Translations under genes and position numbers: made by a program
Shown here: positions 1 to 64,000 of the stretch, piece after piece
How positions within the stretch are numbered: position 1 is the stretch's first letter
Layout: each line of letters starts with the position of its first letter
The notes under the pieces: model-generated
What the model was told of the DNA's origin: nothing
Database searches by the model: none
The model's input: the letters and a program-made list of their open reading frames with translations, nothing else
From: Myxococcaceae bacterium
GTDB lineage: Bacteria; Myxococcota_A; Polyangia; Polyangiales; Ga0077539
Reading direction: 5' to 3'
Assembly (NCBI GenBank): GCA_004297725.1
Contig: SCUS01000054.1
Coordinates: 7,731 to 71,730 of the forward strand
Length of the DNA stretch: 64,000 bases

Positions 1-1
1 C

Positions 2-241
2 ACCCTGGGCGCGGCCTTCGCGTGGACCTCGCCGCACACCATCACCAACACCGACGCGTGCAACCCGGGCCAGACCGTCCCGGCGGACCACCCCGAGTGG
101 CGCGGCGGCTGCCAGGGCAACAGCTCCCCCGACCCGACGCACCGCCCGGTCATCGACTCCGCCGGCGGTCGCTTCCGCAGCACCAACGACCTCACCTGGG
201 ATTTCTACGCCGCCATCGCGCTCACCCCGCGCATCTGGTAG
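2..241 (+). CDS. 3' end of a gene truncated by the window edge; probable secreted or outer-membrane protein
   Basis: Frame 2 is open from the window edge (TLGAAFAWTSPH...WDFYAAIALTPRIW*) with GC3-rich codons; it ends in an alternating hydrophobic strand and a terminal aromatic residue, as beta-barrel proteins do. Not in the ORF track. Confidence 0.6.
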   Translation, partial: TLGAAFAWTSPHTITNTDACNPGQTVPADHPEWRGGCQGNSSPDPTHRPVIDSAGGRFRSTNDLTWDFYAAIALTPRIW

Positions 242-244
242 CGC

Positions 245-652
245 TCACATCGACAGGTTGGCCACGCACACCCGGTCGGCCCCGGCGTCCGGGCGCAGCG
301 CCCGGCAGACCGTCCCGGGGCGGCAGTCGCCGTCCACCGAGCACGCGCGCAGGCAGCGCCCGGCGAGCCCTCCGTCCGCCGCGCCGCCGTCGGCCACCAC
401 CGCCACGCCGCTCACGCAGACCCCCGCGAGCCCGGGGCAGTTGCGGTCGACGGTGCAGGGCAGGGTGCAGAGCGTCGCAGGCGCCCCGGTGGTGCTCGCC
501 GTGACGCGGTCGCAGCGGGTCTCCAGCCCGCAGAGCTCGTCGGAGACGCAGCGCCCGTAGCTGAGCGGGGGATCGTACTGATCCGCGCACGCGGCCGGCA
601 GGAGGGCCAGGAGCATCGGGAGGAAGGGGCGCATCGCAGCGGGGAGCATCAC
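245..652 (-). CDS. Cys-rich lipoprotein
   Basis: Hydrophobic signal with lipobox-like LPAAC and many Cys; overlaps the stop of the upstream metallophosphoesterase gene. Confidence 0.7.
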   Translation of the reverse strand: MMLPAAMRPFLPMLLALLPAACADQYDPPLSYGRCVSDELCGLETRCDRVTASTTGAPATLCTLPCTVDRNCPGLAGVCVSGVAVVADGGAADGGLAGRCLRACSVDGDCRPGTVCRALRPDAGADRVCVANLSM

Positions 653-1821
653 GCGATTCCGCCTCGGGTCAACGTCAGCACCACCTTCGTGATCTCCCCC
701 CGCGTCCCGAGGCGCATCGGCGGACCCCAGTAGCCCGTGCCCTCGCTCACGTAGGCCCAGGTGTCCCGAACCCGGTGGAGCCCCGCCACGATGGGCTGGT
801 CGAGCGAGACCACGTAGGAGAAGGGCCAGAGCTGCCCGCCGTGGGTGTGGCCCGACAGCACCAGCCCGACGCCCCTCGCGGCGGCCTCCGCCACCGCCTT
901 CGGCTGGTGCGCCAGCAGCACCAGGGCGCGCGTCGGATCGCGGTCTCTCAGGGCGCCCGCGAGGTCGGCCCGGTGCCCCGCGGCGCGCCCCGCGGCGGAC
1001 CAGTCATCGACGCCCGCGAGGTCGATGCTCGCCGCCCCGTCGCCGAGCGACACCCGCTCGTTGCGCAGCACCCGCACGCCCAGCCGGGCGAGCTCGGCCA
1101 TCCACTCCTCGACCCCGGAGTAGTACTCGTGGTTGCCCGTCACGAAGAACACCCCGTGCCTCGCGCGCAGCTCCGCCAGCGGCGCGACGTGCTCTCCCAG
1201 CGAGGCCACCGAGCCGTCGACCAGGTCGCCGGTGATGACCACCGCGTCGGCGCGGAGGGCGTTCACCCGCGCGACGAGATCGACCATGAAGCGACGGTCG
1301 ATGGTGGGGCCGACGTGGATGTCCGTGAGCTGCACCAGGGTGTAGCCGTCCATGGCCGCGGGGAGCGCCGCGAGGGGGACGCGCACCGTGCGCACCGTGG
1401 GGGCCGCGAGGGCGGCGCGCACCGAGAAGGCCGAGGTGCCGAGGCCGCCGAGGCCGCTCAGGGCGGCGACGGCGCGGGAGAACCAGCGGCGGCGACCCGG
1501 GTCGTGGAGGGCTCCGACGGCGGCGGCCGCGAGCCGCACCGCCTCGGCCAGGGTGAGCAGCACGAAGAGCAGGAAGGAGCCTCCCATCCAGACGAAGACC
1601 GCCCAGGCGAGCGGGGTGGCGACCGCGCGGGGGAGCCAGCGGGAGACGATCAGCAGCAGCGGCAGAGAGAGCCCGAGCGAGGCGAGGAGCGCGCCGCCCG
1701 CGCGGGTCCATCGAGCGGACCACGCGGGGTCGCGGAAGAGCCTCGCCCAGAGGAAGAAATGAATCCCCCCCACGACCAGCAGCACGACCGCGATGAACAA
1801 CAGGAGCTGGCCGATGCGCAT
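649..1821 (-). CDS. Membrane-anchored metallophosphoesterase (YkuE/YaeI-like)
   Basis: N-terminal TM helices, then calcineurin-like motifs DIHVG, GDLVD, GNHE, LAHQP and GHTHGGQ. Start placed at ATG 1821. Confidence 0.9.
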   Translation of the reverse strand: MRIGQLLLFIAVVLLVVGGIHFFLWARLFRDPAWSARWTRAGGALLASLGLSLPLLLIVSRWLPRAVATPLAWAVFVWMGGSFLLFVLLTLAEAVRLAAAAVGALHDPGRRRWFSRAVAALSGLGGLGTSAFSVRAALAAPTVRTVRVPLAALPAAMDGYTLVQLTDIHVGPTIDRRFMVDLVARVNALRADAVVITGDLVDGSVASLGEHVAPLAELRARHGVFFVTGNHEYYSGVEEWMAELARLGVRVLRNERVSLGDGAASIDLAGVDDWSAAGRAAGHRADLAGALRDRDPTRALVLLAHQPKAVAEAAARGVGLVLSGHTHGGQLWPFSYVVSLDQPIVAGLHRVRDTWAYVSEGTGYWGPPMRLGTRGEITKVVLTLTRGGIA

Positions 1822-1919
1822 GGGATGGTGAAGGGGCTCTCCCGGGGAGGACGACGCGCGTCGCCGCCCCGATGCGCCGCCACCATAGCCCACGTGCTAG
1901 AGCCCTGAGACCCCGGTCG

Positions 1920-3980
1920 ATGACCCACCGCCCTCGACGATCGCCCTTCGAGGCGCTGCTCGCAGACCCCGACCTGCGCGCCCTCGACGCCATCGCGCCA
2001 GCGTTCGACCCGCTGGAGGTGCTCGCCACCGCCCGCAAGGAGCGCCCGCACACCCGCTTCCTCGCGTGGCTGCTCGACCCCCACCCGGTGCAGCCCGGCG
2101 CTTCCCACGGCCTCGGCGCCTCGGTGCTCGACGCCCTGGTGCGCCGCGCCCTCTCGGCCCTCGACCCGCTGCCCGGCGCTCCCTTCGTCCGGGCCTCCTC
2201 GCCCCCGAGCTTCGTCCCTGCCTCGCTGAGGGTGCTCCGCGAGCAGCCCCTCGGCGACCACGCCCGCGCCCCGGACCTGCGCTGCCACGGCGCCGACACC
2301 CGTGGCCGGGAGTGGGTGGTGCTCATCGAGAACAAGCTCGACGCCGACGAGGGCGACGGGCAGCTCTCGTCCTACCTCGCGTGGTCCAGGGCGAAGCACC
2401 CCGGCGCCGAGCGACTGCTGATCTATGTGAGCCCCGACCGGCGCACCCCCCGCGAGGCCTTCCCCCGGGACCGCGTGGCCTGCCTCGCCTGGAGCGACGT
2501 GGTCGACGCCGCCCTCTCTGCGCTGCGCTCGGAGCTCCCCCGAGCGCCCTCCACGCTCGCGGCGCGCGCCTTCGCCGAGACCACCCTCGACGCCCTCCGG
2601 ATGCGCTTCGGGGCCCACCCCGAGGCCCGCGCCCTCGTCGAGGCGCTGCACCACCGCCACCCCCGCGACGCGGCCCGCTGCGCCAACCTCACGCCCGACG
2701 ATCCCGACTGGGAGCGCCTCCAGCCCCTCATCCCCAACGCACTCTGGCACCTGCGCTCGGTGCGCCCCCAGGCCGTCGCCTTCACCCGCTCCTTCTCCGA
2801 CCGCGTCGCCGCCGCCTGGAACGCCCTTCACCCCGAGGCCCCCGCCCTCCGCCCCGGGGCTCCCCACGCCCGGCTGCCCGAGCTCGCCGCGTGGTCCATC
2901 GACGGGGTCACCGAGGCCTGGTCGGTGCACCTCGTGGCCTCCGCGGGCCCTCACCCCGGCGCGCTCCGCCCCCGCCTCTGGCTCGCCCTCTACGCCCCGA
3001 ATACCTCACCCGGTATGCTGCTCGAATCCCGCGAGCACTCCGCCGACCTGGCGCTGCTCCCAGCGGCCACCCGCGAGGCGCTGTCGGAGGCGCATCCCGT
3101 CCCCTCGACGCCGGGCGCGTGGCGCTGGCTGCAGCTCGGTCGCTCGGTCGAGCTCCCTCGGGGCTTCTCCCCCGAGGACGACGCCCGCCGCGTGGTCGAC
3201 CGCTGCCACGCCGCCTTCGGGGAGCACCTCGCCGCCCTCGCCGCGCGCTCGCTCGACAGCTCCCGCTGGCTCTACTCCTGCGACCGCGACGAGCTCCTCT
3301 ACCGGCCCACGGACGCGGTCGACCGCCGGGCGCTCTCCTCCGCGGCGCTCCCTGGCGCCGAGCGGGCGCTGCTGGTCGCGACGCAGCCCGGCGGGCACCC
3401 CGGGGAGCTCGGCGTCGCCCACGAGCTGGGCACCGCCCTCGGTCGCTCTCTCGGAGAGCGCTCGCTGCTCAGCTACGACTACGGTCCTGCCGCGGGCCTC
3501 GGGCTCTGGGACGCGCCGACCCTGGTGGTGCTGGAGGGCGCCCTCTTCGACGACCCCGACGCCCTCGGCTGCGTGCGATCGGCCGTGGCGGCGGGCGCCA
3601 CGCTGGTGCTGCTCCCCGCGACGGGGGAGGGCTTTACCGAGGCGGGTAAGCGCTCGCTGCGCCCGTGGGCCGACGCGGTGCGCGGGGGCGAAGGCAGGGC
3701 GGAGGCGAGCTCGCTGACGGCGCCAGGAGGCGACCGTGGGACCGAGCGCTGGCTGCGGCGGCTGCAGCAGGTCGACCGGGTGAAGCTCCGAGGCGACGCG
3801 ACGGTGGCGCTGGAGGTGGAGGGCGACGAAGGGCGGCTGCCGCTGCTGGCCGGGTGGCGCGAGGGCGACGCGAGGGTGGTGTGCTGGACCGGCGACCTGC
3901 GCGCGGTGACCACGGACGACGAGCTCACCGCCCGCTGGTGGGCGGCGTTGCTCGCGGTGCGCGATGCGCTGAAGGGGTGA
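1920..3980 (+). CDS. PD-(D/E)XK nuclease-family protein (PDDEXK_4-like) with long C-terminal extension
   Basis: ERPHTRFLAWLLDP and PDL...VLIENKLDADEGDGQLSSY motifs; the C-terminus resembles a GATase-like alpha/beta domain. Confidence 0.75.
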   Translation: MTHRPRRSPFEALLADPDLRALDAIAPAFDPLEVLATARKERPHTRFLAWLLDPHPVQPGASHGLGASVLDALVRRALSALDPLPGAPFVRASSPPSFVPASLRVLREQPLGDHARAPDLRCHGADTRGREWVVLIENKLDADEGDGQLSSYLAWSRAKHPGAERLLIYVSPDRRTPREAFPRDRVACLAWSDVVDAALSALRSELPRAPSTLAARAFAETTLDALRMRFGAHPEARALVEALHHRHPRDAARCANLTPDDPDWERLQPLIPNALWHLRSVRPQAVAFTRSFSDRVAAAWNALHPEAPALRPGAPHARLPELAAWSIDGVTEAWSVHLVASAGPHPGALRPRLWLALYAPNTSPGMLLESREHSADLALLPAATREALSEAHPVPSTPGAWRWLQLGRSVELPRGFSPEDDARRVVDRCHAAFGEHLAALAARSLDSSRWLYSCDRDELLYRPTDAVDRRALSSAALPGAERALLVATQPGGHPGELGVAHELGTALGRSLGERSLLSYDYGPAAGLGLWDAPTLVVLEGALFDDPDALGCVRSAVAAGATLVLLPATGEGFTEAGKRSLRPWADAVRGGEGRAEASSLTAPGGDRGTERWLRRLQQVDRVKLRGDATVALEVEGDEGRLPLLAGWREGDARVVCWTGDLRAVTTDDELTARWWAALLAVRDALKG

Positions 3981-4008
3981 CGGGGGAGGGAGAGAGGGAG
4001 GGAGCGGA

Positions 4009-4179
4009 TCAGGTCGCGGCGCTGGGCTTGCGCGTGCGGGTCTTCTTCTCGGCGGCCTTGCCGGCGCTGGCGAAGCGGGCGGCGCGCTCGGCGAGCTTCT
4101 TGGCGGCGCGCTCCTTCTTCTTGCGCTGACCCGCGCGCTGAATCGACTTCTGCGAATGACGGCGATCGCCCTTGCCCAT
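4009..4179 (-). CDS. 56-aa highly basic protein with bTHX-like N-terminus (MGKGDRR)
   Basis: Manual translation gives MGKGDRRHSQKSIQRAGQRKKKERAAKKLAERAARFASAGKAAEKKTRTRKPSAAT*. GGAG lies 7 nt before the ATG and codons are host-like. Absent from the ORF track. Confidence 0.7.
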   Translation of the reverse strand: MGKGDRRHSQKSIQRAGQRKKKERAAKKLAERAARFASAGKAAEKKTRTRKPSAAT

Positions 4180-4304
4180 CGTGATGCTCCGGTAATTGAC
4201 TGGTAGGTCGGTGGTCGACGCGCACGGCAGTCCCGGCGCGGAGTCGATGCGGGTACCACCCGCCCCGCCGCGCTGTCAACGCTGGCGGGAGCGTAGCGAG
4301 CGCC

Positions 4305-6518
4305 TCAGTGTACGAGGCCGAGCCGGCGGCGGAGGAACCACACGCCCGTGATCACCGCGGCCAGCAGGATCACCAGCACCACGGTGCGCCCGGCGTGGCT
4401 CTCGTCCTCGGGGTTCACCGGGAGCATGTCCGTGCGGTCGAGCACCGCGTCCTTGGGGAGCTCGGGCACGAAGGCGAACACCCTCGCGATGGGGCGGGTG
4501 ATGGTCATGTGCACGTTGACCGCCCAGCCGCTGGCCTCCAGCAGCAGGGCCATGTCGCGGCGCCGCAGCTTCAGCCACCCGAGCAGCGCCGAGACGCCCA
4601 TCACCGTGAGCACCACGCCGAGGATGGCGAGCCAGCCCGTGAGGCTGCTGATGACGCCGAAGATGCCGCCGAGCACCGCGCCGATGCCCGCGAGGGCCAT
4701 ACCTCCCCCGAGGATCAGCGAGTTGGGGTTGAGCCCCTCGGAGGCCGGCCGCGTGGGCTCCGACGGCGCCGGGGTCGCGGGCGGCGGCGTCACCGCCCCT
4801 CGGGCCACGCCGACGCCGGTCCCCACCTGGGTGGCGCCTGCCTCGACCTGGGCCTGCGCCTCCGTCACCCCCGCCTCGGCGCGCGCCTGCATGGCGGACT
4901 CCTGCGAGGCCTGGGCGGTGGCGACGTACTGCTCGATCTTGCTGGAGATGGCCGCCGCGGCCCGTCGGAAGGGCGCGAAGGCCGCCTGCTTCACGGAGAT
5001 GGGGTTGTCCACGATCTCCGTCACGATCGCGTCGTACTCCTTGTCCTTGAGGTCGATGAAGAGCCCGCGCTTGCCCACGCGCAGCCTGCCCGCCTCGCCG
5101 CCGGTGACCGGCGCCATGAGCTGGTAGGCGACCGCGCCTCCCTCCTTCTCCAGCACCTCGACGTACACGAGGTAGATGTTGCTCAGCACCGCGACGGCCT
5201 TGTGCGCGGCGCGGTTGGCGACCTTCAGGCAGAAGTCCAGCCGGCGTCCGTCGATGACCAGCGAGCCCGCCTCGATGAGGGCGGTCTGCATGGGCATGTA
5301 GATGGCCGAGAAGTTCACGAAGTTGTTCACCAGCTCGACGAGCCAGCGCACGTAGAGGATGAGCTTCTCGAGGTCGTCGATCTGCCCGATCTCCTTGGCG
5401 GCCGCGAGGTCGAGCGCGATGTACGCCTCGACCTTCGCCGGGAGCCCGCCGTCCAGGTAGGCCTTCATCTTGTCGTCGCCCAGCTTGTCGAAGGGCTCCG
5501 CGGGCTTCGCCTTCTCCCAGGCGGTGTAGCCGTCGAAGGTGGCCTTCACCCTGCGCCAGTCGGCGCGGGAGAGCGACGTCGCCCCGGCGCCGAGCGCCCG
5601 TCGGATGACCGTGTCGCGCAGCGCCTCGAAGCGGTCGCGGTAGAGCTCGTTGACCGAGGCGTCGAGCGGGAGCGCGCCGTCGACCCTCGGGGCCGAGAGC
5701 GGAGCGCCCTGGAGGAAGAGCTCGATCTCCCCGATGGCCTTGAGGCGCAGCGCGCGCAGGTCGTCGTCCTTGAGGCGCAGGCTCTCGGGCGAGGGGGCCT
5801 CGGTGCGCAGCAGCTCGCAGTGGATGAAGTACGCCTCCAGCTTCGGGTCCATCTCCCTCACCAGGGCCAGCGCGGCCTCGGTGTCGTCGCCCCAGGGCTT
5901 CGCCGCGGCCCCCTTGGCGCGCCACTCCTGCCAGACCTTCCCCTGGCTCACGAAGAGCTTCAGCTTGTCGGCGTCGACGCCGTTGGAGCCGCCGCGGTCG
6001 GGGGTGCCGCCGACCACCTCCATCACGTCCTTGAGGAAGGCCTGCACGTCCTCCTCGGGCACCACCTCCGCCGGCACCACCCCGTCGCCGTTGGAGAGCA
6101 GCTTGGCGTAGGCGCCCTTGAAGGCCTGCACGTCGGCGAGGGTGATGACCTTCGCGTCGGCGACCTTCTGCTCCCGGTTGACCCGCTCCGCGGCGGCGCG
6201 CAGCCCGGCGCCCGCCTCGCCCTTGTCGTCGATGGCCGCGACCGGGATCACCTCGACGCGCTTGCGGAGCGCGTCCCTCTGCCCGAGCCGTGAGAAGAGC
6301 CAGTCGCGGGCCTCGATGATCTGCGCGACGCGCACCCGCCCGGTGGTCTCGGGGTCGATGTAGCGGAGGAAGGCCGGGTCGCAGTGCAGGTCGCTCAGCG
6401 GCGCGCTCGTGGCCGCCCAGCGCGCGGGGTCGAGGTCGTCGATGCGGGCGAGGTCGGCCTCGTCGCTGACCATGAACTGGTGGATGCCGCCGAAGTTCCT
6501 GAAGCGCATTTCGGTCAT
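4305..6518 (-). CDS. Conserved hypothetical membrane protein (coiled-coil N-region, C-terminal TM helices)
   Basis: Long ORF with strong codon bias; start MTEMRFRNFGG at 6518; hydrophobic segments near the C-terminus. Confidence 0.8.
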   Translation of the reverse strand: MTEMRFRNFGGIHQFMVSDEADLARIDDLDPARWAATSAPLSDLHCDPAFLRYIDPETTGRVRVAQIIEARDWLFSRLGQRDALRKRVEVIPVAAIDDKGEAGAGLRAAAERVNREQKVADAKVITLADVQAFKGAYAKLLSNGDGVVPAEVVPEEDVQAFLKDVMEVVGGTPDRGGSNGVDADKLKLFVSQGKVWQEWRAKGAAAKPWGDDTEAALALVREMDPKLEAYFIHCELLRTEAPSPESLRLKDDDLRALRLKAIGEIELFLQGAPLSAPRVDGALPLDASVNELYRDRFEALRDTVIRRALGAGATSLSRADWRRVKATFDGYTAWEKAKPAEPFDKLGDDKMKAYLDGGLPAKVEAYIALDLAAAKEIGQIDDLEKLILYVRWLVELVNNFVNFSAIYMPMQTALIEAGSLVIDGRRLDFCLKVANRAAHKAVAVLSNIYLVYVEVLEKEGGAVAYQLMAPVTGGEAGRLRVGKRGLFIDLKDKEYDAIVTEIVDNPISVKQAAFAPFRRAAAAISSKIEQYVATAQASQESAMQARAEAGVTEAQAQVEAGATQVGTGVGVARGAVTPPPATPAPSEPTRPASEGLNPNSLILGGGMALAGIGAVLGGIFGVISSLTGWLAILGVVLTVMGVSALLGWLKLRRRDMALLLEASGWAVNVHMTITRPIARVFAFVPELPKDAVLDRTDMLPVNPEDESHAGRTVVLVILLAAVITGVWFLRRRLGLVH

Positions 6519-6681
6519 TGAGCTCTCCGCGAGGGATTCATGAGGGGACGAGTGCCTGGGCCAGGAGACCCGCATTCCCCTGGCCCGACGATATCTCACC
6601 TCCCTCCCGCCACGGGGTAGCGTTTTCAACCTCCCGGGAGGTGCGCGGGCGCGGACGTGATAAGTCCATGCTTCGAGGCGA

Positions 6682-7422
6682 ATGAGCGACCCTGGGAGAC
6701 GATTCAGCGAGGCCGAGGTGGACGCCATCCTGAAGCGGGCGGTCGCCCGTCAGGAGCACGGCCAGTCGCTGTCGAGGGCCGAGCTCGCCGACGTGCTGAA
6801 GCAGCTCAACCTCGACGAGTCGGTGCTGGACGAGGCCATCGACGCGCAGGACGCCGAGCGCGCCGTGGCCGAGGAGACCGCGGCGTGGAAGGAGCGGCGC
6901 CGCCGCGGGGTGCTGAGCCACGCGGCGACCTTCGCGTCGGTGATGACCCTGCTGGTGGCCATCAACCTCCTGGTGACGCCGCACCTGCTGTGGTTCGTGT
7001 GGCCGCTCCTCGGGTGGGCCTTCGGGCTCTTCTCCGACTGGCGTCGCTACCAGCAGGGCCCCGACCCGAGGGAGCTCGCGTCGTTTCAGCGGCAGGAGGC
7101 CGAGCGGGCGAGGAGGGCCGAGCGCAAGGCCGAGCAGGAGGCGCGCAAGGCGAGGAAGCGGGACGCCGACGAGGCCGTGGCGAGGGCCTCGGAGGAGCTG
7201 AAGGACGCCGTGAAGGTGGGCGTCGCGGGGCTGCTGGAGAACGTCGGGAGGGCGCTGCGGAGCGCGGCGGAGCCCGAGGAGGGAGCTCCCCCCAGGGCGC
7301 GACGGGAGCCCCGCTCGGGGGTGCGCGTCGACGTGGCGCCGCCGGTGAGCGACGAGGACGTGGAGGACGACCTCGCGGCGCTGAGAGAGCGCGTCGCCCG
7401 GAAGGGCGAGCGGCAGGGGTGA
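6682..7422 (+). CDS. 2TM-domain membrane protein
   Basis: FSEAEVDAILKRA N-terminal helix, a HAATFASV...WFVWPLLGWAFGL two-TM signature and a coiled-coil tail. Confidence 0.8.
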   Translation: MSDPGRRFSEAEVDAILKRAVARQEHGQSLSRAELADVLKQLNLDESVLDEAIDAQDAERAVAEETAAWKERRRRGVLSHAATFASVMTLLVAINLLVTPHLLWFVWPLLGWAFGLFSDWRRYQQGPDPRELASFQRQEAERARRAERKAEQEARKARKRDADEAVARASEELKDAVKVGVAGLLENVGRALRSAAEPEEGAPPRARREPRSGVRVDVAPPVSDEDVEDDLAALRERVARKGERQG

Positions 7423-7431
7423 CGTGCTAGC

Positions 7432-7830
7432 GTGCGAGCCGTCGTGAACATCAAGACCATCGCGCTGGGTGTGCTGTGCTTCGGGGCCGTGGCGTGTCAG
7501 GCGCCGACGGCGAGGCTCTCGGGCCGCTGGGTGTACCTGTCGGGCAACGCGCCCGTGGCGGTGGGCCAGGCCGAGGGCCCGGCCGCCGGAGGGCCGATGC
7601 GGCTGGTGCCAGGGTCGCCCGCGGCGGGGGCCTGCCTCGCGGCGGAGGAGTACGTGCAGATGTTCGGTCCGGTGTGCGCGCACGAGCCCGAGGCGGGGCC
7701 GCCGGGGTCGGACGTCGACGTACGCTGGTACTGCCACGGTCACCTCGCGGTGCGGGTGCGCCTCGAGCGCTGCCCCCAGGCGGGGCGCCTCCGGGTGGCC
7801 GAGCTCGCGGTCGCCACCTCCGAGCGCTGA
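7432..7830 (+). CDS. Hypothetical lipoprotein
   Basis: Signal peptide ending GAVAC; operon spacing of 9 bp. Confidence 0.65.
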   Translation: MRAVVNIKTIALGVLCFGAVACQAPTARLSGRWVYLSGNAPVAVGQAEGPAAGGPMRLVPGSPAAGACLAAEEYVQMFGPVCAHEPEAGPPGSDVDVRWYCHGHLAVRVRLERCPQAGRLRVAELAVATSER

Positions 7831-7881
7831 AGGCACCGGGCCCTACGGCCGGGTTTCGGTTAGGCTCCCGGGACATCAACG

Positions 7882-8523
7882 ATGTCCTACGACCCCCAGG
7901 ATGATACCGAACCCGTCCGCCCGACCCGCGGACCGCGCATCGTCGAGGGCGTGCTCGCGGCGCTGCTGGCGATGTCCCTCGTGGCCAACGTCGTGCTCTA
8001 TCGCCGCGCCCCGCGCGTCGTCGAGCGCCCGTCGCCCGCACCGGTGGCGGTGATCCCTCCGCCGGCTCCTCCTGCGCCGACCTGTCCGCCGGCGGTCGAG
8101 TGCCCGCCGCCTCCTCCTCCCTGTCCGACCGTCGCCGCGACGACGCCCGGCCATGGTCCAGGCCACGCTCCCGGCCCGGTCGTCCCGCCCGAAGACCTCG
8201 CGATGGCGCAGCAGGGCGAGGGGCAGATCGCCACCGCCGCCGCGCACGGCGAGCGCGACCCGATCCACCGCGTGGCGCAGCGCAACGTGGTCACCGGCGT
8301 CGACCAGATCGTCACCTCGCGCAGCCCCGCGGCGGCGGAGCGCTTCCTCCAGCGCAACCTCCCCTCCATCGCCAGCATGGACTGCGCCTTCCGCGACCCG
8401 GCGATGGCCGAGCACGTGCGCATGCAGCTCCGGCCGATGAACGCCCTCGCCCGTCCGGCCAACCGGCTGACGGAGGCCGACCTGGTGCGCTACGAGAGGG
8501 AGCTGCGATGCCCACGCGAATGA
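7882..8523 (+). CDS. Hypothetical single-TM Pro-rich protein
   Basis: One TM helix, a Pro-rich linker and a helical C-domain; stop overlaps the next ATG (ATGA). Confidence 0.7.
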   Translation: MSYDPQDDTEPVRPTRGPRIVEGVLAALLAMSLVANVVLYRRAPRVVERPSPAPVAVIPPPAPPAPTCPPAVECPPPPPPCPTVAATTPGHGPGHAPGPVVPPEDLAMAQQGEGQIATAAAHGERDPIHRVAQRNVVTGVDQIVTSRSPAAAERFLQRNLPSIASMDCAFRDPAMAEHVRMQLRPMNALARPANRLTEADLVRYERELRCPRE

Positions 8524-8978
8524 AGGTCTCCACGGTGCTCCTGCTCGCCTTCGCGGCCTCCTCCGCGGACTGCGCCCGCAACATCCCGCCGCCCTGCGTC
8601 GGCGACGCGTGCCGCCAGTGGCCGCACGTCGAGGTGCGCTTCTGGCGCAACAACGGTCCTCCGCAGGGGCGGCGCTACACGGGCGCGCTCTGCGTGCAGG
8701 TCTCCTACGACTGCCCCGAGGAGGGCAGGCACCAGGTGTGGATCGAGCCGCAGGCCCCTCGCTGCACCACCATGCTCAACAACGAGGGCGGCGCCGAGTG
8801 GCTGCGGGTGGAGAACGGGCGGCTGTCCATTCCGTGGCCCGCGCGCTGCCGCGGTCAGCGGGTGGAGATGTACGTGAGCGCCCAGCCCAACTTCGCGACC
8901 TGCACCGCGGTCAACAACCAGATGCTCACCGTCGACCGCGCCACCCTCGGCGCGGACATGACCTTCCAGTGCCGCTGA
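8520..8978 (+). CDS. Hypothetical Cys-rich secreted protein or lipoprotein
   Basis: Start MKVSTVLLLAFAASSADC at ATG 8520, coupled to the upstream stop. Confidence 0.7.
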   Translation: MKVSTVLLLAFAASSADCARNIPPPCVGDACRQWPHVEVRFWRNNGPPQGRRYTGALCVQVSYDCPEEGRHQVWIEPQAPRCTTMLNNEGGAEWLRVENGRLSIPWPARCRGQRVEMYVSAQPNFATCTAVNNQMLTVDRATLGADMTFQCR

Positions 8979-9006
8979 GCGACCCCTCCGCCACGCGCTC
9001 CCGCTG

Positions 9007-10023
9007 ATGGCCCCGTCGCTCGCACCGCTCCTCTCCCAGGCGCTCGCTTCCCGCGCCCCGCTCCTCGAGAGGCTCCACGCCGAGCAGACCGACGCCTATC
9101 GGTTCTTCCACGGCAGCGTGGAGGGGGCGCCCGGGCTCACCGTCGACCGCTACGGCGACCTGGTGCTGGTGCAGTCCTTCCACGCCCCGCTCGACGCCGA
9201 GGCGCTCCGCGTCGTGGAGGGCTTCTACGAGGCCGCGCTGCCCGGCTGCGCGGTGGTCTACAACGACCGCAGCGGAGCGGGCTCGCGGGTGGGCAACCCC
9301 CTGGAGGGAGAGGCGCTCTCGGCGGCGACGGCGCCTCGCGTGGCGAGGGAGATGGGCGTGCGGTACCGCATCCAGGCGCGTCACTCGGGGCAGGACCCGT
9401 GGCTCTTCCTCGACCTGCGCGCGGGACGTCGCTGGGTGATGGCGCGGGCGGCGGGTCGCTCGGCGCTCAACCTCTTCGCGTACACGGGAGGGGTGGGACT
9501 TGTGGCTGCGAGGGGCGGAGCGAGCGAGGTGCTCAACGTGGACTTCGCCGCGTCGAGCCTCGCGGTGGCCGAGGAGAACGCGAGGCTCAACGAGCTGGCG
9601 GTCGCGCCGAGGTGTCTGCAGAGCGACGTGTTTCCCGCGGTGAGGCAGCTCGCGGGGCTGGGGCAGCCCGAGGTGGTGAGGGGGCGACGGATGCCGCCGT
9701 TTCCCAGGCTGGGGCAGAGGCGCTACGGGCTGGTGTTCCTTGATCCGCCGAGGCTGGCGAAGAGCCCGTTCGGGGTGGTCGACCTGGTGAACGACTACGC
9801 CGCGGTGTTCAAGCCGGCGCTGCTGGCGACCGCCGAGGGGGGGACCATCGTGTGCTGCAACAACGTGGCGGGGGTGAGGCCCGACGAGTGGCTCGACCGG
9901 CTGCGCCGGAGCGCCGCCAAGGCGGGGCGCGCCGTGCGCGACGCCGAGTGGATCACGCCGGAGGAGGACTTCCCCAGCCGGGACGGGCAGCACCCGCTGA
10001 AGATGGTGGCGCTGGGGGTGTGA
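9007..10023 (+). CDS. Class I SAM-dependent rRNA methyltransferase (RlmI/RlmK-like)
   Basis: PGLTVDRYG, LFLDLR, LNLFAYTGG (SAM binding) and VFLDPP motifs. Confidence 0.85.
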   Translation: MAPSLAPLLSQALASRAPLLERLHAEQTDAYRFFHGSVEGAPGLTVDRYGDLVLVQSFHAPLDAEALRVVEGFYEAALPGCAVVYNDRSGAGSRVGNPLEGEALSAATAPRVAREMGVRYRIQARHSGQDPWLFLDLRAGRRWVMARAAGRSALNLFAYTGGVGLVAARGGASEVLNVDFAASSLAVAEENARLNELAVAPRCLQSDVFPAVRQLAGLGQPEVVRGRRMPPFPRLGQRRYGLVFLDPPRLAKSPFGVVDLVNDYAAVFKPALLATAEGGTIVCCNNVAGVRPDEWLDRLRRSAAKAGRAVRDAEWITPEEDFPSRDGQHPLKMVALGV

Positions 10024-10031
10024 CGGGGGGG

Positions 10032-10556
10032 CGGTACGCGCGACCACGTCTACCCGATGCGGCCTCGCCCGGAGGGGAGCGACCGAGCACGCCCACCCCA
10101 ACGCGGCCTCGCCCGGAGGGGAGCAACCGACCACGTCCACCCCAACGCGGCCTCGCCCGGAGGGGAGCAACCGAGCACGTCCACCCAGCGCGTCTTCGCC
10201 GCGACGAGCGACGTCATCGAGTGGGGAATCGACGATGCACGGCTCTCGGATTCGGAGTCCGTCGCCAACCGCGCTGGGAGAACGTGCTCGGTCGCTCCCC
10301 TCCGGGCGAGGCCGCGTTGGGGTGGACGTGCTCGGTCGCTCCCCTCCGGGCGAGGCCGCATTGGGGTGGACGTGGGTGGGCTCTCCCCCGCCCTCACGGG
10401 CTGGGGTCTGGCTCGGGTTACTGACGGCCTCACAGTCGTACCGGGGACTCCCCGCCGATGGCCTCGCGGTCGTACCGGGGATATCCCCGCTGATGGCCTC
10501 TCGGTCGCTCCCCTCCGGGCGAGGCCGCATTGGGGTGGACGTGGTCGCTCGTACCG
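10032..10556. repeat. Composite palindromic REP/MITE-like element built from 44-bp units, 34-bp units and a shared core
   Basis: About 3 tandem copies of GCGGCCTCGCCCGGAGGGGAGCRACCGASCACGYCCACCCCAAC (10059-10187), inverted copies at about 10270-10375 and 10501-10550, and near-identical ~54-bp terminal inverted repeats starting CGGTAC. Segment 10381-10500 matches the element at 40858-41284. Confidence 0.9.
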
Positions 10557-10581
10557 GGCGTACGCTCGCTGGCGGGAGGCG

Positions 10582-11262
10582 ATGACCGCGATGGCGAAGA
10601 CCAGGGCAGCGACGAAGACAGCGGGCGTGAAGAAGAGCGGTGGCAGCGACAAGCTCATCGCGGCGACGAAGCGGGACGCGCTCGCCGCGAGGAGGAAGAA
10701 GCTCAGCACGCTGGGCGCGCTCATCCGTCGGCGGCTGACGACGGTGGTGGAGAGCTTCTACGACATCGGCGTGGCGCTCACCGAGGTGCTGAAGAGCAAG
10801 CTCTACGCGGCGGGCGGGCACGCGAGCCTCGAGGCGTGGCTGGAGGCGGAGGGGCTGCTGTCGCACACGCAGGCGAAGAAGCTCATCGCCATCGTGAAGA
10901 GCGTCCCTCGCGAGCAGGCGCTCGCCGTCGGGCAGGAGCGGGCCTACGCGCTGATCGCGCTGTCGGCCGCCACGTCCGAGCCGGACAGCGCGGCGGAGCT
11001 CATCGCGCACGGGGTGGTCGACGGCCAGCCCGCGGCGAAGGCGCCGGTGAGGGCGATCGCGGCGGCCGCGAAGGGCGAGCGAGCGAAGGCGCCGAAGACG
11101 GCGGCGGCGAAGGCGAAGGCGAAGGCCGACGCGGCGGTGGAGAAGACCGTGCGGGCGATGCTGCGCGCCAGCGGGCTGAAGGCGACGACGGTGAGCGTGG
11201 GGCGCGACGAGGTGCGGGTGGTGGTTCCGCGCAGGCAGCTGGAGAAGGCGGCGGAAGGGTGA
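10582..11262 (+). CDS. Basic hypothetical protein, DUF3102-like (putative DNA binding)
   Basis: FYDIGVALTEV..KLYAAGGHASLEAWL pattern; K/A-rich. Start at ATG 10582 or 10591 after GGAGG. Confidence 0.65.
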   Translation: MTAMAKTRAATKTAGVKKSGGSDKLIAATKRDALAARRKKLSTLGALIRRRLTTVVESFYDIGVALTEVLKSKLYAAGGHASLEAWLEAEGLLSHTQAKKLIAIVKSVPREQALAVGQERAYALIALSAATSEPDSAAELIAHGVVDGQPAAKAPVRAIAAAAKGERAKAPKTAAAKAKAKADAAVEKTVRAMLRASGLKATTVSVGRDEVRVVVPRRQLEKAAEG

Positions 11263-11397
11263 AGCGACGAGGGCCGGACGTCCGTCCCCCGAGGGACCGA
11301 CGTCCGTCCCCCGGCGACGGTCGTACCCTGTCCGCGCGCACCCCCGATCGTTGCCGGTCTTATCGGGCTCCGCGCGTTCGGCCTTACCATCCCGCGC

Positions 11398-13209
11398 GTG
11401 AGACCGACCCACCCCCTGCGAACCCTCGCGACCCTGCTGGCCCTCGGCGCGCTCCCCGTGGCCTGCACCCCCAGGTCGCTCGGCGCCAACCTCCCCGAGG
11501 ACGCCGCGGTCCTCGATGACGCCACCGACGTGGGCACCGCGGCCGACGTGGTCACCCCGACCGACGCGCCCTCGATCGACACGCCCGCCTCTCCCGACGT
11601 GCCCTCCGCGCCCGACGTGCCCCCGCTCGATGTCCCCTCCACCCCGGACCTCGGCGTCGATGTCCCCTCGACCCCGGACCTCGGCGTCGACGCGGGCCCC
11701 TCGTGCCGCACCGACCGCGACTGCGCCCTCGGCCTCGTCTGCGACCGCAGCCGCAGCCTCTGCGTGGAGTGCCTCTCCGCGGTCGACTGCGGCGACGCCG
11801 GGCGCATGTGCGTGAGCTCCCGCTGCGTCACCCGCGTCCCCTGCGTGTCGTCGCGGACGTGCAGCGGCCAGGTGTGCGACCCCGCCCGCGGCTACTGCGT
11901 CGACTGCCTCACCGCCACCGACTGCGCCCCCGGCCAGACCTGCGGTCCCGACGCCACCTGCCAGGCCCGGCTCTGCACCCCCGGCGCCGCCGAGTGCGTC
12001 GGCGCCACCCGCGCCCGCACCTGCGACGCCCGAGGCCTCGCGTGGACCGAGCTCCCCTGCGCCTCCGGGACCACCTGCTCCGGCGGCATCTGCCGCGCCC
12101 GGGTGTGCACCCCCTCGGAGGCGAGCTGCGCCAACCCCAGCACCCGCCAGGTCTGCAACGCCGACGGCTTCGGCTACACCCCGATGACCTGCCCCGCCGG
12201 CACCACCTGCTCCGGCGGCGTCTGCACCACGCGCGTCTGCACCCCCGGGGCGACCGACTGCTCCGGCGCCACCGCGCTGCGCATCTGCAACGCCGAGGGC
12301 ACCGGCTACACCGCGGCGGCCTGCGGCGCGCGCACGACCTGCCGCGCGGGCGCCTGCACCCCGTGGATCTGCTCCCCGGGCGAGCTCTCCTGCGCCTCGA
12401 CGAGCGCCCGCCAGACCTGCAACGCCGACGGCCTCGGGTACACCGCCACGGCCTGCCCCGCGGGGCAGAGCTGCGCCTCGGGGACGTGCCGCGTCGCGAC
12501 GGTCTGCACCCCGGGGATGGCCTCGTGCGCCTCGGCGACGATGCTCAACGTGTGCAGCGCCGACGGCACCAGCAGCACCACCACGACCTGCCTCAACGCC
12601 CCCAACGCCACCGGGCGCTGCACCGGATCGGGCTGCGGCATCGCCTGCAACACCGGCTTCGCCGACTGCAACGGCAGCACCTCCGACGGCTGCGAGACGC
12701 CCACCGGGACGACGAGCAACTGCGGCGGCTGCGGGGTGCGCTGCGGCGGCGGTCAGATCTGCTCGGGCGGCGCCTGCGTGGCGGGCGGCTGCGCGGGCGC
12801 GGCGTGCTCCTTCGTCATGAACTGCTGCGCGGGCTACATCTGCTCCGACAGCCTCGTCGGCACCTGCGTCTCCAACGCCTGCCCGACGGAGGGGCAGTCG
12901 TGCGCCCTCCCTGGCCGCTGCTGCGCGGGCCTCACCTGCCAGGGCCGCGTGTGCGTGGCGTCCTCCTGCGACGTCGCGGGCAACCCCCGCGACAGCGGCG
13001 GGTCGTGCTGCTCGGGGCTCTCCTACCGCCCGTCGCCGACCACCTCGCTCTGCTGCAAGGAGGCCAGCGTGAGCTGCACCGACAGCAACGAGTGCTGCGG
13101 CCGGATGCTCTGCACCAGCGGCCGCTGCGCCTGCGTGGCAGCGGGCTCGGCCTGCTCGGCCTCGGCGGACTGCTGCAGCCGCTCGTGCAGCATGGGCACC
13201 TGCCTCTGA
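11398..13209 (+). CDS. Large Cys-rich repeat lipoprotein
   Basis: Lipobox LPVAC, a D/P-rich linker, about five ~42-aa repeats (xCTPGxxxC...CNADGxGY...CxxGxxCxGGxC) and a C-terminal CC-rich region. Confidence 0.85.
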   Translation: MRPTHPLRTLATLLALGALPVACTPRSLGANLPEDAAVLDDATDVGTAADVVTPTDAPSIDTPASPDVPSAPDVPPLDVPSTPDLGVDVPSTPDLGVDAGPSCRTDRDCALGLVCDRSRSLCVECLSAVDCGDAGRMCVSSRCVTRVPCVSSRTCSGQVCDPARGYCVDCLTATDCAPGQTCGPDATCQARLCTPGAAECVGATRARTCDARGLAWTELPCASGTTCSGGICRARVCTPSEASCANPSTRQVCNADGFGYTPMTCPAGTTCSGGVCTTRVCTPGATDCSGATALRICNAEGTGYTAAACGARTTCRAGACTPWICSPGELSCASTSARQTCNADGLGYTATACPAGQSCASGTCRVATVCTPGMASCASATMLNVCSADGTSSTTTTCLNAPNATGRCTGSGCGIACNTGFADCNGSTSDGCETPTGTTSNCGGCGVRCGGGQICSGGACVAGGCAGAACSFVMNCCAGYICSDSLVGTCVSNACPTEGQSCALPGRCCAGLTCQGRVCVASSCDVAGNPRDSGGSCCSGLSYRPSPTTSLCCKEASVSCTDSNECCGRMLCTSGRCACVAAGSACSASADCCSRSCSMGTCL

Positions 13210-13235
13210 TCGGACGAGAGCGGGGGAGCTCGGGC

Positions 13236-13389
13236 GGCCCCCTCACCGCGCTACCGCGCGCCCTGCACCCCCGCGGGGCGGGGGCAAGGGCTCCGACGTC
13301 TTCAGTCCGAGCGCGAACCTGACAGCGACCTGAGCCCTTGCCCCCGCCCCGCGGGGGTGCAGGGCGCGCGGTAGCGCGGTGAGGGGGCC
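13236..13389. repeat. Perfect 58-bp inverted repeat with 38-bp spacer (REP-doublet-like; possible bidirectional terminator)
   Basis: 13236-13293 is the exact reverse complement of 13332-13389; it lies between convergent genes. Confidence 0.9.
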
Positions 13390-13392
13390 CCT

Positions 13393-16300
13393 TCACCCCT
13401 CCCGATAGCGCCAGCTCAGGGTCTCTGCCGCGCCCGCTTCTCCGAGCACCTCCACGGCCGACTCGCGGTCGCAGAAGTCCATCGCGTACGAGCGGATGCG
13501 CGACGCGCAGGCCATGATGTCGCGGTCGCCCGGGATGTAGTCGAGGAAGGTACGGCTACACAGCAGCAGCATCTTCTGCTTCGCCCGCGAGGTGAGCACG
13601 TTGAAGCGGCTCAACCCGTAGATGAACTCCTCCTCGGCCATGAGCTGGTCGCGCGCGGAGATGCCCATCGAGGCCACGATGAAGGTCCGGTCCGAGCCCT
13701 GGAACTTCTCCACCGAGTACACCGTCTGCCGCAGGCAGCGGTCCAGCTCCGCGTCGTCCAGCGAGCTCCTCCGTACCGCTCCCTCTCCACCCCCCAGCCT
13801 CGCCTTGATCTCCCGGATGATCTGCCTCCCCTGCGCGTTGTGCGGCGCCACCACCCCGACGTGCTCCGCCCAGAACGCCCGCTCCTCCGCCGCGCTCTTC
13901 ACCCCCATCTGCGCGAAGAAGCCCGCCACCACCTCCGCCGCCAGCGTCGCCTCCAGAGGGCTCGTCGCCCGCTCTCCCTCCCGCCCGTGCACCAGCGTGT
14001 GCACCTCGCGCGACGGGTCGAGCACCGCCCGCACCCACGGGCTCGTCACCTCCGACGGAACCTCCGGGAGCAGCGCATACGGCCGCTCCTTCCGGAAGGC
14101 GCGCAGCTCGGTGTAGATCCCCAGCGTGCGGGTGTAGTCCACGATCGTATCCGTGGAGCGGTAGTTCACCTGGAGCTGGTGCGCGGGCATCCGGTGGCCC
14201 TCCAGGAAGTAGTGGAAGAGGCTCCCCAGCACCTTGCGCAGCTTGCGCGGCGGCTTCACCTGCTGCACCGGCGGGAGCTGGTGCTGGTCGCCCACCACCA
14301 CCACCAGGGTGCGCCTCGCGGGCATCGACGCGATGGCCATGGACTCCAACAACCGCGGCACCGGCCGCTCGTAGTCGGGCGTCGCGTCGGTGTAGCCGAG
14401 CGTCACCTCGCCGGGCCAGAGCACCTCGGCCGCCGCGAGGAAGTGGTCCGTCGGGAGCTGCGAGGCCTCGTCGACGATGATCAGGTCGAAGCCCGTGTCG
14501 TTCTTCAGGAAGTCGTAGGTGAACTTCGCCGCCGTGCTCGGCCCCGTCAGCTTGAAGAGCGAGTGCGCGTTGGCGAACATCACGAAGGACGGCGGCAGCG
14601 CGTCCTCCAGGCGCCTCCCCCCGGTGCGCTCGACCTTCACCCCGTCGAGCGTCATCGTGGGGCCGTGGATGGTGAGCCCGTGAGCCCCTCGGACGGGCAC
14701 CTCGCGGTCGCCGGAGAGCATGAACACCAGCGGTAGCTTCGCCGCCGCGGTGGGCTGCTGCTGCGCGTCGCGGTGCTCGCTGAGCTTGCGGGCCAGCACC
14801 ACCATCGCGTCGTAGGAGAAGGCCGTGACCAGCACCCGCACCGGTCCGTCGGCGCGGAGGACGAACTCGTCGACCAGGGCCGCGAGCGTCTGCGACTTGC
14901 CCGTCCCCGGAGGCCCCTGGAGGCAGGTGATGGTGCTCCCCAGGGCGAGCCGGATGGCCTCCTGCTGCGACGCATCCGGCGGAGGAGACACGGTGGTGCG
15001 GAGGGGATCGTGGTCGGGGATCCTCCCCGTGGGCAGCAGGGCCGGAGCGTAGAGGTAGGTCTCCGCCATGCTGAAGGTGAGCGAGGGAGGCGGAGGCAGC
15101 GCGGGCTCCGGGTGCAGGCCCATCAGCATCGACGCGCGGAAGCCCAGCCACGAGTGCCCGGTGCGCCACGACCAGCGGCGCAGCAGGCCGTTCTTGTTGT
15201 CGAGCAGCCGCCCCGACCAGATGTCCATGGTCGTGGGGTAGAGGTAGATCGGGTCTTCGGTGAGCGCGTCTCCGAGGGCCGAGAGCGCGGCGCCGAAGTC
15301 CTTCTCGCTGGCCGCGACGACGCACTCGTAGCAGCGGCGCGCGGCGTCGTAGCGCATCTCCACCAGCTCGACGCCCCACTCCTTGAGCTGGCTCTTCGCG
15401 CGCTTCGACTCCGGCACCAGCAGCGCCCGGTCGCCCTCCTTGAAGCGCACCTCGGCGGACATTCCATGGAGCTCGAAGCGCGCCCCTCCGTGGGGCATGT
15501 CCTCGTCCGGAGGGAGCGGCTGGAGGGCGGTGACCTCCGCGGCGTAGAGCCTCCCGATCCCCTTGGAGGGGTAGCTGTAGCGCACGTCGTCGACGGAGAG
15601 CTGCGCCGCCGTCGCGTTGAGCCGCGCGAACATGTACCAGGTGCGGGCGATGGCGTGCAGCCCGCCGAGGGGGAGGGTCTGGCGCATCCGGCGCACCTGG
15701 ATGGCCTCGCGCAGCATCAGCGACTCGCGCATCTCCGAGCGCACCGTCTGCAGGATGCGCTCGAGCCCCTGGAGCTTCACCTCGAGCTGGTCGCCGATCT
15801 GGGTGAGCTTCTGGTTGCGCTTGTTCTGGTTGCCCTCCTCGATGGCGGAGTGCCAGACGGCGTAGTCCATGTAGTTGAAGTGCGGCGCCCAGTAGCGGCT
15901 GGAGACGCTCCAGCGGAAGTCGCTCTTCAGCATCCCGTGCCAGGTGCAGTTGATGACGTGGGGAAGGCCCTGGGTGGTCTCCACGAAGGAGCGGAGGTCG
16001 AAGAGCTTCTGGTGCCGCGTGGCGTGCACCACGCCCGACTCCGTGGGGGCGAGCCACTGGAGAAGCTCCTCGAAGCGGCGGCGCAGCGTGGGGTCGGTGT
16101 GGATGCGGTCGACCTGGCGCTCCAGCATGTCCTGCGCGTGCTGCACCTGGTCCGAGGACCAGTAGAAGATCGCGAGCGAGGGGGCGGAGGGAGCGTTCCA
16201 GCTGCGGCCGTCGGCGAGGAGCACCGGGTGGATCACGCCCACCAGGGACTCCATCGCGTTGCAGAGGGTCACGCAGGCGGAGAGCTGGTTGAGCAGGTCC

Positions 16301-17907
16301 TGGGCGAGCTCGAACTCCTGCAGCGGGGTGACGTCGCCCGCCACGTAGCGCCAGGTCCAGCGCGCCTTGAGGGGAGCGCCCGGGTCGTCGTCGCGGGAGA
16401 GCAGCTCCAGCTTGCCGGAGTCGTGGAGGGCCGAGAGCGCGTGGCTCGCCTCGGCGATGAGCTCGTCGGCCGCGCCGGAGGTGACGCCCGCGTCCCGGAG
16501 GAAGGCCTCGTCGAGGGAGGGGCGCAGCCCGTGGGCGGCCTTGATCATCACCGCCGCGCTGGCGTTGGACTCCAGCAGCAGTCGGAAGTGATCCCACCAG
16601 GCGTCGTAGAGGTCGCGGTGCGCCGCGTTGGGAGCGCAGGTGATCTCCAGCCGCAGCGCCGCGCCGAAGACCACGTCGTGCGTCGGGTCGGACTCCAGGT
16701 CGACCAGCAGGGTCATGTCGCTGTAGCGAGGGAGCGCCATGGAGAGGTGGCGCTGCCCGCCGAGGTCGAGGACATGGGCGGCGACGCGCTGCTGCTCCAT
16801 CAGGGCGCGGGCGCGCAGCCGTAACATCGGTCGCTCGGCGTAGATGGGGTCGTAGCCCGACGAGGGAGGCACGACGGCGAGCGAGGTGGCGACGTCGCGC
16901 ACGGTGTCGAGCTTCTCCAGCGAGCGGAGGAGCCCGGCGGTGGTCGGGGAGGTGTAGGGGATGAGCCGGAGGTCCCAGTCGCCGGGGTCGGTGGAGCCGC
17001 GCTCCAGGGAGATCTTGCAGTCGTTGAGGTAGCGGCACGCGCCGCACGCGGGCTGCACCCGGACGTCCACCGCGTCGGGGTCGTGGGGGCGCCTGGAGAC
17101 GAGCTCCCGCACCCTCGCCGTCGCTCGCTCGAAGAGCACCCGCGCGTCGTCCCACACCAGCGGGACCATGAACTCCCCGGTGAGCTTCTCCAGGGTCAAC
17201 CCCGCGAAGGGATCGTCGATGAAGGGCAGGATCCCGTGGCCGTCGGCGGAGACGAAGAAGCGGTCGGCGACGCCCTGGGCGCGGAGCCAGTGGGAGAGTC
17301 CGTGGGCGTAGAAGAGGAGCTCGACGAAGTGCGAGCGGCCGACGCCGTGCTCGCTGGTGTGCTTCACGTCGAGCACTCGCAGCGAGAGCCGGGCGCGGCG
17401 CTCGTCGGGGGGGAGCACCCGGAGGCGCCCGTCGGGGAGCACCTCGCGGGCGACGGCGTCGTCGGCCGTGGAGGAGACCAGGAGCACGTCGGGGCGGAAG
17501 TTCTGGTCGGGGAGGGTGACGGGCATGGGGCCGTCGGCGGCGGCGTCCACGAGGAAGCGATAGAAGCTCTCCGGGAGGGTGGCCTCGTGCTCCAGCAGGA
17601 TCAGCGGCCCCGCGGAGGCGTCGGCGTGGAGGGCTCCGAGGGAGCGGCCGTCGAGCTTGCGGGGCAGCACCTCGCCGGCCTGATCGAGCTCGGCGCGGGC
17701 GCCCGGAAGCTGGCGCAGGGCGCGGTAGACCTGCTGCTCCCAGACGTGGCCGAGGCGGGCGGCCTCGTGGCGCTCGAAGTCGGGCTCGACCAGCTCGCGG
17801 TAGGGCGAGAGCAGGGCCGGGTCGGCCTCCGCGAGGTCCCAGAGGAGGCGTCGATCGCACTCGGTCTCGACGTAGTGCTTGAAGGCCAGCTTGTTGAGTC
17901 GCGCCAC
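13393..17907 (-). CDS. Dna2/TM0106-like nuclease-helicase (Fe-S PD-(D/E)XK nuclease, RNase H-like region, SF1B helicase)
   Basis: N-terminal Cys plus CGACRYLNDC bracket RPDVL..DVKH..ELLFY; helicase motifs GPPGTGKS, DEASQ, GDQHQLPP, NYRS, APHNAQ, VEKFQG and RFNVLTSRAK. Confidence 0.9.
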   Translation of the reverse strand: MARLNKLAFKHYVETECDRRLLWDLAEADPALLSPYRELVEPDFERHEAARLGHVWEQQVYRALRQLPGARAELDQAGEVLPRKLDGRSLGALHADASAGPLILLEHEATLPESFYRFLVDAAADGPMPVTLPDQNFRPDVLLVSSTADDAVAREVLPDGRLRVLPPDERRARLSLRVLDVKHTSEHGVGRSHFVELLFYAHGLSHWLRAQGVADRFFVSADGHGILPFIDDPFAGLTLEKLTGEFMVPLVWDDARVLFERATARVRELVSRRPHDPDAVDVRVQPACGACRYLNDCKISLERGSTDPGDWDLRLIPYTSPTTAGLLRSLEKLDTVRDVATSLAVVPPSSGYDPIYAERPMLRLRARALMEQQRVAAHVLDLGGQRHLSMALPRYSDMTLLVDLESDPTHDVVFGAALRLEITCAPNAAHRDLYDAWWDHFRLLLESNASAAVMIKAAHGLRPSLDEAFLRDAGVTSGAADELIAEASHALSALHDSGKLELLSRDDDPGAPLKARWTWRYVAGDVTPLQEFELAQDLLNQLSACVTLCNAMESLVGVIHPVLLADGRSWNAPSAPSLAIFYWSSDQVQHAQDMLERQVDRIHTDPTLRRRFEELLQWLAPTESGVVHATRHQKLFDLRSFVETTQGLPHVINCTWHGMLKSDFRWSVSSRYWAPHFNYMDYAVWHSAIEEGNQNKRNQKLTQIGDQLEVKLQGLERILQTVRSEMRESLMLREAIQVRRMRQTLPLGGLHAIARTWYMFARLNATAAQLSVDDVRYSYPSKGIGRLYAAEVTALQPLPPDEDMPHGGARFELHGMSAEVRFKEGDRALLVPESKRAKSQLKEWGVELVEMRYDAARRCYECVVAASEKDFGAALSALGDALTEDPIYLYPTTMDIWSGRLLDNKNGLLRRWSWRTGHSWLGFRASMLMGLHPEPALPPPPSLTFSMAETYLYAPALLPTGRIPDHDPLRTTVSPPPDASQQEAIRLALGSTITCLQGPPGTGKSQTLAALVDEFVLRADGPVRVLVTAFSYDAMVVLARKLSEHRDAQQQPTAAAKLPLVFMLSGDREVPVRGAHGLTIHGPTMTLDGVKVERTGGRRLEDALPPSFVMFANAHSLFKLTGPSTAAKFTYDFLKNDTGFDLIIVDEASQLPTDHFLAAAEVLWPGEVTLGYTDATPDYERPVPRLLESMAIASMPARRTLVVVVGDQHQLPPVQQVKPPRKLRKVLGSLFHYFLEGHRMPAHQLQVNYRSTDTIVDYTRTLGIYTELRAFRKERPYALLPEVPSEVTSPWVRAVLDPSREVHTLVHGREGERATSPLEATLAAEVVAGFFAQMGVKSAAEERAFWAEHVGVVAPHNAQGRQIIREIKARLGGGEGAVRRSSLDDAELDRCLRQTVYSVEKFQGSDRTFIVASMGISARDQLMAEEEFIYGLSRFNVLTSRAKQKMLLLCSRTFLDYIPGDRDIMACASRIRSYAMDFCDRESAVEVLGEAGAAETLSWRYREG

Positions 17908-17972
17908 GCGAGGGACAGTATCCGAAGCGCCGGGTGGAGAGAGGGGAGGCGTGCGGTAGCATCGCCCGCGCG

Positions 17973-18650
17973 ATGAAGAACAAGCCCCGAAAGCGCCCCT
18001 CTCCCCCGAAGTCCCGACCGCACTCCTTCGCGCCCGAGCTCGGCGCCGAGGAGGCCGCGGCGATCTGCGCCCTCAGCGACGCTGCGATGGGAGCGCGCGA
18101 CGGGAGGGCCATCGCGGCGCTGCTGTCGTCGGGAGCGCGGGCCCACTGCGTCGAGCACGCGAGGGAGTTCCACGAGGGGATGCGGCCGATCGTGGCGACC
18201 TTCGCGAAGAGCCCGACGGCGGAGCGGTTGTTCCGGAGGTTTCTCCCGGCGGCGCTCGACCCGTCGCGCGCCACGGGCGACGAGGTGGCCGTCACCGAGC
18301 AGGAGGTGACGGTGCAGGGCGTGGTGAGGTCGATGGTCGAGGCCGACCGAGACATGGCGGAGATCTTCGACGCCGCGCTGCGCATGCTCGACCCGCTGGT
18401 CGGCGCGACCGTCGACGACGTGCTCGCGGGGCTACTCGCGCAGATGGCCGACGACCTGCACGCCACGGGCTGGTCGAGCACGCCGCTCGGCAGCCGCGTG
18501 GAGGGCGGGCACGTCGTGCTGTCCGTGAGCGCAGCCGGACCGCAAGGAGAGCGCCGGGTCGAGGACTGGCGGGTCGTGCGCGAGGCGGACGGCTGGCGCA
18601 TGGACATCGACTGCACCGAGTGCCAGGGGGCCCGCGCGCAGTACGGCTGA
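17973..18650 (+). CDS. Hypothetical protein
   Basis: Host-like codon usage; divergent from the helicase; C-terminal WRVVREADGWRMD (NTF2-like ending) followed by CTEC. Confidence 0.65.
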   Translation: MKNKPRKRPSPPKSRPHSFAPELGAEEAAAICALSDAAMGARDGRAIAALLSSGARAHCVEHAREFHEGMRPIVATFAKSPTAERLFRRFLPAALDPSRATGDEVAVTEQEVTVQGVVRSMVEADRDMAEIFDAALRMLDPLVGATVDDVLAGLLAQMADDLHATGWSSTPLGSRVEGGHVVLSVSAAGPQGERRVEDWRVVREADGWRMDIDCTECQGARAQYG

Positions 18651-18663
18651 TACCCAGCAGAAG

Positions 18664-20343
18664 CTACGCGGTGGCGGCGCGCGCTGCGAGGAGCCTCTCC
18701 AGCTCCACGACCCGCGCTTCGAGTTCGGCTTCGCGAGAGCGATGGCCCTCCAGCCAACATCCTTTATCGAGGTCGTACCAGCCGTGCTTCTTCGTGGGGA
18801 CCTCCACCGAGACGCCGACGGTCGCTCCACGGGTCTGCACCGCCTGAGCGAACTCGCGGCGGGCGTTGTTGGTGCCGTGGGTGATGAACACCGTCTGTCC
18901 AGCGAGGCAGAGGTGTCCGTCGTACTCCCAGATGAGCCAGTCGAGCAGATCGTGCTGGTCCGCGTGCGCCGAGTAGCCATCGATCTTCTCGATGTGGGCA
19001 ACCATCTCCGAGAGAGGGAGGCGATGCATGGGGCGCTTCGGATCGGCGTCGGCCCAGGTGAGGTGAACGCTCACGCGGCAGCGATCCTCGATGGGAATCT
19101 GCACGTGCAGCAGGAGCCTGCCGCCGTTCGTCGCCGGGGGGATGAAGCTGGTGAACAGCACCGTGGTGCTCTCCCGGCGGAGCAGGGAGTCGAGGTAGGC
19201 CATCACCATCCCGCCTTCGCACATCCCGCTGCCGGTGATGACGACGGCGGGAGCGCCGCCCTCGATCACCTGAGCGATGGGCTTGTCGTGGACGGTGAAG
19301 CCCGCCGCGCCGGACTTCCCCCGAAGCATGTTGGTGAGGCGCGCCTCCAGCTCTTTCTCCCCTTCGGGGGTGTCGGGGAGCCCGAACACGGAAGAGAGCT
19401 GCCTGGCGCGCCAGACGGGCTTGAGGCTGCCCTTGCGGCTGAGCTCCTTCCGGCGCATGCCCTCGGCGTAGATGCCATTGACCTTCGCCGCCATCGGAGC
19501 GTTCAGGTACATCGGGATGCCCCGATACCGTGACGGGTCGGAGCGGAAGACCTCGTGGAGATCGAGCAGCACCGACTGCGTGCGATCGACCGCAAGGCAG
19601 GGGATCAGCAGGACGCCTCGCTGTTCGAAGAGCGTCCGATCGACGATCTGGCGCAGGCGCTCGACGCGGGCTGCGCGGCTGCGCTGCTCCGGCGAGCGGC
19701 TGGTGGCCCCGTAGGTGGATTCGACCACTGCGTAGTCTGCGAACGCGGGCTTCATCCGATGTCGCAAGAGCCCGAGGTGCTCGTCCCCTTCGGCATTGGT
19801 CCCGACGTCACCGGAGAAGGTGATGGAGCGCTGGGTTCGCTGCCCGCGAACGGTGGGCTTCGGACCCCAGACGATCTGCACGGATACCGCGCCGAGGATG
19901 TGACCGGTGCGGCAGAACGTGAAGAACAGGTCGGTGCCGAAGGGGTGGAGTTCTCCGAAGAGGCGCCCCGACGGTTCGTGGAAGAGGGGGGCGAGGGCCT
20001 CGACGTCGGCACTGGAGAAGGGGGCTCCGGGCTGTCGCGCGGCGTCGGCCAGGATGAGCTTCGTGAGCTCGGCGGTCTCGCGGGTGCAGTAGACCGTACC
20101 GCGGAATCCCTCCTTCACGAGGCGCGGCAGCAGCCCGCAGTGATCGAGGTGCGCGTGCGTGAGGAAGACGCACTTCAACCGGGAGGGGACGAACTCCAGC
20201 GGACGGTGGTTCCAGTCGCGCTCGCCGTGCTCGCCCTGCATCATTCCGCAGTCGACGAGGAACTCGATGTCCTGCGCCTCGTGCTGGAGCCAGTAGCAGG
20301 AGCCGGTGACCTGCTCGATGGGGTTCAGGAATCGGACCTTCAT
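18664..20343 (-). CDS. MBL-fold beta-CASP nuclease (CPSF/TTHA0252-like)
   Basis: VTGSC, VDCG, THAHLDHCG, GHILG, FSGDVG, VESTYG, SGMCEGG, YSAHAD and ITHG motifs. AGGAGG lies 7 nt upstream of ATG 20343, which overlaps the upstream stop (ATGA). Confidence 0.9.
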   Translation of the reverse strand: MKVRFLNPIEQVTGSCYWLQHEAQDIEFLVDCGMMQGEHGERDWNHRPLEFVPSRLKCVFLTHAHLDHCGLLPRLVKEGFRGTVYCTRETAELTKLILADAARQPGAPFSSADVEALAPLFHEPSGRLFGELHPFGTDLFFTFCRTGHILGAVSVQIVWGPKPTVRGQRTQRSITFSGDVGTNAEGDEHLGLLRHRMKPAFADYAVVESTYGATSRSPEQRSRAARVERLRQIVDRTLFEQRGVLLIPCLAVDRTQSVLLDLHEVFRSDPSRYRGIPMYLNAPMAAKVNGIYAEGMRRKELSRKGSLKPVWRARQLSSVFGLPDTPEGEKELEARLTNMLRGKSGAAGFTVHDKPIAQVIEGGAPAVVITGSGMCEGGMVMAYLDSLLRRESTTVLFTSFIPPATNGGRLLLHVQIPIEDRCRVSVHLTWADADPKRPMHRLPLSEMVAHIEKIDGYSAHADQHDLLDWLIWEYDGHLCLAGQTVFITHGTNNARREFAQAVQTRGATVGVSVEVPTKKHGWYDLDKGCWLEGHRSREAELEARVVELERLLAARAATA

Positions 20344-22097
20344 CGCGCGACCTCCTGCGTGGTGGTGTCGTCGACCTCGTAGCAGAGCCGGAAGCCGATC
20401 TTGCACGCGCGGTACTTCCCCCAGCTCGACGAGGGGAAGAAGTCCCGCGCCACGGGGAGCCCGTCGTGGATGCCCTGGAGGGTGGCGGTGTTGATCGCTG
20501 CCGCGCTGGTCTCGTTGTGCTCGAAGAGCCACTCGCCGAAGCCGATCGCGGCGATGAATCGCAGCCCGCCCGCTCCTTCGCGCCAGGAGAGCCCTGACCG
20601 GAAGCGGGCGTGCTCGTCACTCCCGATGAAGTCCCACTTCGTTCTCCGCGTGCCATCGGGCTTGATGAAGTCCACGCAGCCGTTGGTCAGCCGCGCCTGC
20701 ATCGGGTCGGTGCCCGGCGCCCGCCGCGGGAGCGCTCCAGCCGACAGCGCGCCCGGGTGCAGTCGCAGGTACTCCGCGCAGCGCAGCAGGCGCACCGGCC
20801 GGTGGTGCTTCTGCTCGAACCAGCGCGCGTAGGCCTGCGCGTCGTACCAGTTCACGCAGGCTGGCAGGTCGTCCGGGTCGTGGTTGGGCGCCGCGAGGTC
20901 ATCGACCTTCTCCGCGCGCCGCGCCGCGTAGCCGGTCTCTGAGAGAAACCGACGCAGCTCCGCGATGGTCACCAGGGGCGACACGAGGAGCGTGCTCCCG
21001 CCGTCGACCGCGACGGGCACGAAGTTGTCGAGCGCGGTGCGATCCGTAGCGAGCGTCGGAGCCTGGTAGATCCCCCGGGCGACGGCCCACCGGCGGGCCA
21101 CTTCCCGCATCCCGGGATACTGCGAGCTGTCGCCACCCGCAGCGTAGTACGCCGTTTCGGCCTCCCACTCGTCGCGGTCGCTCCAGCGCTCGACCTGGAA
21201 GTAGCGCCAACGCTCGAAGCAGGCGTGGAACATCAGCACATCGGGGATGTCCAGTGGGGACAGGTTGCCATCGAAGGGAGCGGCGGGCGGGGGACGGTCA
21301 CGGAGGCCCCGGAAGACGAAGTCGTACGCACCGTCGGGGGCTCGCAGGAAGACCAGCTCGCGGTTGTAGCGAATGAGCTCGACCCACCCGCGGCGGTCAC
21401 GGTCGATCCATTGCTGGAAGAGCCGGAAGGACTCGGCATCCTCGCGCTGGATCTCCTTCACTTCGTCGGGCGGCGTGGTCGGGTTGAACCAGGTCCCGAT
21501 CACGAGGTGATCGTCGGACCGCGGATGGACGAGCCCGTCATGGAGGAGGTTGAACCCCGCCGAGACGTGGGTGCGGAGATGGCGCGCAAGGAAGAGGGCA
21601 ACCTCCGCGGGGTCGACGACGGGGAGGGCATATCTCGCCTGCATCGGTCCGGACATGGGCGGATGGGAGTGCTGGTCGACGAACGCCCAGTCGAAGTCGT
21701 GGCCGGTGAAGATGCGCTTCGGGAGAGGGCGCCCGGAGTTGAAGATCCGCTCGGCGAGGTACTGCCGCCGAAGGGTGAGGACTGACCACGCCTCGGGCGG
21801 AGGGGCGAGCAGGTTCTTCCGGTGGAGGAGCCCGTGCTCTCGCATGAAGTCGCGGAGCGAGGGCCACTGCTTCTGGTAGCCGTCGAAGCCGCCGCGGAAG
21901 CCGAGGCGCTTCGAGACCGCACTCAACGCCGCGGCGTGGCGAATGCCCTCAGGGCTATCGGGATTGCGGATGAGCTCGTCTCGAACAGCGACGCGGATGG
22001 CCTCCGGGGCGAGGTCGTCGAGCGGGACGACGTGCTCCTCGCGGAGCGGCAGGAATTGAAGAACGGTGTGCTTGGACTTCTGGACACGAGGGATCAT
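20340..22097 (-). CDS. Hypothetical protein with small helical N-domain and C-terminal FGE-sulfatase/C-type-lectin-like domain
   Basis: C-terminal VTIAELRRFL, PACVNWYDAQAYARW, VRLLRCAEY, GEW and IGFRLC match FGE-sulfatase-fold motifs; N-terminal IRHAAALSAVSKRLGF; GGAGG precedes ATG 22097. Confidence 0.8.
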   Translation of the reverse strand: MIPRVQKSKHTVLQFLPLREEHVVPLDDLAPEAIRVAVRDELIRNPDSPEGIRHAAALSAVSKRLGFRGGFDGYQKQWPSLRDFMREHGLLHRKNLLAPPPEAWSVLTLRRQYLAERIFNSGRPLPKRIFTGHDFDWAFVDQHSHPPMSGPMQARYALPVVDPAEVALFLARHLRTHVSAGFNLLHDGLVHPRSDDHLVIGTWFNPTTPPDEVKEIQREDAESFRLFQQWIDRDRRGWVELIRYNRELVFLRAPDGAYDFVFRGLRDRPPPAAPFDGNLSPLDIPDVLMFHACFERWRYFQVERWSDRDEWEAETAYYAAGGDSSQYPGMREVARRWAVARGIYQAPTLATDRTALDNFVPVAVDGGSTLLVSPLVTIAELRRFLSETGYAARRAEKVDDLAAPNHDPDDLPACVNWYDAQAYARWFEQKHHRPVRLLRCAEYLRLHPGALSAGALPRRAPGTDPMQARLTNGCVDFIKPDGTRRTKWDFIGSDEHARFRSGLSWREGAGGLRFIAAIGFGEWLFEHNETSAAAINTATLQGIHDGLPVARDFFPSSSWGKYRACKIGFRLCYEVDDTTTQEVAR

Positions 22098-22103
22098 CGA
22101 CGA

Positions 22104-22223
22104 CCTCCGTGTGTCACTTCGAGCAGCGGTGCTGCTCGATCCCCATCCGTGGATGGTCGCCCTCGGGAAGACACACAAAGAAGGGTTGATGAAACCTGGA
22201 ACTACAGGTCCAACTCCGACTTC
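22104..22223 (-). ncRNA. Putative structured 5' leader or cis-regulatory RNA
   Basis: GUGUGUC/GACACAC closing stem (22170-22176 with 22109-22115) encloses a perfect 9-bp hairpin (22119-22139) and two shorter ones; a separate interrupted stem lies at 22180-22223. The closing stem extends over the SD sequence. Confidence 0.55.
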
Positions 22224-22289
22224 AGGGAATCTCTTGCTGTGATCGCAGGCGACGACGATCCAGGGCAGGTGAGATTCGACGCGAGGCTG

Positions 22290-22318
22290 TCTGTAGTCAG
22301 GGACGATGCCGCCGTCAA
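22290..22318 (-). promoter_or_regulatory. Possible sigma70 promoter for the leader-FGE-MBL operon
   Basis: TTGACG-17 bp-TACAGA; the -10 lacks the final T. Confidence 0.3.
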
Positions 22319-22839
22319 GGCTTCGCGTCGGGCAGCTGTCCGAGCTCGATGAACATCGGCAGCGCCACGGGCCGGTCGCCGAGCTCACCCGCGACGAGCT
22401 CGAGCCGCATGAATCCCAGCTTTTCGTAGAAGGCGATCGCTTCGGGTTTCGCATCCACGATGAGACCGACGCAGCCGAGGTCTTCTGACATCTGTTGTGC
22501 AAGGACCAACACGGCGCGCAGCAGCAAGCTGCCCACGCCCTGACCCTTGGCCTTCTCGTCGACCGCCAGTCTGGCGAGGCGCAGCACGGGCACCGGATAC
22601 CGCGGGAGTCGTCGTCGCCTCGAGGGAGGCATCTTCTCGGGCGACAGCTCGGAGGCGGTCACCGTCGCGAACCCGACGATCAGGCCCGCGTCGTCGATCG
22701 CCACGTAGGTCGTGCCGATGTGGTGGCGAAACTGGTTCTGTCCCGCGTAGCGAGTGAAGAACCGATCGAGGTCGGCGTTGCCCGAACGGAAGCCAGAGCG
22801 GTCGTCCTCCGGGGTGAGCTTGCGGACCGTGCAGGTCAT
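22315..22839 (-). CDS. GNAT acetyltransferase toxin (AtaT/TacT-like)
   Basis: DRSGFRSGNADLDRFF, PVPVLRLARLAVD, GQGVGSLLL and VDAKPEAIAFYEKLGF motifs; 7 bp downstream of a small RHH gene. Confidence 0.85.
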   Translation of the reverse strand: MTCTVRKLTPEDDRSGFRSGNADLDRFFTRYAGQNQFRHHIGTTYVAIDDAGLIVGFATVTASELSPEKMPPSRRRRLPRYPVPVLRLARLAVDEKAKGQGVGSLLLRAVLVLAQQMSEDLGCVGLIVDAKPEAIAFYEKLGFMRLELVAGELGDRPVALPMFIELGQLPDAKP

Positions 22840-22846
22840 CAGGAGC

Positions 22847-23131
22847 TCACGGCTCGCCGTCGATGGGCTTGCCTGCCATCAGATCACGCAGCGCCTTCGT
22901 CGGCCTGCGCGGCTTCTTCACGACCTCCTCCACCGCGTCGAAGGACCTCGCGGTGACCACGATGCTCGGGGGAATGACGATGTCGGCAGGCAGCTCTCGC
23001 AGCGCCTGCAGGTGATGTAGCAGGGCCGTCTCGACCAGGTGACCCTTCTTCACGCCGTGCGCCTCGGCGTACCGTTCGACCATCTGCTTCGTCGCTTCGG
23101 AGATGTGAGCGGAAATCTGCGTGTCGGCCAT
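22847..23131 (-). CDS. Ribbon-helix-helix antitoxin (DUF1778-like)
   Basis: N-terminal beta strand QISAHIS plus two helices; C-terminal FDAVEEVVKKPRRPTKALRDLM resembles DUF1778; position upstream of the GNAT gene. Confidence 0.8.
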   Translation of the reverse strand: MADTQISAHISEATKQMVERYAEAHGVKKGHLVETALLHHLQALRELPADIVIPPSIVVTARSFDAVEEVVKKPRRPTKALRDLMAGKPIDGEP

Positions 23132-23148
23132 CGGGGAGTCACCTCGCT

Positions 23149-23185
23149 TCTACAAAAACGTAGACGCGCGTCCCGCCCTGAGCAA
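23149..23185 (-). promoter_or_regulatory. Sigma70 promoter of the TA operon with overlapping inverted-repeat operator
   Basis: TTGCTC (23180-23185)-17 bp-TACGTT (23157-23162); inverted repeat TCTAC-N6-GTAGA (23149-23164) covers the -10. Confidence 0.6.
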
Positions 23186-23192
23186 GCCGCGC

Positions 23193-23804
23193 CTACCGCA
23201 TCCGCCGCGAGCGCTCCCGCTTCACCGCCGGGTCGCCCTCGTCCTCGCGCTGCGCCTGCCTGCGCTCCGCCGCCGTCGTCGCCAGGGCCCTCCGCCAGCG
23301 CCACGCGCGCCACCCCACGTCCAGCGCCGCCAGCGCCGCCAGCGCCGCGCCCAGCCTCGTCGCGAGGCCCGTCATCGAGCCCGCGGTCACCCACGCCGCC
23401 GCGCCCGCCGCCAGCACCGCCGCGCCGTAGGCCGTCGTCGCGAGCGCCACGCTCCACGCGCCCGGCTCGCCGGTGCGCCCGCTGTCCTCCGCCGATCGCC
23501 TCGCCCCCCGGGTCTGCGCCAGCGTCGCCGCGGCCGCCGCCACCACCGCCGCGCCGAGCGCCAGGCCCAGCGGCGCCACCACCGGTCCGGTGATGGCCGA
23601 CGCCGCGCGCCACGGGTCGACCTCCTCTCTCGCCGCCTGCGAGAGCGCCTCCCTCACGGCCCCCTGAAGCGCCTCCCCCACCGCCGGAACCGTCGCCACC
23701 ACCGCGGCCCACACCGCGGCCAGCACCGCGACCTCCGAGAGCGGCGCCCGGCCCTCCCTCCGGGCGCGGGCGAGCTCGCTCTCCGTGGGCGGCTGCGTGC
23801 TCAC
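23193..23804 (-). CDS. Truncated or divergent FlhB/EscU/YscU-family export switch homologue
   Basis: PTESELARARREG...PLS N-terminus, TM helices and QREDEGDPAVKRER; stops before the NPTH-containing cytoplasmic domain. Confidence 0.7.
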   Translation of the reverse strand: MSTQPPTESELARARREGRAPLSEVAVLAAVWAAVVATVPAVGEALQGAVREALSQAAREEVDPWRAASAITGPVVAPLGLALGAAVVAAAAATLAQTRGARRSAEDSGRTGEPGAWSVALATTAYGAAVLAAGAAAWVTAGSMTGLATRLGAALAALAALDVGWRAWRWRRALATTAAERRQAQREDEGDPAVKRERSRRMR

Positions 23805-23826
23805 GACGCCCGACGGTACCCCGAAC

Positions 23827-25746
23827 TCACCCGAGGCCCAGCAGCCCCGCGACGCGCGACGCCACGAAGGCCGCCACCCAGGCGAGCGCGTAGGTGTAGA
23901 CCACGACGAAGCCCACCCAGCGCCACGAGCGGGTCTCCCTCCGGATGGCCGCGAGGGTGCTCATGCACTGGCAGGCGAAGACGAAGAACACCAGCAGCGA
24001 GACGCCCGTGCGCGTGGTGTAGCGGGGGTGGCCCTCGCTGTCGCGCGCCGTGCGAAGGCGCGTGGCGAGCGACTCGGGGTGCTCGTCGGCGTTCTCGATG
24101 CCGGAGATGACGCCGAGGGTGCCGACCATGAGCTCGCGCGCCCCGAAGGAGCCGAGGAGCCCGACGTTGATGCGCCAGTCGAAGCCGAGCGGGCGGGTGA
24201 TGGGCTCCAGCGCCCGGCCGACGGAGGCCCCGACGCTGCGCTCCATCGCCGACGCGGCGGTGGGGTGGGGGTCCGCCGGGGCGCCGGGGGAGGGGACGTG
24301 GAGCAGCACCCAGAGCACGGCGCCGCAGGCCAGGATGACGGTCCCGACGTCGCGCACGAAGCGCTTGCCGGCGACCCAGCAGGCGCGGGCGATGGCGCGA
24401 GGGTCGGGCGATCGGTACGCGGGCATCTCCAGCACCAGCGGCAGCCGGCGGCCCCTGGTGGCCGAGCGGCGGAGCACCATGGAGACCACCACCGAGGCGA
24501 CGATGCCGGAGAGGTAGAGCGCGACGAAGAGCGTGGCCTGGAGCACCGGGCGGCCGCCGAAGAAGGCCGCGAGCACCAGGCCGTAGGTGGGGATGCGCGC
24601 CGAGCAGGCCAGCAGCGGCAGCGCCAGGATGACCGTGAGGCGCTCCAGCGGGTCGCGGACGATGCGCGTCGCGGCGATGGCCGGGACGGCGCACGCGTGG
24701 GCGGTGAGCATCGGGACGAAGGCCCGGCCGCCGAGGCCGAAGGGGCGCAGCGCGCCGTCGATGAGGAAGGCCCCGCGGGCGAGGTAGCCGCTCGCGTCGA
24801 GGAGCTCCATCGCGGCGGTGAGGATGACGATCTGCGGGAGGAAGGCGAGCACCGTCCCCGCGCCGCCCAGCAGGCCGTCGGCCACGAAGGACCCGAGGAG
24901 CCCGTCGCCGAGAAGGCGCTCCGCGAGGGCCCCGAGGCGCTGCACCCCGACGTCGAGCACGGAGGAGACCGGGTCGGCCACGGCGTAGACCGCGGCGAAG
25001 AGCCCGATCATCAGCCCGAGGAAGAGCACCGGACCGGCCACCGGGTGCAGCAGCACTCGGTCGAGCTGGGCGGTGCGGTCGCGGCGCTCCAGGGCCTCCT
25101 CGGTGACCACCGGGGCGTCGGTGATCGCCTGGTGGGCGAGCTCGTCGGCGCTCCACGAGGGCGCCGGGCGCTCACCCGGGAGGGCCTCGGCGACCAGCGC
25201 GGCGATGGCCGTGAGCAGCGTGGCGCGCGTCGAGGGATCGTGCGCGTTGATGGCCACCACCGGGACCCCGAGGGCCTTCACCAGCGGCGCGACGGAGAGC
25301 AGCCGCCCCTCGGCGAGGACCACGTCGCGCTGGGTGAGCACCACCAGCAGCGGCAGCGGCCGGGCGAGCAGCTCGCGGGTGAGCGCGAGGCCCGCGGCGA
25401 GCTGCGAGGCGTCGAGCACCTGCACCAGCACCGCGCGGGTCTTCTCGGCGATCACCCGGTCGAGGAAGGAGCGGGCGACGCCCTCGTCGGTGCCCGGGTC
25501 GAGGGTGACGTCGAGGCTGTACACCCCGGGCAGGTCGAGCACCCGCGCGAGCTTCTGGGAGCCGGGCAGCGGGAGGTCGGCGGAGAGGATGTCGACGGTG
25601 ACGCCGGGGAAGTTCCCGACCTTGGCGTGGGCGCCGGTGAGGCGGTTGTAGACCGACGACTTGCCCGCGTTGGGGCGGCCGAGCAGCAGCACCGCGGGGG
25701 CGTCGTCGCCCAGCAGGTGCTCGTCGCCGTGATGGTGGTGGCTCAC
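23827..25746 (-). CDS. feoB: Ferrous iron transporter B
   Basis: GRPNAGKS, VGNFPGVT and DLPG GTPase motifs; gate motifs SGYLARGAFLID, CSARIP, LEMPAY and ARELMVGTL. GTG start overlaps the feoA stop. Confidence 0.92.
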   Translation of the reverse strand: MSHHHHGDEHLLGDDAPAVLLLGRPNAGKSSVYNRLTGAHAKVGNFPGVTVDILSADLPLPGSQKLARVLDLPGVYSLDVTLDPGTDEGVARSFLDRVIAEKTRAVLVQVLDASQLAAGLALTRELLARPLPLLVVLTQRDVVLAEGRLLSVAPLVKALGVPVVAINAHDPSTRATLLTAIAALVAEALPGERPAPSWSADELAHQAITDAPVVTEEALERRDRTAQLDRVLLHPVAGPVLFLGLMIGLFAAVYAVADPVSSVLDVGVQRLGALAERLLGDGLLGSFVADGLLGGAGTVLAFLPQIVILTAAMELLDASGYLARGAFLIDGALRPFGLGGRAFVPMLTAHACAVPAIAATRIVRDPLERLTVILALPLLACSARIPTYGLVLAAFFGGRPVLQATLFVALYLSGIVASVVVSMVLRRSATRGRRLPLVLEMPAYRSPDPRAIARACWVAGKRFVRDVGTVILACGAVLWVLLHVPSPGAPADPHPTAASAMERSVGASVGRALEPITRPLGFDWRINVGLLGSFGARELMVGTLGVISGIENADEHPESLATRLRTARDSEGHPRYTTRTGVSLLVFFVFACQCMSTLAAIRRETRSWRWVGFVVVYTYALAWVAAFVASRVAGLLGLG

Positions 25747-25982
25747 TCGGCCGCTCCCGCGGGGTCGACGTCGATGCTCCCGGCGAGCGCGCGGTCGATG
25801 GCGAAGGCGGTGCGCTCGCCCACGCGCACCTGCAGCGGACCGCGAAATGGACCCGCCCGCAGCACCGTCACCGCCACGCCCTCGGCGACCCCGAGCGCCC
25901 GCAGCCAGCGGGCCTCGACCGGGTCTACGCGCAGCGCGACGATGCGCGCGGTCTGGTGGTGGGTGAGCTCGCGGAGGGTCAT
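25743..25982 (-). CDS. feoA: Ferrous iron transport protein A
   Basis: 79-aa SH3-like protein (WLRALGVAEG..GPFRGPLQVRVG..FAIDR) directly upstream of feoB. Confidence 0.9.
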   Translation of the reverse strand: MTLRELTHHQTARIVALRVDPVEARWLRALGVAEGVAVTVLRAGPFRGPLQVRVGERTAFAIDRALAGSIDVDPAGAAE

Positions 25983-26129
25983 CGGTGCGACCGAGGGGGC
26001 GGCTTATCACGGTTCGCCCGGGGAGTGGGCACGGGCCTTGTAGAGTGAGCCCTCGCGGCGCGCGGCTGCGGCAGTACTGGGCCACCGTGCGCCACCCGCG
26101 TGATCGCCACGCACAGGAGCGCCGACGCC

Positions 26130-27008
26130 ATGACTCGATACTTCTCCAGGGTGACCTTCGTTGCGGCGCTGCTCGCCGTGGGCGGCTGCGGCAGCACGGT
26201 GGTGGCCCCTCCGCCTCCGGTCGACGGCGGCGTGGTGTGCCGCTTCCCCGACGGCACCGAGTGCCGCCAGGGGCAGAGCTGCCCCTCTCCCGACGGGTGC
26301 AACACCTGCGCGTGCTCGGGCGACGGCCTGCTCGCCTGCACGGCGAGGGCGTGCGTCGACGGCGGTCCGGCGGACGTCCCTGCGAGGAGGGCGTGCGTGT
26401 CGGGCGCGGACTGCGCGCTCGGCGAGGAGTGCCACATCGTCGAGGGCTGCGCGACGCCGAGCTACTGCGGCCCGATGCTCGGCCGGGTGTGCACCGGCGA
26501 CGTGACGCCCTACTGCGGCTGCGACGGGCGAACCTTCTTCGCCAGCTCGACCTGCCCCACGCGAACCTACGAGCGCCGGGGCGCCTGCGAGGGCGTCGAC
26601 GCGGGCTCGCCGACGGACGGGGGAGGGACGTGCCGCAGCACCGGGGACTGTCCCCCGTCGATGATGTGCCAGGGGGCGCAGGGCTGCGACGTCCCGTGGC
26701 GCTGCGTCCCGGCCACGGCCTGTACGCCGGACATCGCGCGCTTCTGCGGCTGCGACGGGGTCACCTTCGAGGGAAGCTCCACCTGTCCGGGTCGGCCCTA
26801 CCGCGCCTTCGGTCGCTGCCCCATGCCAGACGGCGGAACCTCCTGCGCCCCGATGGACGCCGTCGGCGAGGGCCTCTGCGACGGGTACTTCGGCGTCGCG
26901 TGGAACGGCTCCTCCTGCGTCTCCATCACCGGCTGCCGCTGCGTCGGAGCGGACTGCCCCAGAGCCTACCGAGACCGCGAGGAGTGCGTCGCGGCCTGCG
27001 GCGGCTGA
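26130..27008 (+). CDS. Cys-rich lipoprotein with Kazal-like and pacifastin-like modules
   Basis: Lipobox VGGC; DGCNTCAC...CT module and two CGCDGxTFxxSSTC repeats. Confidence 0.8.
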   Translation: MTRYFSRVTFVAALLAVGGCGSTVVAPPPPVDGGVVCRFPDGTECRQGQSCPSPDGCNTCACSGDGLLACTARACVDGGPADVPARRACVSGADCALGEECHIVEGCATPSYCGPMLGRVCTGDVTPYCGCDGRTFFASSTCPTRTYERRGACEGVDAGSPTDGGGTCRSTGDCPPSMMCQGAQGCDVPWRCVPATACTPDIARFCGCDGVTFEGSSTCPGRPYRAFGRCPMPDGGTSCAPMDAVGEGLCDGYFGVAWNGSSCVSITGCRCVGADCPRAYRDREECVAACGG

Positions 27009-27082
27009 GGGGTCGCGCGGGCCTTGTGGGCGTGCTCCGCCGGTGCCAGATTCGCACCGCGCGGGGCGCAGAGGAGTTTCCC

Positions 27083-27535
27083 ATGAGCGAGAGCGAGATG
27101 GCCGACCGCATCGATGTGATCACCGACCTCCTGATGGGGGCCGCGTACTCCGACGGGTCGCTCGAAGGCCGCGAGGAGGCCACCGTGCGCCGGCTCCTCG
27201 GAGAGCTGCTCGACGGGGCGCTGCCGGCGGCGACGGACGCGCGCATCGCGAAGTTCTCCCCGGAGGGCTTCGACCTGGAGGAGACCGCGGCGCCCTTCCG
27301 CGACGACAGCCCCGAGCGCAAGCGCAAGCTCCTCGAGCTGGTGGTCGCGGTGCGCGACGCCGATGACGTCTTCGACACCGACGAGGACGACTACATGACC
27401 GCGCTGGCCCGGGCGCTCGGCATGAAGCCCGAGGAGTACGCCGACCTCGCGCTGCAGATCGAGGAGCTGCGCAGCTCGCTCGACGAGGTGCGGCGCTCGA
27501 TGCCGCCGGTGCTGCTCACGGCGCGCAAGAGCTGA
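27083..27535 (+). CDS. TerB-family protein
   Basis: LMGAAYSDGSLEGRE and VRDADDVFDTDE..ALARALG paired motifs; GAGGAG upstream of ATG 27083. Confidence 0.8.
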   Translation: MSESEMADRIDVITDLLMGAAYSDGSLEGREEATVRRLLGELLDGALPAATDARIAKFSPEGFDLEETAAPFRDDSPERKRKLLELVVAVRDADDVFDTDEDDYMTALARALGMKPEEYADLALQIEELRSSLDEVRRSMPPVLLTARKS

Positions 27536-27554
27536 GAGGGTAAGGGCGCCCCGC

Positions 27555-27878
27555 TCAGTGGATGCGGTGGGGGTAGGCCGCCACCACGTCGCGGGCCGGG
27601 CGCTCGATGCGCTCGACCACGGAGGTGACCAGGTCGCGCTCGCCGCGGCGGAAGTACACCGAGTGGCCGATCTGAGGGTGCTCGAGGGTGGGGATGATCC
27701 CGCCCTCGACGTGCTTGAGCGCGCCGGCGAGGCGGCGGCCCACGGCGGGGTGGTCGTCGCGCCAGCGGTCGACGCCGCGGTCTCTCACGGCCACGCAGAC
27801 CTCGGCGCGGACGTGATACTCGGTGTTGCGCGTCACGAACACCCGGTGCACCCGCCGCTCTGAACCTTCGTACGACAT
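27555..27878 (-). CDS. Conserved hypothetical protein
   Basis: RVFVTRNTEYH...CVAVRDR pattern; AGGAGG upstream; good codon bias. Confidence 0.75.
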   Translation of the reverse strand: MSYEGSERRVHRVFVTRNTEYHVRAEVCVAVRDRGVDRWRDDHPAVGRRLAGALKHVEGGIIPTLEHPQIGHSVYFRRGERDLVTSVVERIERPARDVVAAYPHRIH

Positions 27879-27947
27879 CGTCGGCCTCCTGCGAGCCGCA
27901 GCCGTACGCCCGACGGGTTCGACCCGTCCAGAAACCCGATGGACCGG

Positions 27948-28850
27948 TCAGTGGTCGTCGATGGGGCCGTTCTCCTCGGGCGCGGCGCGCGGCGCGTCCT
28001 CCTGTCCCGCCTCGCCCTCCGGCGTGAGCAGGGCGAGCGCCCACCGCTCGGTGCTCGAGCTCTCGTGCAGGAACATCGTCGCCCTCGCCCGGATGCCGTC
28101 GAGGGCGCGGTCGGCCGCGCGAAGCTCCGCCGCCAGCGCCGGGGGAGCTCCCGCGGAGATGCCCGGGTAGAGCGAGCGCAGCTCGTTGGCGAGCGCCACC
28201 GAGCGCTCGAAGATCATCGCCTGCGCCGCCGAGCGCCGCAGCACCCGCACGAGCTGCGCGAGCACCGCCGGGCCGTCGGCCCCCTGGGTGCCCTCGATCG
28301 CGCCGGGCTCGCAGCGCGGCTCCGGGGGCGGCGCGGCGGAGGTGGCCGTCCGCGGCGGAGGGAGCGTCCCGGAGGGCGTCGTCCTCACCACCCTCAGCGT
28401 CTCCTCCAGCGCGACCAGCACGTCGTCCTGCGGGGTGTCGCCGGTCGCCCGCGCGGAGGTCTCGATCCATCGGGCGAGGGCCGCCTCGGACTCCAGCGAG
28501 CGCCGCAGCCGGGTGGGCGCCCGCCCGATGCCGGTGTGGCTCAGCCTCGCCTGGGCCACCTCCCCGACGCGCGCCAGGGAGCCCTCCGCCGGGATGCAGA
28601 GCATCACCTGCAGCGGGCGGAGCACCTCGATGCGCCGCAGGTCGGCCGTCGCCAGCTCCCGCTGCAGCGAGTACAGCGTGGCGAACCACCGGGTGCGCGC
28701 CTCGCTGTCGGCCACCACGCGCTGCTCCCGGTCGACCCTCGTGGCGCGCTGCGGGCGGCCCGACGCGCAGGCCGTGAGCGCCGCCAGCAGGAGACCCAGG
28801 GGCAGGCCTCGGCCGCTCAACGGTCGACACTCCGGGACAAGAAAATACAA
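27948..28850 (-). CDS. Hypothetical lipoprotein
   Basis: LLLAALTAC lipobox near the N-terminus; start uncertain. Confidence 0.55.
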   Translation of the reverse strand: MYFLVPECRPLSGRGLPLGLLLAALTACASGRPQRATRVDREQRVVADSEARTRWFATLYSLQRELATADLRRIEVLRPLQVMLCIPAEGSLARVGEVAQARLSHTGIGRAPTRLRRSLESEAALARWIETSARATGDTPQDDVLVALEETLRVVRTTPSGTLPPPRTATSAAPPPEPRCEPGAIEGTQGADGPAVLAQLVRVLRRSAAQAMIFERSVALANELRSLYPGISAGAPPALAAELRAADRALDGIRARATMFLHESSSTERWALALLTPEGEAGQEDAPRAAPEENGPIDDH

Positions 28851-28972
28851 GTCGGCGACAACTTCACGGGGCTCAAAACGCTATCACCACAGCGGTTTCC
28901 ACGCGGTGCCGAAAACGTGAGGCAACGCCGCATGAGGCGCTACTCACGACCTCGTCGAAGCACGGAGCGTTC

Positions 28973-30526
<1,554 letters not shown>

Positions 30527-30621
30527 ACGCCCCTCCTGTCTCCTCCTTCACCATCCCTCCCGCAGCGCACCGTCTGGTGTAGGGTGCCTCGCCCCTAAGG
30601 TCGGGCACCTCGACACCCTCC

Positions 30622-32130
30622 ATGGACCTCCGCCGCCTCGTCCGAAACATCTCGTCCCAGTGGCTCGCCCTCGGCGCGCAGCTGCTCATCAGCGTGCTGA
30701 TGACGCCCTTCATGGTGAAGCGGCTCGGCGACGACGGCTACGGCATCATCGCGCTGATCTCCGGCCTCGTCGGCTACTCCGGCATCCTCTATTTCGGCCT
30801 CGGCGCGGCGGTGGTGAAGTTCGTCGCGGAGCACCACGCCAAGGAGAACTACGACGAGCTCAACGCCACCTGCTCGACGATCTTCGGGGTCTACCTGGCC
30901 TTCGGAGCGCTCTGCTTCGCGTTCGCGCTCGCGCTCCTCGGCCCGCTGCCCTGGCTCTTCAAGATCCCCGCGCAGCACGCCAACGACGCGAGGATCATGC
31001 TGCTGATGATGGGCGTCGGGCTGCTGGTGCAGTTTCCGGGCAGCGTCTACGGCGGCATCCTGATGGGCCTCGAGCGCTTCGACGTGATGAACAAGTACAA
31101 CTTCGTACTGCTCATCCTGCGTAGCGCCGCGGTCTTCACGGTGCTGCTCGCGCGGCCGACGGTGGTGCTCGTGGGGGCCGTCACCATGGCCTCGCTCATC
31201 GCCGAGCAGGTGTTCGCGTACGTCTACGCCCGTCGCACGCTCCCGCGGCTGCAGCTCTCCCTCGCGCGCTTCGAGCGCCCGCGGCTCAAGGTGCTCTTCA
31301 CCTTCTCGGCGCAGTCCTTCCTGTTCACGCTCTCCGAGAAGCTGATCAATTACACCGACGAGTTCGTCATCTCGCAGGCGCGAGGCCCCGGCGCGGTCAC
31401 CCTCTACGTGATCCCGCTGCGGCTCGTCGACTACGCCCGCGACGCGCTCGACAAGGCCACGCTGGTGCTCATGCCCGGCGTGTCGGCCACCGCGGCGCGC
31501 GGCGACCTCCAGGCGCTGCAGTCCCTCTGGCGCTTCGGCAACAAGGCCATCATGTGCCTCGTCGCCCCGGTGGCGCTGGTCTTCCTGATGTGGGGCGAGC
31601 ACGTGCTGTCGCTCTGGCTCGACCCCGTGCGCGGCCACCGGGGCATGCCCGTGCTCTTCTGGCTGGCGCTGGCGTTCATCGCGCAGGTGGCAGGGCGCGG
31701 CATCGCCCGCCCCATCTTCGAGGGCCTCGGCGAGCTCTCCACCCCGGCCCGCATCACGGTCATCGAGGGCGTCGTCAACCTGCTGATGTCCGTGGTGCTG
31801 GTGCGCCTCTGGGGCGTCGAGGGCGTGGCCTTCGCGACCTTCGTGCCCGCCGCGGTGACGGGCCTCGTGGTGATGCCGTGGTTCGTCTGCCGGCGCCTCG
31901 AGACCTCCTACCTGAAGCACCTCGTCAACACCTTCCTGAGGACGCTGCCGCCGCTCGCGCCCTGCGCCGGGCTGCTGCTGGCGGCCGAGCGCTATGGCCT
32001 CCACCGCCGGGTGCTCCCCATGGGCGCGACCTGCCTCGCGGTGCTGGTCACCTACCTGTTCTTCGCGTGGTGGATCACCTTCAAGGCCGAGGACCGGCGG
32101 GTGATCAAGGCGCGGATGGGACGGGGCTGA
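30622..32130 (+). CDS. Wzx-like oligosaccharide flippase (MOP superfamily)
   Basis: Multi-TM protein with LVRNISS..LG.DGYG and GVEGVAFAT patterns; follows the GT2 gene. Confidence 0.85.
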   Translation: MDLRRLVRNISSQWLALGAQLLISVLMTPFMVKRLGDDGYGIIALISGLVGYSGILYFGLGAAVVKFVAEHHAKENYDELNATCSTIFGVYLAFGALCFAFALALLGPLPWLFKIPAQHANDARIMLLMMGVGLLVQFPGSVYGGILMGLERFDVMNKYNFVLLILRSAAVFTVLLARPTVVLVGAVTMASLIAEQVFAYVYARRTLPRLQLSLARFERPRLKVLFTFSAQSFLFTLSEKLINYTDEFVISQARGPGAVTLYVIPLRLVDYARDALDKATLVLMPGVSATAARGDLQALQSLWRFGNKAIMCLVAPVALVFLMWGEHVLSLWLDPVRGHRGMPVLFWLALAFIAQVAGRGIARPIFEGLGELSTPARITVIEGVVNLLMSVVLVRLWGVEGVAFATFVPAAVTGLVVMPWFVCRRLETSYLKHLVNTFLRTLPPLAPCAGLLLAAERYGLHRRVLPMGATCLAVLVTYLFFAWWITFKAEDRRVIKARMGRG

Positions 32131-33436
32131 GCACCGCGCGCAGCCCGCTCGCGTACTCCGGCGGGATCTTCTCCCACTGGTACGAGAGGTCCTGCTTCGG
32201 GAGCTTCGTGTCGTAGTCGCGCACGAGGCGCACCATGAAGGCCTTCATCAGCAGCGTGGAGAAGTCCACGCCGGCGCACTTGTGGCCCTTCAAGGGCTCG
32301 CCGACGCCCTGAGGGAAGAAGCCCGTGGGGTGCTTCTGGTCCTCCGCGCGGCCTTCGGCGAAGCGGTCGGGGTCGAAGCGCTCGGGGTCGGCGAAGAGCT
32401 CGGGGTCGTTGCCGCTCGCGAAGTTGCAGAGCATCACCATCCACCCCGCGGGGACGGTCTTCCCCTCCAGGGTGAACTCGCTCTTCGCCTTGCCGAAGCT
32501 CACCGCCACGAAGGGCGCCCGGCGCTTCATCTCCCGGGTGATGTTCTCCAGCAGGGGCATCCGGTGCAGCGCCTCGACGGTGATCGGACCCGCGCCGACG
32601 TGCTCCGCGATCTCCGCCCGGAGGCGCTCCCGGAGCTTGTCGTCCTGGGCGAGGGCGACCAGCCCGTGGGCCATGTGCGCGAAGGTGATGTAGCCCGCGA
32701 GGTTGAAGTGGTGCAGCTCCTTGATGGCGTCCTCGCCGGCGATGCGGGTGCCGTCCTCCGCGGGCGTCGCCAGCATCCGGGAGAGCCCGTCGTCCGTGGG
32801 CTTCGCCACGCGCTCGGCCAGCACCCTGCGGTAGCGCTCGAAGATGCGCCCCTGCGCCGCCTTGGCCTTCGCGAAGGCCGTCCCGGGAATCGGCACCGGG
32901 ATCGCCGTGAAGGCCTTCACCATCACCTTGAAGTCCGCGACGTTCTCCTCGAACTCCTTGCCCCCCTCGGAGCCCACCATGGTGCGGGCGATCACCTCCA
33001 GCGCGAGCTTCTTCAGATCCTCCGTGAGGGTGCTCTCGCCCGCGGCGGACCAGCGCTCCAGGTAGCGCGCCACCACCGAGTCCATCACCGGCAGGTACTG
33101 CGTGAGCGCCTCCCGGGTGAAGGCCCCCATCACCTGCTGCTTGCGCTGCCGGTGAGGCTCCCCGTCGAGCAGCGGCAGGCTGGTGCCACCGAAGAGGTCG
33201 GCGATGTGCGGCGCCATCCCTCCGCTGCGCTGCACCTTGGACTCGTCGTTGAAGATCCGCGCCCCCTCCGCGCCGACCAGCAGCGCCGTGTCCTTGAAGA
33301 GGATGTTGCTGCGAAACACCTTGCCGTAGCGCGCCTGGTGCGCGTCGACGAAATGAAACTGGTCCTTGAGGAAGTCCAGGGTCTCGCCCAGCAGGGGAAG
33401 GCCCCGATCGCCCGGTGGAAGCGTCGTCTCGCTCAT
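32105..33436 (-). CDS. Cytochrome P450 (atypical)
   Basis: PPGDRGLPLLGET, EMKR (ExxR), DPERFDPDRF and heme loop PQGVGEPLKGHKCAG. Confidence 0.9.
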   Translation of the reverse strand: MSETTLPPGDRGLPLLGETLDFLKDQFHFVDAHQARYGKVFRSNILFKDTALLVGAEGARIFNDESKVQRSGGMAPHIADLFGGTSLPLLDGEPHRQRKQQVMGAFTREALTQYLPVMDSVVARYLERWSAAGESTLTEDLKKLALEVIARTMVGSEGGKEFEENVADFKVMVKAFTAIPVPIPGTAFAKAKAAQGRIFERYRRVLAERVAKPTDDGLSRMLATPAEDGTRIAGEDAIKELHHFNLAGYITFAHMAHGLVALAQDDKLRERLRAEIAEHVGAGPITVEALHRMPLLENITREMKRRAPFVAVSFGKAKSEFTLEGKTVPAGWMVMLCNFASGNDPELFADPERFDPDRFAEGRAEDQKHPTGFFPQGVGEPLKGHKCAGVDFSTLLMKAFMVRLVRDYDTKLPKQDLSYQWEKIPPEYASGLRAVLSPVPSAP

Positions 33437-33528
33437 TGGTTCTCTGTGTCCCTCTCGCGCCGGAGGATCGTCCCCTGAGGCCCCGCTGGGAAGCCCCTCC
33501 GTCGCCGCTTCCCGTACCATCGCGCGCC

Positions 33529-34845
33529 GTGGAGACCTCCCTCGACCCGACCTCCCTGGCCCCGCTCCTCGCACGCCCCGCTTCCCCGGAGGAGGCGCCG
33601 CCCTGGTCGCCGGTGCACACCGTCTACGGCGGCGCCCAGCGCTTCAGCCACGACGTGGTGGCCCGCGTCGGACGCAACGCCCTGGCGCTGCTCGACACCC
33701 TCGCGGGCTCGCTCGACGAGCTTCGCTCGCTGCCCTTCGGCCTCGACGAGCCCCTCGACGACGCCGCGCTCGACCGCATCCACCGGGGGCTGCGGGACAA
33801 GCTCACCCGGGAGCCCGTGGAGGACTACCGCGTCGACTTCGAGGACGGCTTCGGCCCACGCTCCGACGCCGACGAGGACCGCGCCGTGGTCGAGGCCGCG
33901 ACGGCGATGGCCCGCGCCCGCCTGGAGGGGACGCTTCCGAAGGGCATCGGACTGAGGGTGAAGGCCCTCTCGGGCGAGACCGCGGGGCGCTCGGCGCGCA
34001 CCCTCGACGGCTTCCTGACGACGCTGGCGAGGGCCAACGGTGGAGCCCCCATCGAGGGCATGGTGGCGACGCTGCCCAAGGTGACGGAGCGCTCCGAGGT
34101 GGCCGCGCTGGCGGAGCTGCTCGGTCGCCTCGAGCGGGCGCTTGGCTGGGCCGAAGGCTCCGTGGGCGTGGAGCTGATGGTGGAGACGCCGCGCTCGCTG
34201 CTGGGCGCCGACGGCGCCGTGGCCTTACCGGGTCTGGTAAGCGCCGCGGGCGGTCGCTGCCGCGCGGTGCACCTTGGCGCGTGGGACCTCACCGCCGCGA
34301 TGGGCGTCGGCGCCGCGCACCAGTCGCTGCTGCACCCCTACTGCGACGCGGCGAGGGCGCTGATGCTGCTCTCGCTCTCGGGCACCGGGGTGCGCGTGGT
34401 GGACGGCGCGACCAACGTGATGCCCGTGGAGCCGCATCGGGGCTCAGAGCTCACGGCGGAGCAGCGGGCGGAGAACCGTACCGCGGTGGTGGGCGCTCTC
34501 TCGGTGATGACGAGGCACTGGAAGCACTCGACCCTGATGGGCGTGCACCAGGGCTGGGACCTCCACCCGGGGCAGGTGATGTGGCGGCACGCGCTGGTGA
34601 TCGCCCACGCGAGAGCGGCCTTCCCGGCGACGGCGCGGAGGCTCAAGGCCTTCATCGGGCAGGCAGCGCAGGCGGTGCGGGCGGGGGCGGTCTTCGACGA
34701 CGCGGCGACGGGGCAGGGGATGCTGGGCGACGTGCTGCGCGCGGTGGACTCCGGGGCGGTCTCGGAGGCGGAGGCCGCGGAGGCCGTCGGGGTGGCGCTG
34801 GGCTCGCTGAGGACGCGGTCGTTCGCGGCCATCGTGGGGCGCTGA
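33529..34845 (+). CDS. HpcH/HpaI aldolase or citrate-lyase-like TIM-barrel protein
   Basis: PVHTVYGGA, EPVEDYRVDFEDGFG, TLPKV, ELMVET, DGATNVMP and QGWDLHPGQ motifs; start approximate (GTG 33529). Confidence 0.8.
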   Translation: METSLDPTSLAPLLARPASPEEAPPWSPVHTVYGGAQRFSHDVVARVGRNALALLDTLAGSLDELRSLPFGLDEPLDDAALDRIHRGLRDKLTREPVEDYRVDFEDGFGPRSDADEDRAVVEAATAMARARLEGTLPKGIGLRVKALSGETAGRSARTLDGFLTTLARANGGAPIEGMVATLPKVTERSEVAALAELLGRLERALGWAEGSVGVELMVETPRSLLGADGAVALPGLVSAAGGRCRAVHLGAWDLTAAMGVGAAHQSLLHPYCDAARALMLLSLSGTGVRVVDGATNVMPVEPHRGSELTAEQRAENRTAVVGALSVMTRHWKHSTLMGVHQGWDLHPGQVMWRHALVIAHARAAFPATARRLKAFIGQAAQAVRAGAVFDDAATGQGMLGDVLRAVDSGAVSEAEAAEAVGVALGSLRTRSFAAIVGR

Positions 34846-34853
34846 GGGAGCGT

Positions 34854-36029
34854 TCAGATCCCCTCGATGCGCACCGGCCCGGAGCGCTCGGTGCCCGGTC
34901 GCGCGAGCTGCCCGAAGCCCCCAGTGCCCCAGCAGTAGACCGCGCCGTCGTCCTGGAGCGCGCAGAGGTGGTACCAGCCGCCCGTCACCCGGCGCGCCCG
35001 CCGGATGCCCGCCACGGGTCGCGGCCTCCCGTCGCTGATGGTGCCGCCGTCGGACTCCAGCGAGAAGTCCGAGCCCCAGAGGACGACCTCTCCCCCGCGG
35101 CGGATCGCCGCCCCGGTGATGTACCCCGCGAACACCGACGTGACCTCGGTGAGGTCGCCCACGCGCGTCGCCGCCTTGGTCGACTCGCCCGCGCCTCGCG
35201 AGGCGTTCCAGCCCCAGCAGTGGGGCGCCCCCTCGACGAGCGCGCACCCGGTGTTCAGCCCGACGGAGATGCTCTGCGCGGCGCCGATCCCGAGGACCCT
35301 CACCGGGATGGCGCTGCAGTCCTCGTCCGGGCCCGTGTCGGGGCAGGCGTGGCGGCCGACGCCGTCGCCCAGGGCGCCGTGGAAGTTGCGCCCCCAGCAG
35401 TACACCGCGCCGTCGGCGGAGCGGGCGCAGGTGTTCGACTCCCCCGCGGAGATCTCCTCCACCGGAGGCAGACCGACCACCGGCACCGGAGCCTCGTAGG
35501 GCTGGAAGTCCCCGGCGCCGAGCTGGCCCCCGCGGTTGTCGCCCCAGCAGAGCACCGCCCGATCGACCGTGAGGACGCAGGTGTGGGCGCTCCCCATCGC
35601 GACGTCGCGGGCCCTCGCCGGCAGCGGTCGAGCGACGGCCCTCGGTCGACCCACGGCGCCCGCCGCGTTGGTGGACCAGCACGACACCTCGCCGCTCCCG
35701 CGCACCGCGCAGCCCTGCGCCGGCGCGTCGGGCTGCACCGCGATGCGCACGGCGTCCGTCAGCTCGGCGACCTCCGCGATGGTCCCCGGCGGAGGCGCCG
35801 TCGGATCATTGCCGCGGCCGTACTGCCCCCAGCAGCGCACCCGCCCGTCCGATCGCAGGGCGCAGGTGTTGGGGCCCGCGGCCACGAGGTCCACGATCGG
35901 CGGCGGACCCGCGTCGGCGCCGCTGTCCGAGGAGCCTCCCTGGGTGGCGCTCACGGTGACCGCGCAGCCCGAGGCCACGCCGAGCAGCGCCACGACCCAC
36001 GAGCCAGACCAGTGCCTTCGAGACGACAT
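34854..36029 (-). CDS. RCC1-repeat beta-propeller lipoprotein
   Basis: Lipobox ASGC; repeated G..HTC.L..DG.V.CWG.N..GQLG units. Confidence 0.88.
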   Translation of the reverse strand: MSSRRHWSGSWVVALLGVASGCAVTVSATQGGSSDSGADAGPPPIVDLVAAGPNTCALRSDGRVRCWGQYGRGNDPTAPPPGTIAEVAELTDAVRIAVQPDAPAQGCAVRGSGEVSCWSTNAAGAVGRPRAVARPLPARARDVAMGSAHTCVLTVDRAVLCWGDNRGGQLGAGDFQPYEAPVPVVGLPPVEEISAGESNTCARSADGAVYCWGRNFHGALGDGVGRHACPDTGPDEDCSAIPVRVLGIGAAQSISVGLNTGCALVEGAPHCWGWNASRGAGESTKAATRVGDLTEVTSVFAGYITGAAIRRGGEVVLWGSDFSLESDGGTISDGRPRPVAGIRRARRVTGGWYHLCALQDDGAVYCWGTGGFGQLARPGTERSGPVRIEGI

Positions 36030-36151
36030 GGCCCGGGACTGTGCCTCCAATGGGGGCGGGGAGGTCAATCGGGGCCTCGGGGCAGGGCTCGAGTCCCGCG
36101 CCAAGGGCGTTGACGCTGGGCGGCGCTGTGGAAGACCCTCCGCGCCGCTCT

Positions 36152-37339
36152 ATGCGCCCCAACCCTCGCGGAAACCTGTTGGATCGGACGGCCTCGGAGA
36201 TCGAGGCGACCACCTTTGCGAAGACCTACGCGCTCGTTCGGGTGACCGGCGACGACGCCTCCGACCCGCGGCTGCGAGGGATGAAGCGCGTGGCGTGGAA
36301 GGCGCAGCTCCTCGGCGACGCCGCGGAGCTCGAGGCCCTCTTCAGCGACGACGAGCACAGCGAGGTGGTCAACCTCTGGATCGACCGCCGCGCCCTGCAG
36401 GACCGCACGCTGGCGGCCGGGGCGATGCAGGCCTACGCGCGCTTCCTCTCCGACGCGGCGGGCGCTCCCACCGCGGACGACCAGAAGACCCTCGGCAACG
36501 CGCTCGCGGTGTCCTACGACCAGACGCGCACCTTCGCGGCGGTGCTGGAGGCCCTGCCGTGGATCCCGCGCGACGGGGCGGGGGCGGCGACGGAGGTGTT
36601 CCTGGGCAAGCGCATGGAGGCGACGGCGACCTTCGCCAGGAAGACCGCGACGCTGGTGGTGCGCAACGAGGAGGGCGGACGGCGGCTGCACATCGGCGTG
36701 GCCACGCAGCGCGCGGTCTTCGACCTGGGGCAATTGTTGTTCAGCGCCCCGGTGGGCTTCGCCAAGGGTGACCGCGCGGGCGTGGCCGGGTGGAAGACGC
36801 AGGAGATCGAGGCGACGCCCTTCGGACGGCGCTTCTCGCTGGAGCTCGACCGCTCGGGCAAGCCCGTGGGGCGCATCGCCCGGCGGCACTTCGGCTTCGC
36901 GCGCATCGCCCGCACCGCGAAGGTCGAGCTGCTCATCGAGCCGACGCGCGGCATGGTCGGCGTGCTGCTGAAGATCGACCCCGACTGGGTCGAGTCGTCG
37001 GAGAACAACTACTTCGCGGCGCTCGAGCTGCTCACGGCCTTCGTCGCGGAGGGCCTCGGCGACGCGCCCGACGCCCGCAGCCGGGTGGAGATCGGCGACC
37101 TGTTCTCCTGCGCCCCGGGCGACGATGAGCTCTTCAACGCCATCAAGAAGGAGCTGCCCTTCATCCTCAAGGGGAAGAACGGCGCGGCGACGGCGGTGTT
37201 CCTGGGCGAGGAGGACCAGGCCGAGGCCTCGCTCGACGAGGGTCAGGTGCTGGTGCGGCTGATGGAGGGCGCCGACGGCTGGCTGGAGTGCGCCTTCCTG
37301 CTCACCGAGTACCTGGAAGCGATCGACGCCGTGGTGTGA
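36152..37339 (+). CDS. Hypothetical protein
   Basis: Long ORF with strong host codon bias; no motif recognised. Confidence 0.75.
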   Translation: MRPNPRGNLLDRTASEIEATTFAKTYALVRVTGDDASDPRLRGMKRVAWKAQLLGDAAELEALFSDDEHSEVVNLWIDRRALQDRTLAAGAMQAYARFLSDAAGAPTADDQKTLGNALAVSYDQTRTFAAVLEALPWIPRDGAGAATEVFLGKRMEATATFARKTATLVVRNEEGGRRLHIGVATQRAVFDLGQLLFSAPVGFAKGDRAGVAGWKTQEIEATPFGRRFSLELDRSGKPVGRIARRHFGFARIARTAKVELLIEPTRGMVGVLLKIDPDWVESSENNYFAALELLTAFVAEGLGDAPDARSRVEIGDLFSCAPGDDELFNAIKKELPFILKGKNGAATAVFLGEEDQAEASLDEGQVLVRLMEGADGWLECAFLLTEYLEAIDAVV

Positions 37340-37346
37340 CCGTCGC

Positions 37347-37928
37347 TCAGCCGGGCAGGTCGCGCACCAGCTTGGAGAGCGGTCGGAAGTGGAGGTTCCT
37401 GGCGTCGCCGAGGAGGTCGAAGACCGCCGTCTCGGTGGTGGTCACGGTGACCCCGTGCGAGGCCAGCGCGGCGAGCGCCGTGGCCTTGCAGGCCGGGTCG
37501 CGCGAGGCCACCGCGTCGAAGGGGACGTGCGCGTGAAAGCCGCGGCCCAGCAGGTCGCGCGCGGTCATGAACACGCAGATGTGCGCCTCGGCGCCGACCA
37601 CGATGACCGAGCGGGCGCCCACGTCCATCAGGCCGTGCGCGACCTCCGTCGGCGCCAGCGCGGAGAACACCGTCTTGGAGTACACGGGCGGCCGGGGGCT
37701 CATCGACCCGAGCCGCTGCGCCAGCGAGGGCACCGTCGGGCCCAGCCCCGAGGGGTACTGCTCGGTCACGAAGACCGGCATGGCCATGCGCTGCGCGGTC
37801 TCCAGCAGCAGCTCGATGGCGCGCAGCATCCGGGCGGCGTCCGGGGCGTGGAGCGCGGGGAGCAGCTTCTCCTGCACGTCCACCACCAGCAGCGCCGTCT
37901 GCGAAGGGACCAACGTGATCGCGTCCAT
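37347..37928 (-). CDS. Isochorismatase-family hydrolase
   Basis: ALLVVDVQEKL, TEQYPSGLGPT, K.VFS and GAEAHICV motifs. Confidence 0.9.
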   Translation of the reverse strand: MDAITLVPSQTALLVVDVQEKLLPALHAPDAARMLRAIELLLETAQRMAMPVFVTEQYPSGLGPTVPSLAQRLGSMSPRPPVYSKTVFSALAPTEVAHGLMDVGARSVIVVGAEAHICVFMTARDLLGRGFHAHVPFDAVASRDPACKATALAALASHGVTVTTTETAVFDLLGDARNLHFRPLSKLVRDLPG

Positions 37929-37993
37929 GGCCCTTCATACTACAGCCGCGCCTCGTCCCCTCGACCACGCCGCGAGGCGGGCACGGCGACGCT

Positions 37994-38866
37994 TCAGGTC
38001 TGCCCGAGCGTGGCGCGCAGGCGCTCGGCCATGTGGTCGGTGAAGGCCCTCACCCTCGGCGCGTCGCAGAGCTCGGGGAGCGTCAGCACCCACAGGTCGC
38101 GGCGCGCGAAGGGATCGATCGGGCCGACGCGCACCAGCGAGGCGTCGGCGTCGCCCTCGACGCACGCGAGAAACTGCACTCCCGCCCCGGCCGCGATGAG
38201 CTCGTGCATCGCCGCGGCGCTCACGTCGACGCGCATCGCGATGGACGCTCCCGGCGCGTGCTGCGCGAGCCAGGCGTCGAGCCAGCCCACGTCGAGGCGC
38301 TCGTCCCAGTGGATCCACGGGTACGCCCCGAGCGGCGCCCCCTCGCCGACCCTCGCCGCCAGCGAGCGCGCGGCGTAGGCGGCGAACTGCATCCGGCCCA
38401 CTCGCCGGCCCACGAGCTGCTCCGGGGGCTTGTTGTTCAGCCGCAGCACCACGTCGGCCTCGCGGCGAGCGAGCGAGACCTCGTCGTCGCTCGTCGTGAC
38501 CGTGAGCGCCACGCTCGGGTAGCGCGCCGCGAAGGTCGTGAAGGCCTCTCGAAAGGCACGGAAGACCAGCTCCATGGCGGAGACCCGGAGGGCGCCCGAG
38601 AGCCGCTCGTCGCGGCCGAGCACGCGGCCTTCGAGCGACAGGGTGTCGGCCTCGATGCGCTCGGCGACGGCCACGAGGTCGGCGCCCGCCGCGGTGGGGA
38701 GAAAGCCCTCCGGGGTGGCGTCGAAGAGTCGCACGCCGAGCTCTTCGTCGAGGGAGCGCAGCCGCCGCCCGACGGTGGTGTGGCTCACCCCGAGTACCTC
38801 CGCGGCGCCGCTCAAGGTTCGCGCGCGGGCGACGGCCAGGGCGTAGCGCAGGTCGTCCCAGTTCAC
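37994..38866 (-). CDS. LysR-family transcriptional regulator
   Basis: NWDDLRY..TLSGAAEVLGVSHTTVGRRLRSL HTH; READVVLR substrate-binding domain; GTG start at 38866. Confidence 0.92.
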   Translation of the reverse strand: MNWDDLRYALAVARARTLSGAAEVLGVSHTTVGRRLRSLDEELGVRLFDATPEGFLPTAAGADLVAVAERIEADTLSLEGRVLGRDERLSGALRVSAMELVFRAFREAFTTFAARYPSVALTVTTSDDEVSLARREADVVLRLNNKPPEQLVGRRVGRMQFAAYAARSLAARVGEGAPLGAYPWIHWDERLDVGWLDAWLAQHAPGASIAMRVDVSAAAMHELIAAGAGVQFLACVEGDADASLVRVGPIDPFARRDLWVLTLPELCDAPRVRAFTDHMAERLRATLGQT

Positions 38867-38884
38867 CTGTGCATCCTCGCACAG
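38867..38884. promoter_or_regulatory. Inverted repeat, candidate LysR binding site
   Basis: CTGTGC-N6-GCACAG immediately upstream of the lysR start, in the divergent intergenic region. Confidence 0.45.
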
Positions 38885-38940
38885 AGGTCGCACGAATTCG
38901 TGGGTTTCCTGGTCTCCGCCGCGCCCCCACGCTCAGCCCC

Positions 38941-39945
38941 ATGACGAAGCATGAACCGTTGACGATGCGCGCCGCCGTGGTGACCCGCTACGGAGCGCCC
39001 GAGGTGCTGGCGCTGCGCGAGGTCGCTCGCCCGACGCCGGGGCCCGGAGAGCTGTTGATCCGCGTGAAGGCGGCGAGCGTCTCGTCGGGCGACGCCCGGG
39101 TGCGGGCGCTTCGGGTGCCCGAGGGGATGGGGCTCATGGCGCGGCTCGCGCTTGGCTGGAGCGGCCCCCGACAGCCGGTGCTGGGGACGGAGTGTTCGGG
39201 CGTGGTCGAGGCGGTGGGCGCCGGGGTCACCCGCTTTCGCGTGGGCGACGCGGTGGTGGCCTTTCGGGGCGCGGCGATGGGGGCGCACGCGGCGTACCTC
39301 TGCGTGCGCGAGGACGGCTCCGTCGCGCCGAAGCCCGAGGGCCTCTCCTGGGACGAGGCCGCCGCCCTCCTCTTCGGTGGGACGACCGCCCTGCACTACC
39401 TCCGCGAGGCCCGCGTGAAGCAGGGCGAGCGCGTGCTGGTGCTCGGCGCGTCGGGCGCCGTCGGGGTCGCGGCGGTGCAGCTCGCGAGGCACGGCGGGGC
39501 CGAGGTCACCGCGGTGTGCAGCGCGGCCAACGCCCCGCTGGTGACCGGGCTCGGCGCGACGAGGGTCATCGACTACCGCACCGAGGACTTCACCCTCGGC
39601 GACGCTCGTTGGGACGTGGTCATGGACTGCGTCGGCGCCACCGACTACGCCCGCTGCCGACGGGTGCTCGCTCCCGGCGGGCGCCTGCTGCGCGTGGTGT
39701 GCGGCCTCGGCGGGCAGCTCGCGGCGCCGTGGCAGGGGCGGCTCTCGGGGCACCGGGTCATCGCGGGCGTCGCCGCCGAGCGCCCCGAGGACGTGCAGCG
39801 CCTCGTCGAGCTCGCGCGCTCCGGCGAGTACCGGGCGGTGATCGACGCGTCGATGCCGCTGTCCCGCATCGCCGAGGCGCACGCCCGCGTCGACAGCGGG
39901 CGCAAGCGAGGGAGCGTGGTGGTCACCCTGGAGGGCGAGGCGTGA
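38941..39945 (+). CDS. NAD(P)-dependent MDR oxidoreductase (quinone-reductase-like)
   Basis: YGAPEVL, VLGTECSGVV and GASGAVG motifs; divergent from the LysR gene. Confidence 0.9.
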   Translation: MTKHEPLTMRAAVVTRYGAPEVLALREVARPTPGPGELLIRVKAASVSSGDARVRALRVPEGMGLMARLALGWSGPRQPVLGTECSGVVEAVGAGVTRFRVGDAVVAFRGAAMGAHAAYLCVREDGSVAPKPEGLSWDEAAALLFGGTTALHYLREARVKQGERVLVLGASGAVGVAAVQLARHGGAEVTAVCSAANAPLVTGLGATRVIDYRTEDFTLGDARWDVVMDCVGATDYARCRRVLAPGGRLLRVVCGLGGQLAAPWQGRLSGHRVIAGVAAERPEDVQRLVELARSGEYRAVIDASMPLSRIAEAHARVDSGRKRGSVVVTLEGEA

Positions 39946-39960
39946 GGCCGCTCGTCGCGA

Positions 39961-40180
39961 TCACCCCGCGGTCTCGAAGGCCCGGTCGTAGAGCTCGTCG
40001 TTCGGTAGATCGAGCGTCGGCGACGCGAGCCGCAGCGTGTCGCCTGCCCGAAACTCCCGCAGCGTCCACGCTCCCTCCGCGGCGCGCTCGTAGTGCTCCA
40101 CGTGGGGCTCGCTCGACGACACCAACAGGTAGTGCCGCAGCGACGTGATCGTGCGGTACCCGGCGAATCTATCACCTGGC
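39961..40180 (-). pseudogene. C-terminal remnant of a Uma2-family endonuclease
   Basis: GDRFAGYRTITSLRHYLLVS..PHVEHYER..W...ELY matches the Uma2 C-terminal third; the N-terminal PD and EVLS motifs are missing. Confidence 0.7.
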
Positions 40181-40210
40181 GCTGGTGCAGGTCGGGCGGG
40201 GTGAAGGGTT

Positions 40211-40798
40211 TCAGCCCGGGTCGTCGTCGGTGACGAAGAGATCATCGAGGTCGACCTCCACGGCGTCGAAGGGCGCCGCCCGCGCCCGCTCGCCGGGAGC
40301 GAAGACGCCGACGATCACGTAGCCCTCGTCGGCGCGGTGGAGCACCGTCAGCGAGCGGCGCTCCGGGTCGGCCAGCCAGTACCAGGCGACGCCCGCGCGG
40401 TGATAGGCCTCGCGCTTCCGGCCAGTGTCCATGGCCGCGGTCGAGGGGGAGAGCACCTCGCAGATCCAGTCGGGGACGTCGACCACGAGGCCCCGTCCAT
40501 CGGGAGAGGGCAGGCGGGGGTGGTGCTCACGCCGCCAGCCCAGGAGGTCGGGGCGGCAGCCGATGCCGCCGATCTCCATGTCGACCTCCGAAGAGAGCCA
40601 CCCGCCGGGGCGCTCGTCGTCTCCACGGCGGCGGTCGAAGCGCAGAGCGAGCGCGCCGCTGACCTGGGTCTGCACGCGCCCATGGCTGGGGCCCGGCATC
40701 CCCTGGTAGACGATGCGACCGTCGATGAGCTCAGCGCGCTGCTCCTCGGGGATCGCGAGCCACTCCGCGATGGTCGCGCGTCGAGGAGGGGTCGTCAT
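40211..40798 (-). CDS. Uma2-family endonuclease
   Basis: RAELIDGRI, RPDLLGW, PDWICEVLSPST..D..RK..Y and YWLADP motifs. Confidence 0.92.
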   Translation of the reverse strand: MTTPPRRATIAEWLAIPEEQRAELIDGRIVYQGMPGPSHGRVQTQVSGALALRFDRRRGDDERPGGWLSSEVDMEIGGIGCRPDLLGWRREHHPRLPSPDGRGLVVDVPDWICEVLSPSTAAMDTGRKREAYHRAGVAWYWLADPERRSLTVLHRADEGYVIVGVFAPGERARAAPFDAVEVDLDDLFVTDDDPG

Positions 40799-40857
40799 GC
40801 GCAGAAGATGAGACTCGGAGCGCGCGGGAGGCAAGGGCAGCCCACACCCCCTGGGAC

Positions 40858-41284
40858 TCGGAGTACGAGCGCGAGGCCGTCAGCGAGGAGTCCCCGGTAC
40901 GAGCGCGAGGCCGTCAGCGACCAGAGCCAGACCCCAGCCCGTAAGGGCGGGGGAGAGACCGACCACGCCACCCCAGTGCGGAATAATGACGTCGCCTCTG
41001 CTCGGAGACCGACCACGTTTCCGGACGACGACTGGCAACGTGGTAGGTCGCGCCCCCGCCCTTACGGGCTGGGGTCTGGCTCTGGTCGCTGACGGCCTCG
41101 CGGTCGTACCGGAGACTCCTCGCTGACGGCCTCGCGGTCGTACCGGAGACTCCTCGCTGACGGCCTCGCGGTCGTACCGGAGACTCCTCGCTGACGGCCT
41201 CGCAGTCGTACCGGGGACTCCTCGCTGACGGCCTCGCAGTCGTACCGGGGACTCCTCGCTGGCGGCCTCGCGGTCGTACTCCGA
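40858..41284. repeat. REPIN/MITE-like inverted element with tandem 34-bp arrays
   Basis: Left arm has about 2 units plus core CCAGAGCCAGACCCCAGCCCGTAAGGGCGGGGG; right arm has the inverted core plus about 6 head-to-tail CGCTGACGGCCTCGCRGTCGTACCGGRGACTCCT units. Ends are TCGGAGTACGA and TCGTACTCCGA. Confidence 0.92.
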
Positions 41285-41455
41285 ACTCCAGCACAGCCCC
41301 GCCCCGCTCTGATTCGTCGCCCCGTTTGAATATTCGTCAGACCCGCCGCCGCGGTCGCGCGTCCCACACAACGCCGCGCCCCTGACACCCGCCGTCGATG
41401 GCTGCGGGGCGCCGCGGTCATCGCCCACTCCCCTTCGCCGGAGGCCACAGCCGCC

Positions 41456-43426
41456 ATGGTGCCGTACATCCACGCCCGTCGTTCGGGCAGCCTCGCCATC
41501 GTCGCCCTCCTCGGCGGCTGCGCCACCGCCGGCGGCCTCGCCGCCCGCCGCGCCGCCGTCGAGCCCACCACCGCTCCCGCCGCCGCCGGCCATGCCCCGC
41601 GCCGCGCCGCGGCCCGCGCCGAGCTCCCCTCCTGCGAGCCCGCCCGGGGAGCCCACGCCGCCCGCGCTCCCGCCGCCGCGCACGGCGACCCGGACGCCCG
41701 TCGCGCCGCCCAGCGCGGCCTGGAGTTCGTCTCCCGCGAGGCGGTCGCCTGGCAGACCCAGCACAACTGCTACGGCTGCCACGTGCAGGCCGTCACCTTC
41801 GAGGCCCTCACCGTCGGCCGGGAGCACCGCTACGACGTGAGCGAGACCGAGTACCGCGAGGTGCTGCGCGGCCTCACGGACATCAGCGGCGGCCACCGCC
41901 ACGCCGGGGGACTCAGCGTCGGCGGCAGCGGCATGCCCGCGACCTCCCGCGCCTTCGGCGGGGCCGCCTTCGCCCGCTACGACCGCACCGAGGACGGCGC
42001 CCTGCGAGACGACCTCCTCGCCGTCGCCACGCAGCTCGTCGCGCACCAGAACCCCGACGGATCGGTGCGCAACGACGACACCCGCTTCCCCGTGGTGCAG
42101 GGTCCCCTGCAGGCCACCACGCAGGCGCTCCAGACCTGGCACCAGGCCTACTCGCGCAGCGCCGACGAGCGCTGGCTCGGCCCGGTGCGCGAGGCCGAGA
42201 CCTGGCTCCAGTCGCAGGCGCGACAGCTCACCGACCAGCCCGACGCGGGCACCGTCGACATCAACTACGCCGTGATGGGCCTGCTCGAAGCGGGGGCCCA
42301 GCCCAGCGAGGCGAGCCTGGTCGCGCTCGCCTCCCGGCTGCGGGAGCGACAGTCGGCCGACGGCGGGTGGAGCTTCCGTCCCACCGGGGAGGCCAACGCC
42401 TTCGCCACGGGGCAGAGCCTCCACGCGCTGCGGTCGCTCGGCGCGAGCGACGACGACCCGGCGGTCGCCCGAGGAACCCGCTGGCTGGTCACCCACCAGG
42501 CCGAGGACGGCGGCTGGTCGCACGGCGGATCGGGCAAGGCCGAGGCGATGTGGGCGGTGTTCGGGCTGGTGAGCGTCGACGTGATGTCCCTCACGCTGGA
42601 GGGCGTGCGCGACGGAGAGCACGCGGGGGGCAGTCCCACGGTGAGGGCCCGCGCGGTGGACAACAGCGGCGCCTCGGTGCGCCAGGTCGAGCTGCTCCTC
42701 GACGACAACCCCATCGGTCGGGCGTGCGGCGCCGCGCTCTCCCAGCCGGTCGCCCTCGGCGACCTGCCCGCGGGGGTGCACACGCTCGACGTGGTGGCCA
42801 CCAACGACCGGGGCCAGCGCTCCAGCCGGCGCATCGAGCTTTACACCGGTCAGTATTACCTGGCCACGCCGGGCACCCGCTGGAGCGAGGGGCGCACGGT
42901 GTTCTCGCTGCGCAACGTCGCGCCCCGGGAGCTCGCCGGGACGGTGCGGGTGAGGGTTCGCACGCCCGAGGGGAGGGAGGTGTGGCGCCACGACGAGCCT
43001 GCCGCGCAGGGCCCCGTGAGGGTCTCCTGGGACGGCCGTCCCACCGACGGGGCGGCGGCCCCGGCGGGGCGCTACGTGGCGACGCTCTCCTACGTCGACC
43101 GAGGCGGTCGGGCGCTGCAGGAGATCGAGCTGCCCTTCGTGCACGACACCGTGGAGGCGCAGCAGGCCAACTACGCCCAGGTGCAGGGGCAGCTCGACGC
43201 CGAGGGGGCGGGCGGCGCGGCCAACGCCCAGGTGGAGCTCGTCGACGGCGCCGGGCGCGTGGTGCAGCGCACCCAGAGCACCGAGTCGGGCGCGTACCGA
43301 TTCAGCAACATCGACCGCGGGCAGTACCGGGTGCGGGTGAGCCGACCGGGCTTCCGCCCGATGGAGGCCCCGGTGGCGGCGGCCCCCGCGGCGACGTCGA
43401 GCGCGGACATGCGGCTCATGCACTGA
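41456..43426 (+). CDS. Lipoprotein with prenyltransferase/squalene-cyclase-like repeats, CxxCH, Ig-like and carboxypeptidase-regulatory-like domains
   Basis: Lipobox LGGC; CYGCH; QW-like repeats QNPDGS, RQSADGGW and HQAEDGGW; SWDGR (FlgD-like); GAYRF..GQYRVRVSRPGF. Confidence 0.8.
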   Translation: MVPYIHARRSGSLAIVALLGGCATAGGLAARRAAVEPTTAPAAAGHAPRRAAARAELPSCEPARGAHAARAPAAAHGDPDARRAAQRGLEFVSREAVAWQTQHNCYGCHVQAVTFEALTVGREHRYDVSETEYREVLRGLTDISGGHRHAGGLSVGGSGMPATSRAFGGAAFARYDRTEDGALRDDLLAVATQLVAHQNPDGSVRNDDTRFPVVQGPLQATTQALQTWHQAYSRSADERWLGPVREAETWLQSQARQLTDQPDAGTVDINYAVMGLLEAGAQPSEASLVALASRLRERQSADGGWSFRPTGEANAFATGQSLHALRSLGASDDDPAVARGTRWLVTHQAEDGGWSHGGSGKAEAMWAVFGLVSVDVMSLTLEGVRDGEHAGGSPTVRARAVDNSGASVRQVELLLDDNPIGRACGAALSQPVALGDLPAGVHTLDVVATNDRGQRSSRRIELYTGQYYLATPGTRWSEGRTVFSLRNVAPRELAGTVRVRVRTPEGREVWRHDEPAAQGPVRVSWDGRPTDGAAAPAGRYVATLSYVDRGGRALQEIELPFVHDTVEAQQANYAQVQGQLDAEGAGGAANAQVELVDGAGRVVQRTQSTESGAYRFSNIDRGQYRVRVSRPGFRPMEAPVAAAPAATSSADMRLMH

Positions 43427-43468
43427 CGACCCTATCGCGCGCGGCGATCGACTACGCTCGCGCCCACC

Positions 43469-44932
43469 ATGACGCAGGAACACCTCGACGTGCTGATCGT
43501 CGGCGCCGGCATCTCGGGCATCGGCGCGGCCTACCACCTCCAGACGCTCTGCCCTGGAAAGACCTGGGCGATCCTGGAGGGGAGAGAGGCCCTCGGAGGA
43601 ACCTGGGATCTCTTCCGGTACCCGGGCATCCGCTCGGACTCGGACATGTACACCCTCGGGTATTCGTTCCGCCCCTGGACCAACCCCAAGGCCATCGCCG
43701 ATGGGCCGTCGATCCTCGACTACCTGCGTGACACCGCCGCGGCCTACGGCATCGACCGCAAGATCCGCTACGGCCACAAGGTCGAGCGCGCGAGCTGGTC
43801 CACCGAGGCCGCCCGCTGGACCGTCGAGGCCCGCGACGCCTCCACCGGCGAGCTGCGTCGCTTCACCTGCAGCTTCCTCTTCATGTGCGCGGGCTACTAC
43901 GACTACGACGAGGGCCACTCGCCGGAGTTTCCCGGGCGGGAGCGCTTCCAGGGGCGCGTGGTGCACCCGCAGCACTGGACCCCCGACGTCGAGTACGAGG
44001 GCAAGCGCGTGGTGGTGATCGGCAGCGGCGCCACCGCCGTCACCCTGGTGCCCGAGCTCTCCAAGCGGGCCGCGCACGTCACCATGCTCCAGCGCTCGCC
44101 CTCCTACGTGGTGACGATCCCCGAGCGCGACCGCGTCGCCAACTGGCTGCGGGCGCGGCTGCCGCTGCGGTCGGCCTACGCGCTCACCCGCGGCAAGAAC
44201 GTGCTGCTGAGCATGGCCTTCTACAACTACTGCCGACGCTTCCCGGAGCACGCCACGCGCTTCATGGTGGGCACCGTGCGCCGCGAGCTTCGCGGCAAGC
44301 TCGACGTGACCAAGCACTTCACCCCCCGCTACAAGCCGTGGGACCAGCGGGTGTGCCTCGTCCCCGACGGCGACCTCTTCGAGGCGCTGCGCTCGGGCAG
44401 GGCCTCGGTGGTCACCGACCAGATCGAGACCTTTACCGAGACGGGCATCCGCCTGCGCTCCGGGGAGGAACTCCCCGCCGACGTGATCGTCACGGCCACC
44501 GGGCTGAAGCTGAAGTTCCTGGGCGGGATGGCGGTGGAGGTCGACGGGCGTCTCGTCGAGCCGTCGAAGACCATGGCCTACAAGGGCATGATGATCAGCG
44601 ACGTGCCCAACCTCGCGCTCGCCATCGGCTACACCAACGCCTCGTGGACGCTCAAGGTCGACCTCACCTGCGAGTACGTCTGCCGGCTGCTCAACCACAT
44701 GGACGCTCGCGGCTACACCACCTGCGTCCCCCGCCGCCGCGACCCCTCCGTGAAGGAGGAGCCCCTGCTCGATTTCTCATCGGGATACGTGCAGCGCGCG
44801 GTCGACGCGTTTCCCCGGCAGGGCTCCATCGCGCCGTGGAAGCTCCACCAGAACTACGCCTTCGACATGATGCAGCTGCGGCACTCGCCGCTGGAGGACG
44901 GGACGATGGAGTTCACCACCGCGCGGAGATGA
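43469..44932 (+). CDS. Flavin-containing (Baeyer-Villiger) monooxygenase, EthA-like
   Basis: GAGISG, GGTWDLFRYPGIRSDSD, FQGRVVHPQHW, GSGATA and ATG motifs. Confidence 0.93.
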   Translation: MTQEHLDVLIVGAGISGIGAAYHLQTLCPGKTWAILEGREALGGTWDLFRYPGIRSDSDMYTLGYSFRPWTNPKAIADGPSILDYLRDTAAAYGIDRKIRYGHKVERASWSTEAARWTVEARDASTGELRRFTCSFLFMCAGYYDYDEGHSPEFPGRERFQGRVVHPQHWTPDVEYEGKRVVVIGSGATAVTLVPELSKRAAHVTMLQRSPSYVVTIPERDRVANWLRARLPLRSAYALTRGKNVLLSMAFYNYCRRFPEHATRFMVGTVRRELRGKLDVTKHFTPRYKPWDQRVCLVPDGDLFEALRSGRASVVTDQIETFTETGIRLRSGEELPADVIVTATGLKLKFLGGMAVEVDGRLVEPSKTMAYKGMMISDVPNLALAIGYTNASWTLKVDLTCEYVCRLLNHMDARGYTTCVPRRRDPSVKEEPLLDFSSGYVQRAVDAFPRQGSIAPWKLHQNYAFDMMQLRHSPLEDGTMEFTTARR

Positions 44933-44939
44933 GGGAGGG

Positions 44940-45218
44940 TCAGCAGGCGGCCCAGGCGGGGAGCAGATCGTCGGCGCGGCGACCGCGGGCGCGGCGGTCG
45001 GGGCGGCCGTCGTTGCGGCGGTCGGCCGGGCCCCAGCGGCGGTAGGAGAAGCGGCTCTCCAGCTCGGAGCCATCGAGGAAGATGACCGGAGCGAAGGGCG
45101 CCTCGACGATGGTGAGCAGGTAGCGCGTGAGGGAGTCGAGCTCGCTCAGCAGGTCGTAGTAGCGGAGCTCGGGCGCGTCGGGGTCGTCCGCGCAGGAGTG
45201 GGAGGAGGAGGGTTTCAT
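44940..45218 (-). CDS. Small hypothetical protein
   Basis: Fills the gap downstream of msrA with plausible codon usage; no motif recognised. Confidence 0.45.
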   Translation of the reverse strand: MKPSSSHSCADDPDAPELRYYDLLSELDSLTRYLLTIVEAPFAPVIFLDGSELESRFSYRRWGPADRRNDGRPDRRARGRRADDLLPAWAAC

Positions 45219-45267
45219 GGCGCCGCCCAGCGTAGGAGGCTGCGCCGCCGGGGGGCCAGTTTCTGCG

Positions 45268-45924
45268 CTACGCCGTCACGCCCGTGCCGATGGGGCAGGT
45301 CACGCCGGTGCCCCCGATGCCGCAGTAGCCGTCCGGGTTCTTCTCCAGGTACTGCTGGTGGTACTCCTCCGCGAAGTAGAACTCCGGCGCCTCCCGCACC
45401 TCCGTGGTGATCGCGTTGCGCCCCGCCTTGCGAAGCGCCTGCTCGTAGGCCACCCGGGAGCTCTCCGCGGCCGCGCGCTGCGCCTCGTCGTACCAATAGA
45501 TGCCGGAGCGGTACTGCGTCCCGACGTCGTTGCCCTGGCGCATCCCCTGGGTCGGGTCGTGGTTCTCCCAGAAGGCCTTGAGCAGCGCCTCGTAGGAGAC
45601 CTTCGCCGGGTCGTACACCACGCGCACCACCTCGTTGTGGCCGGTGCGGCCGCTGCACACTTCCTTGTACGTGGGGTTGGGCGTGTAGCCCGCGGCGTAG
45701 CCCGCCGCCGTGGAGACCACCCCGGGGAGCCTCCAGAACTTCCGCTCGACGCCCCAGAAGCAGCCCATGCCGAACATCGCCAACGCCATCCCGGGGAACT
45801 CCCCTTCGAGCGGCGTCCCGAGCACCGCGTGGCGCGCCGGGACGGGCATCCGCTCGCTGCGCCCGGGCAGCGCCTCGGAGGGAGAGGGCATCGTCGTCTT
45901 GGTGGGATCGGTGAACGAAAACAT
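45268..45924 (-). CDS. msrA: Peptide-methionine (S)-S-oxide reductase
   Basis: [39 protein letters not shown] and GYCG motifs. Confidence 0.96.
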
Positions 45925-45971
45925 GGCGGGCACTCTGTCACCGACCCGACAGGTCGGCCAGTGCCCCGCCG

Positions 45972-47282
45972 CTAGCGCAGCGCCCCGAGGAGCGCCTGGA
46001 GCAGCGTCCAGAGGCCCACGAGCCCCAGCAGCGTCACCACGGCCGCCGCCGCGAAGGCCCCGCGGGAGTTGCGGTCGACCGCGTGCATCGCCTCGGCGCC
46101 CATGCGCTTGGCCATGGTGACGGGGCACTCCACCGGCACCTTGCCGTCGCGGATGGACTGCAGCCGGTCGATCATCGCGGTGACCGAGCGGTAGCGCTCG
46201 TTCGGGTCCTTGGCGACGCCGTGCCGGATGAAGTGCGCCAGCTCCGCAGGCACCCGCGACTGGTGCGGGCTCTCCGCCGTGTACGCCATCGGGACCGGGT
46301 CGCGCAGCACCCCCGCCACGCACTCGCCCACGCCGCTCTTGCTCGCCAGGTAGTGCTCCAGCGTCAGCAGCTCATGGAACATCACGCTGAGCGCGTACAC
46401 GTCGCTGCGCTCGTCGAGCGTCGCCACCTCGCCGCGCGCCTGCTCCGGGGACATGTACGCCGGGGTCCCGAGGAGCGATCCCTCCATGGTCCTGAGCTTG
46501 TCGTTGCCCTGCCGCCGACCCTTCGGCGCCGTGAGGGTGATCAGCTTGTCGTCGACCGGGAAGCGCTTCACCTCCTCGCGGCTGCGGGCGAGGCCCCAGT
46601 CCATCACCACCACCTCGCCGAAGCGGCCCACCATGATGTTGGCGGGCTTCAGGTCGCGGTGCAGCACCCCCTGCGCGTGCGCGTACTGCACCCCCCGCAG
46701 CACCTGCAGGAAGACCTCCGTGCGCCGCTCGAAGGAATACCGCTGGTGGTATTCCGGGTCCCCCGCGATGAGGCGCTCGATGACGTGCTCGAGGGTCTCG
46801 CCCTCGACGTACTTCATCACATAGAAGTACCGCCCGTCGGGGTCGACGCCCACGTCGTGGATCGGGACGATGTTCGGGTGGTCGAGGCGCCCCAGCACCC
46901 TGATCTCCTCGACGAAGCGCGCGGTGATCTCCGCCCCGCCCTCCAGCTCCGGCAGCAGGCGCTTGAGGGCCACCGGGCGCTCGATGTCGTTGTCGCGCGC
47001 CAGCACCACCTCGCCGACGCCGCCGCGCCCGAGCACCTTCGCGGCCTCGAAGCGCTCCCTCGCGTCGACCACCAGCCGGGGCACCTCCCCGACGAACTCC
47101 ACCCTCGGAAGGATGGTCGACCGGGCTCCCCCCGTCGCGACCGATGCGTCGAGGGCAGGGCCTGGGAGCACCTGCGTGGTGCCGTCGTGCGAGGGCTGCT
47201 GCACCGGCGAAAGAACAGTCTGGGCGAGGGAGGACGGGGCGTGCGGAGGGACGTACGCGCCGGGGATCGTGTCGTTCTGCAT
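45972..47282 (-). CDS. Ser/Thr protein kinase with C-terminal TM
   Basis: [23 protein letters not shown] and [10 protein letters not shown] motifs. Confidence 0.93.
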
Positions 47283-47307
47283 GGGGTGTTTGGTTCCTCG
47301 CGATAGC

Positions 47308-48510
47308 CTATCGGGCCGCGCCGCGCACGGTACCGGCCGCGCGGAGGCCCTCGGTGAGGCGCTGGTACTGGCTCAGGTCGTTGTAGACCTGGGCGCTCAC
47401 CCGCAGCAGCAGCCTCGCGGGGTCGCCCCAGCGCATCACCGGCACCTCGATGCGGTGATCGTCCCAGAGCCCTTGCTGCAGGCCGTCCTCGAAGGTCGGA
47501 TCGCAGGGGGCGGTCGGAGGGAAGCGGTCCGCCGGGAGCGCCAGCGTGGCCATCGATCCGACCATGGTCTCGGGCGCTGGAGGGGGCACCCCGAGGGCCT
47601 CGGAGAGCAGCGCGCGGGCCTCCAGGGCGAGGGCGCGGTTGGCCTCGCGCAGGGCGTCCCATCCCCCGGGGAGGAGCGAGCCCATGAAGCGGATGGCCTC
47701 GGGGACGGAGAGCACCGCGGTGGGGTCGTCGGTGCCCATCCAGTTGAACTCGATGGAGAGGCGGGAGCGGTCGGTGCGGCGGGAGCTGGCCCCGTGGCTG
47801 ATCACCAGCGGTCGCACGCGGTGCTGCCGGCTCGGGTGCACATGGAGGAAGGCCGCTCCCTTCGGGGCGCACACCCACTTGTGGAGGTTGCCCGTGTAGT
47901 ACGCCGCGCCGAGCGAGCGCAGCGAGAGCGGGACCATCCCCGGCGCGTGGGCTCCGTCGACCAGCACGTCGACCCCGGAGCGCTGGCAGACGTGCACGAT
48001 GTCCTCGACCGGAAACACCAGCGCCGTAGGGCTGGTGACGTGGTCGACCAGCACGAGGCGGGTGCGCGAGGAGAGCGCGCGGGTGATGGCGTCGAGCACC
48101 TGGCCCGACGAGCGCAACGGGAAGGGGACCTCCGCGGTGACCACCCTCGCTCCGGCGCGCTCGGCGACGAAGCGGGCGGCGTTGGTGCACGCGGCGTAGC
48201 CGTGGTCGGTGACGACGATCTCGTCGCCCGGGGAGAGGGTGAGAGACCGGAGCACGGCGTTGACCGCGAAGGTGGCGTTGGGGACGAACACCAGGTCCTC
48301 CGCGGGGGCGTCGACGAAGGCGCCCAGCGAGGCGCGGGCCTCGTCGAGGAGGGTCTCCAGGTCGCGCGCCAGAAACTGCACCGGCTGCGCCTCCATGCGG
48401 TCTCGCAGGCGCTGCTGGGCGGCGAGCACGGCGCGGGGCGTGGCGCCGAAGGACCCGTGGTTGAGGAAGGTGACGGTCGGGTCGAGGGCGAAGTGCTGCG
48501 CGAGGGTCAT
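47308..48510 (-). CDS. PLP-dependent class V aminotransferase (isopenicillin-N epimerase/C-S lyase-like)
   Basis: FLNHGSFGATP, VDGAHAPG and GNLHKW (PLP Lys); start ATG 48510. Confidence 0.9.
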   Translation of the reverse strand: MTLAQHFALDPTVTFLNHGSFGATPRAVLAAQQRLRDRMEAQPVQFLARDLETLLDEARASLGAFVDAPAEDLVFVPNATFAVNAVLRSLTLSPGDEIVVTDHGYAACTNAARFVAERAGARVVTAEVPFPLRSSGQVLDAITRALSSRTRLVLVDHVTSPTALVFPVEDIVHVCQRSGVDVLVDGAHAPGMVPLSLRSLGAAYYTGNLHKWVCAPKGAAFLHVHPSRQHRVRPLVISHGASSRRTDRSRLSIEFNWMGTDDPTAVLSVPEAIRFMGSLLPGGWDALREANRALALEARALLSEALGVPPPAPETMVGSMATLALPADRFPPTAPCDPTFEDGLQQGLWDDHRIEVPVMRWGDPARLLLRVSAQVYNDLSQYQRLTEGLRAAGTVRGAAR

Positions 48511-48607
48511 CGTCGGTGGGGCGGAACGATCGACGACAGGGTCCACGGGTGACAAGCGCCATGGCCCAGGTTTCGACGGGCGGCCCAACGATGCGAGACT
48601 CCGCCCC

Positions 48608-51289
48608 ATGCGGCGTACAGGGTTGTGTCTGGCGGGTATCACGGTGCTGGTGTCGTGCAGCGATCCGACGACGGAGGCGCCGAGGGATGCGGGCCCCGAC
48701 GCGCTCTTCGATGGGGCGATGGACGCCCCGACGGACTCTGGCACCGTGTCTCCCGAGGACAGCGGTCCGAGCGAGTGCCCGGTGGGGGCGGCCTTCGCGC
48801 AGGGCTCGGCGGAGGGCGCGGCCGACCCGACGATGGTCCCGGCGGGGATGGGCGCCGGGGGGGCGGTGCGCGCAGGGCGTCTCACCGCCGCGGCGCTCCC
48901 GGTCGACCGCACCGGCTTGAACACCTGGCAGGCGGGCGACTACGTGCTGGCCAACAGCCGGGTGGCGCTGCTCATCGAGGCCGCGCGGCCGACCTCCGGC
49001 TACAACCCGTGGGGAGGAACGCCCGTGGGCGTGGCCTCGGTGCGCGACGGCCGCCTCGTCGATGCCGGGGATTTCGGGGAGCTCATCATCGGCCTCGGGC
49101 GCTTCACGATGCAGGCCGAGTCGGTGACGGTGATGAGCGACGGCCGCGACGGGACGCCCGCGGTGGTGAGGGCGATCGGGCCGCTGAGGGCGATCCCCTT
49201 CCTCGATGAGTTCGGCCGCGCGATCGCTCCGGCGGACTACGGGGACATCCGGGTGGCGATGGACTACGAGCTGCGCGCCGACAGCGACGTGGCGGAGGTC
49301 TACGTGACCTTCGACGTCCCGAGGCTGGGCACGACCGTCGTGCGCACGGTGCTCAACGGCTTCTTCCAGGCCAACCGCATGGGGCGCTTCGTCCCCAACG
49401 CGGGCTTCATGGAGGGCACCGGCGCGATGAGCGCGACCTCGCTGGTGGGCTGGGTCGACGACCGCGCCACGAGCTGGGCCTGGATGCTCCCGGCAGCCCG
49501 CGGGACCATCACCCCGATCATCTCCGTGTCGGGCTTCGACATGTTCACCGCGCCGGCGATCACCTTCCCTCCGTGCAGCCAGACCAGGGTGCACTTCGGC
49601 CGCATCGCCCTGGGCGGCCCCGGGCTCGACGGGCTGCAGCGCGCCATCGCCGCCGACGCCCGCGTCGCGCTCCGCGCCATCACCGGAACCGTCACCGACG
49701 CCTCCGGCGCGCCCGCGGCCGGGGCGAGGGTGCACGCCACCTCGATGGACGGCGCCCGCTACCTCGATCGGGTCAGCGCGGACGCCATGGGGCGCTTCGA
49801 GCTGCGCGTCCCGGCCGGTCCGGTGCGCCTCCAGGGCTGGCGCTCGGGGAGCGCGCCCACCGCGGCGGTGCCCGTGGCCGAGGGGGCGAGCACGGCGTCG
49901 CTGGCCTTTCCTGCCGACGGGTCCATCGCGGTCGAGGCCACCGAGGCGGGGAGCGCCCAGGCCCTGCCGGTGAGGGTGCAGGTGATCCCCGAGGGGGCGA
50001 CGGCGCCTTCGTTGCCCGCCAGCCACGGGGAGTCGGTGCCGTCCTACGGGCGGCTGCACGTGGCCTTCCCGATCGACGGTCGGGTGACCCTCCCGGCGCC
50101 TCCGGGGCGCTACCGGGTGGTGGTCTCTCACGGTCCCTTCTATGACCTCTCGGACACCCTGGTGACGGTCACCGCGGGGATGAGCACCCGTGTGCCGGTG
50201 ACGCTCCGAAGGGTGGTCGAGACGCCGGGAGTCCTTTGTGGGGACTTCCATGTCCACACGACACGCTCACCCGACTCCGATGACGACGCGCGGCTGAAGC
50301 TGTCCTCCGGCGCGGCGGACGACCTCTCGGTGATGGCCCGCTCGGACCACGAGTGGGTCGGGGACTTCCAGCCCCTGATCGAAGAGATGGGATTGCAGCG
50401 CCGGATGCGGGGCGTCGGCTCCATCGAGCTCACGACCTTCACCTATGGGCACTTCGGGGTCTTTCCCCTCACGGCGGACACCTCTCGTATCAACAATGGC
50501 AACTTCACCTGGACCGGTCGGCTCCCGTCTGCGGTGTTCGCGGACGTGCGCGCCCGGCCCGAGCGCCCGACGCTGGTGATCAACCACCCCCGAGGATCAC
50601 GCAGCCAGGCGTACTTCGACGCGGCCGGGTACAACCCCGCGGACGGCACCGCCAACCCGGCCATGTGGGATGAAGGGTTCACCGCGGTGGAGTTCTTCAA
50701 TGACAGCTCCTTTGAAGAGAACCCGATGCAGGTGAGGGACTGGTTCTCCTTCCTGGCGCGGGGGAGGCGGGTCTTCGCGGTGGGCTCCTCGGACAGCCAC
50801 CATCTCAACAGCTCGCCGGTGGGCTTCCCCCGGACGTGCATGTTCCTGGGAACGAGCGACCCGATGGCCGCGACGCCGCAGGCCATCGGGACGGCGGTGG
50901 GCACCGGGCGATCGACCATCGCGGGCGGGATCTTCCTCGACGTGAGGGCGCTCCCGGCGACGGGGACGAGCGGCGCCGTGGGTCCGGGCCAGGAGATCAT
51001 GGGGGTGGGCAGCGAGGGGAGGCTGGAGATCACCGCGAGGGCGCCGACCTGGGTGCGCGCCGACCGGCTGCAGGTCTTCGTGGACGGGACCGCCCTGCCG
51101 ACCATCGCCCTCGACGACGCGGCGCGCGACCCGAGCGACCCGGTGGTGCGCTACCGCGGAACGGTCCGGGTCCCGGTGGCGGCGAGCGGCAGCTGGGTGG
51201 TGGTGGCGGCGCACGGTCGGGAGCTCGAGCCGGTGTTCCCGAGGCGGACGGCCTTCGCGGTGAGCAACCCGATCTTCCTTCGTCGGTAG
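48608..51289 (+). CDS. CehA/McbA-like PHP-family metallohydrolase lipoprotein
   Basis: Lipobox LVSC; GDFHVHT, SDH, GHFG, INHPR and GSSDSH metal motifs after Ig-like domains. Confidence 0.85.
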   Translation: MRRTGLCLAGITVLVSCSDPTTEAPRDAGPDALFDGAMDAPTDSGTVSPEDSGPSECPVGAAFAQGSAEGAADPTMVPAGMGAGGAVRAGRLTAAALPVDRTGLNTWQAGDYVLANSRVALLIEAARPTSGYNPWGGTPVGVASVRDGRLVDAGDFGELIIGLGRFTMQAESVTVMSDGRDGTPAVVRAIGPLRAIPFLDEFGRAIAPADYGDIRVAMDYELRADSDVAEVYVTFDVPRLGTTVVRTVLNGFFQANRMGRFVPNAGFMEGTGAMSATSLVGWVDDRATSWAWMLPAARGTITPIISVSGFDMFTAPAITFPPCSQTRVHFGRIALGGPGLDGLQRAIAADARVALRAITGTVTDASGAPAAGARVHATSMDGARYLDRVSADAMGRFELRVPAGPVRLQGWRSGSAPTAAVPVAEGASTASLAFPADGSIAVEATEAGSAQALPVRVQVIPEGATAPSLPASHGESVPSYGRLHVAFPIDGRVTLPAPPGRYRVVVSHGPFYDLSDTLVTVTAGMSTRVPVTLRRVVETPGVLCGDFHVHTTRSPDSDDDARLKLSSGAADDLSVMARSDHEWVGDFQPLIEEMGLQRRMRGVGSIELTTFTYGHFGVFPLTADTSRINNGNFTWTGRLPSAVFADVRARPERPTLVINHPRGSRSQAYFDAAGYNPADGTANPAMWDEGFTAVEFFNDSSFEENPMQVRDWFSFLARGRRVFAVGSSDSHHLNSSPVGFPRTCMFLGTSDPMAATPQAIGTAVGTGRSTIAGGIFLDVRALPATGTSGAVGPGQEIMGVGSEGRLEITARAPTWVRADRLQVFVDGTALPTIALDDAARDPSDPVVRYRGTVRVPVAASGSWVVVAAHGRELEPVFPRRTAFAVSNPIFLRR

Positions 51290-51347
51290 TGGGGGGGGCG
51301 GTGAGGGGGCCGCGCGAGCCGCGACGCATCACCTGATCCCCCTCCGA

Positions 51348-51761
51348 TCAGACGGCGGTCTGGGTGATCAGCAGGAAGGACGGGTTGTGCGCCGGGTCCT
51401 GACTGGTGATCTTGTTCTTGAAGACCGCGAGGCTCGAATAGACCGTGGCGTAGTCGATGGGATAGATCCAGACGTTGGGCCCGACGTTGTACGTGGCCCA
51501 CGCCTGATAGAGTCCCCAGTACTCGTTTCCAGAGGTGTCGAACCAGATCTCTCCGAGCTTCAGCCAGGAGGTCCCGTCCCAGACCCGGATATCGTAGAGG
51601 AAGAGCGGGTCGACCTGCATGATCGCAGACTTCGGGGACTTCGTTGCCTTCTTCGCTGACGCGGGGAAGGGCTTCGCCTCCGGGCGGGCGACCGCCGCGC
51701 TCCCCATCGCGGGCTTCTTCTTCTTTGCGGTCGTACCGGCTGTCTTCTTCACGGTTGCCAT
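51348..51761 (-). CDS. Hypothetical protein (Lys-rich N-tail, aromatic-rich C-domain)
   Basis: AGAGGAG SD upstream of ATG 51761; 12 bp downstream of the kinase gene. Confidence 0.7.
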   Translation of the reverse strand: MATVKKTAGTTAKKKKPAMGSAAVARPEAKPFPASAKKATKSPKSAIMQVDPLFLYDIRVWDGTSWLKLGEIWFDTSGNEYWGLYQAWATYNVGPNVWIYPIDYATVYSSLAVFKNKITSQDPAHNPSFLLITQTAV

Positions 51762-51773
51762 CGCGGTGCTCCT

Positions 51774-54233
51774 CTATGCGCCGCCAATACCCAGAGCGGC
51801 GGCAGCCTCGTCAATGGACATCACCTCCAGCCGGTGTGTCCAGTGTGATCGTGGGATGCTCTCGAAATGAGGGGTGGCGATTCCCGACAAGGCCCTACGT
51901 CGGCGAGGACGCGCCTGCGCCAGCAGCGCCAGCGACTGCACCGCCACCCGGGAGAGCGGCAGCGTCTTCACCCGCCCCAGCAGCAGCCTCTCCTCCTCGG
52001 CGTCCACCGCCTCGCCGCACAGCATCGCCAGCGGCTGCACCAGCGCCAGCCCCGGGACCCACCCGGTCAGCGTCCACTGCCGCAGCGCCCTCACGCTCAG
52101 CGCCCTCGCGGTCTCCAGGTCGCCCGCGCGCCACGCCACCGCCGCCTCGTTCATGCAGAGCAGCGCCGCCACGTCGCGAAGCCCGACGCTCGAGACGGCG
52201 TCCAGCAGCTCCAGGTCCGGCGAGCTCGCTCGCCCGGTGCGGTAGGCGACCGCCCGGAGGATCCACTCGGCCCTGGCCTCGTAGTACGGGTGGCGGCACC
52301 TCGCGGCGGCGCGGCGCGCCTCCTCCGCGAGCGCCCTCGCGTCGTCGAGGCGGAAGCACTCCATCGCCGCGGAGGCCGCGTTCACCCGGGCGTCGAGACG
52401 CGCCGTCGCCCACGGCTCCCACGCGGCGGCCTCCTTCAGCAGCGCCGCGGCCTCCTCGAAGCGGCCCTGGCGGTAGCGCAGCCGTCCCAGGGCGTTGGCG
52501 CGCAGTCCGGGGTCCGTCGCGCAGCGGGCCACCTCGTCGACCACGCGCTCCTCGCGGGCGGGCTCCACCCGCCGCGCGGCCATCACCCGCATCGTCAGCC
52601 GCCGACGCTCCAGCGCCGGGTCCGCGAAGGGGGCGACGGACTCGATCATGGTGAGCGCCCGGTCGCCCGCCTGGGAGAGCACCAGCGCGGCGCGGAGCAT
52701 CCCGTCGAGCGCCGCGGTGTGTGCCGAGGGAGAGCGCACGCGGGAGAGCTCGTAGACCGCGCGGTCGAGGAAGCGGGGTGTCCCTTCGGCGAGGGCGACC
52801 TCCACGGTGACGGAGAGCAGCGCGGCCTCCGGGGCGTCGCCGTCGTGGGGCGAGTCCTCGGTGAGCTGGCGCACCGCCACGAGGCAGGCGTCGAGCACCG
52901 CGGCGGCGTGGCCGAGCGCCCCGGAGCGGGCGTGGTGCAGCGCGAGGGCGGCCCCCTCGGAGGCGATGGCGCGGGCGGCGCGGAGGCGCTCGTCGCTCTG
53001 GCCGTAGGGCGGGTGCAGCCCGAGGAGGGCGTGGAGCCGGGCGTCGTCGTCGTCCGCGGGGCGCGCTCCGGAGGCGGTGCTGCGGAGGGGGCGGGCGGTG
53101 CCGAAGCCCGTGGCGAGCCGGTCGAGGGTCTCGCGGTCGATGGCGAAGCGCTCCCCGTCGCGGCGCACGAGGCCGGCGCGCTCCCAGGCGAGGAGCTCGT
53201 CGAGGACGCGGGCGCGGCGTCCGTCGGTGCGTGCGCGGAGGGCGCGCGCGGCGTCCGAGGGGATGTGGAAGAGCCGCTCGGAGCCGGTGAAGAGGGAGCG
53301 GAGCGATGGGTCGTCGAGGAGCTCGTCGTCGCCGCCGTCGAGCAGCAGCGGCGGGATCGAGGCGCTGCGGGGGGGGGCGCCTCGCAGCCGGGAGAGCACC
53401 TCCGCGGCGGACTCCGGGCGCTCCTCGGGGCGGCGGGAGAGCAGGGCGTCGACCACGGCGGCGACGGCCTCGGGGACGAAGGGGGCCCGCTCCCGCAGGG
53501 GCGTGGCGGGGACGTTGACCTTCGCCCAGAAGGTCGAGAAGACGGTGGTCCCGGTGGCGACGGGAGAGTCGCCGGAGAGGGCGAGGTAGAGCATCACGCC
53601 GAGGGCGTAGAGGTCGGTGCGGGGGGTGATGTCTCCCCCGTGGATCTGCTCGGGCGCGAGGAAGAGCGGCGTGCCGAGGATCTCCCCCTGGCCCGAGCGC
53701 TGCGCGTCGAGGGACTCCCAGCTCACGCCGAAATCGAGGAGGGTGGGGCGTCCCTCCGGGCAGACGAGCACGTTGCCGGGCTTGAGGTCGCGGTGGATCA
53801 CCCCCGCCGCGTGGATGCGGGAGAGGGTCTCGAGGAGGGCGGTGACCGTGGGGCGGAGCTCCTCCCAGGGGAGGGGCGAGGGGCGGCCTGGGAAGGGGCT
53901 TCCGTCGACGCGCTCCATGACGAGGAAGACGTCGCCCTCGTCGACGCCCTCGTCGAGCAGGGTGACCACGCCGGGAACGCGCAGGCGTCGCAGGGTGGCG
54001 ATCTCGCGACGCACCCGGGCGCCTTCGGAGAGGGAGCTGGAGTGCATCACCTTCACGGCGACGCGGCTGCGGGTGAGCGGGTCGTGGGCCTCCCAGACCT
54101 CGGCCTGGCCGCCGGCGCCGAGCATCAGCTCGAGGACGTAGCGACCGGCGATGACACGGGAGGCGAAGGTTCCCCCGCGGGGGCGGGCGACGGCGTCGGC
54201 GGAGGGCGTCGTCGGGGGGAGCTCGTCGGACAC
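51774..54233 (-). CDS. Ser/Thr protein kinase with TPR-like helical C-terminus
   Basis: GAGGQAEV, VAVK, HRDLKPGN, DFG and GTPLFLAPEQ; LGRLRYRQGRFEEAA TPR-like repeat. Confidence 0.9.
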   Translation of the reverse strand: MSDELPPTTPSADAVARPRGGTFASRVIAGRYVLELMLGAGGQAEVWEAHDPLTRSRVAVKVMHSSSLSEGARVRREIATLRRLRVPGVVTLLDEGVDEGDVFLVMERVDGSPFPGRPSPLPWEELRPTVTALLETLSRIHAAGVIHRDLKPGNVLVCPEGRPTLLDFGVSWESLDAQRSGQGEILGTPLFLAPEQIHGGDITPRTDLYALGVMLYLALSGDSPVATGTTVFSTFWAKVNVPATPLRERAPFVPEAVAAVVDALLSRRPEERPESAAEVLSRLRGAPPRSASIPPLLLDGGDDELLDDPSLRSLFTGSERLFHIPSDAARALRARTDGRRARVLDELLAWERAGLVRRDGERFAIDRETLDRLATGFGTARPLRSTASGARPADDDDARLHALLGLHPPYGQSDERLRAARAIASEGAALALHHARSGALGHAAAVLDACLVAVRQLTEDSPHDGDAPEAALLSVTVEVALAEGTPRFLDRAVYELSRVRSPSAHTAALDGMLRAALVLSQAGDRALTMIESVAPFADPALERRRLTMRVMAARRVEPAREERVVDEVARCATDPGLRANALGRLRYRQGRFEEAAALLKEAAAWEPWATARLDARVNAASAAMECFRLDDARALAEEARRAAARCRHPYYEARAEWILRAVAYRTGRASSPDLELLDAVSSVGLRDVAALLCMNEAAVAWRAGDLETARALSVRALRQWTLTGWVPGLALVQPLAMLCGEAVDAEEERLLLGRVKTLPLSRVAVQSLALLAQARPRRRRALSGIATPHFESIPRSHWTHRLEVMSIDEAAAALGIGGA

Positions 54234-54324
54234 GAGGCGGGAGGGTAACGCCTCGCGATGGATGGGTGGGAAGCCGAGTTGGAGGGCCAGCGCTCCCCTG
54301 ACCGCTCGCCGCGCGACCGGGCGG

Positions 54325-55482
54325 TCAGAACATCCGCACCCCGAGGCCCGCGAGCACGCTCACGTGCGTCCCCGGCAGCCACGCCACCGGGAAGGCCCAG
54401 CCCGCGCGCACGTAGGCCTGCCACCGCCCGAAGCGCAGGTCGGCGAAGGCCGCCGCGCCGCCCGCTCCGCCGAAGGTGTCGAGCGCCCCCACGCGGCGCA
54501 CGTCGTTGAAGGCCCCGCCTGCCACCGCCACGCCCAGCTCGTGAGGAGCCCTGAGCGACGGGCGCACGTGGACGCTCGCCTGCGCCGCGATCAGCCGCTC
54601 GCTCAGCAGCGACGGCCACGCGAGCCCGGGAATGGCCACCACGTAGGGGTTCATCCCTCCGACCCTCGGTCGGGTGAGGTCGTCCTCGCCCTCTCCCCAG
54701 CTCGCGCTCTGCTCCAGCTGCACCCGCACGCGCGATCCCAGCGCCGCGCCCGCGCGCAACCACTGCCTCGCCATCACGATCACCCGCCCGGGGCGGTTGC
54801 GACGGTCGTCCGCGCCCGAGAGCGCTCCCCACGACTGGGCGTCGTCGCGCACGTCGACCCCCAGCTCCACGCCCATCGCGATGCCTCGGAGCCGGGGATA
54901 GGCGACGTGCGCCTGCCACTCGTCGCCGGGGCTGGTGATGGCCCAGTACGTATAGCGAAGCCGGGGCTCGAAGACCGTCGCGTCCGGAGGGAGCAGCAGC
55001 TCACGGCTGGTCGAGTCGGAGCGGGCGAAGAGCCAGCGGCGCGCGGCGGCGACGAGCTCCAGCGAGTGGGCTCCGCCGGGGAGCCATTTGATGGAGGCGA
55101 CCGCCCAGGCGTAGCTCGCCCAGAAGCCCCGGCCGGGCTGTCGTGTCCCGAGCGCCCGGTAGTCCGGAAGCACCCCGGCGTAGGCGCCCTCCGCCCGCAC
55201 CGCGGCCGAGAACCGCAGCCTCGGCGTCCCCAGCGGAACATCCTCCACCCCCACCTGCACCGTCTCGGTGTTGAGGAAGAGGTGCAGGTCGCCGCCGCCG
55301 CGGGTGAGGCCGCGCCCTCTCGCGTCGACGAGCACCCAGCCGTGGCCGCCGAGCTCGGGGGAGAGCCACTGCTCGTGGGCCGCCAGCGCCGCCGCGCTCC
55401 AGTCGAGGCACTGCGCCTCCGCGCCGAAGGCCAGCGTGGCGATCGCCGCCGCCCCGGATCGCCACCCTGCGTGTCGTCTCAT
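54325..55482 (-). CDS. Putative outer-membrane beta-barrel protein
   Basis: Signal peptide, amphipathic strands and C-terminal GLGVRMF. Confidence 0.65.
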   Translation of the reverse strand: MRRHAGWRSGAAAIATLAFGAEAQCLDWSAAALAAHEQWLSPELGGHGWVLVDARGRGLTRGGGDLHLFLNTETVQVGVEDVPLGTPRLRFSAAVRAEGAYAGVLPDYRALGTRQPGRGFWASYAWAVASIKWLPGGAHSLELVAAARRWLFARSDSTSRELLLPPDATVFEPRLRYTYWAITSPGDEWQAHVAYPRLRGIAMGVELGVDVRDDAQSWGALSGADDRRNRPGRVIVMARQWLRAGAALGSRVRVQLEQSASWGEGEDDLTRPRVGGMNPYVVAIPGLAWPSLLSERLIAAQASVHVRPSLRAPHELGVAVAGGAFNDVRRVGALDTFGGAGGAAAFADLRFGRWQAYVRAGWAFPVAWLPGTHVSVLAGLGVRMF

Positions 55483-55585
55483 GATGGGGGACGGTACGCG
55501 GGTCGGGCGCTGTCGGTGACGTTGGGAGGAAATGGCCGTTGGGCGGCGGAGGGCGATCGGGGGTATGGTCCCGGCCTCGATCGCC

Positions 55586-56734
55586 ATGCACAGCCCCCTT
55601 GATACGCTGGTCTCTGAAGGGATTCTCGACGATGTGCTCGGCCGCCTGAAGAGCGGCAAGGAGGCCGACGTGTTCCGGGTGGTGTACCGGGGCGAGGTCG
55701 TGGTCGCCAAGGTCTACAAAGACCGCGACCAGCGGAGCTTCAAGAACAACGCGGGCTACAAGGAAGGCCGCGTCGTGCGCAACACCCGCACCCAGCGGGC
55801 GATGGAGAAGGGCAGCCGCTTCGGTCGCTCCGAAGACGAGGACGAGTGGAAGGCCTCCGAGGCCCGCTGCCTCCACCGGCTCCACGCCGCGGGCGTGAGG
55901 GTGCCCACGCCGGTGATGTTCTACGAGGGCGTGCTGCTGATGGAGCTCGTCGAGGACGCCGAGGGCAACGCCGCCCCGCGCCTCGTCGAGGCGGCCTTCG
56001 ACCCCACCCTCGCGGCGGGCTTCTACCGCGACCTGCGATCGCAGATCGTGAAGATGCTCTGCTGCGACCTCATCCACGGAGACCTGTCGCCCTACAACGT
56101 GCTGCTCGCCGCGGGCGGCCCGACCATCATCGACTTCCCGCAGACGGTCTCCGCGGCGCACAACTCCCAGTCGGAGACCTTCTTCCGCCGCGACTTCGAC
56201 GGCATCCAGCAGTTCTTCGCGCGCATCGACCGCAGCCTCCTCGCGTGCAACAGCGACGGCCGCGAGATCTGGAAGACCTACGTGCGGCGCGAACTGTCGC
56301 CCGACTATGTTCCGGAGCCGGTCGCCCGCGAGGCGAGGCCCGGCCAGGCCCAGTACGCCCCGCGGGGACAGCAGGGCCCGCGCCCCGGCGGCGCCCGCCC
56401 GCCGCAGTCCTACGGCGGAGCACCGCAGGGGCAGCCCCGCCAGGGTGCGCCGCATGGACAACCGCCTCGTCAGGGCGCGCCGCAGGGACAACCGCCTCGT
56501 CAGGGCGCGCCGCAGGGACAGCCGCCGCCTCGTCAGGGCGCACCGCAGGGGCAGCGGTCGGCGCCGTGGCCGGCCCGCTCCCCGGGGCCGGTGGTCAGCT
56601 ATGTGAAGCGCCCGGCAGGCCGCGATGCGGGTCCTCCGGCCGAGCGCGCGACGGCTGCTCCTCCGCCGAAGCCCGCCGCTCCGCCGCCTCCCGACGGCAA
56701 CCCCCACCGCAAGCGCCGCCGGCATCGGCCGTAG
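55586..56734 (+). CDS. RIO1-like atypical protein kinase with low-complexity tail
   Basis: LKSGKEADV, IHGDLSPYNVL and IIDFPQ motifs; QGAPQGQPPR repeats. Confidence 0.9.
   Translation: MHSPLDTLVSEGILDDVLGRLKSGKEADVFRVVYRGEVVVAKVYKDRDQRSFKNNAGYKEGRVVRNTRTQRAMEKGSRFGRSEDEDEWKASEARCLHRLHAAGVRVPTPVMFYEGVLLMELVEDAEGNAAPRLVEAAFDPTLAAGFYRDLRSQIVKMLCCDLIHGDLSPYNVLLAAGGPTIIDFPQTVSAAHNSQSETFFRRDFDGIQQFFARIDRSLLACNSDGREIWKTYVRRELSPDYVPEPVAREARPGQAQYAPRGQQGPRPGGARPPQSYGGAPQGQPRQGAPHGQPPRQGAPQGQPPRQGAPQGQPPPRQGAPQGQRSAPWPARSPGPVVSYVKRPAGRDAGPPAERATAAPPPKPAAPPPPDGNPHRKRRRHRP
56419..56555 (+). repeat. Coding tandem repeat (~30-bp unit, 4-5 copies)
   Basis: CAGGGCGCGCCGCAGGGACAACCGCCTCGT-type units encoding QGAPQGQPPR. 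Confidence 0.8.
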
Positions 56735-56827
56735 TCGGTCTGTCGCTCAGGTCGACAGTGACCGCCCTCACCCGGAGGGGCGCGACCGCCCACGCCGGCT
56801 CGACGCGCCTTCACCACGGCCTCGCGC

Positions 56828-57190
56828 TCACCCCCGCAGCGCCGTCTCCCAGGCCTCCGGGCGAAAGCCCACGAGCACGGTGCCGTCGCGCACCAGCACC
56901 GGGCGCTTCACCAGCTTGCCGTCGGCCGCGAGCCACACGATGAGCTCGTCGTCGGTGGCCGCGTCGACGCGCGCCTTGCCCAACGCACGGTAGCTCTGGC
57001 CGCTGGTGTTGAGCCAGCGGCGCAGCGGAACGCCGCTCGCGGTGATCCATCGTCGGAGCTCGTCGACGGTCGGCGGCTGCTCGACGATGGGACGCAGCTC
57101 GAAGGGGATCGCGCTGGCATCGAGCCAGGAGCGCGCCTTGCGACAGGTGTCGCATCCCGCGTAGGCGAGGAGGAGGGCTGGTGTTGTCAT
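56828..57190 (-). CDS. ArsC/Spx-family thioredoxin-fold protein
   Basis: CDTCRKA, NTSGQSYR and LVKRPVLV...VGF motifs. Confidence 0.9.
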   Translation of the reverse strand: MTTPALLLAYAGCDTCRKARSWLDASAIPFELRPIVEQPPTVDELRRWITASGVPLRRWLNTSGQSYRALGKARVDAATDDELIVWLAADGKLVKRPVLVRDGTVLVGFRPEAWETALRG

Positions 57191-57227
57191 GGGGAGAGGT
57201 GCCGGAGCTCGAGGGGCGATCAGGCGC

Positions 57228-59186
57228 TCACTCGAAGGGGTTGGGCGGGACCGCTCCGCTGGAAGGCGTCGCGGGCCTCGCTGCGGGAGCAGGCGTGGGC
57301 GCAGGCCGGACCGCAGGCGGCGGCGCTGCCGGAGCGGTGACCGCGGGCGTCGGACGCGCCGCAGGAGCGGGACGCACGACGGGTCGCTGGACGGGTCGCT
57401 GGACGGGGCGGCCGACGGGCCTCGGGCGAGCGACGGGCGCTTCGTCGGGGGCAATCGCCGCAGGGGCAGGGGCAGGCGCAGGAGCAGGCGCAGGAGCGGG
57501 CACCGGCACCACCGCGGGGACCGGCGCGGGCTCGGGCGTCGGGGCGGGCGTCGGGGCGGGTGCGGGCTCCTCCGTGGTCTGCGGCTGCGGCTGCGCCGTA
57601 GGAACCGGCGGCGCCGTGGGGGGCTGCTCCATCACCGGCGGGGTGCTGGGCTCACGCGGAGGAATCGGCGGCGTCGGGGCGGCGGGCTCCGGCGCGGGCT
57701 CCGTGACGGGCGCGGGCGTCGGCTCGGCCGGCGTGTCGTTGCTGCCCTGCATCAGCACCGCGACGACGCCGACGACCAGCGCCAGTCCGATGGCGGCGTA
57801 GAGCACCACCGGGCTGCGCTTCTTCGGCGCCGCGTCGACCTTGGAGGCGACGTCGGTCACCACGGCGGAACGCGCAGCCGCAGGCGAGGGCGCAGGCGCA
57901 GGTCGGACCGAGGGAGGCGCCTCCTTCACCGACTCGTCGATCAGCTCCTCGAGGGAGACCCCCGCGGGCTTCTTCTCGGCGACCGCGACCACGGGGGCCT
58001 CGTCGACGACGGGCGCAGCTTCGGCCGCGGGAGCAGTCTCGACGGCGGGAGCAGCTTCGGCCGCGGGAGCAGTCTCGACGGCGGGAGCAGTCTCGACAGC
58101 GGGAGCAGCCTCGACAGCGGGCGTCGTGGCGGCTTCGGTCTCCGTGGCGGCGGCGGTCTCCTCGCTCGCTGCCGCGGCCTCGGGCGCTGCGGGAGCGGGC
58201 TCCGGCGTCGCGGCGGCCGTCGGCTCATCGGGGATCTCGCGCATCGCCTTCAGGGCCGCGTCGAGCTCCACCCTGGAGGCGCGCTGGGTGCTGTCGTCCG
58301 AGAAGGCCGCGACGTCGGCGGCCTTCATGGGGATGGTGCCGGGCGGCTCGCTGGGGACCTTCACCACGTCGCGCTCGCCGCTGGTGAACTCCAGCGTCGC
58401 GCGGACGTCGCTCGCGGCCGGCCGGGCGACCGGCGAGCCCACCACCAGCTGCGCCGCCGCCTTCGGTGGCGTCGGCTCGACCGTCGGCGTCGCCGCGACA
58501 ACCGGCGAAGCCTTCGAGGCCTCGGCCTGGGCGAGCGCCGAGCGCGCGGCCTTCACGGCCTCCGCGGCCTCGGCCAGGCCCATGCCCACCATCGTCGACT
58601 TCATCGACCCGACGGCCTTCGCGCTCTCCGCCGACTCCGGGCCAGGCTGCGACGGGGCCTTGGCGATGCGCAGCGCCTCGCCCAGCAGGGCGTTCATCTG
58701 GCGCATCACGGTCTGGTCCTGCTCGGCGGGGAGGGGGGCCGGCGGACCGTTGCCGAAGAAGTCTCCCGCGCGGGAGTCGATGCTCGTCGGCGGAGGCACG
58801 CTGGGCGCCGAAGGGCGCAGGCTCTCGAAGTGCGGCCCGGCCCCTTCGCCCTTGCGCGCCATGATGCGCTCCAGCACCTCGTACCCTTCGTCCACCTTCA
58901 GGAACTTCACCCCCATCCCGGGCGGCGAGTCGGGCCTCGCCTCGTGCTCCTCGCGGCGCTGCACCACGCGCCCCGCGGCCTTCAGCACCGGCGTCTCGTC
59001 CTTGAGCTGGATCTCGATCTTCAGAAGCTCGCCCAGCGCGGGCGGCTTCGGCGTCTTGATCCACATCCCGGTGCGGGAGATGTCCTTGGCGTACTGCTCG
59101 ATGAAATCCTCGAGCGTCGCGCTCTTGTATTTCACCTTGAGGGCCTTCGCCTTGACCTTCTGTTCCTTGCGGGGTTCGTCGGACAT
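57228..59186 (-). CDS. TIGR02266/PilZ-like domain protein with TM and Pro-rich regions
   Basis: FIEQYAKDISRTGMWIKT..P...GRVV...PGMGVKF; A/E/P-rich repeats, one TM and a Pro-rich C-terminus. Confidence 0.85.
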   Translation of the reverse strand: MSDEPRKEQKVKAKALKVKYKSATLEDFIEQYAKDISRTGMWIKTPKPPALGELLKIEIQLKDETPVLKAAGRVVQRREEHEARPDSPPGMGVKFLKVDEGYEVLERIMARKGEGAGPHFESLRPSAPSVPPPTSIDSRAGDFFGNGPPAPLPAEQDQTVMRQMNALLGEALRIAKAPSQPGPESAESAKAVGSMKSTMVGMGLAEAAEAVKAARSALAQAEASKASPVVAATPTVEPTPPKAAAQLVVGSPVARPAASDVRATLEFTSGERDVVKVPSEPPGTIPMKAADVAAFSDDSTQRASRVELDAALKAMREIPDEPTAAATPEPAPAAPEAAAASEETAAATETEAATTPAVEAAPAVETAPAVETAPAAEAAPAVETAPAAEAAPVVDEAPVVAVAEKKPAGVSLEELIDESVKEAPPSVRPAPAPSPAAARSAVVTDVASKVDAAPKKRSPVVLYAAIGLALVVGVVAVLMQGSNDTPAEPTPAPVTEPAPEPAAPTPPIPPREPSTPPVMEQPPTAPPVPTAQPQPQTTEEPAPAPTPAPTPEPAPVPAVVPVPAPAPAPAPAPAPAAIAPDEAPVARPRPVGRPVQRPVQRPVVRPAPAARPTPAVTAPAAPPPAVRPAPTPAPAARPATPSSGAVPPNPFE

Positions 59187-59338
59187 CGAGTGTGCGTCTC
59201 CAGGCCAGTCGTGGGCTCTCGGATGATCAGCGACCGTGAGAGAGCGCCCCAAAAAGCAGCGCCCGCTGGTCTCCGTCCCAATCTACCGTTGACCGCCCGC
59301 CTACGCGAAGCCTTGGAAGAAGTTCACTCCCACAATTC

Positions 59339-59938
59339 TCACACCGTGCGACGCCCCTCCATCGCCCGGCCGAGGGTGATCGGGTCGGTGAACTCCAGGT
59401 CTCCCCCGTGCGGAACGCCGCTGGCGATGCGCGTCACCGCCACGCCCGCGGCGTGGAAGCACTCGGCCAGGTAGAGCGCCGTCGCCTCTCCCTCGACCGT
59501 CGGCGGCGTCGCCAGGATCACCTCCCGCACGCCCTCCCTGGCCACGCGCTCGAGCAGCGGTTCGAGCGGAAACTCCGCGGGCCCTACGCCCCCCAGCGGG
59601 TCGAGCAGCGCGTGCAGGATGTGGTACCGGCCCTGGAACACCCTCGCCCGCTCCACGGCGTCGGCGTCCATGGGTCGGGCGACCACGCAGAGGAGCTCCG
59701 AGGTGCGCCGCGGATCGTCGCAGATGGCGCAGCGCACCCGGCTGGTGTAGGCGCCGCACGACGAGCACCGCCGCACCCGCTCGGTGAGCGTCGCGATGGT
59801 CTCGCCGAGGCAGTGGGAGTACTCGGGGTCGGCCCCGAGGATGTGGTACGCGATGCGCCGGGCGGACTTCTCGCCCACCCCCGGCAGCCGCGTGAGCAGC
59901 CGCACCAGCGAATGGATCGGGTCGCCCCCGTCGCTCAC
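59339..59938 (-). CDS. recR: Recombination mediator RecR
   Basis: LPGVGEKSARR HhH, C4 zinc finger and Toprim EVILAT..VEGEATA..RIASGVP motifs. Confidence 0.96.
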   Translation of the reverse strand: MSDGGDPIHSLVRLLTRLPGVGEKSARRIAYHILGADPEYSHCLGETIATLTERVRRCSSCGAYTSRVRCAICDDPRRTSELLCVVARPMDADAVERARVFQGRYHILHALLDPLGGVGPAEFPLEPLLERVAREGVREVILATPPTVEGEATALYLAECFHAAGVAVTRIASGVPHGGDLEFTDPITLGRAMEGRRTV

Positions 59939-60252
59939 GTGATGCCCGGAATCTTCGCGCCTCCGGTGACCTTGGCGATCTCCTTGTCCATCTCCTCGGA
60001 GGCCTGCTGGAGGGCCACGTTGGCCGCGGCCACCGCGGCGTCGAGGGCCAGCTCCCGGTCGCTGGCGTAGAGTTCGGGGTCGATGTCGAGGCGCACCAGC
60101 GTGCGCCCCAGGCTGGCGGTCGCCTTCACCTTGCCGTTGGCCCCGGTGGCCTCGACGGTGCGATCCTTGTTGGCCTCGCGGGTCTCCTCGACCCGGCGCT
60201 GCATCCGACTGGCCTGCTTCATGAGCTCACTGATGCCACCGCGAAACTGCAT
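59935..60252 (-). CDS. ybaB: YbaB/EbfC nucleoid-associated protein
   Basis: ELMKQASRMQ...IDP...AANVAL...VTGG.KIPG; overlaps the recR start. Confidence 0.9.
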   Translation of the reverse strand: MQFRGGISELMKQASRMQRRVEETREANKDRTVEATGANGKVKATASLGRTLVRLDIDPELYASDRELALDAAVAAANVALQQASEEMDKEIAKVTGGAKIPGIT

Positions 60253-60511
60253 GTCCTTCACCGTTCCTCCGGGCCTTGCGCCGGAGCGGAGGTCTTTACA
60301 CCACCGGCCCCTCTGCCGCACGGCCCTCGCGCTGGCCCTCGCGCTCTCCCCCGCCGCCTCCCTCGCGTGCCCGCAGTGCGCGTCGGGCCCGGCCGAGCGC
60401 GACGCCGCTCCGGCCGCGCTCGCCGCCCTCGCGCTCGCCCCCATCGTCGCCATGGCCGCGGGCGCCCTCTGGCTCGTCCGCAGCGCACACCGCCGCGCTG
60501 TTGTGGAGTAG
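60251..60511 (+). CDS. Small membrane protein with CxxC (start uncertain)
   Basis: Signal-like ALALALALSPAASLA followed by CPQC and one TM helix; stop lies 12 bp before the kinase gene. Confidence 0.45.
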   Translation: MSFTVPPGLAPERRSLHHRPLCRTALALALALSPAASLACPQCASGPAERDAAPAALAALALAPIVAMAAGALWLVRSAHRRAVVE

Positions 60512-60523
60512 CATCCGCGCCCT

Positions 60524-63205
60524 GTGAGCCCGTCGGACGACGTCGAGACCTCCGCCCCTCCCGCCCCGGCGCGCCGCGCTCCGGGCGCCGGAGCCGTGCT
60601 CTCCGAGCGCTACCGCCTCATGCAGCGCATCGCCACCGGAGGCTCGGCGGAGGTCTTCGAGGCCGAGCACACGGTGACGAAGCGCCGGGTGGCGGTGAAG
60701 GTGCTGCGCACCGACGTGCGGGGCGAGCTGGCGAGCGTAGAGCGCTTCTTCCGCGAGGCGAGCGCGTGCGCGGGCATCGACAGCGACCACATCGTCGCGG
60801 TGCTCGACTGCGATGTCGACAAGGCCACCGACGCGCCCTTCATCGTCATGGAACTCCTCCACGGAAAGGACCTCGCGCGCTTCGTCGCCGACACGCTCGC
60901 GCAGGGCACCCCCGTCCCGCCCTCCCTCGCGATGAACCTCCTCAAGCAGGTCGCCTCGGCGCTCGACAAGGTCCACGCGAGGGGCATCGTGCACCGCGAC
61001 CTCAAGCCCGCGAACCTCTTCCTCACCTTCCCCAGCGACGGCCCGGCGAGGGTGAAGGTGCTCGACTTCGGCATCGCCCGCATCGTCGCCGACGGCTCCG
61101 CCTCCGGCGGAGGGCGCATCGGCACGCCGCTCTACATGTCCGCCGAGCAGCTCTCCGGCCGCGCGGAGGTCACCCCCGCCGCGGACATCTGGTCCTTCTC
61201 GCTCATCGCCTACGAGCTCCTGGTGGGCCACCCCTACTGGGAGGGCAACACCGCCACGTCGCTCTTCGCGCGCATCCCCGACGCCACCGCCCGACCCCGC
61301 CCGACCGAGCTCGCCGCGCGCCACGGGGTGCACCTCCCCCGCGCCTTCGACCCCTGGCTCCTGCGCTGCATCGACCCCGATCCCGCTCGCCGCCCCAACA
61401 CCGTGGGCGAGGCCCTCGGCGACCTGCTCCGGCTCTATGACCCGAAGGCCACGCAGCCCCCGACGCGCGCCGCGGCGCCGCCCGCGCGCCTCGCCCCGCG
61501 CGCCTCGCCGCGACCCCCGCCGCCCTCGTCTCCCTCCCGACCGAGGGTCGAGCTCCCGATGCCCTCGTCCGCCCTGGCGCCTGCGCCCGCTCCGGTGTCT
61601 GCGCCCGTCGAAGACCCCACGCCCGTCGAGGCCGCCGCGCCCGCCGCCGCGCCTCGCAACCCCACCCTGGAGCTCGACGACGAGGAGATCGAGGACCTCA
61701 CCGAGACCTCCGACCTCCCCCGCGGCATCGAGGCTCCCCCGGTCGACCTGCTCGCCGACGCCCCGCCGGGGCCGACGCCCTCCGAGGCCCGCACCCGGCA
61801 GATGGCCCCGATCGCCCGCGACGACGACGAAGACCGTCGCCTCACCAGGCCGATGGCCCCCGTCGTGGCCGACCTCTTCGGCCCCGCCCTGCCCAGCGAG
61901 GCCCCGCCCGACGAGCGCGTGACCGCCGAGCTCCCGGCGGCGCACCGTCCGTCCTCCGCCACGCCCAGGGAGCGCTTCCTCTCGCCCGACCCCTCGCCGG
62001 AGAGCGAGGCCGCCGACGCCGTCGACACCCTCGGGGCCAACGTCGCCGCCGCGATGGAGTCGCCCGACGCCCCGCTGCCCGCGAGGCGCATCCCCCGCTC
62101 CGTCGAGCTCGCCTCCACGGCCCTGCTCCCGGTGCAGCCCCCCGTCGCCCCGGCCCAGGGCGTGAAGCCGACGATGCTGATCGCCGCCGCCGCGGTGACC
62201 GTCGGGCTCGCCGCCGCCGCGGGCTGGATCCTCTTCCGCGACCGACCGACGAGCTCGCACCATGGCCCCCGCGACGGCGTGTGGCGCAGCCCCAGCGCCT
62301 TCGAGAGCGCCTCCCTCGCGGCCACCACCTCCACATGGACGTCCGCCCTGCGCGCGCTCCACGCGGGCTCTGCACGGCTCTCCGGCGCCGACACCGCGCG
62401 CGTCCTGCACGCGCTCCTCGAGGCCCACCGGGCGGGCGTCGCGCTGCCCCCCGAGCGCCAGGTCGAGCTGCTCATCGCCCTCGACCGCCTCCGCACGCCG
62501 CGCGGCTGGGCCGCGGCCGACACCGCCGCCCCGGACGCCGAGTCCACCGCGTGGGCCGCGCTCGCCTACGCCTCGATGGCGGAGATCACCCAGGCCGACA
62601 CCGCGCGCGTCCGGGTGGAGGTCGCCCGCGACGCCCTGCTCGCGCTGCAGCAGCCCGACGGGTCCTTCGACGACGTCGGCGACCCGGTGGCCTCGCCGCT
62701 GCGATCGACCGCCCTCGCCGTCACCGCCCTCCTCGCCTCGGAGTCCGCGCAGCGCTCCGCCAGCCCGGAAGCCGTCACCGCCCGCCGCCGCGCGGTCCAC
62801 GTCCTGCGAGAGGCCCTCCAGCGCGCCGACCACCCGGTGTGGTCCGCGCCCCCTGCGCTCGACCTCGCGGTCGCCGCGCTCTGGTCCGCCCGCGCGCAGG
62901 CCCACGACGCCGACCCCTCCGACGCCACGATCGCAGGGCGCTACGTCGACCACCTGGGCGAGCGCTGCCCCGACCAGCGCTGCGTCGCGCTGCCCCCGAT
63001 CGCCGACGCCCCGTGGATCCCCGGCTCGCTGGTCACCGCCGCCCGTCTGCTGCGCGACCCCTCCTCGCTGCCGTCGTCCTCGCAGCGCTCGCTCTCGGCC
63101 TTCATGCGCGCGGGCATCGCGGCGCTCGACCGCGATCGGGCGCACGTCGGCGACCTCCGCTGGCAGGCCGCGTCGCTCGTCGCGGCGAGCGCCGTGCAGC
63201 GCTGA
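60524..63205 (+). CDS. Transmembrane Ser/Thr kinase with C-terminal alpha/alpha-barrel-like domain
   Basis: [15 protein letters not shown] and GTPLYMSAEQ; Pro-rich linker; TM; LQQPDGSF QW-like repeat. Confidence 0.9.
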   Translation: MSPSDDVETSAPPAPARRAPGAGAVLSERYRLMQRIATGGSAEVFEAEHTVTKRRVAVKVLRTDVRGELASVERFFREASACAGIDSDHIVAVLDCDVDKATDAPFIVMELLHGKDLARFVADTLAQGTPVPPSLAMNLLKQVASALDKVHARGIVHRDLKPANLFLTFPSDGPARVKVLDFGIARIVADGSASGGGRIGTPLYMSAEQLSGRAEVTPAADIWSFSLIAYELLVGHPYWEGNTATSLFARIPDATARPRPTELAARHGVHLPRAFDPWLLRCIDPDPARRPNTVGEALGDLLRLYDPKATQPPTRAAAPPARLAPRASPRPPPPSSPSRPRVELPMPSSALAPAPAPVSAPVEDPTPVEAAAPAAAPRNPTLELDDEEIEDLTETSDLPRGIEAPPVDLLADAPPGPTPSEARTRQMAPIARDDDEDRRLTRPMAPVVADLFGPALPSEAPPDERVTAELPAAHRPSSATPRERFLSPDPSPESEAADAVDTLGANVAAAMESPDAPLPARRIPRSVELASTALLPVQPPVAPAQGVKPTMLIAAAAVTVGLAAAAGWILFRDRPTSSHHGPRDGVWRSPSAFESASLAATTSTWTSALRALHAGSARLSGADTARVLHALLEAHRAGVALPPERQVELLIALDRLRTPRGWAAADTAAPDAESTAWAALAYASMAEITQADTARVRVEVARDALLALQQPDGSFDDVGDPVASPLRSTALAVTALLASESAQRSASPEAVTARRRAVHVLREALQRADHPVWSAPPALDLAVAALWSARAQAHDADPSDATIAGRYVDHLGERCPDQRCVALPPIADAPWIPGSLVTAARLLRDPSSLPSSSQRSLSAFMRAGIAALDRDRAHVGDLRWQAASLVAASAVQR

Positions 63206-63333
63206 TGGCGTAGGCCCTCGGCCGCTGGGGCGAACCCTGTCGGCCGAGCGATGGGAGAGGGAGTGAGGGGGAGGGAAGGAAGGGCCCCCCCGCGGCGCGC
63301 CTCAGACGAGGGCGCCGGCGGAGGGGGGAGCGA

Positions 63334-63999
63334 TCAGGGGCGGGTGACGTTGACCGAGTAGCTGCCCGACGCGGTGCCGGCCGTGCAGCCGTCGACGTAG
63401 AGCGTGTGCAGGCCGGCGCCCGCGGGGATGGTGGAGTTGATCGACGAGCGCAGGCCGCAGGCGAAGATGCCCGAGCCGCCGACGTCGTCGTTGCAGGTCG
63501 CGACCGCCGCGCGACCGGCGCTGCGCTGGTCGAGCTCGGTGTCCCAGCTCGCGCGGAAGCAGGTGCTCGCCGCGAAGGAGCCGCCCGCGAAGGCGCCGCA
63601 GGTGTACCAGTAGTAGGTGTTCTCCGGCCCGCCCGAGCAGCAGGTGCTGGTGATGCGACCGGTGCCCGAGGTGGAGCCCGCGAGCACCTGGCCGGAGCCC
63701 GCGTTGAGCGCGGTCAGCGCGCCGTTGCCCACCGGGAGGTGGTGGAAGCGGACGCTCGCCGCGCCGGAGGAGCAGCCCGAGAGCACCAGGTAGTAGGTGC
63801 CCGCGTCGAGGCGGACCATCACCTGCGACTGCAGCGTGGTGGAGCAGCCCGAGAGGCCGCCGTCGTCGTTGCACGCGAGGCCGTTGGTCAGGCCCGACGC
63901 GGTGATCGTGGTGCCGCCGCTGTTCTGGAAGAACAGGCTGGTGTCCCAGGCCGCGCCGATGGTGTCGGCGTAGACGACCTCAGGGGCGGTGAGCGTGAA
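63334..63999 (-). CDS. 3' part of a Cys-rich secreted protein with repeated PPC-like domains (truncated by the window edge)
   Basis: Two WDTxL...CNDD...CG/CS...S..G.Y/H.L.VDG/LSGC repeats; frame is open to the window end. Confidence 0.8.
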   Translation of the reverse strand, partial: FTLTAPEVVYADTIGAAWDTSLFFQNSGGTTITASGLTNGLACNDDGGLSGCSTTLQSQVMVRLDAGTYYLVLSGCSSGAASVRFHHLPVGNGALTALNAGSGQVLAGSTSGTGRITSTCCSGGPENTYYWYTCGAFAGGSFAASTCFRASWDTELDQRSAGRAAVATCNDDVGGSGIFACGLRSSINSTIPAGAGLHTLYVDGCTAGTASGSYSVNVTRP

Positions 64000-64000
64000 G

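Follow-up and report, generated by a model that had tools for sequence, protein, structure and literature searches.

In the present study, we analysed a 64,000-nt stretch of DNA (the window) and found a conserved, folded leader upstream of P0001, the first gene of an uncharacterised minus-strand nuclease operon. The leader probably represents a genuine, as yet uncatalogued kind of translational control element, because its conserved fold is predicted to bury the ribosome-binding site (RBS) and because relatives in other phyla carry leaders of the same plan. An RBS concealed in a leader helix is a textbook mode of control. Below we show how the leader is predicted to fold, that it is conserved and transcribed, and that leaders of this design recur before homologous genes. 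We consider it fairly likely that it serves as a cis-acting translational gate on a potentially harmful operon, whose genes encode a protein with an FGE fold, a nuclease of the beta-CASP type and one further, large protein.

The leader occupies a minus-strand spacer of 217 nt (22098-22314) between a GNAT acetyltransferase gene and the P0001 gene (Table 1). The beta-CASP gene directly followed P0001 in six close loci (L006-L011) and in nine distant loci, and in the window a 1,734-aa ORF came next after it. The earlier note had described the intergenic region as A/T-richer, and this was confirmed by a GC content of 57.5-59% in the leader region compared with 72.4% genome-wide. A sequence search of the 9.39-Mb assembly found the leader as a single copy; its sole other match was a 30-nt one at chance level, and a reading as a repeat or mobile element was dropped. 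A coding reading, either as an upstream extension of the ORF or as a shadow ORF on the plus strand (21822-22352), was rejected, and the region was taken to be non-coding because L011 carries a 1-nt deletion and an in-frame stop near 22221. Because L009 reads GGTTCGAATC in the distal spacer, that part was also inspected by eye as a possible relic of a tRNA-like sequence or an attachment site; this was set aside, as the flanks are unable to form a T-arm.

Table 1. Features of the leader and its neighbouring genes, in the order in which they are read on the minus strand (window coordinates).
Feature	Position	Strand	Remarks
Small RelB-like antitoxin-type gene	22847-23131	minus	Just before the GNAT gene
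GNAT acetyltransferase gene, toxin-antitoxin-like pair	22315-22839	minus	5' boundary of the intergenic spacer
Putative -35, TTGACG	22313-22318	minus	By eye; overlaps the GNAT stop codon; unchanged in L009 and L011
Putative -10, TACAGA	22290-22295	minus	By eye; 17 nt after the -35; TACAAA in L009, TACACA in L011
Upstream ends of RNA contigs	22273-22274	minus	Weak hint of a transcript 5' end
Upstream hairpin GGAUCG...CGAUC	22241-22261	minus	Start of the conserved core; MFE of the 225-nt stretch
Interrupted hairpin A, GAAG/GUUGG-ACCUG/loop UAGUUC/CAGGU/UCAAC/CUUC	22180-22223	minus	Predicted fold
Pieces of hairpin A	GAAG 22223-22220; GUUGG...UCAAC 22214-22185; CUUC 22183-22180	minus	
Anti-Shine-Dalgarno strand UCUUUGUGUGUC	22170-22181	minus	Partner 22115-22104 in MFE and centroid
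Small stem CCC-GA-GGG	22160-22167	minus	Only 2 bp (CC/GG) predicted; missing from centroid
Hairpin CCAUC-CACG-GAUGG	22143-22156	minus	Predicted fold; invariant
Hairpin UCGAGCAGC-ACC-GCUGCUCGA	22119-22139	minus	Predicted fold; 9-nt arms 100% complementary
Shine-Dalgarno (SD) strand GACACACGGAGG	22104-22115	minus	GGAGG at 22108-22104, 6-nt spacer, AUG at 22097
P0001 start codon AUG	22095-22097	minus	GGAGG 6 nt upstream; N-termini of 8/8 aligned homologues
P0001 gene, proposed regulated gene	20340-22097	minus	585 aa; N-terminal region of unknown fold, C-terminal FGE-sulfatase/C-type-lectin-like domain
Beta-CASP/metallo-beta-lactamase nuclease gene	18664-20343	minus	ATG overlaps the P0001 stop (ATGA)

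The MFE structure computed with ViennaRNA consisted of a hairpin and a three-way junction, and the junction was kept in the centroid. The earlier note had listed a set of minus-strand pairings within 22104-22223; all of them were found where it had placed them, in agreement with the MFE. Its second interrupted stem upstream was also recovered as the GAAG...CUUC hairpin (22223-22180), and the burial of the SD of the gene starting at 22097 by an upstream strand was predicted in both the MFE and the centroid. The closing helix of the junction comprised 12 pairs (9 Watson-Crick and 3 G-U) and was worth about -15.6 kcal/mol (-37.9 with the helix, -22.3 without). When the leader was folded together with 30 nt of coding sequence, the SD/anti-SD partner probabilities were 0.63-0.91. 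Extending the coding part to 100 nt moved the SD in the MFE from the anti-SD to codons 2-5; thus the exact partner of the SD is model-dependent. The GAAG/CUUC pairs appeared only in folds with the anti-SD helix open. An alternative fold was obtained in silico, and the SD was paired in both conformations. No convincing alternative ON conformation was found for the window's leader, and a search by eye for an anti-anti-SD gave only a 5-bp AGAGA/UCUUU option. The SD/spacer (22097-22107) is perfectly complementary over 11 nt to coding sequence at 22011-22021; this was treated as chance, because 22100 T>G in L009 breaks the pairing without compensation.

The stability of the fold was compared with that of shuffled sequences, as the earlier note had proposed. 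The z scores were -2.68 for the 120-nt stretch (3/200 shuffles as good), -2.09 for 93 nt (5/200), -1.63 for the 225-nt stretch covering the whole spacer (15/200) and -1.54 for the 166-nt conserved core (14/200). Taken by itself, the stability is unremarkable, with z values of -1.5 to -2.7, and 2.3% of 2,500 GC-matched (57.5 +/- 3%) 120-nt segments of the same genome folded equally well or better. The paired fraction of the window's SD was 0.80, compared with 0.70 when the upstream part was shuffled, and 38% of 40 shuffles reached the same value; the pairing of the SD within the MFE is not distinctive by itself. These results indicated that the fold is thermodynamically only mildly unusual and that the energetics permit the structure without proving it. 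The stability is modest, and the significance of the structure rests on conservation.

P0001 is rare: it was present in 2/60 related genomes, and seven relatives were found in a set of 5.8 billion proteins. Pattern scans yielded 80 loci from metagenomes, where 86 of 176 candidates were confirmed, and 24 from genomes, including the already known L006. In the six close loci, the protein was 87-96% identical. A mosaic tract of near-identity (21790-22441), which spans coding sequence too, was common to L006, L007 and L008, and L010 showed the same near-identity over the part covered. Only L009 and L011 were informative, because both lack the mosaic tract of L006-L008. In the leader core (22098-22258), 2 of 161 positions differed in L009 (1.2%) and 6 of 161 in L011 (3.7%), whereas at the four-fold degenerate sites of P0001 and the beta-CASP gene the differences were 73/606 and 91/579, respectively (10-16%). 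Fisher tests of the leader core against the four-fold sites gave p values of 3.8e-6 (L009) and 1.7e-5 (L011). The distal spacer (22259-22314) carried 10/56 differences in L009 and 7/56 in L011. Judged by these sequence comparisons, the leader core is under purifying selection relative to synonymous sites.

The positions of the substitutions were then read against the predicted fold. A compensatory change from A-U to G-C (22133 with 22125) was observed in the 9-bp hairpin of L011, together with a 1-nt deletion in its loop at 22129; in L009, 22127 G>A opens the closing (terminal) pair of this 22119-22139 hairpin. The sole variant of hairpin A, 22203 A>C in L011, lies in the loop, as does 22164 G>A (L006 and L010) in the CCC-GA-GGG stem. 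Two changes at 22235-22236 are located 5' of hairpin A, and the 225-nt MFE puts both inside an upstream stem; one further change, at 22100, falls between the SD and the AUG. The hairpin region 22258-22237 had no substitutions in L009 and L011, and the anti-SD strand UCUUUGUGUGUC was invariant in 4/4 distinct sequences. All but one of the changes were counted as loop, unpaired or compensatory; the few substitutions seem to respect the fold, and the pattern fits an RNA structure. Within the window type, 37/39 pairs are constant and only one covaries, which is non-significant, as 116/500 shuffles reach it. This type comprises four distinct sequences that are 99% identical, and its invariant positions carry no information on an aptamer. 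The window-type covariance model (R1) found only one genome (G002) among the 40 genomes of relatives and nothing in 98 distant loci (best E 0.86).

One could argue that the fold is functionless and is simply the structure that a spacer with 59% GC would give in a genome with 72% GC, the low divergence being due to DNA-level constraint (a promoter, or an operator palindrome bound by a transcription factor) or to recent recombination. The low z scores, the GC-matched segments that fold as well and the non-significant window-type covariation speak for this, and the near-identity mosaic shared with L006 does reach into coding sequence. Moreover, 22119-22139 forms a perfect palindrome of 21 bp to which a dimer might bind, and a palindrome-keeping change there also looks compensatory. 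We nevertheless consider this explanation improbable. In L009 and L011, the leader remains little diverged although the flanking coding sequence and the distal spacer diverge normally, and the 161 conserved nucleotides extend far beyond one operator. If the ends of the RNA contigs described below are believed, the region is transcribed and lies downstream of the start. In addition, strongly covarying leaders that sequester the RBS have been maintained independently before homologous genes of other phyla.

DNA runs X2-X14 contained 0.71-0.79 of the sampled words. Six RNA-library runs contained part of the stretch, and four were examined over 4 kb; the runs were picked for containing the stretch, and their contigs carry no information on strand, RNA ends or levels. 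Run X17 (study P16) yielded a single 471-nt contig (21803-22273) and run X19 (study P17) a single 466-nt contig (21809-22274), each with one mismatch and with no loose end at its termini among the matches listed. Both contigs cover the whole structure and end upstream of it, and the parts of the 4-kb stretch left uncovered in X17 and X19 are no evidence of absence. The earlier note had raised a transcription start inside or downstream of the structure as a point against it; the contig ends, a weak hint, did not indicate such a start. In runs X15 and X16, long contigs spanned the region in a variant form that lacks part of the toxin-antitoxin pair, and these could be DNA. From the putative -35 and -10 elements, transcription would start near 22283. 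A consensus promoter scan of the spacer called no promoter; the putative one was missed because its -10 lacks the final T. An intrinsic terminator or attenuator was also considered and rejected, as the scan found no terminator-like site in the leader, where AGUGACAC follows the 22119-22139 hairpin.

The same contigs could instead be taken to represent a stable non-coding or dual-function RNA of ~470 nt (22274 to ~21805) that acts in trans or with the operon proteins and not as a translational gate; it might, for instance, serve the beta-CASP nuclease as substrate, guide or scaffold. They were the only piece assembled from the 4-kb stretch in two studies, with ends agreeing within 1 and 6 nt, and the best NCBIfam match of the nuclease was the RNA-guided type VII effector Cas14 (187.2 bits). 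However, this score is far below the cut-off of 800, for which reason a type VII CRISPR-Cas identity was rejected, and aCPSF1 scored similarly (157.8 bits against a cut-off of 580.2). The scan found no terminator-like site near 21803-21809 either, contigs from preselected runs cannot give RNA ends or levels, and the leader accompanies P0001 homologues whichever the partner (radical SAM, NYN or beta-CASP). We regard a stable RNA of this sort as quite improbable.

The leaders of distant P0001 homologues were examined over 400 nt upstream in 87 loci from several phyla, whose proteins are 24-35% identical to P0001 (five close relatives excepted). It was observed that the ~150 nt before the start were 70-89% identical between loci with proteins only 37-60% identical; for instance, L055 and L090 share 41% protein identity and 82% identity over the upstream 155 nt (E 8e-36). 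Since the leaders could not be usefully aligned all together with MAFFT, they were treated group by group. Start codons were re-picked before the leaders were sorted, and two broad types emerged. Among the 87 loci, 28 belonged to the G1 type, 35 to a 5'-domain type and 5 to the window type, and 19 had no assigned type. The leader type tracks the P0001 subfamily and not the downstream partner.

For the G1 type, RNAalifold unaided predicted an anti-SD/SD helix enclosing hairpins. With a pseudoknot added by hand, 96.2% of 583 cells were paired in 22 sequences, compared with 34-48% in slid controls. Compensatory changes were found at 14/27 pairs, and 0/500 shuffles reached the observed values; the pair at the base of the SD helix occurs as AU (8), CG (8) and UA (3), and the pseudoknot helix (columns 66-73 with 153-160) contains four covarying pairs. 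The homologue covariation anticipated by the earlier note was therefore obtained in the G1 type, and it did not extend to the window's own lineage, with its one pair that shuffles also reached. In the second type (alignment A9; groups G2, G3, G4 and G6), a 5' domain was common to 28 sequences; its P1, P2 and P4 helices covary, and a loop-to-downstream complementarity was seen by eye, with a sequence differing by group. The G1 model (R2, trained on 20 leaders) identified 28 leaders in the 98 distant loci, of which 20 were its own training rows, and the nhmmer profile of the 5' domain matched 35 loci at E up to 0.01. These comparisons indicate that well-sampled homologue leaders have predicted pseudoknots or kissing loops together with invariant unpaired nucleotides, as sensor RNAs do. 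In L056 and L064, near-consensus sigma-70 promoter-like sites, which score 10 and 11 of 12, are separated from the conserved RNA downstream by 7-8 nt.

The pairing of the RBS was further assessed in a duplex test, in which the anti-RBS strands of 49 leaders, chosen from 88, were paired with their own RBS or with those of other groups. The cognate duplexes had a mean of -16.8 kcal/mol compared with -12.3 for swapped ones, and 40/49 cognates beat their respective swapped means; the window's own duplex gave -21.4 against -14.7. The signal was weak in the AT-rich group (-12.0 vs -11.4) and the Verrucomicrobia-like group (-14.0 vs -13.6). RNAalifold found no pairs in the 3' half of the latter, in which RBS pairing is based on a reading by eye and on the duplex listings. 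In single-sequence predictions of 61 leaders, the mean RBS pairing was 0.76 compared with 0.62 after shuffling, with 47/61 above their own shuffled mean, and this test is weak.

Searches for known families were carried out with 4,227 models (Rfam 15) over 21000-23500 at E up to 10, and no match to the leader was found; the Rfam check put forward by the earlier note thus came back empty. The sole match in that interval was to the unrelated sR10, on the other strand (14.7 bits against a threshold of 45). At the homologue leaders, Rfam matched 0/16 loci at the gathering threshold and 0/12 at E up to 1. The G1 model R2, run with filters off over 15000-30000, gave no match in 22098-22314 (best elsewhere E 2.5), and the A9 5'-domain profile gave none in the window's leader at E up to 100 (nhmmer). 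As the R1, R2 and A9 models all fail to match across, the window's leader is best filed, on sequence grounds, as a lineage-specific version built on the same logic and not as a member of the G1 or 5'-domain type. Given that there is no detectable homology, the covariation of the homologue leaders supports the window's leader by analogy only.

The analogy concerns position and architecture. Like the G1 and 5'-domain leaders, the window's leader stands directly upstream of an orthologous gene, has a similar length (~150-185 nt from a promoter-like site) and shows the same order of parts, namely a long 5' hairpin, an anti-RBS strand, one or more hairpins and the RBS. As in G1, the anti-SD strand is predicted to pair with the SD and to enclose hairpins, although the SD helix encloses three hairpins in the window and one in the homologue leaders. 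The window's leader lacks the UCUCCAAAUC-type anti-SD, an invariant motif of the homologue leaders, and the GCGGUUG...CAAACAAAG hairpin base of the 5'-domain type, although its GUUGG...UCAAC hairpin occupies, by eye, the same relative position as that base. The loop-to-downstream pseudoknot or kissing interaction of the homologue leaders was likewise missing by eye, and no complement of the hairpin-A loop UAGUUC was seen in the leader or the early coding sequence.

The leader was also compared with known modes of leader-mediated control. Translational riboswitches of the SAM-II/preQ1 type sequester the Shine-Dalgarno sequence in a helix with a complementary strand further upstream. The window's leader resembles them in having an SD helix with structured elements between its strands, directly before the start codon; unlike them, it has no recognised aptamer, no Rfam match and no clear mutually exclusive ON structure. 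Autoregulatory mRNA operators are known from ribosomal-protein leaders and from the thrS operator. In common with these, the window has a structured leader before the first gene and translationally coupled downstream genes, and leader types sort with the first protein's subfamily and not with the variable partner; unlike in such operators, no RNA-binding fold or family can be recognised in the N-terminal part of P0001. RNA thermometers of the fourU and ROSE kinds are also SD-sequestering leaders, and the window's SD GGAG is similarly paired to a U-rich CUUU with two G-U wobbles, but the helix continues with seven G-C/A-U pairs. The mean SD pairing probability predicted in silico was 0.99, 0.98, 0.97 and 0.96 at 20, 30, 37 and 45 °C, respectively. 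Since the value is still 0.96 at 45 °C, thermometer-like melting in the physiological range is not predicted.

The operon proteins were then characterised. P0001 gave a weak FGE-sulfatase match in Pfam and weak sequence matches to OvoA and EgtB. Its AlphaFold model, built from 55 sequences, was confident (pLDDT 86.9). In Foldseek searches against the PDB, the model gave only weak matches, to the EgtB, PvdO and FGE folds of the C-terminal domain, and the N-terminal part of the full-length model had no match. No match to the P0001 family was found among plasmids or phages, and there was no usable match in the ESM Atlas. PADLOC 2.0 assigned no family to P0001, the beta-CASP protein or the 1,734-aa ORF, and the latter had no Pfam or NCBIfam match either. 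The partners encoded beside the homologues vary and include a radical-SAM protein of ~313 aa, NYN RNases with or without OST-HTH, a B12-binding radical SAM protein, AAA16-TPR and beta-CASP proteins; in G1, the partner was a radical SAM protein in 18 loci, an NYN protein in 4 and a beta-CASP protein in none. With its FGE-fold component and interchangeable nuclease or radical-SAM effectors, the regulated module looks like a conflict system. The FGS domain is described from other conflict systems in PMC7159879, and modularity of this sort is likewise described there (PMC7159879).

On the gate reading, the stretch from 22098 to ~22283 on the minus strand would form the 5' untranslated leader of the operon of P0001, beta-CASP and the ~1,700-aa protein. 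It would fold into the upstream hairpin and the three-way junction, in which the 12-bp closing helix pairs the SD with the anti-SD. This helix may keep translation initiation of P0001 low by default and, through coupling to P0001, that of the nuclease as well. A trans-acting input would then open the helix; candidate inputs are binding of a protein, perhaps of P0001, or of a small ligand, and a processing step. By analogy, a specific trans input seems more likely than a purely constitutive damper, because the sister leaders have sensor-like pseudoknots or kissing loops and invariant unpaired nucleotides. The proposal of the earlier note that a cis-regulatory RNA hides the RBS thus gained support from purifying selection, fold-respecting changes, transcription and the covarying leaders of homologues; its weak side is the non-significant covariation in its own lineage.

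A broader reading, which we put forward tentatively, is that the leader belongs, as the form found in one lineage, to a so far undescribed set of sensor RNAs gating a rare, horizontally scattered two-gene module. Such a module would combine a conserved protein bearing an FGE/C-type-lectin-fold domain with an exchangeable effector; the effectors observed are a beta-CASP or NYN RNase, a radical-SAM enzyme and a STAND-like ATPase. The pseudoknotted or kissing-loop leaders of the other versions might possibly act as aptamers that bind a ligand or the protein of their own module, and the SD-sequestering helix could speculatively be their shared expression platform. If this were true, the leaders would constitute a new riboswitch-like or autoregulatory class of RNA tied to an apparent conflict or defence system; if they do sense something, they would provide an experimental handle on what switches the module on.

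It is very improbable that the leader is instead a 5' stabiliser or processing site (protecting against decay or cleaved in feedback by the beta-CASP RNase) with only incidental SD pairing: a structured 5' end, a co-encoded RNase of the RNase J/CPSF superfamily and RNA contig cover biased to the 5' part would suit this role, but most homologous leaders precede operons without a beta-CASP gene, RBS pairing and not a 5'-terminal hairpin is the feature conserved across types, and the first ~25 nt of the predicted transcript are the least conserved.

In the literature searched, no publication was found that connects an RNA motif with genes of this kind, and a full-text search returned nothing describing this RNA or gene pair. 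The main text of the ncRNA-discovery papers examined did not contain the gene terms, and the supplements of these papers may list motifs by gene. The G1 (28 loci) and 5'-domain (35 loci) types are candidates for a new structured-RNA family.

In two RNA studies, one segment (21803-22274, roughly 470 nt) was the sole assembled piece across the 4 kb covered. It comprised the leader, that is, the RNA before the 585-aa gene P0001 that is predicted to fold and sequester the SD, together with about 290 nt of coding sequence, and the ends of the two studies' contigs matched within 1 nt and 6 nt. No terminator-like element was observed at the lower end of this segment. When the window was compared with the closely related locus L006, we found 1 difference in about 650 nt at 21790-22441, against about 5% elsewhere. 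This tract has the appearance of a recombination mosaic and takes in the 3' part of the GNAT gene, the leader and the initial 300 nt of P0001. At its lower edge (21789) it stops near the point where the RNA contigs also end (21803/21809).

The GNAT / RelB-like pair of the toxin-antitoxin type was whole in the window and in the close relatives L007 and L008 and was partly lost in L006 and L009 (about 3329-3780 in those loci). Both L006 and L009 retained the leader and, from the GNAT gene, its final 126 nt. Between an FlhB-family fragment and the antitoxin-type gene, a hairpin followed by a T run resembled a terminator (window 23162-23178, minus strand).

Features located in the window and in loci with distant P0001 homologues
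Feature	Position	Strand	Location or loci	Basis
GNAT / RelB-like toxin-antitoxin-type pair	window 22315-23131	minus	upstream of leader	
1,734-aa ORF	window 13556-18760	minus	after nuclease gene	
Local hairpin, competing with P1	about 150 to 130 nt before start		L020, L030, L038, L101	by eye

Within the window, the SD/spacer region (22097-22107) was perfectly complementary over 11 nt to codons 26-29 of P0001 (22011-22021), and this complement was disrupted in L009 without a compensating change. The arms of the 9-bp hairpin at 22119-22139, GAGCAGC and GCUGCUC, resembled the pseudoknot strands GCUGCCUC and GAGGCAGC of the G1 type, one of two leader types found before distant P0001 homologues. In the window these arms sit as a local hairpin, and the likeness may be a coincidence.

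In L029 (590-604) and other G1 leaders, the last hairpin before the SD had a U-rich tail after it and was called terminator-like by the scanner. Attenuation may operate in G1 leaders together with SD sequestration. A second, degenerate G1-type copy (79 bits) was found at L046:7309-7455, followed by a truncated P0001-like N-terminus remnant that ended after about 12 codons. In the other type, the 5'-domain type, a local hairpin (e.g. GGCUC-GCGAC-GAGCC) competed, as judged by eye, with the long-range P1 helix for shared bases in the tabulated loci, and this may constitute a switch.

The 1,734-aa ORF, which had no match in Pfam, NCBIfam or PADLOC, was found in close relatives, but in distant loci it did not follow the beta-CASP gene. 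PADLOC likewise held no model for the P0001 family. Across loci L012-L109, a small module consistently began with a gene of this family, followed by an interchangeable second gene (radical SAM, NYN RNase, B12-radical SAM, AAA16-TPR or beta-CASP), and the modules were scattered across Proteobacteria, Verrucomicrobia and AT-rich lineages. Directly downstream of the NYN gene in L056, we observed a sub-threshold match to Rfam psRNA2 (3524-3725, minus strand; 46.8 bits vs 65, E 2.6e-8).
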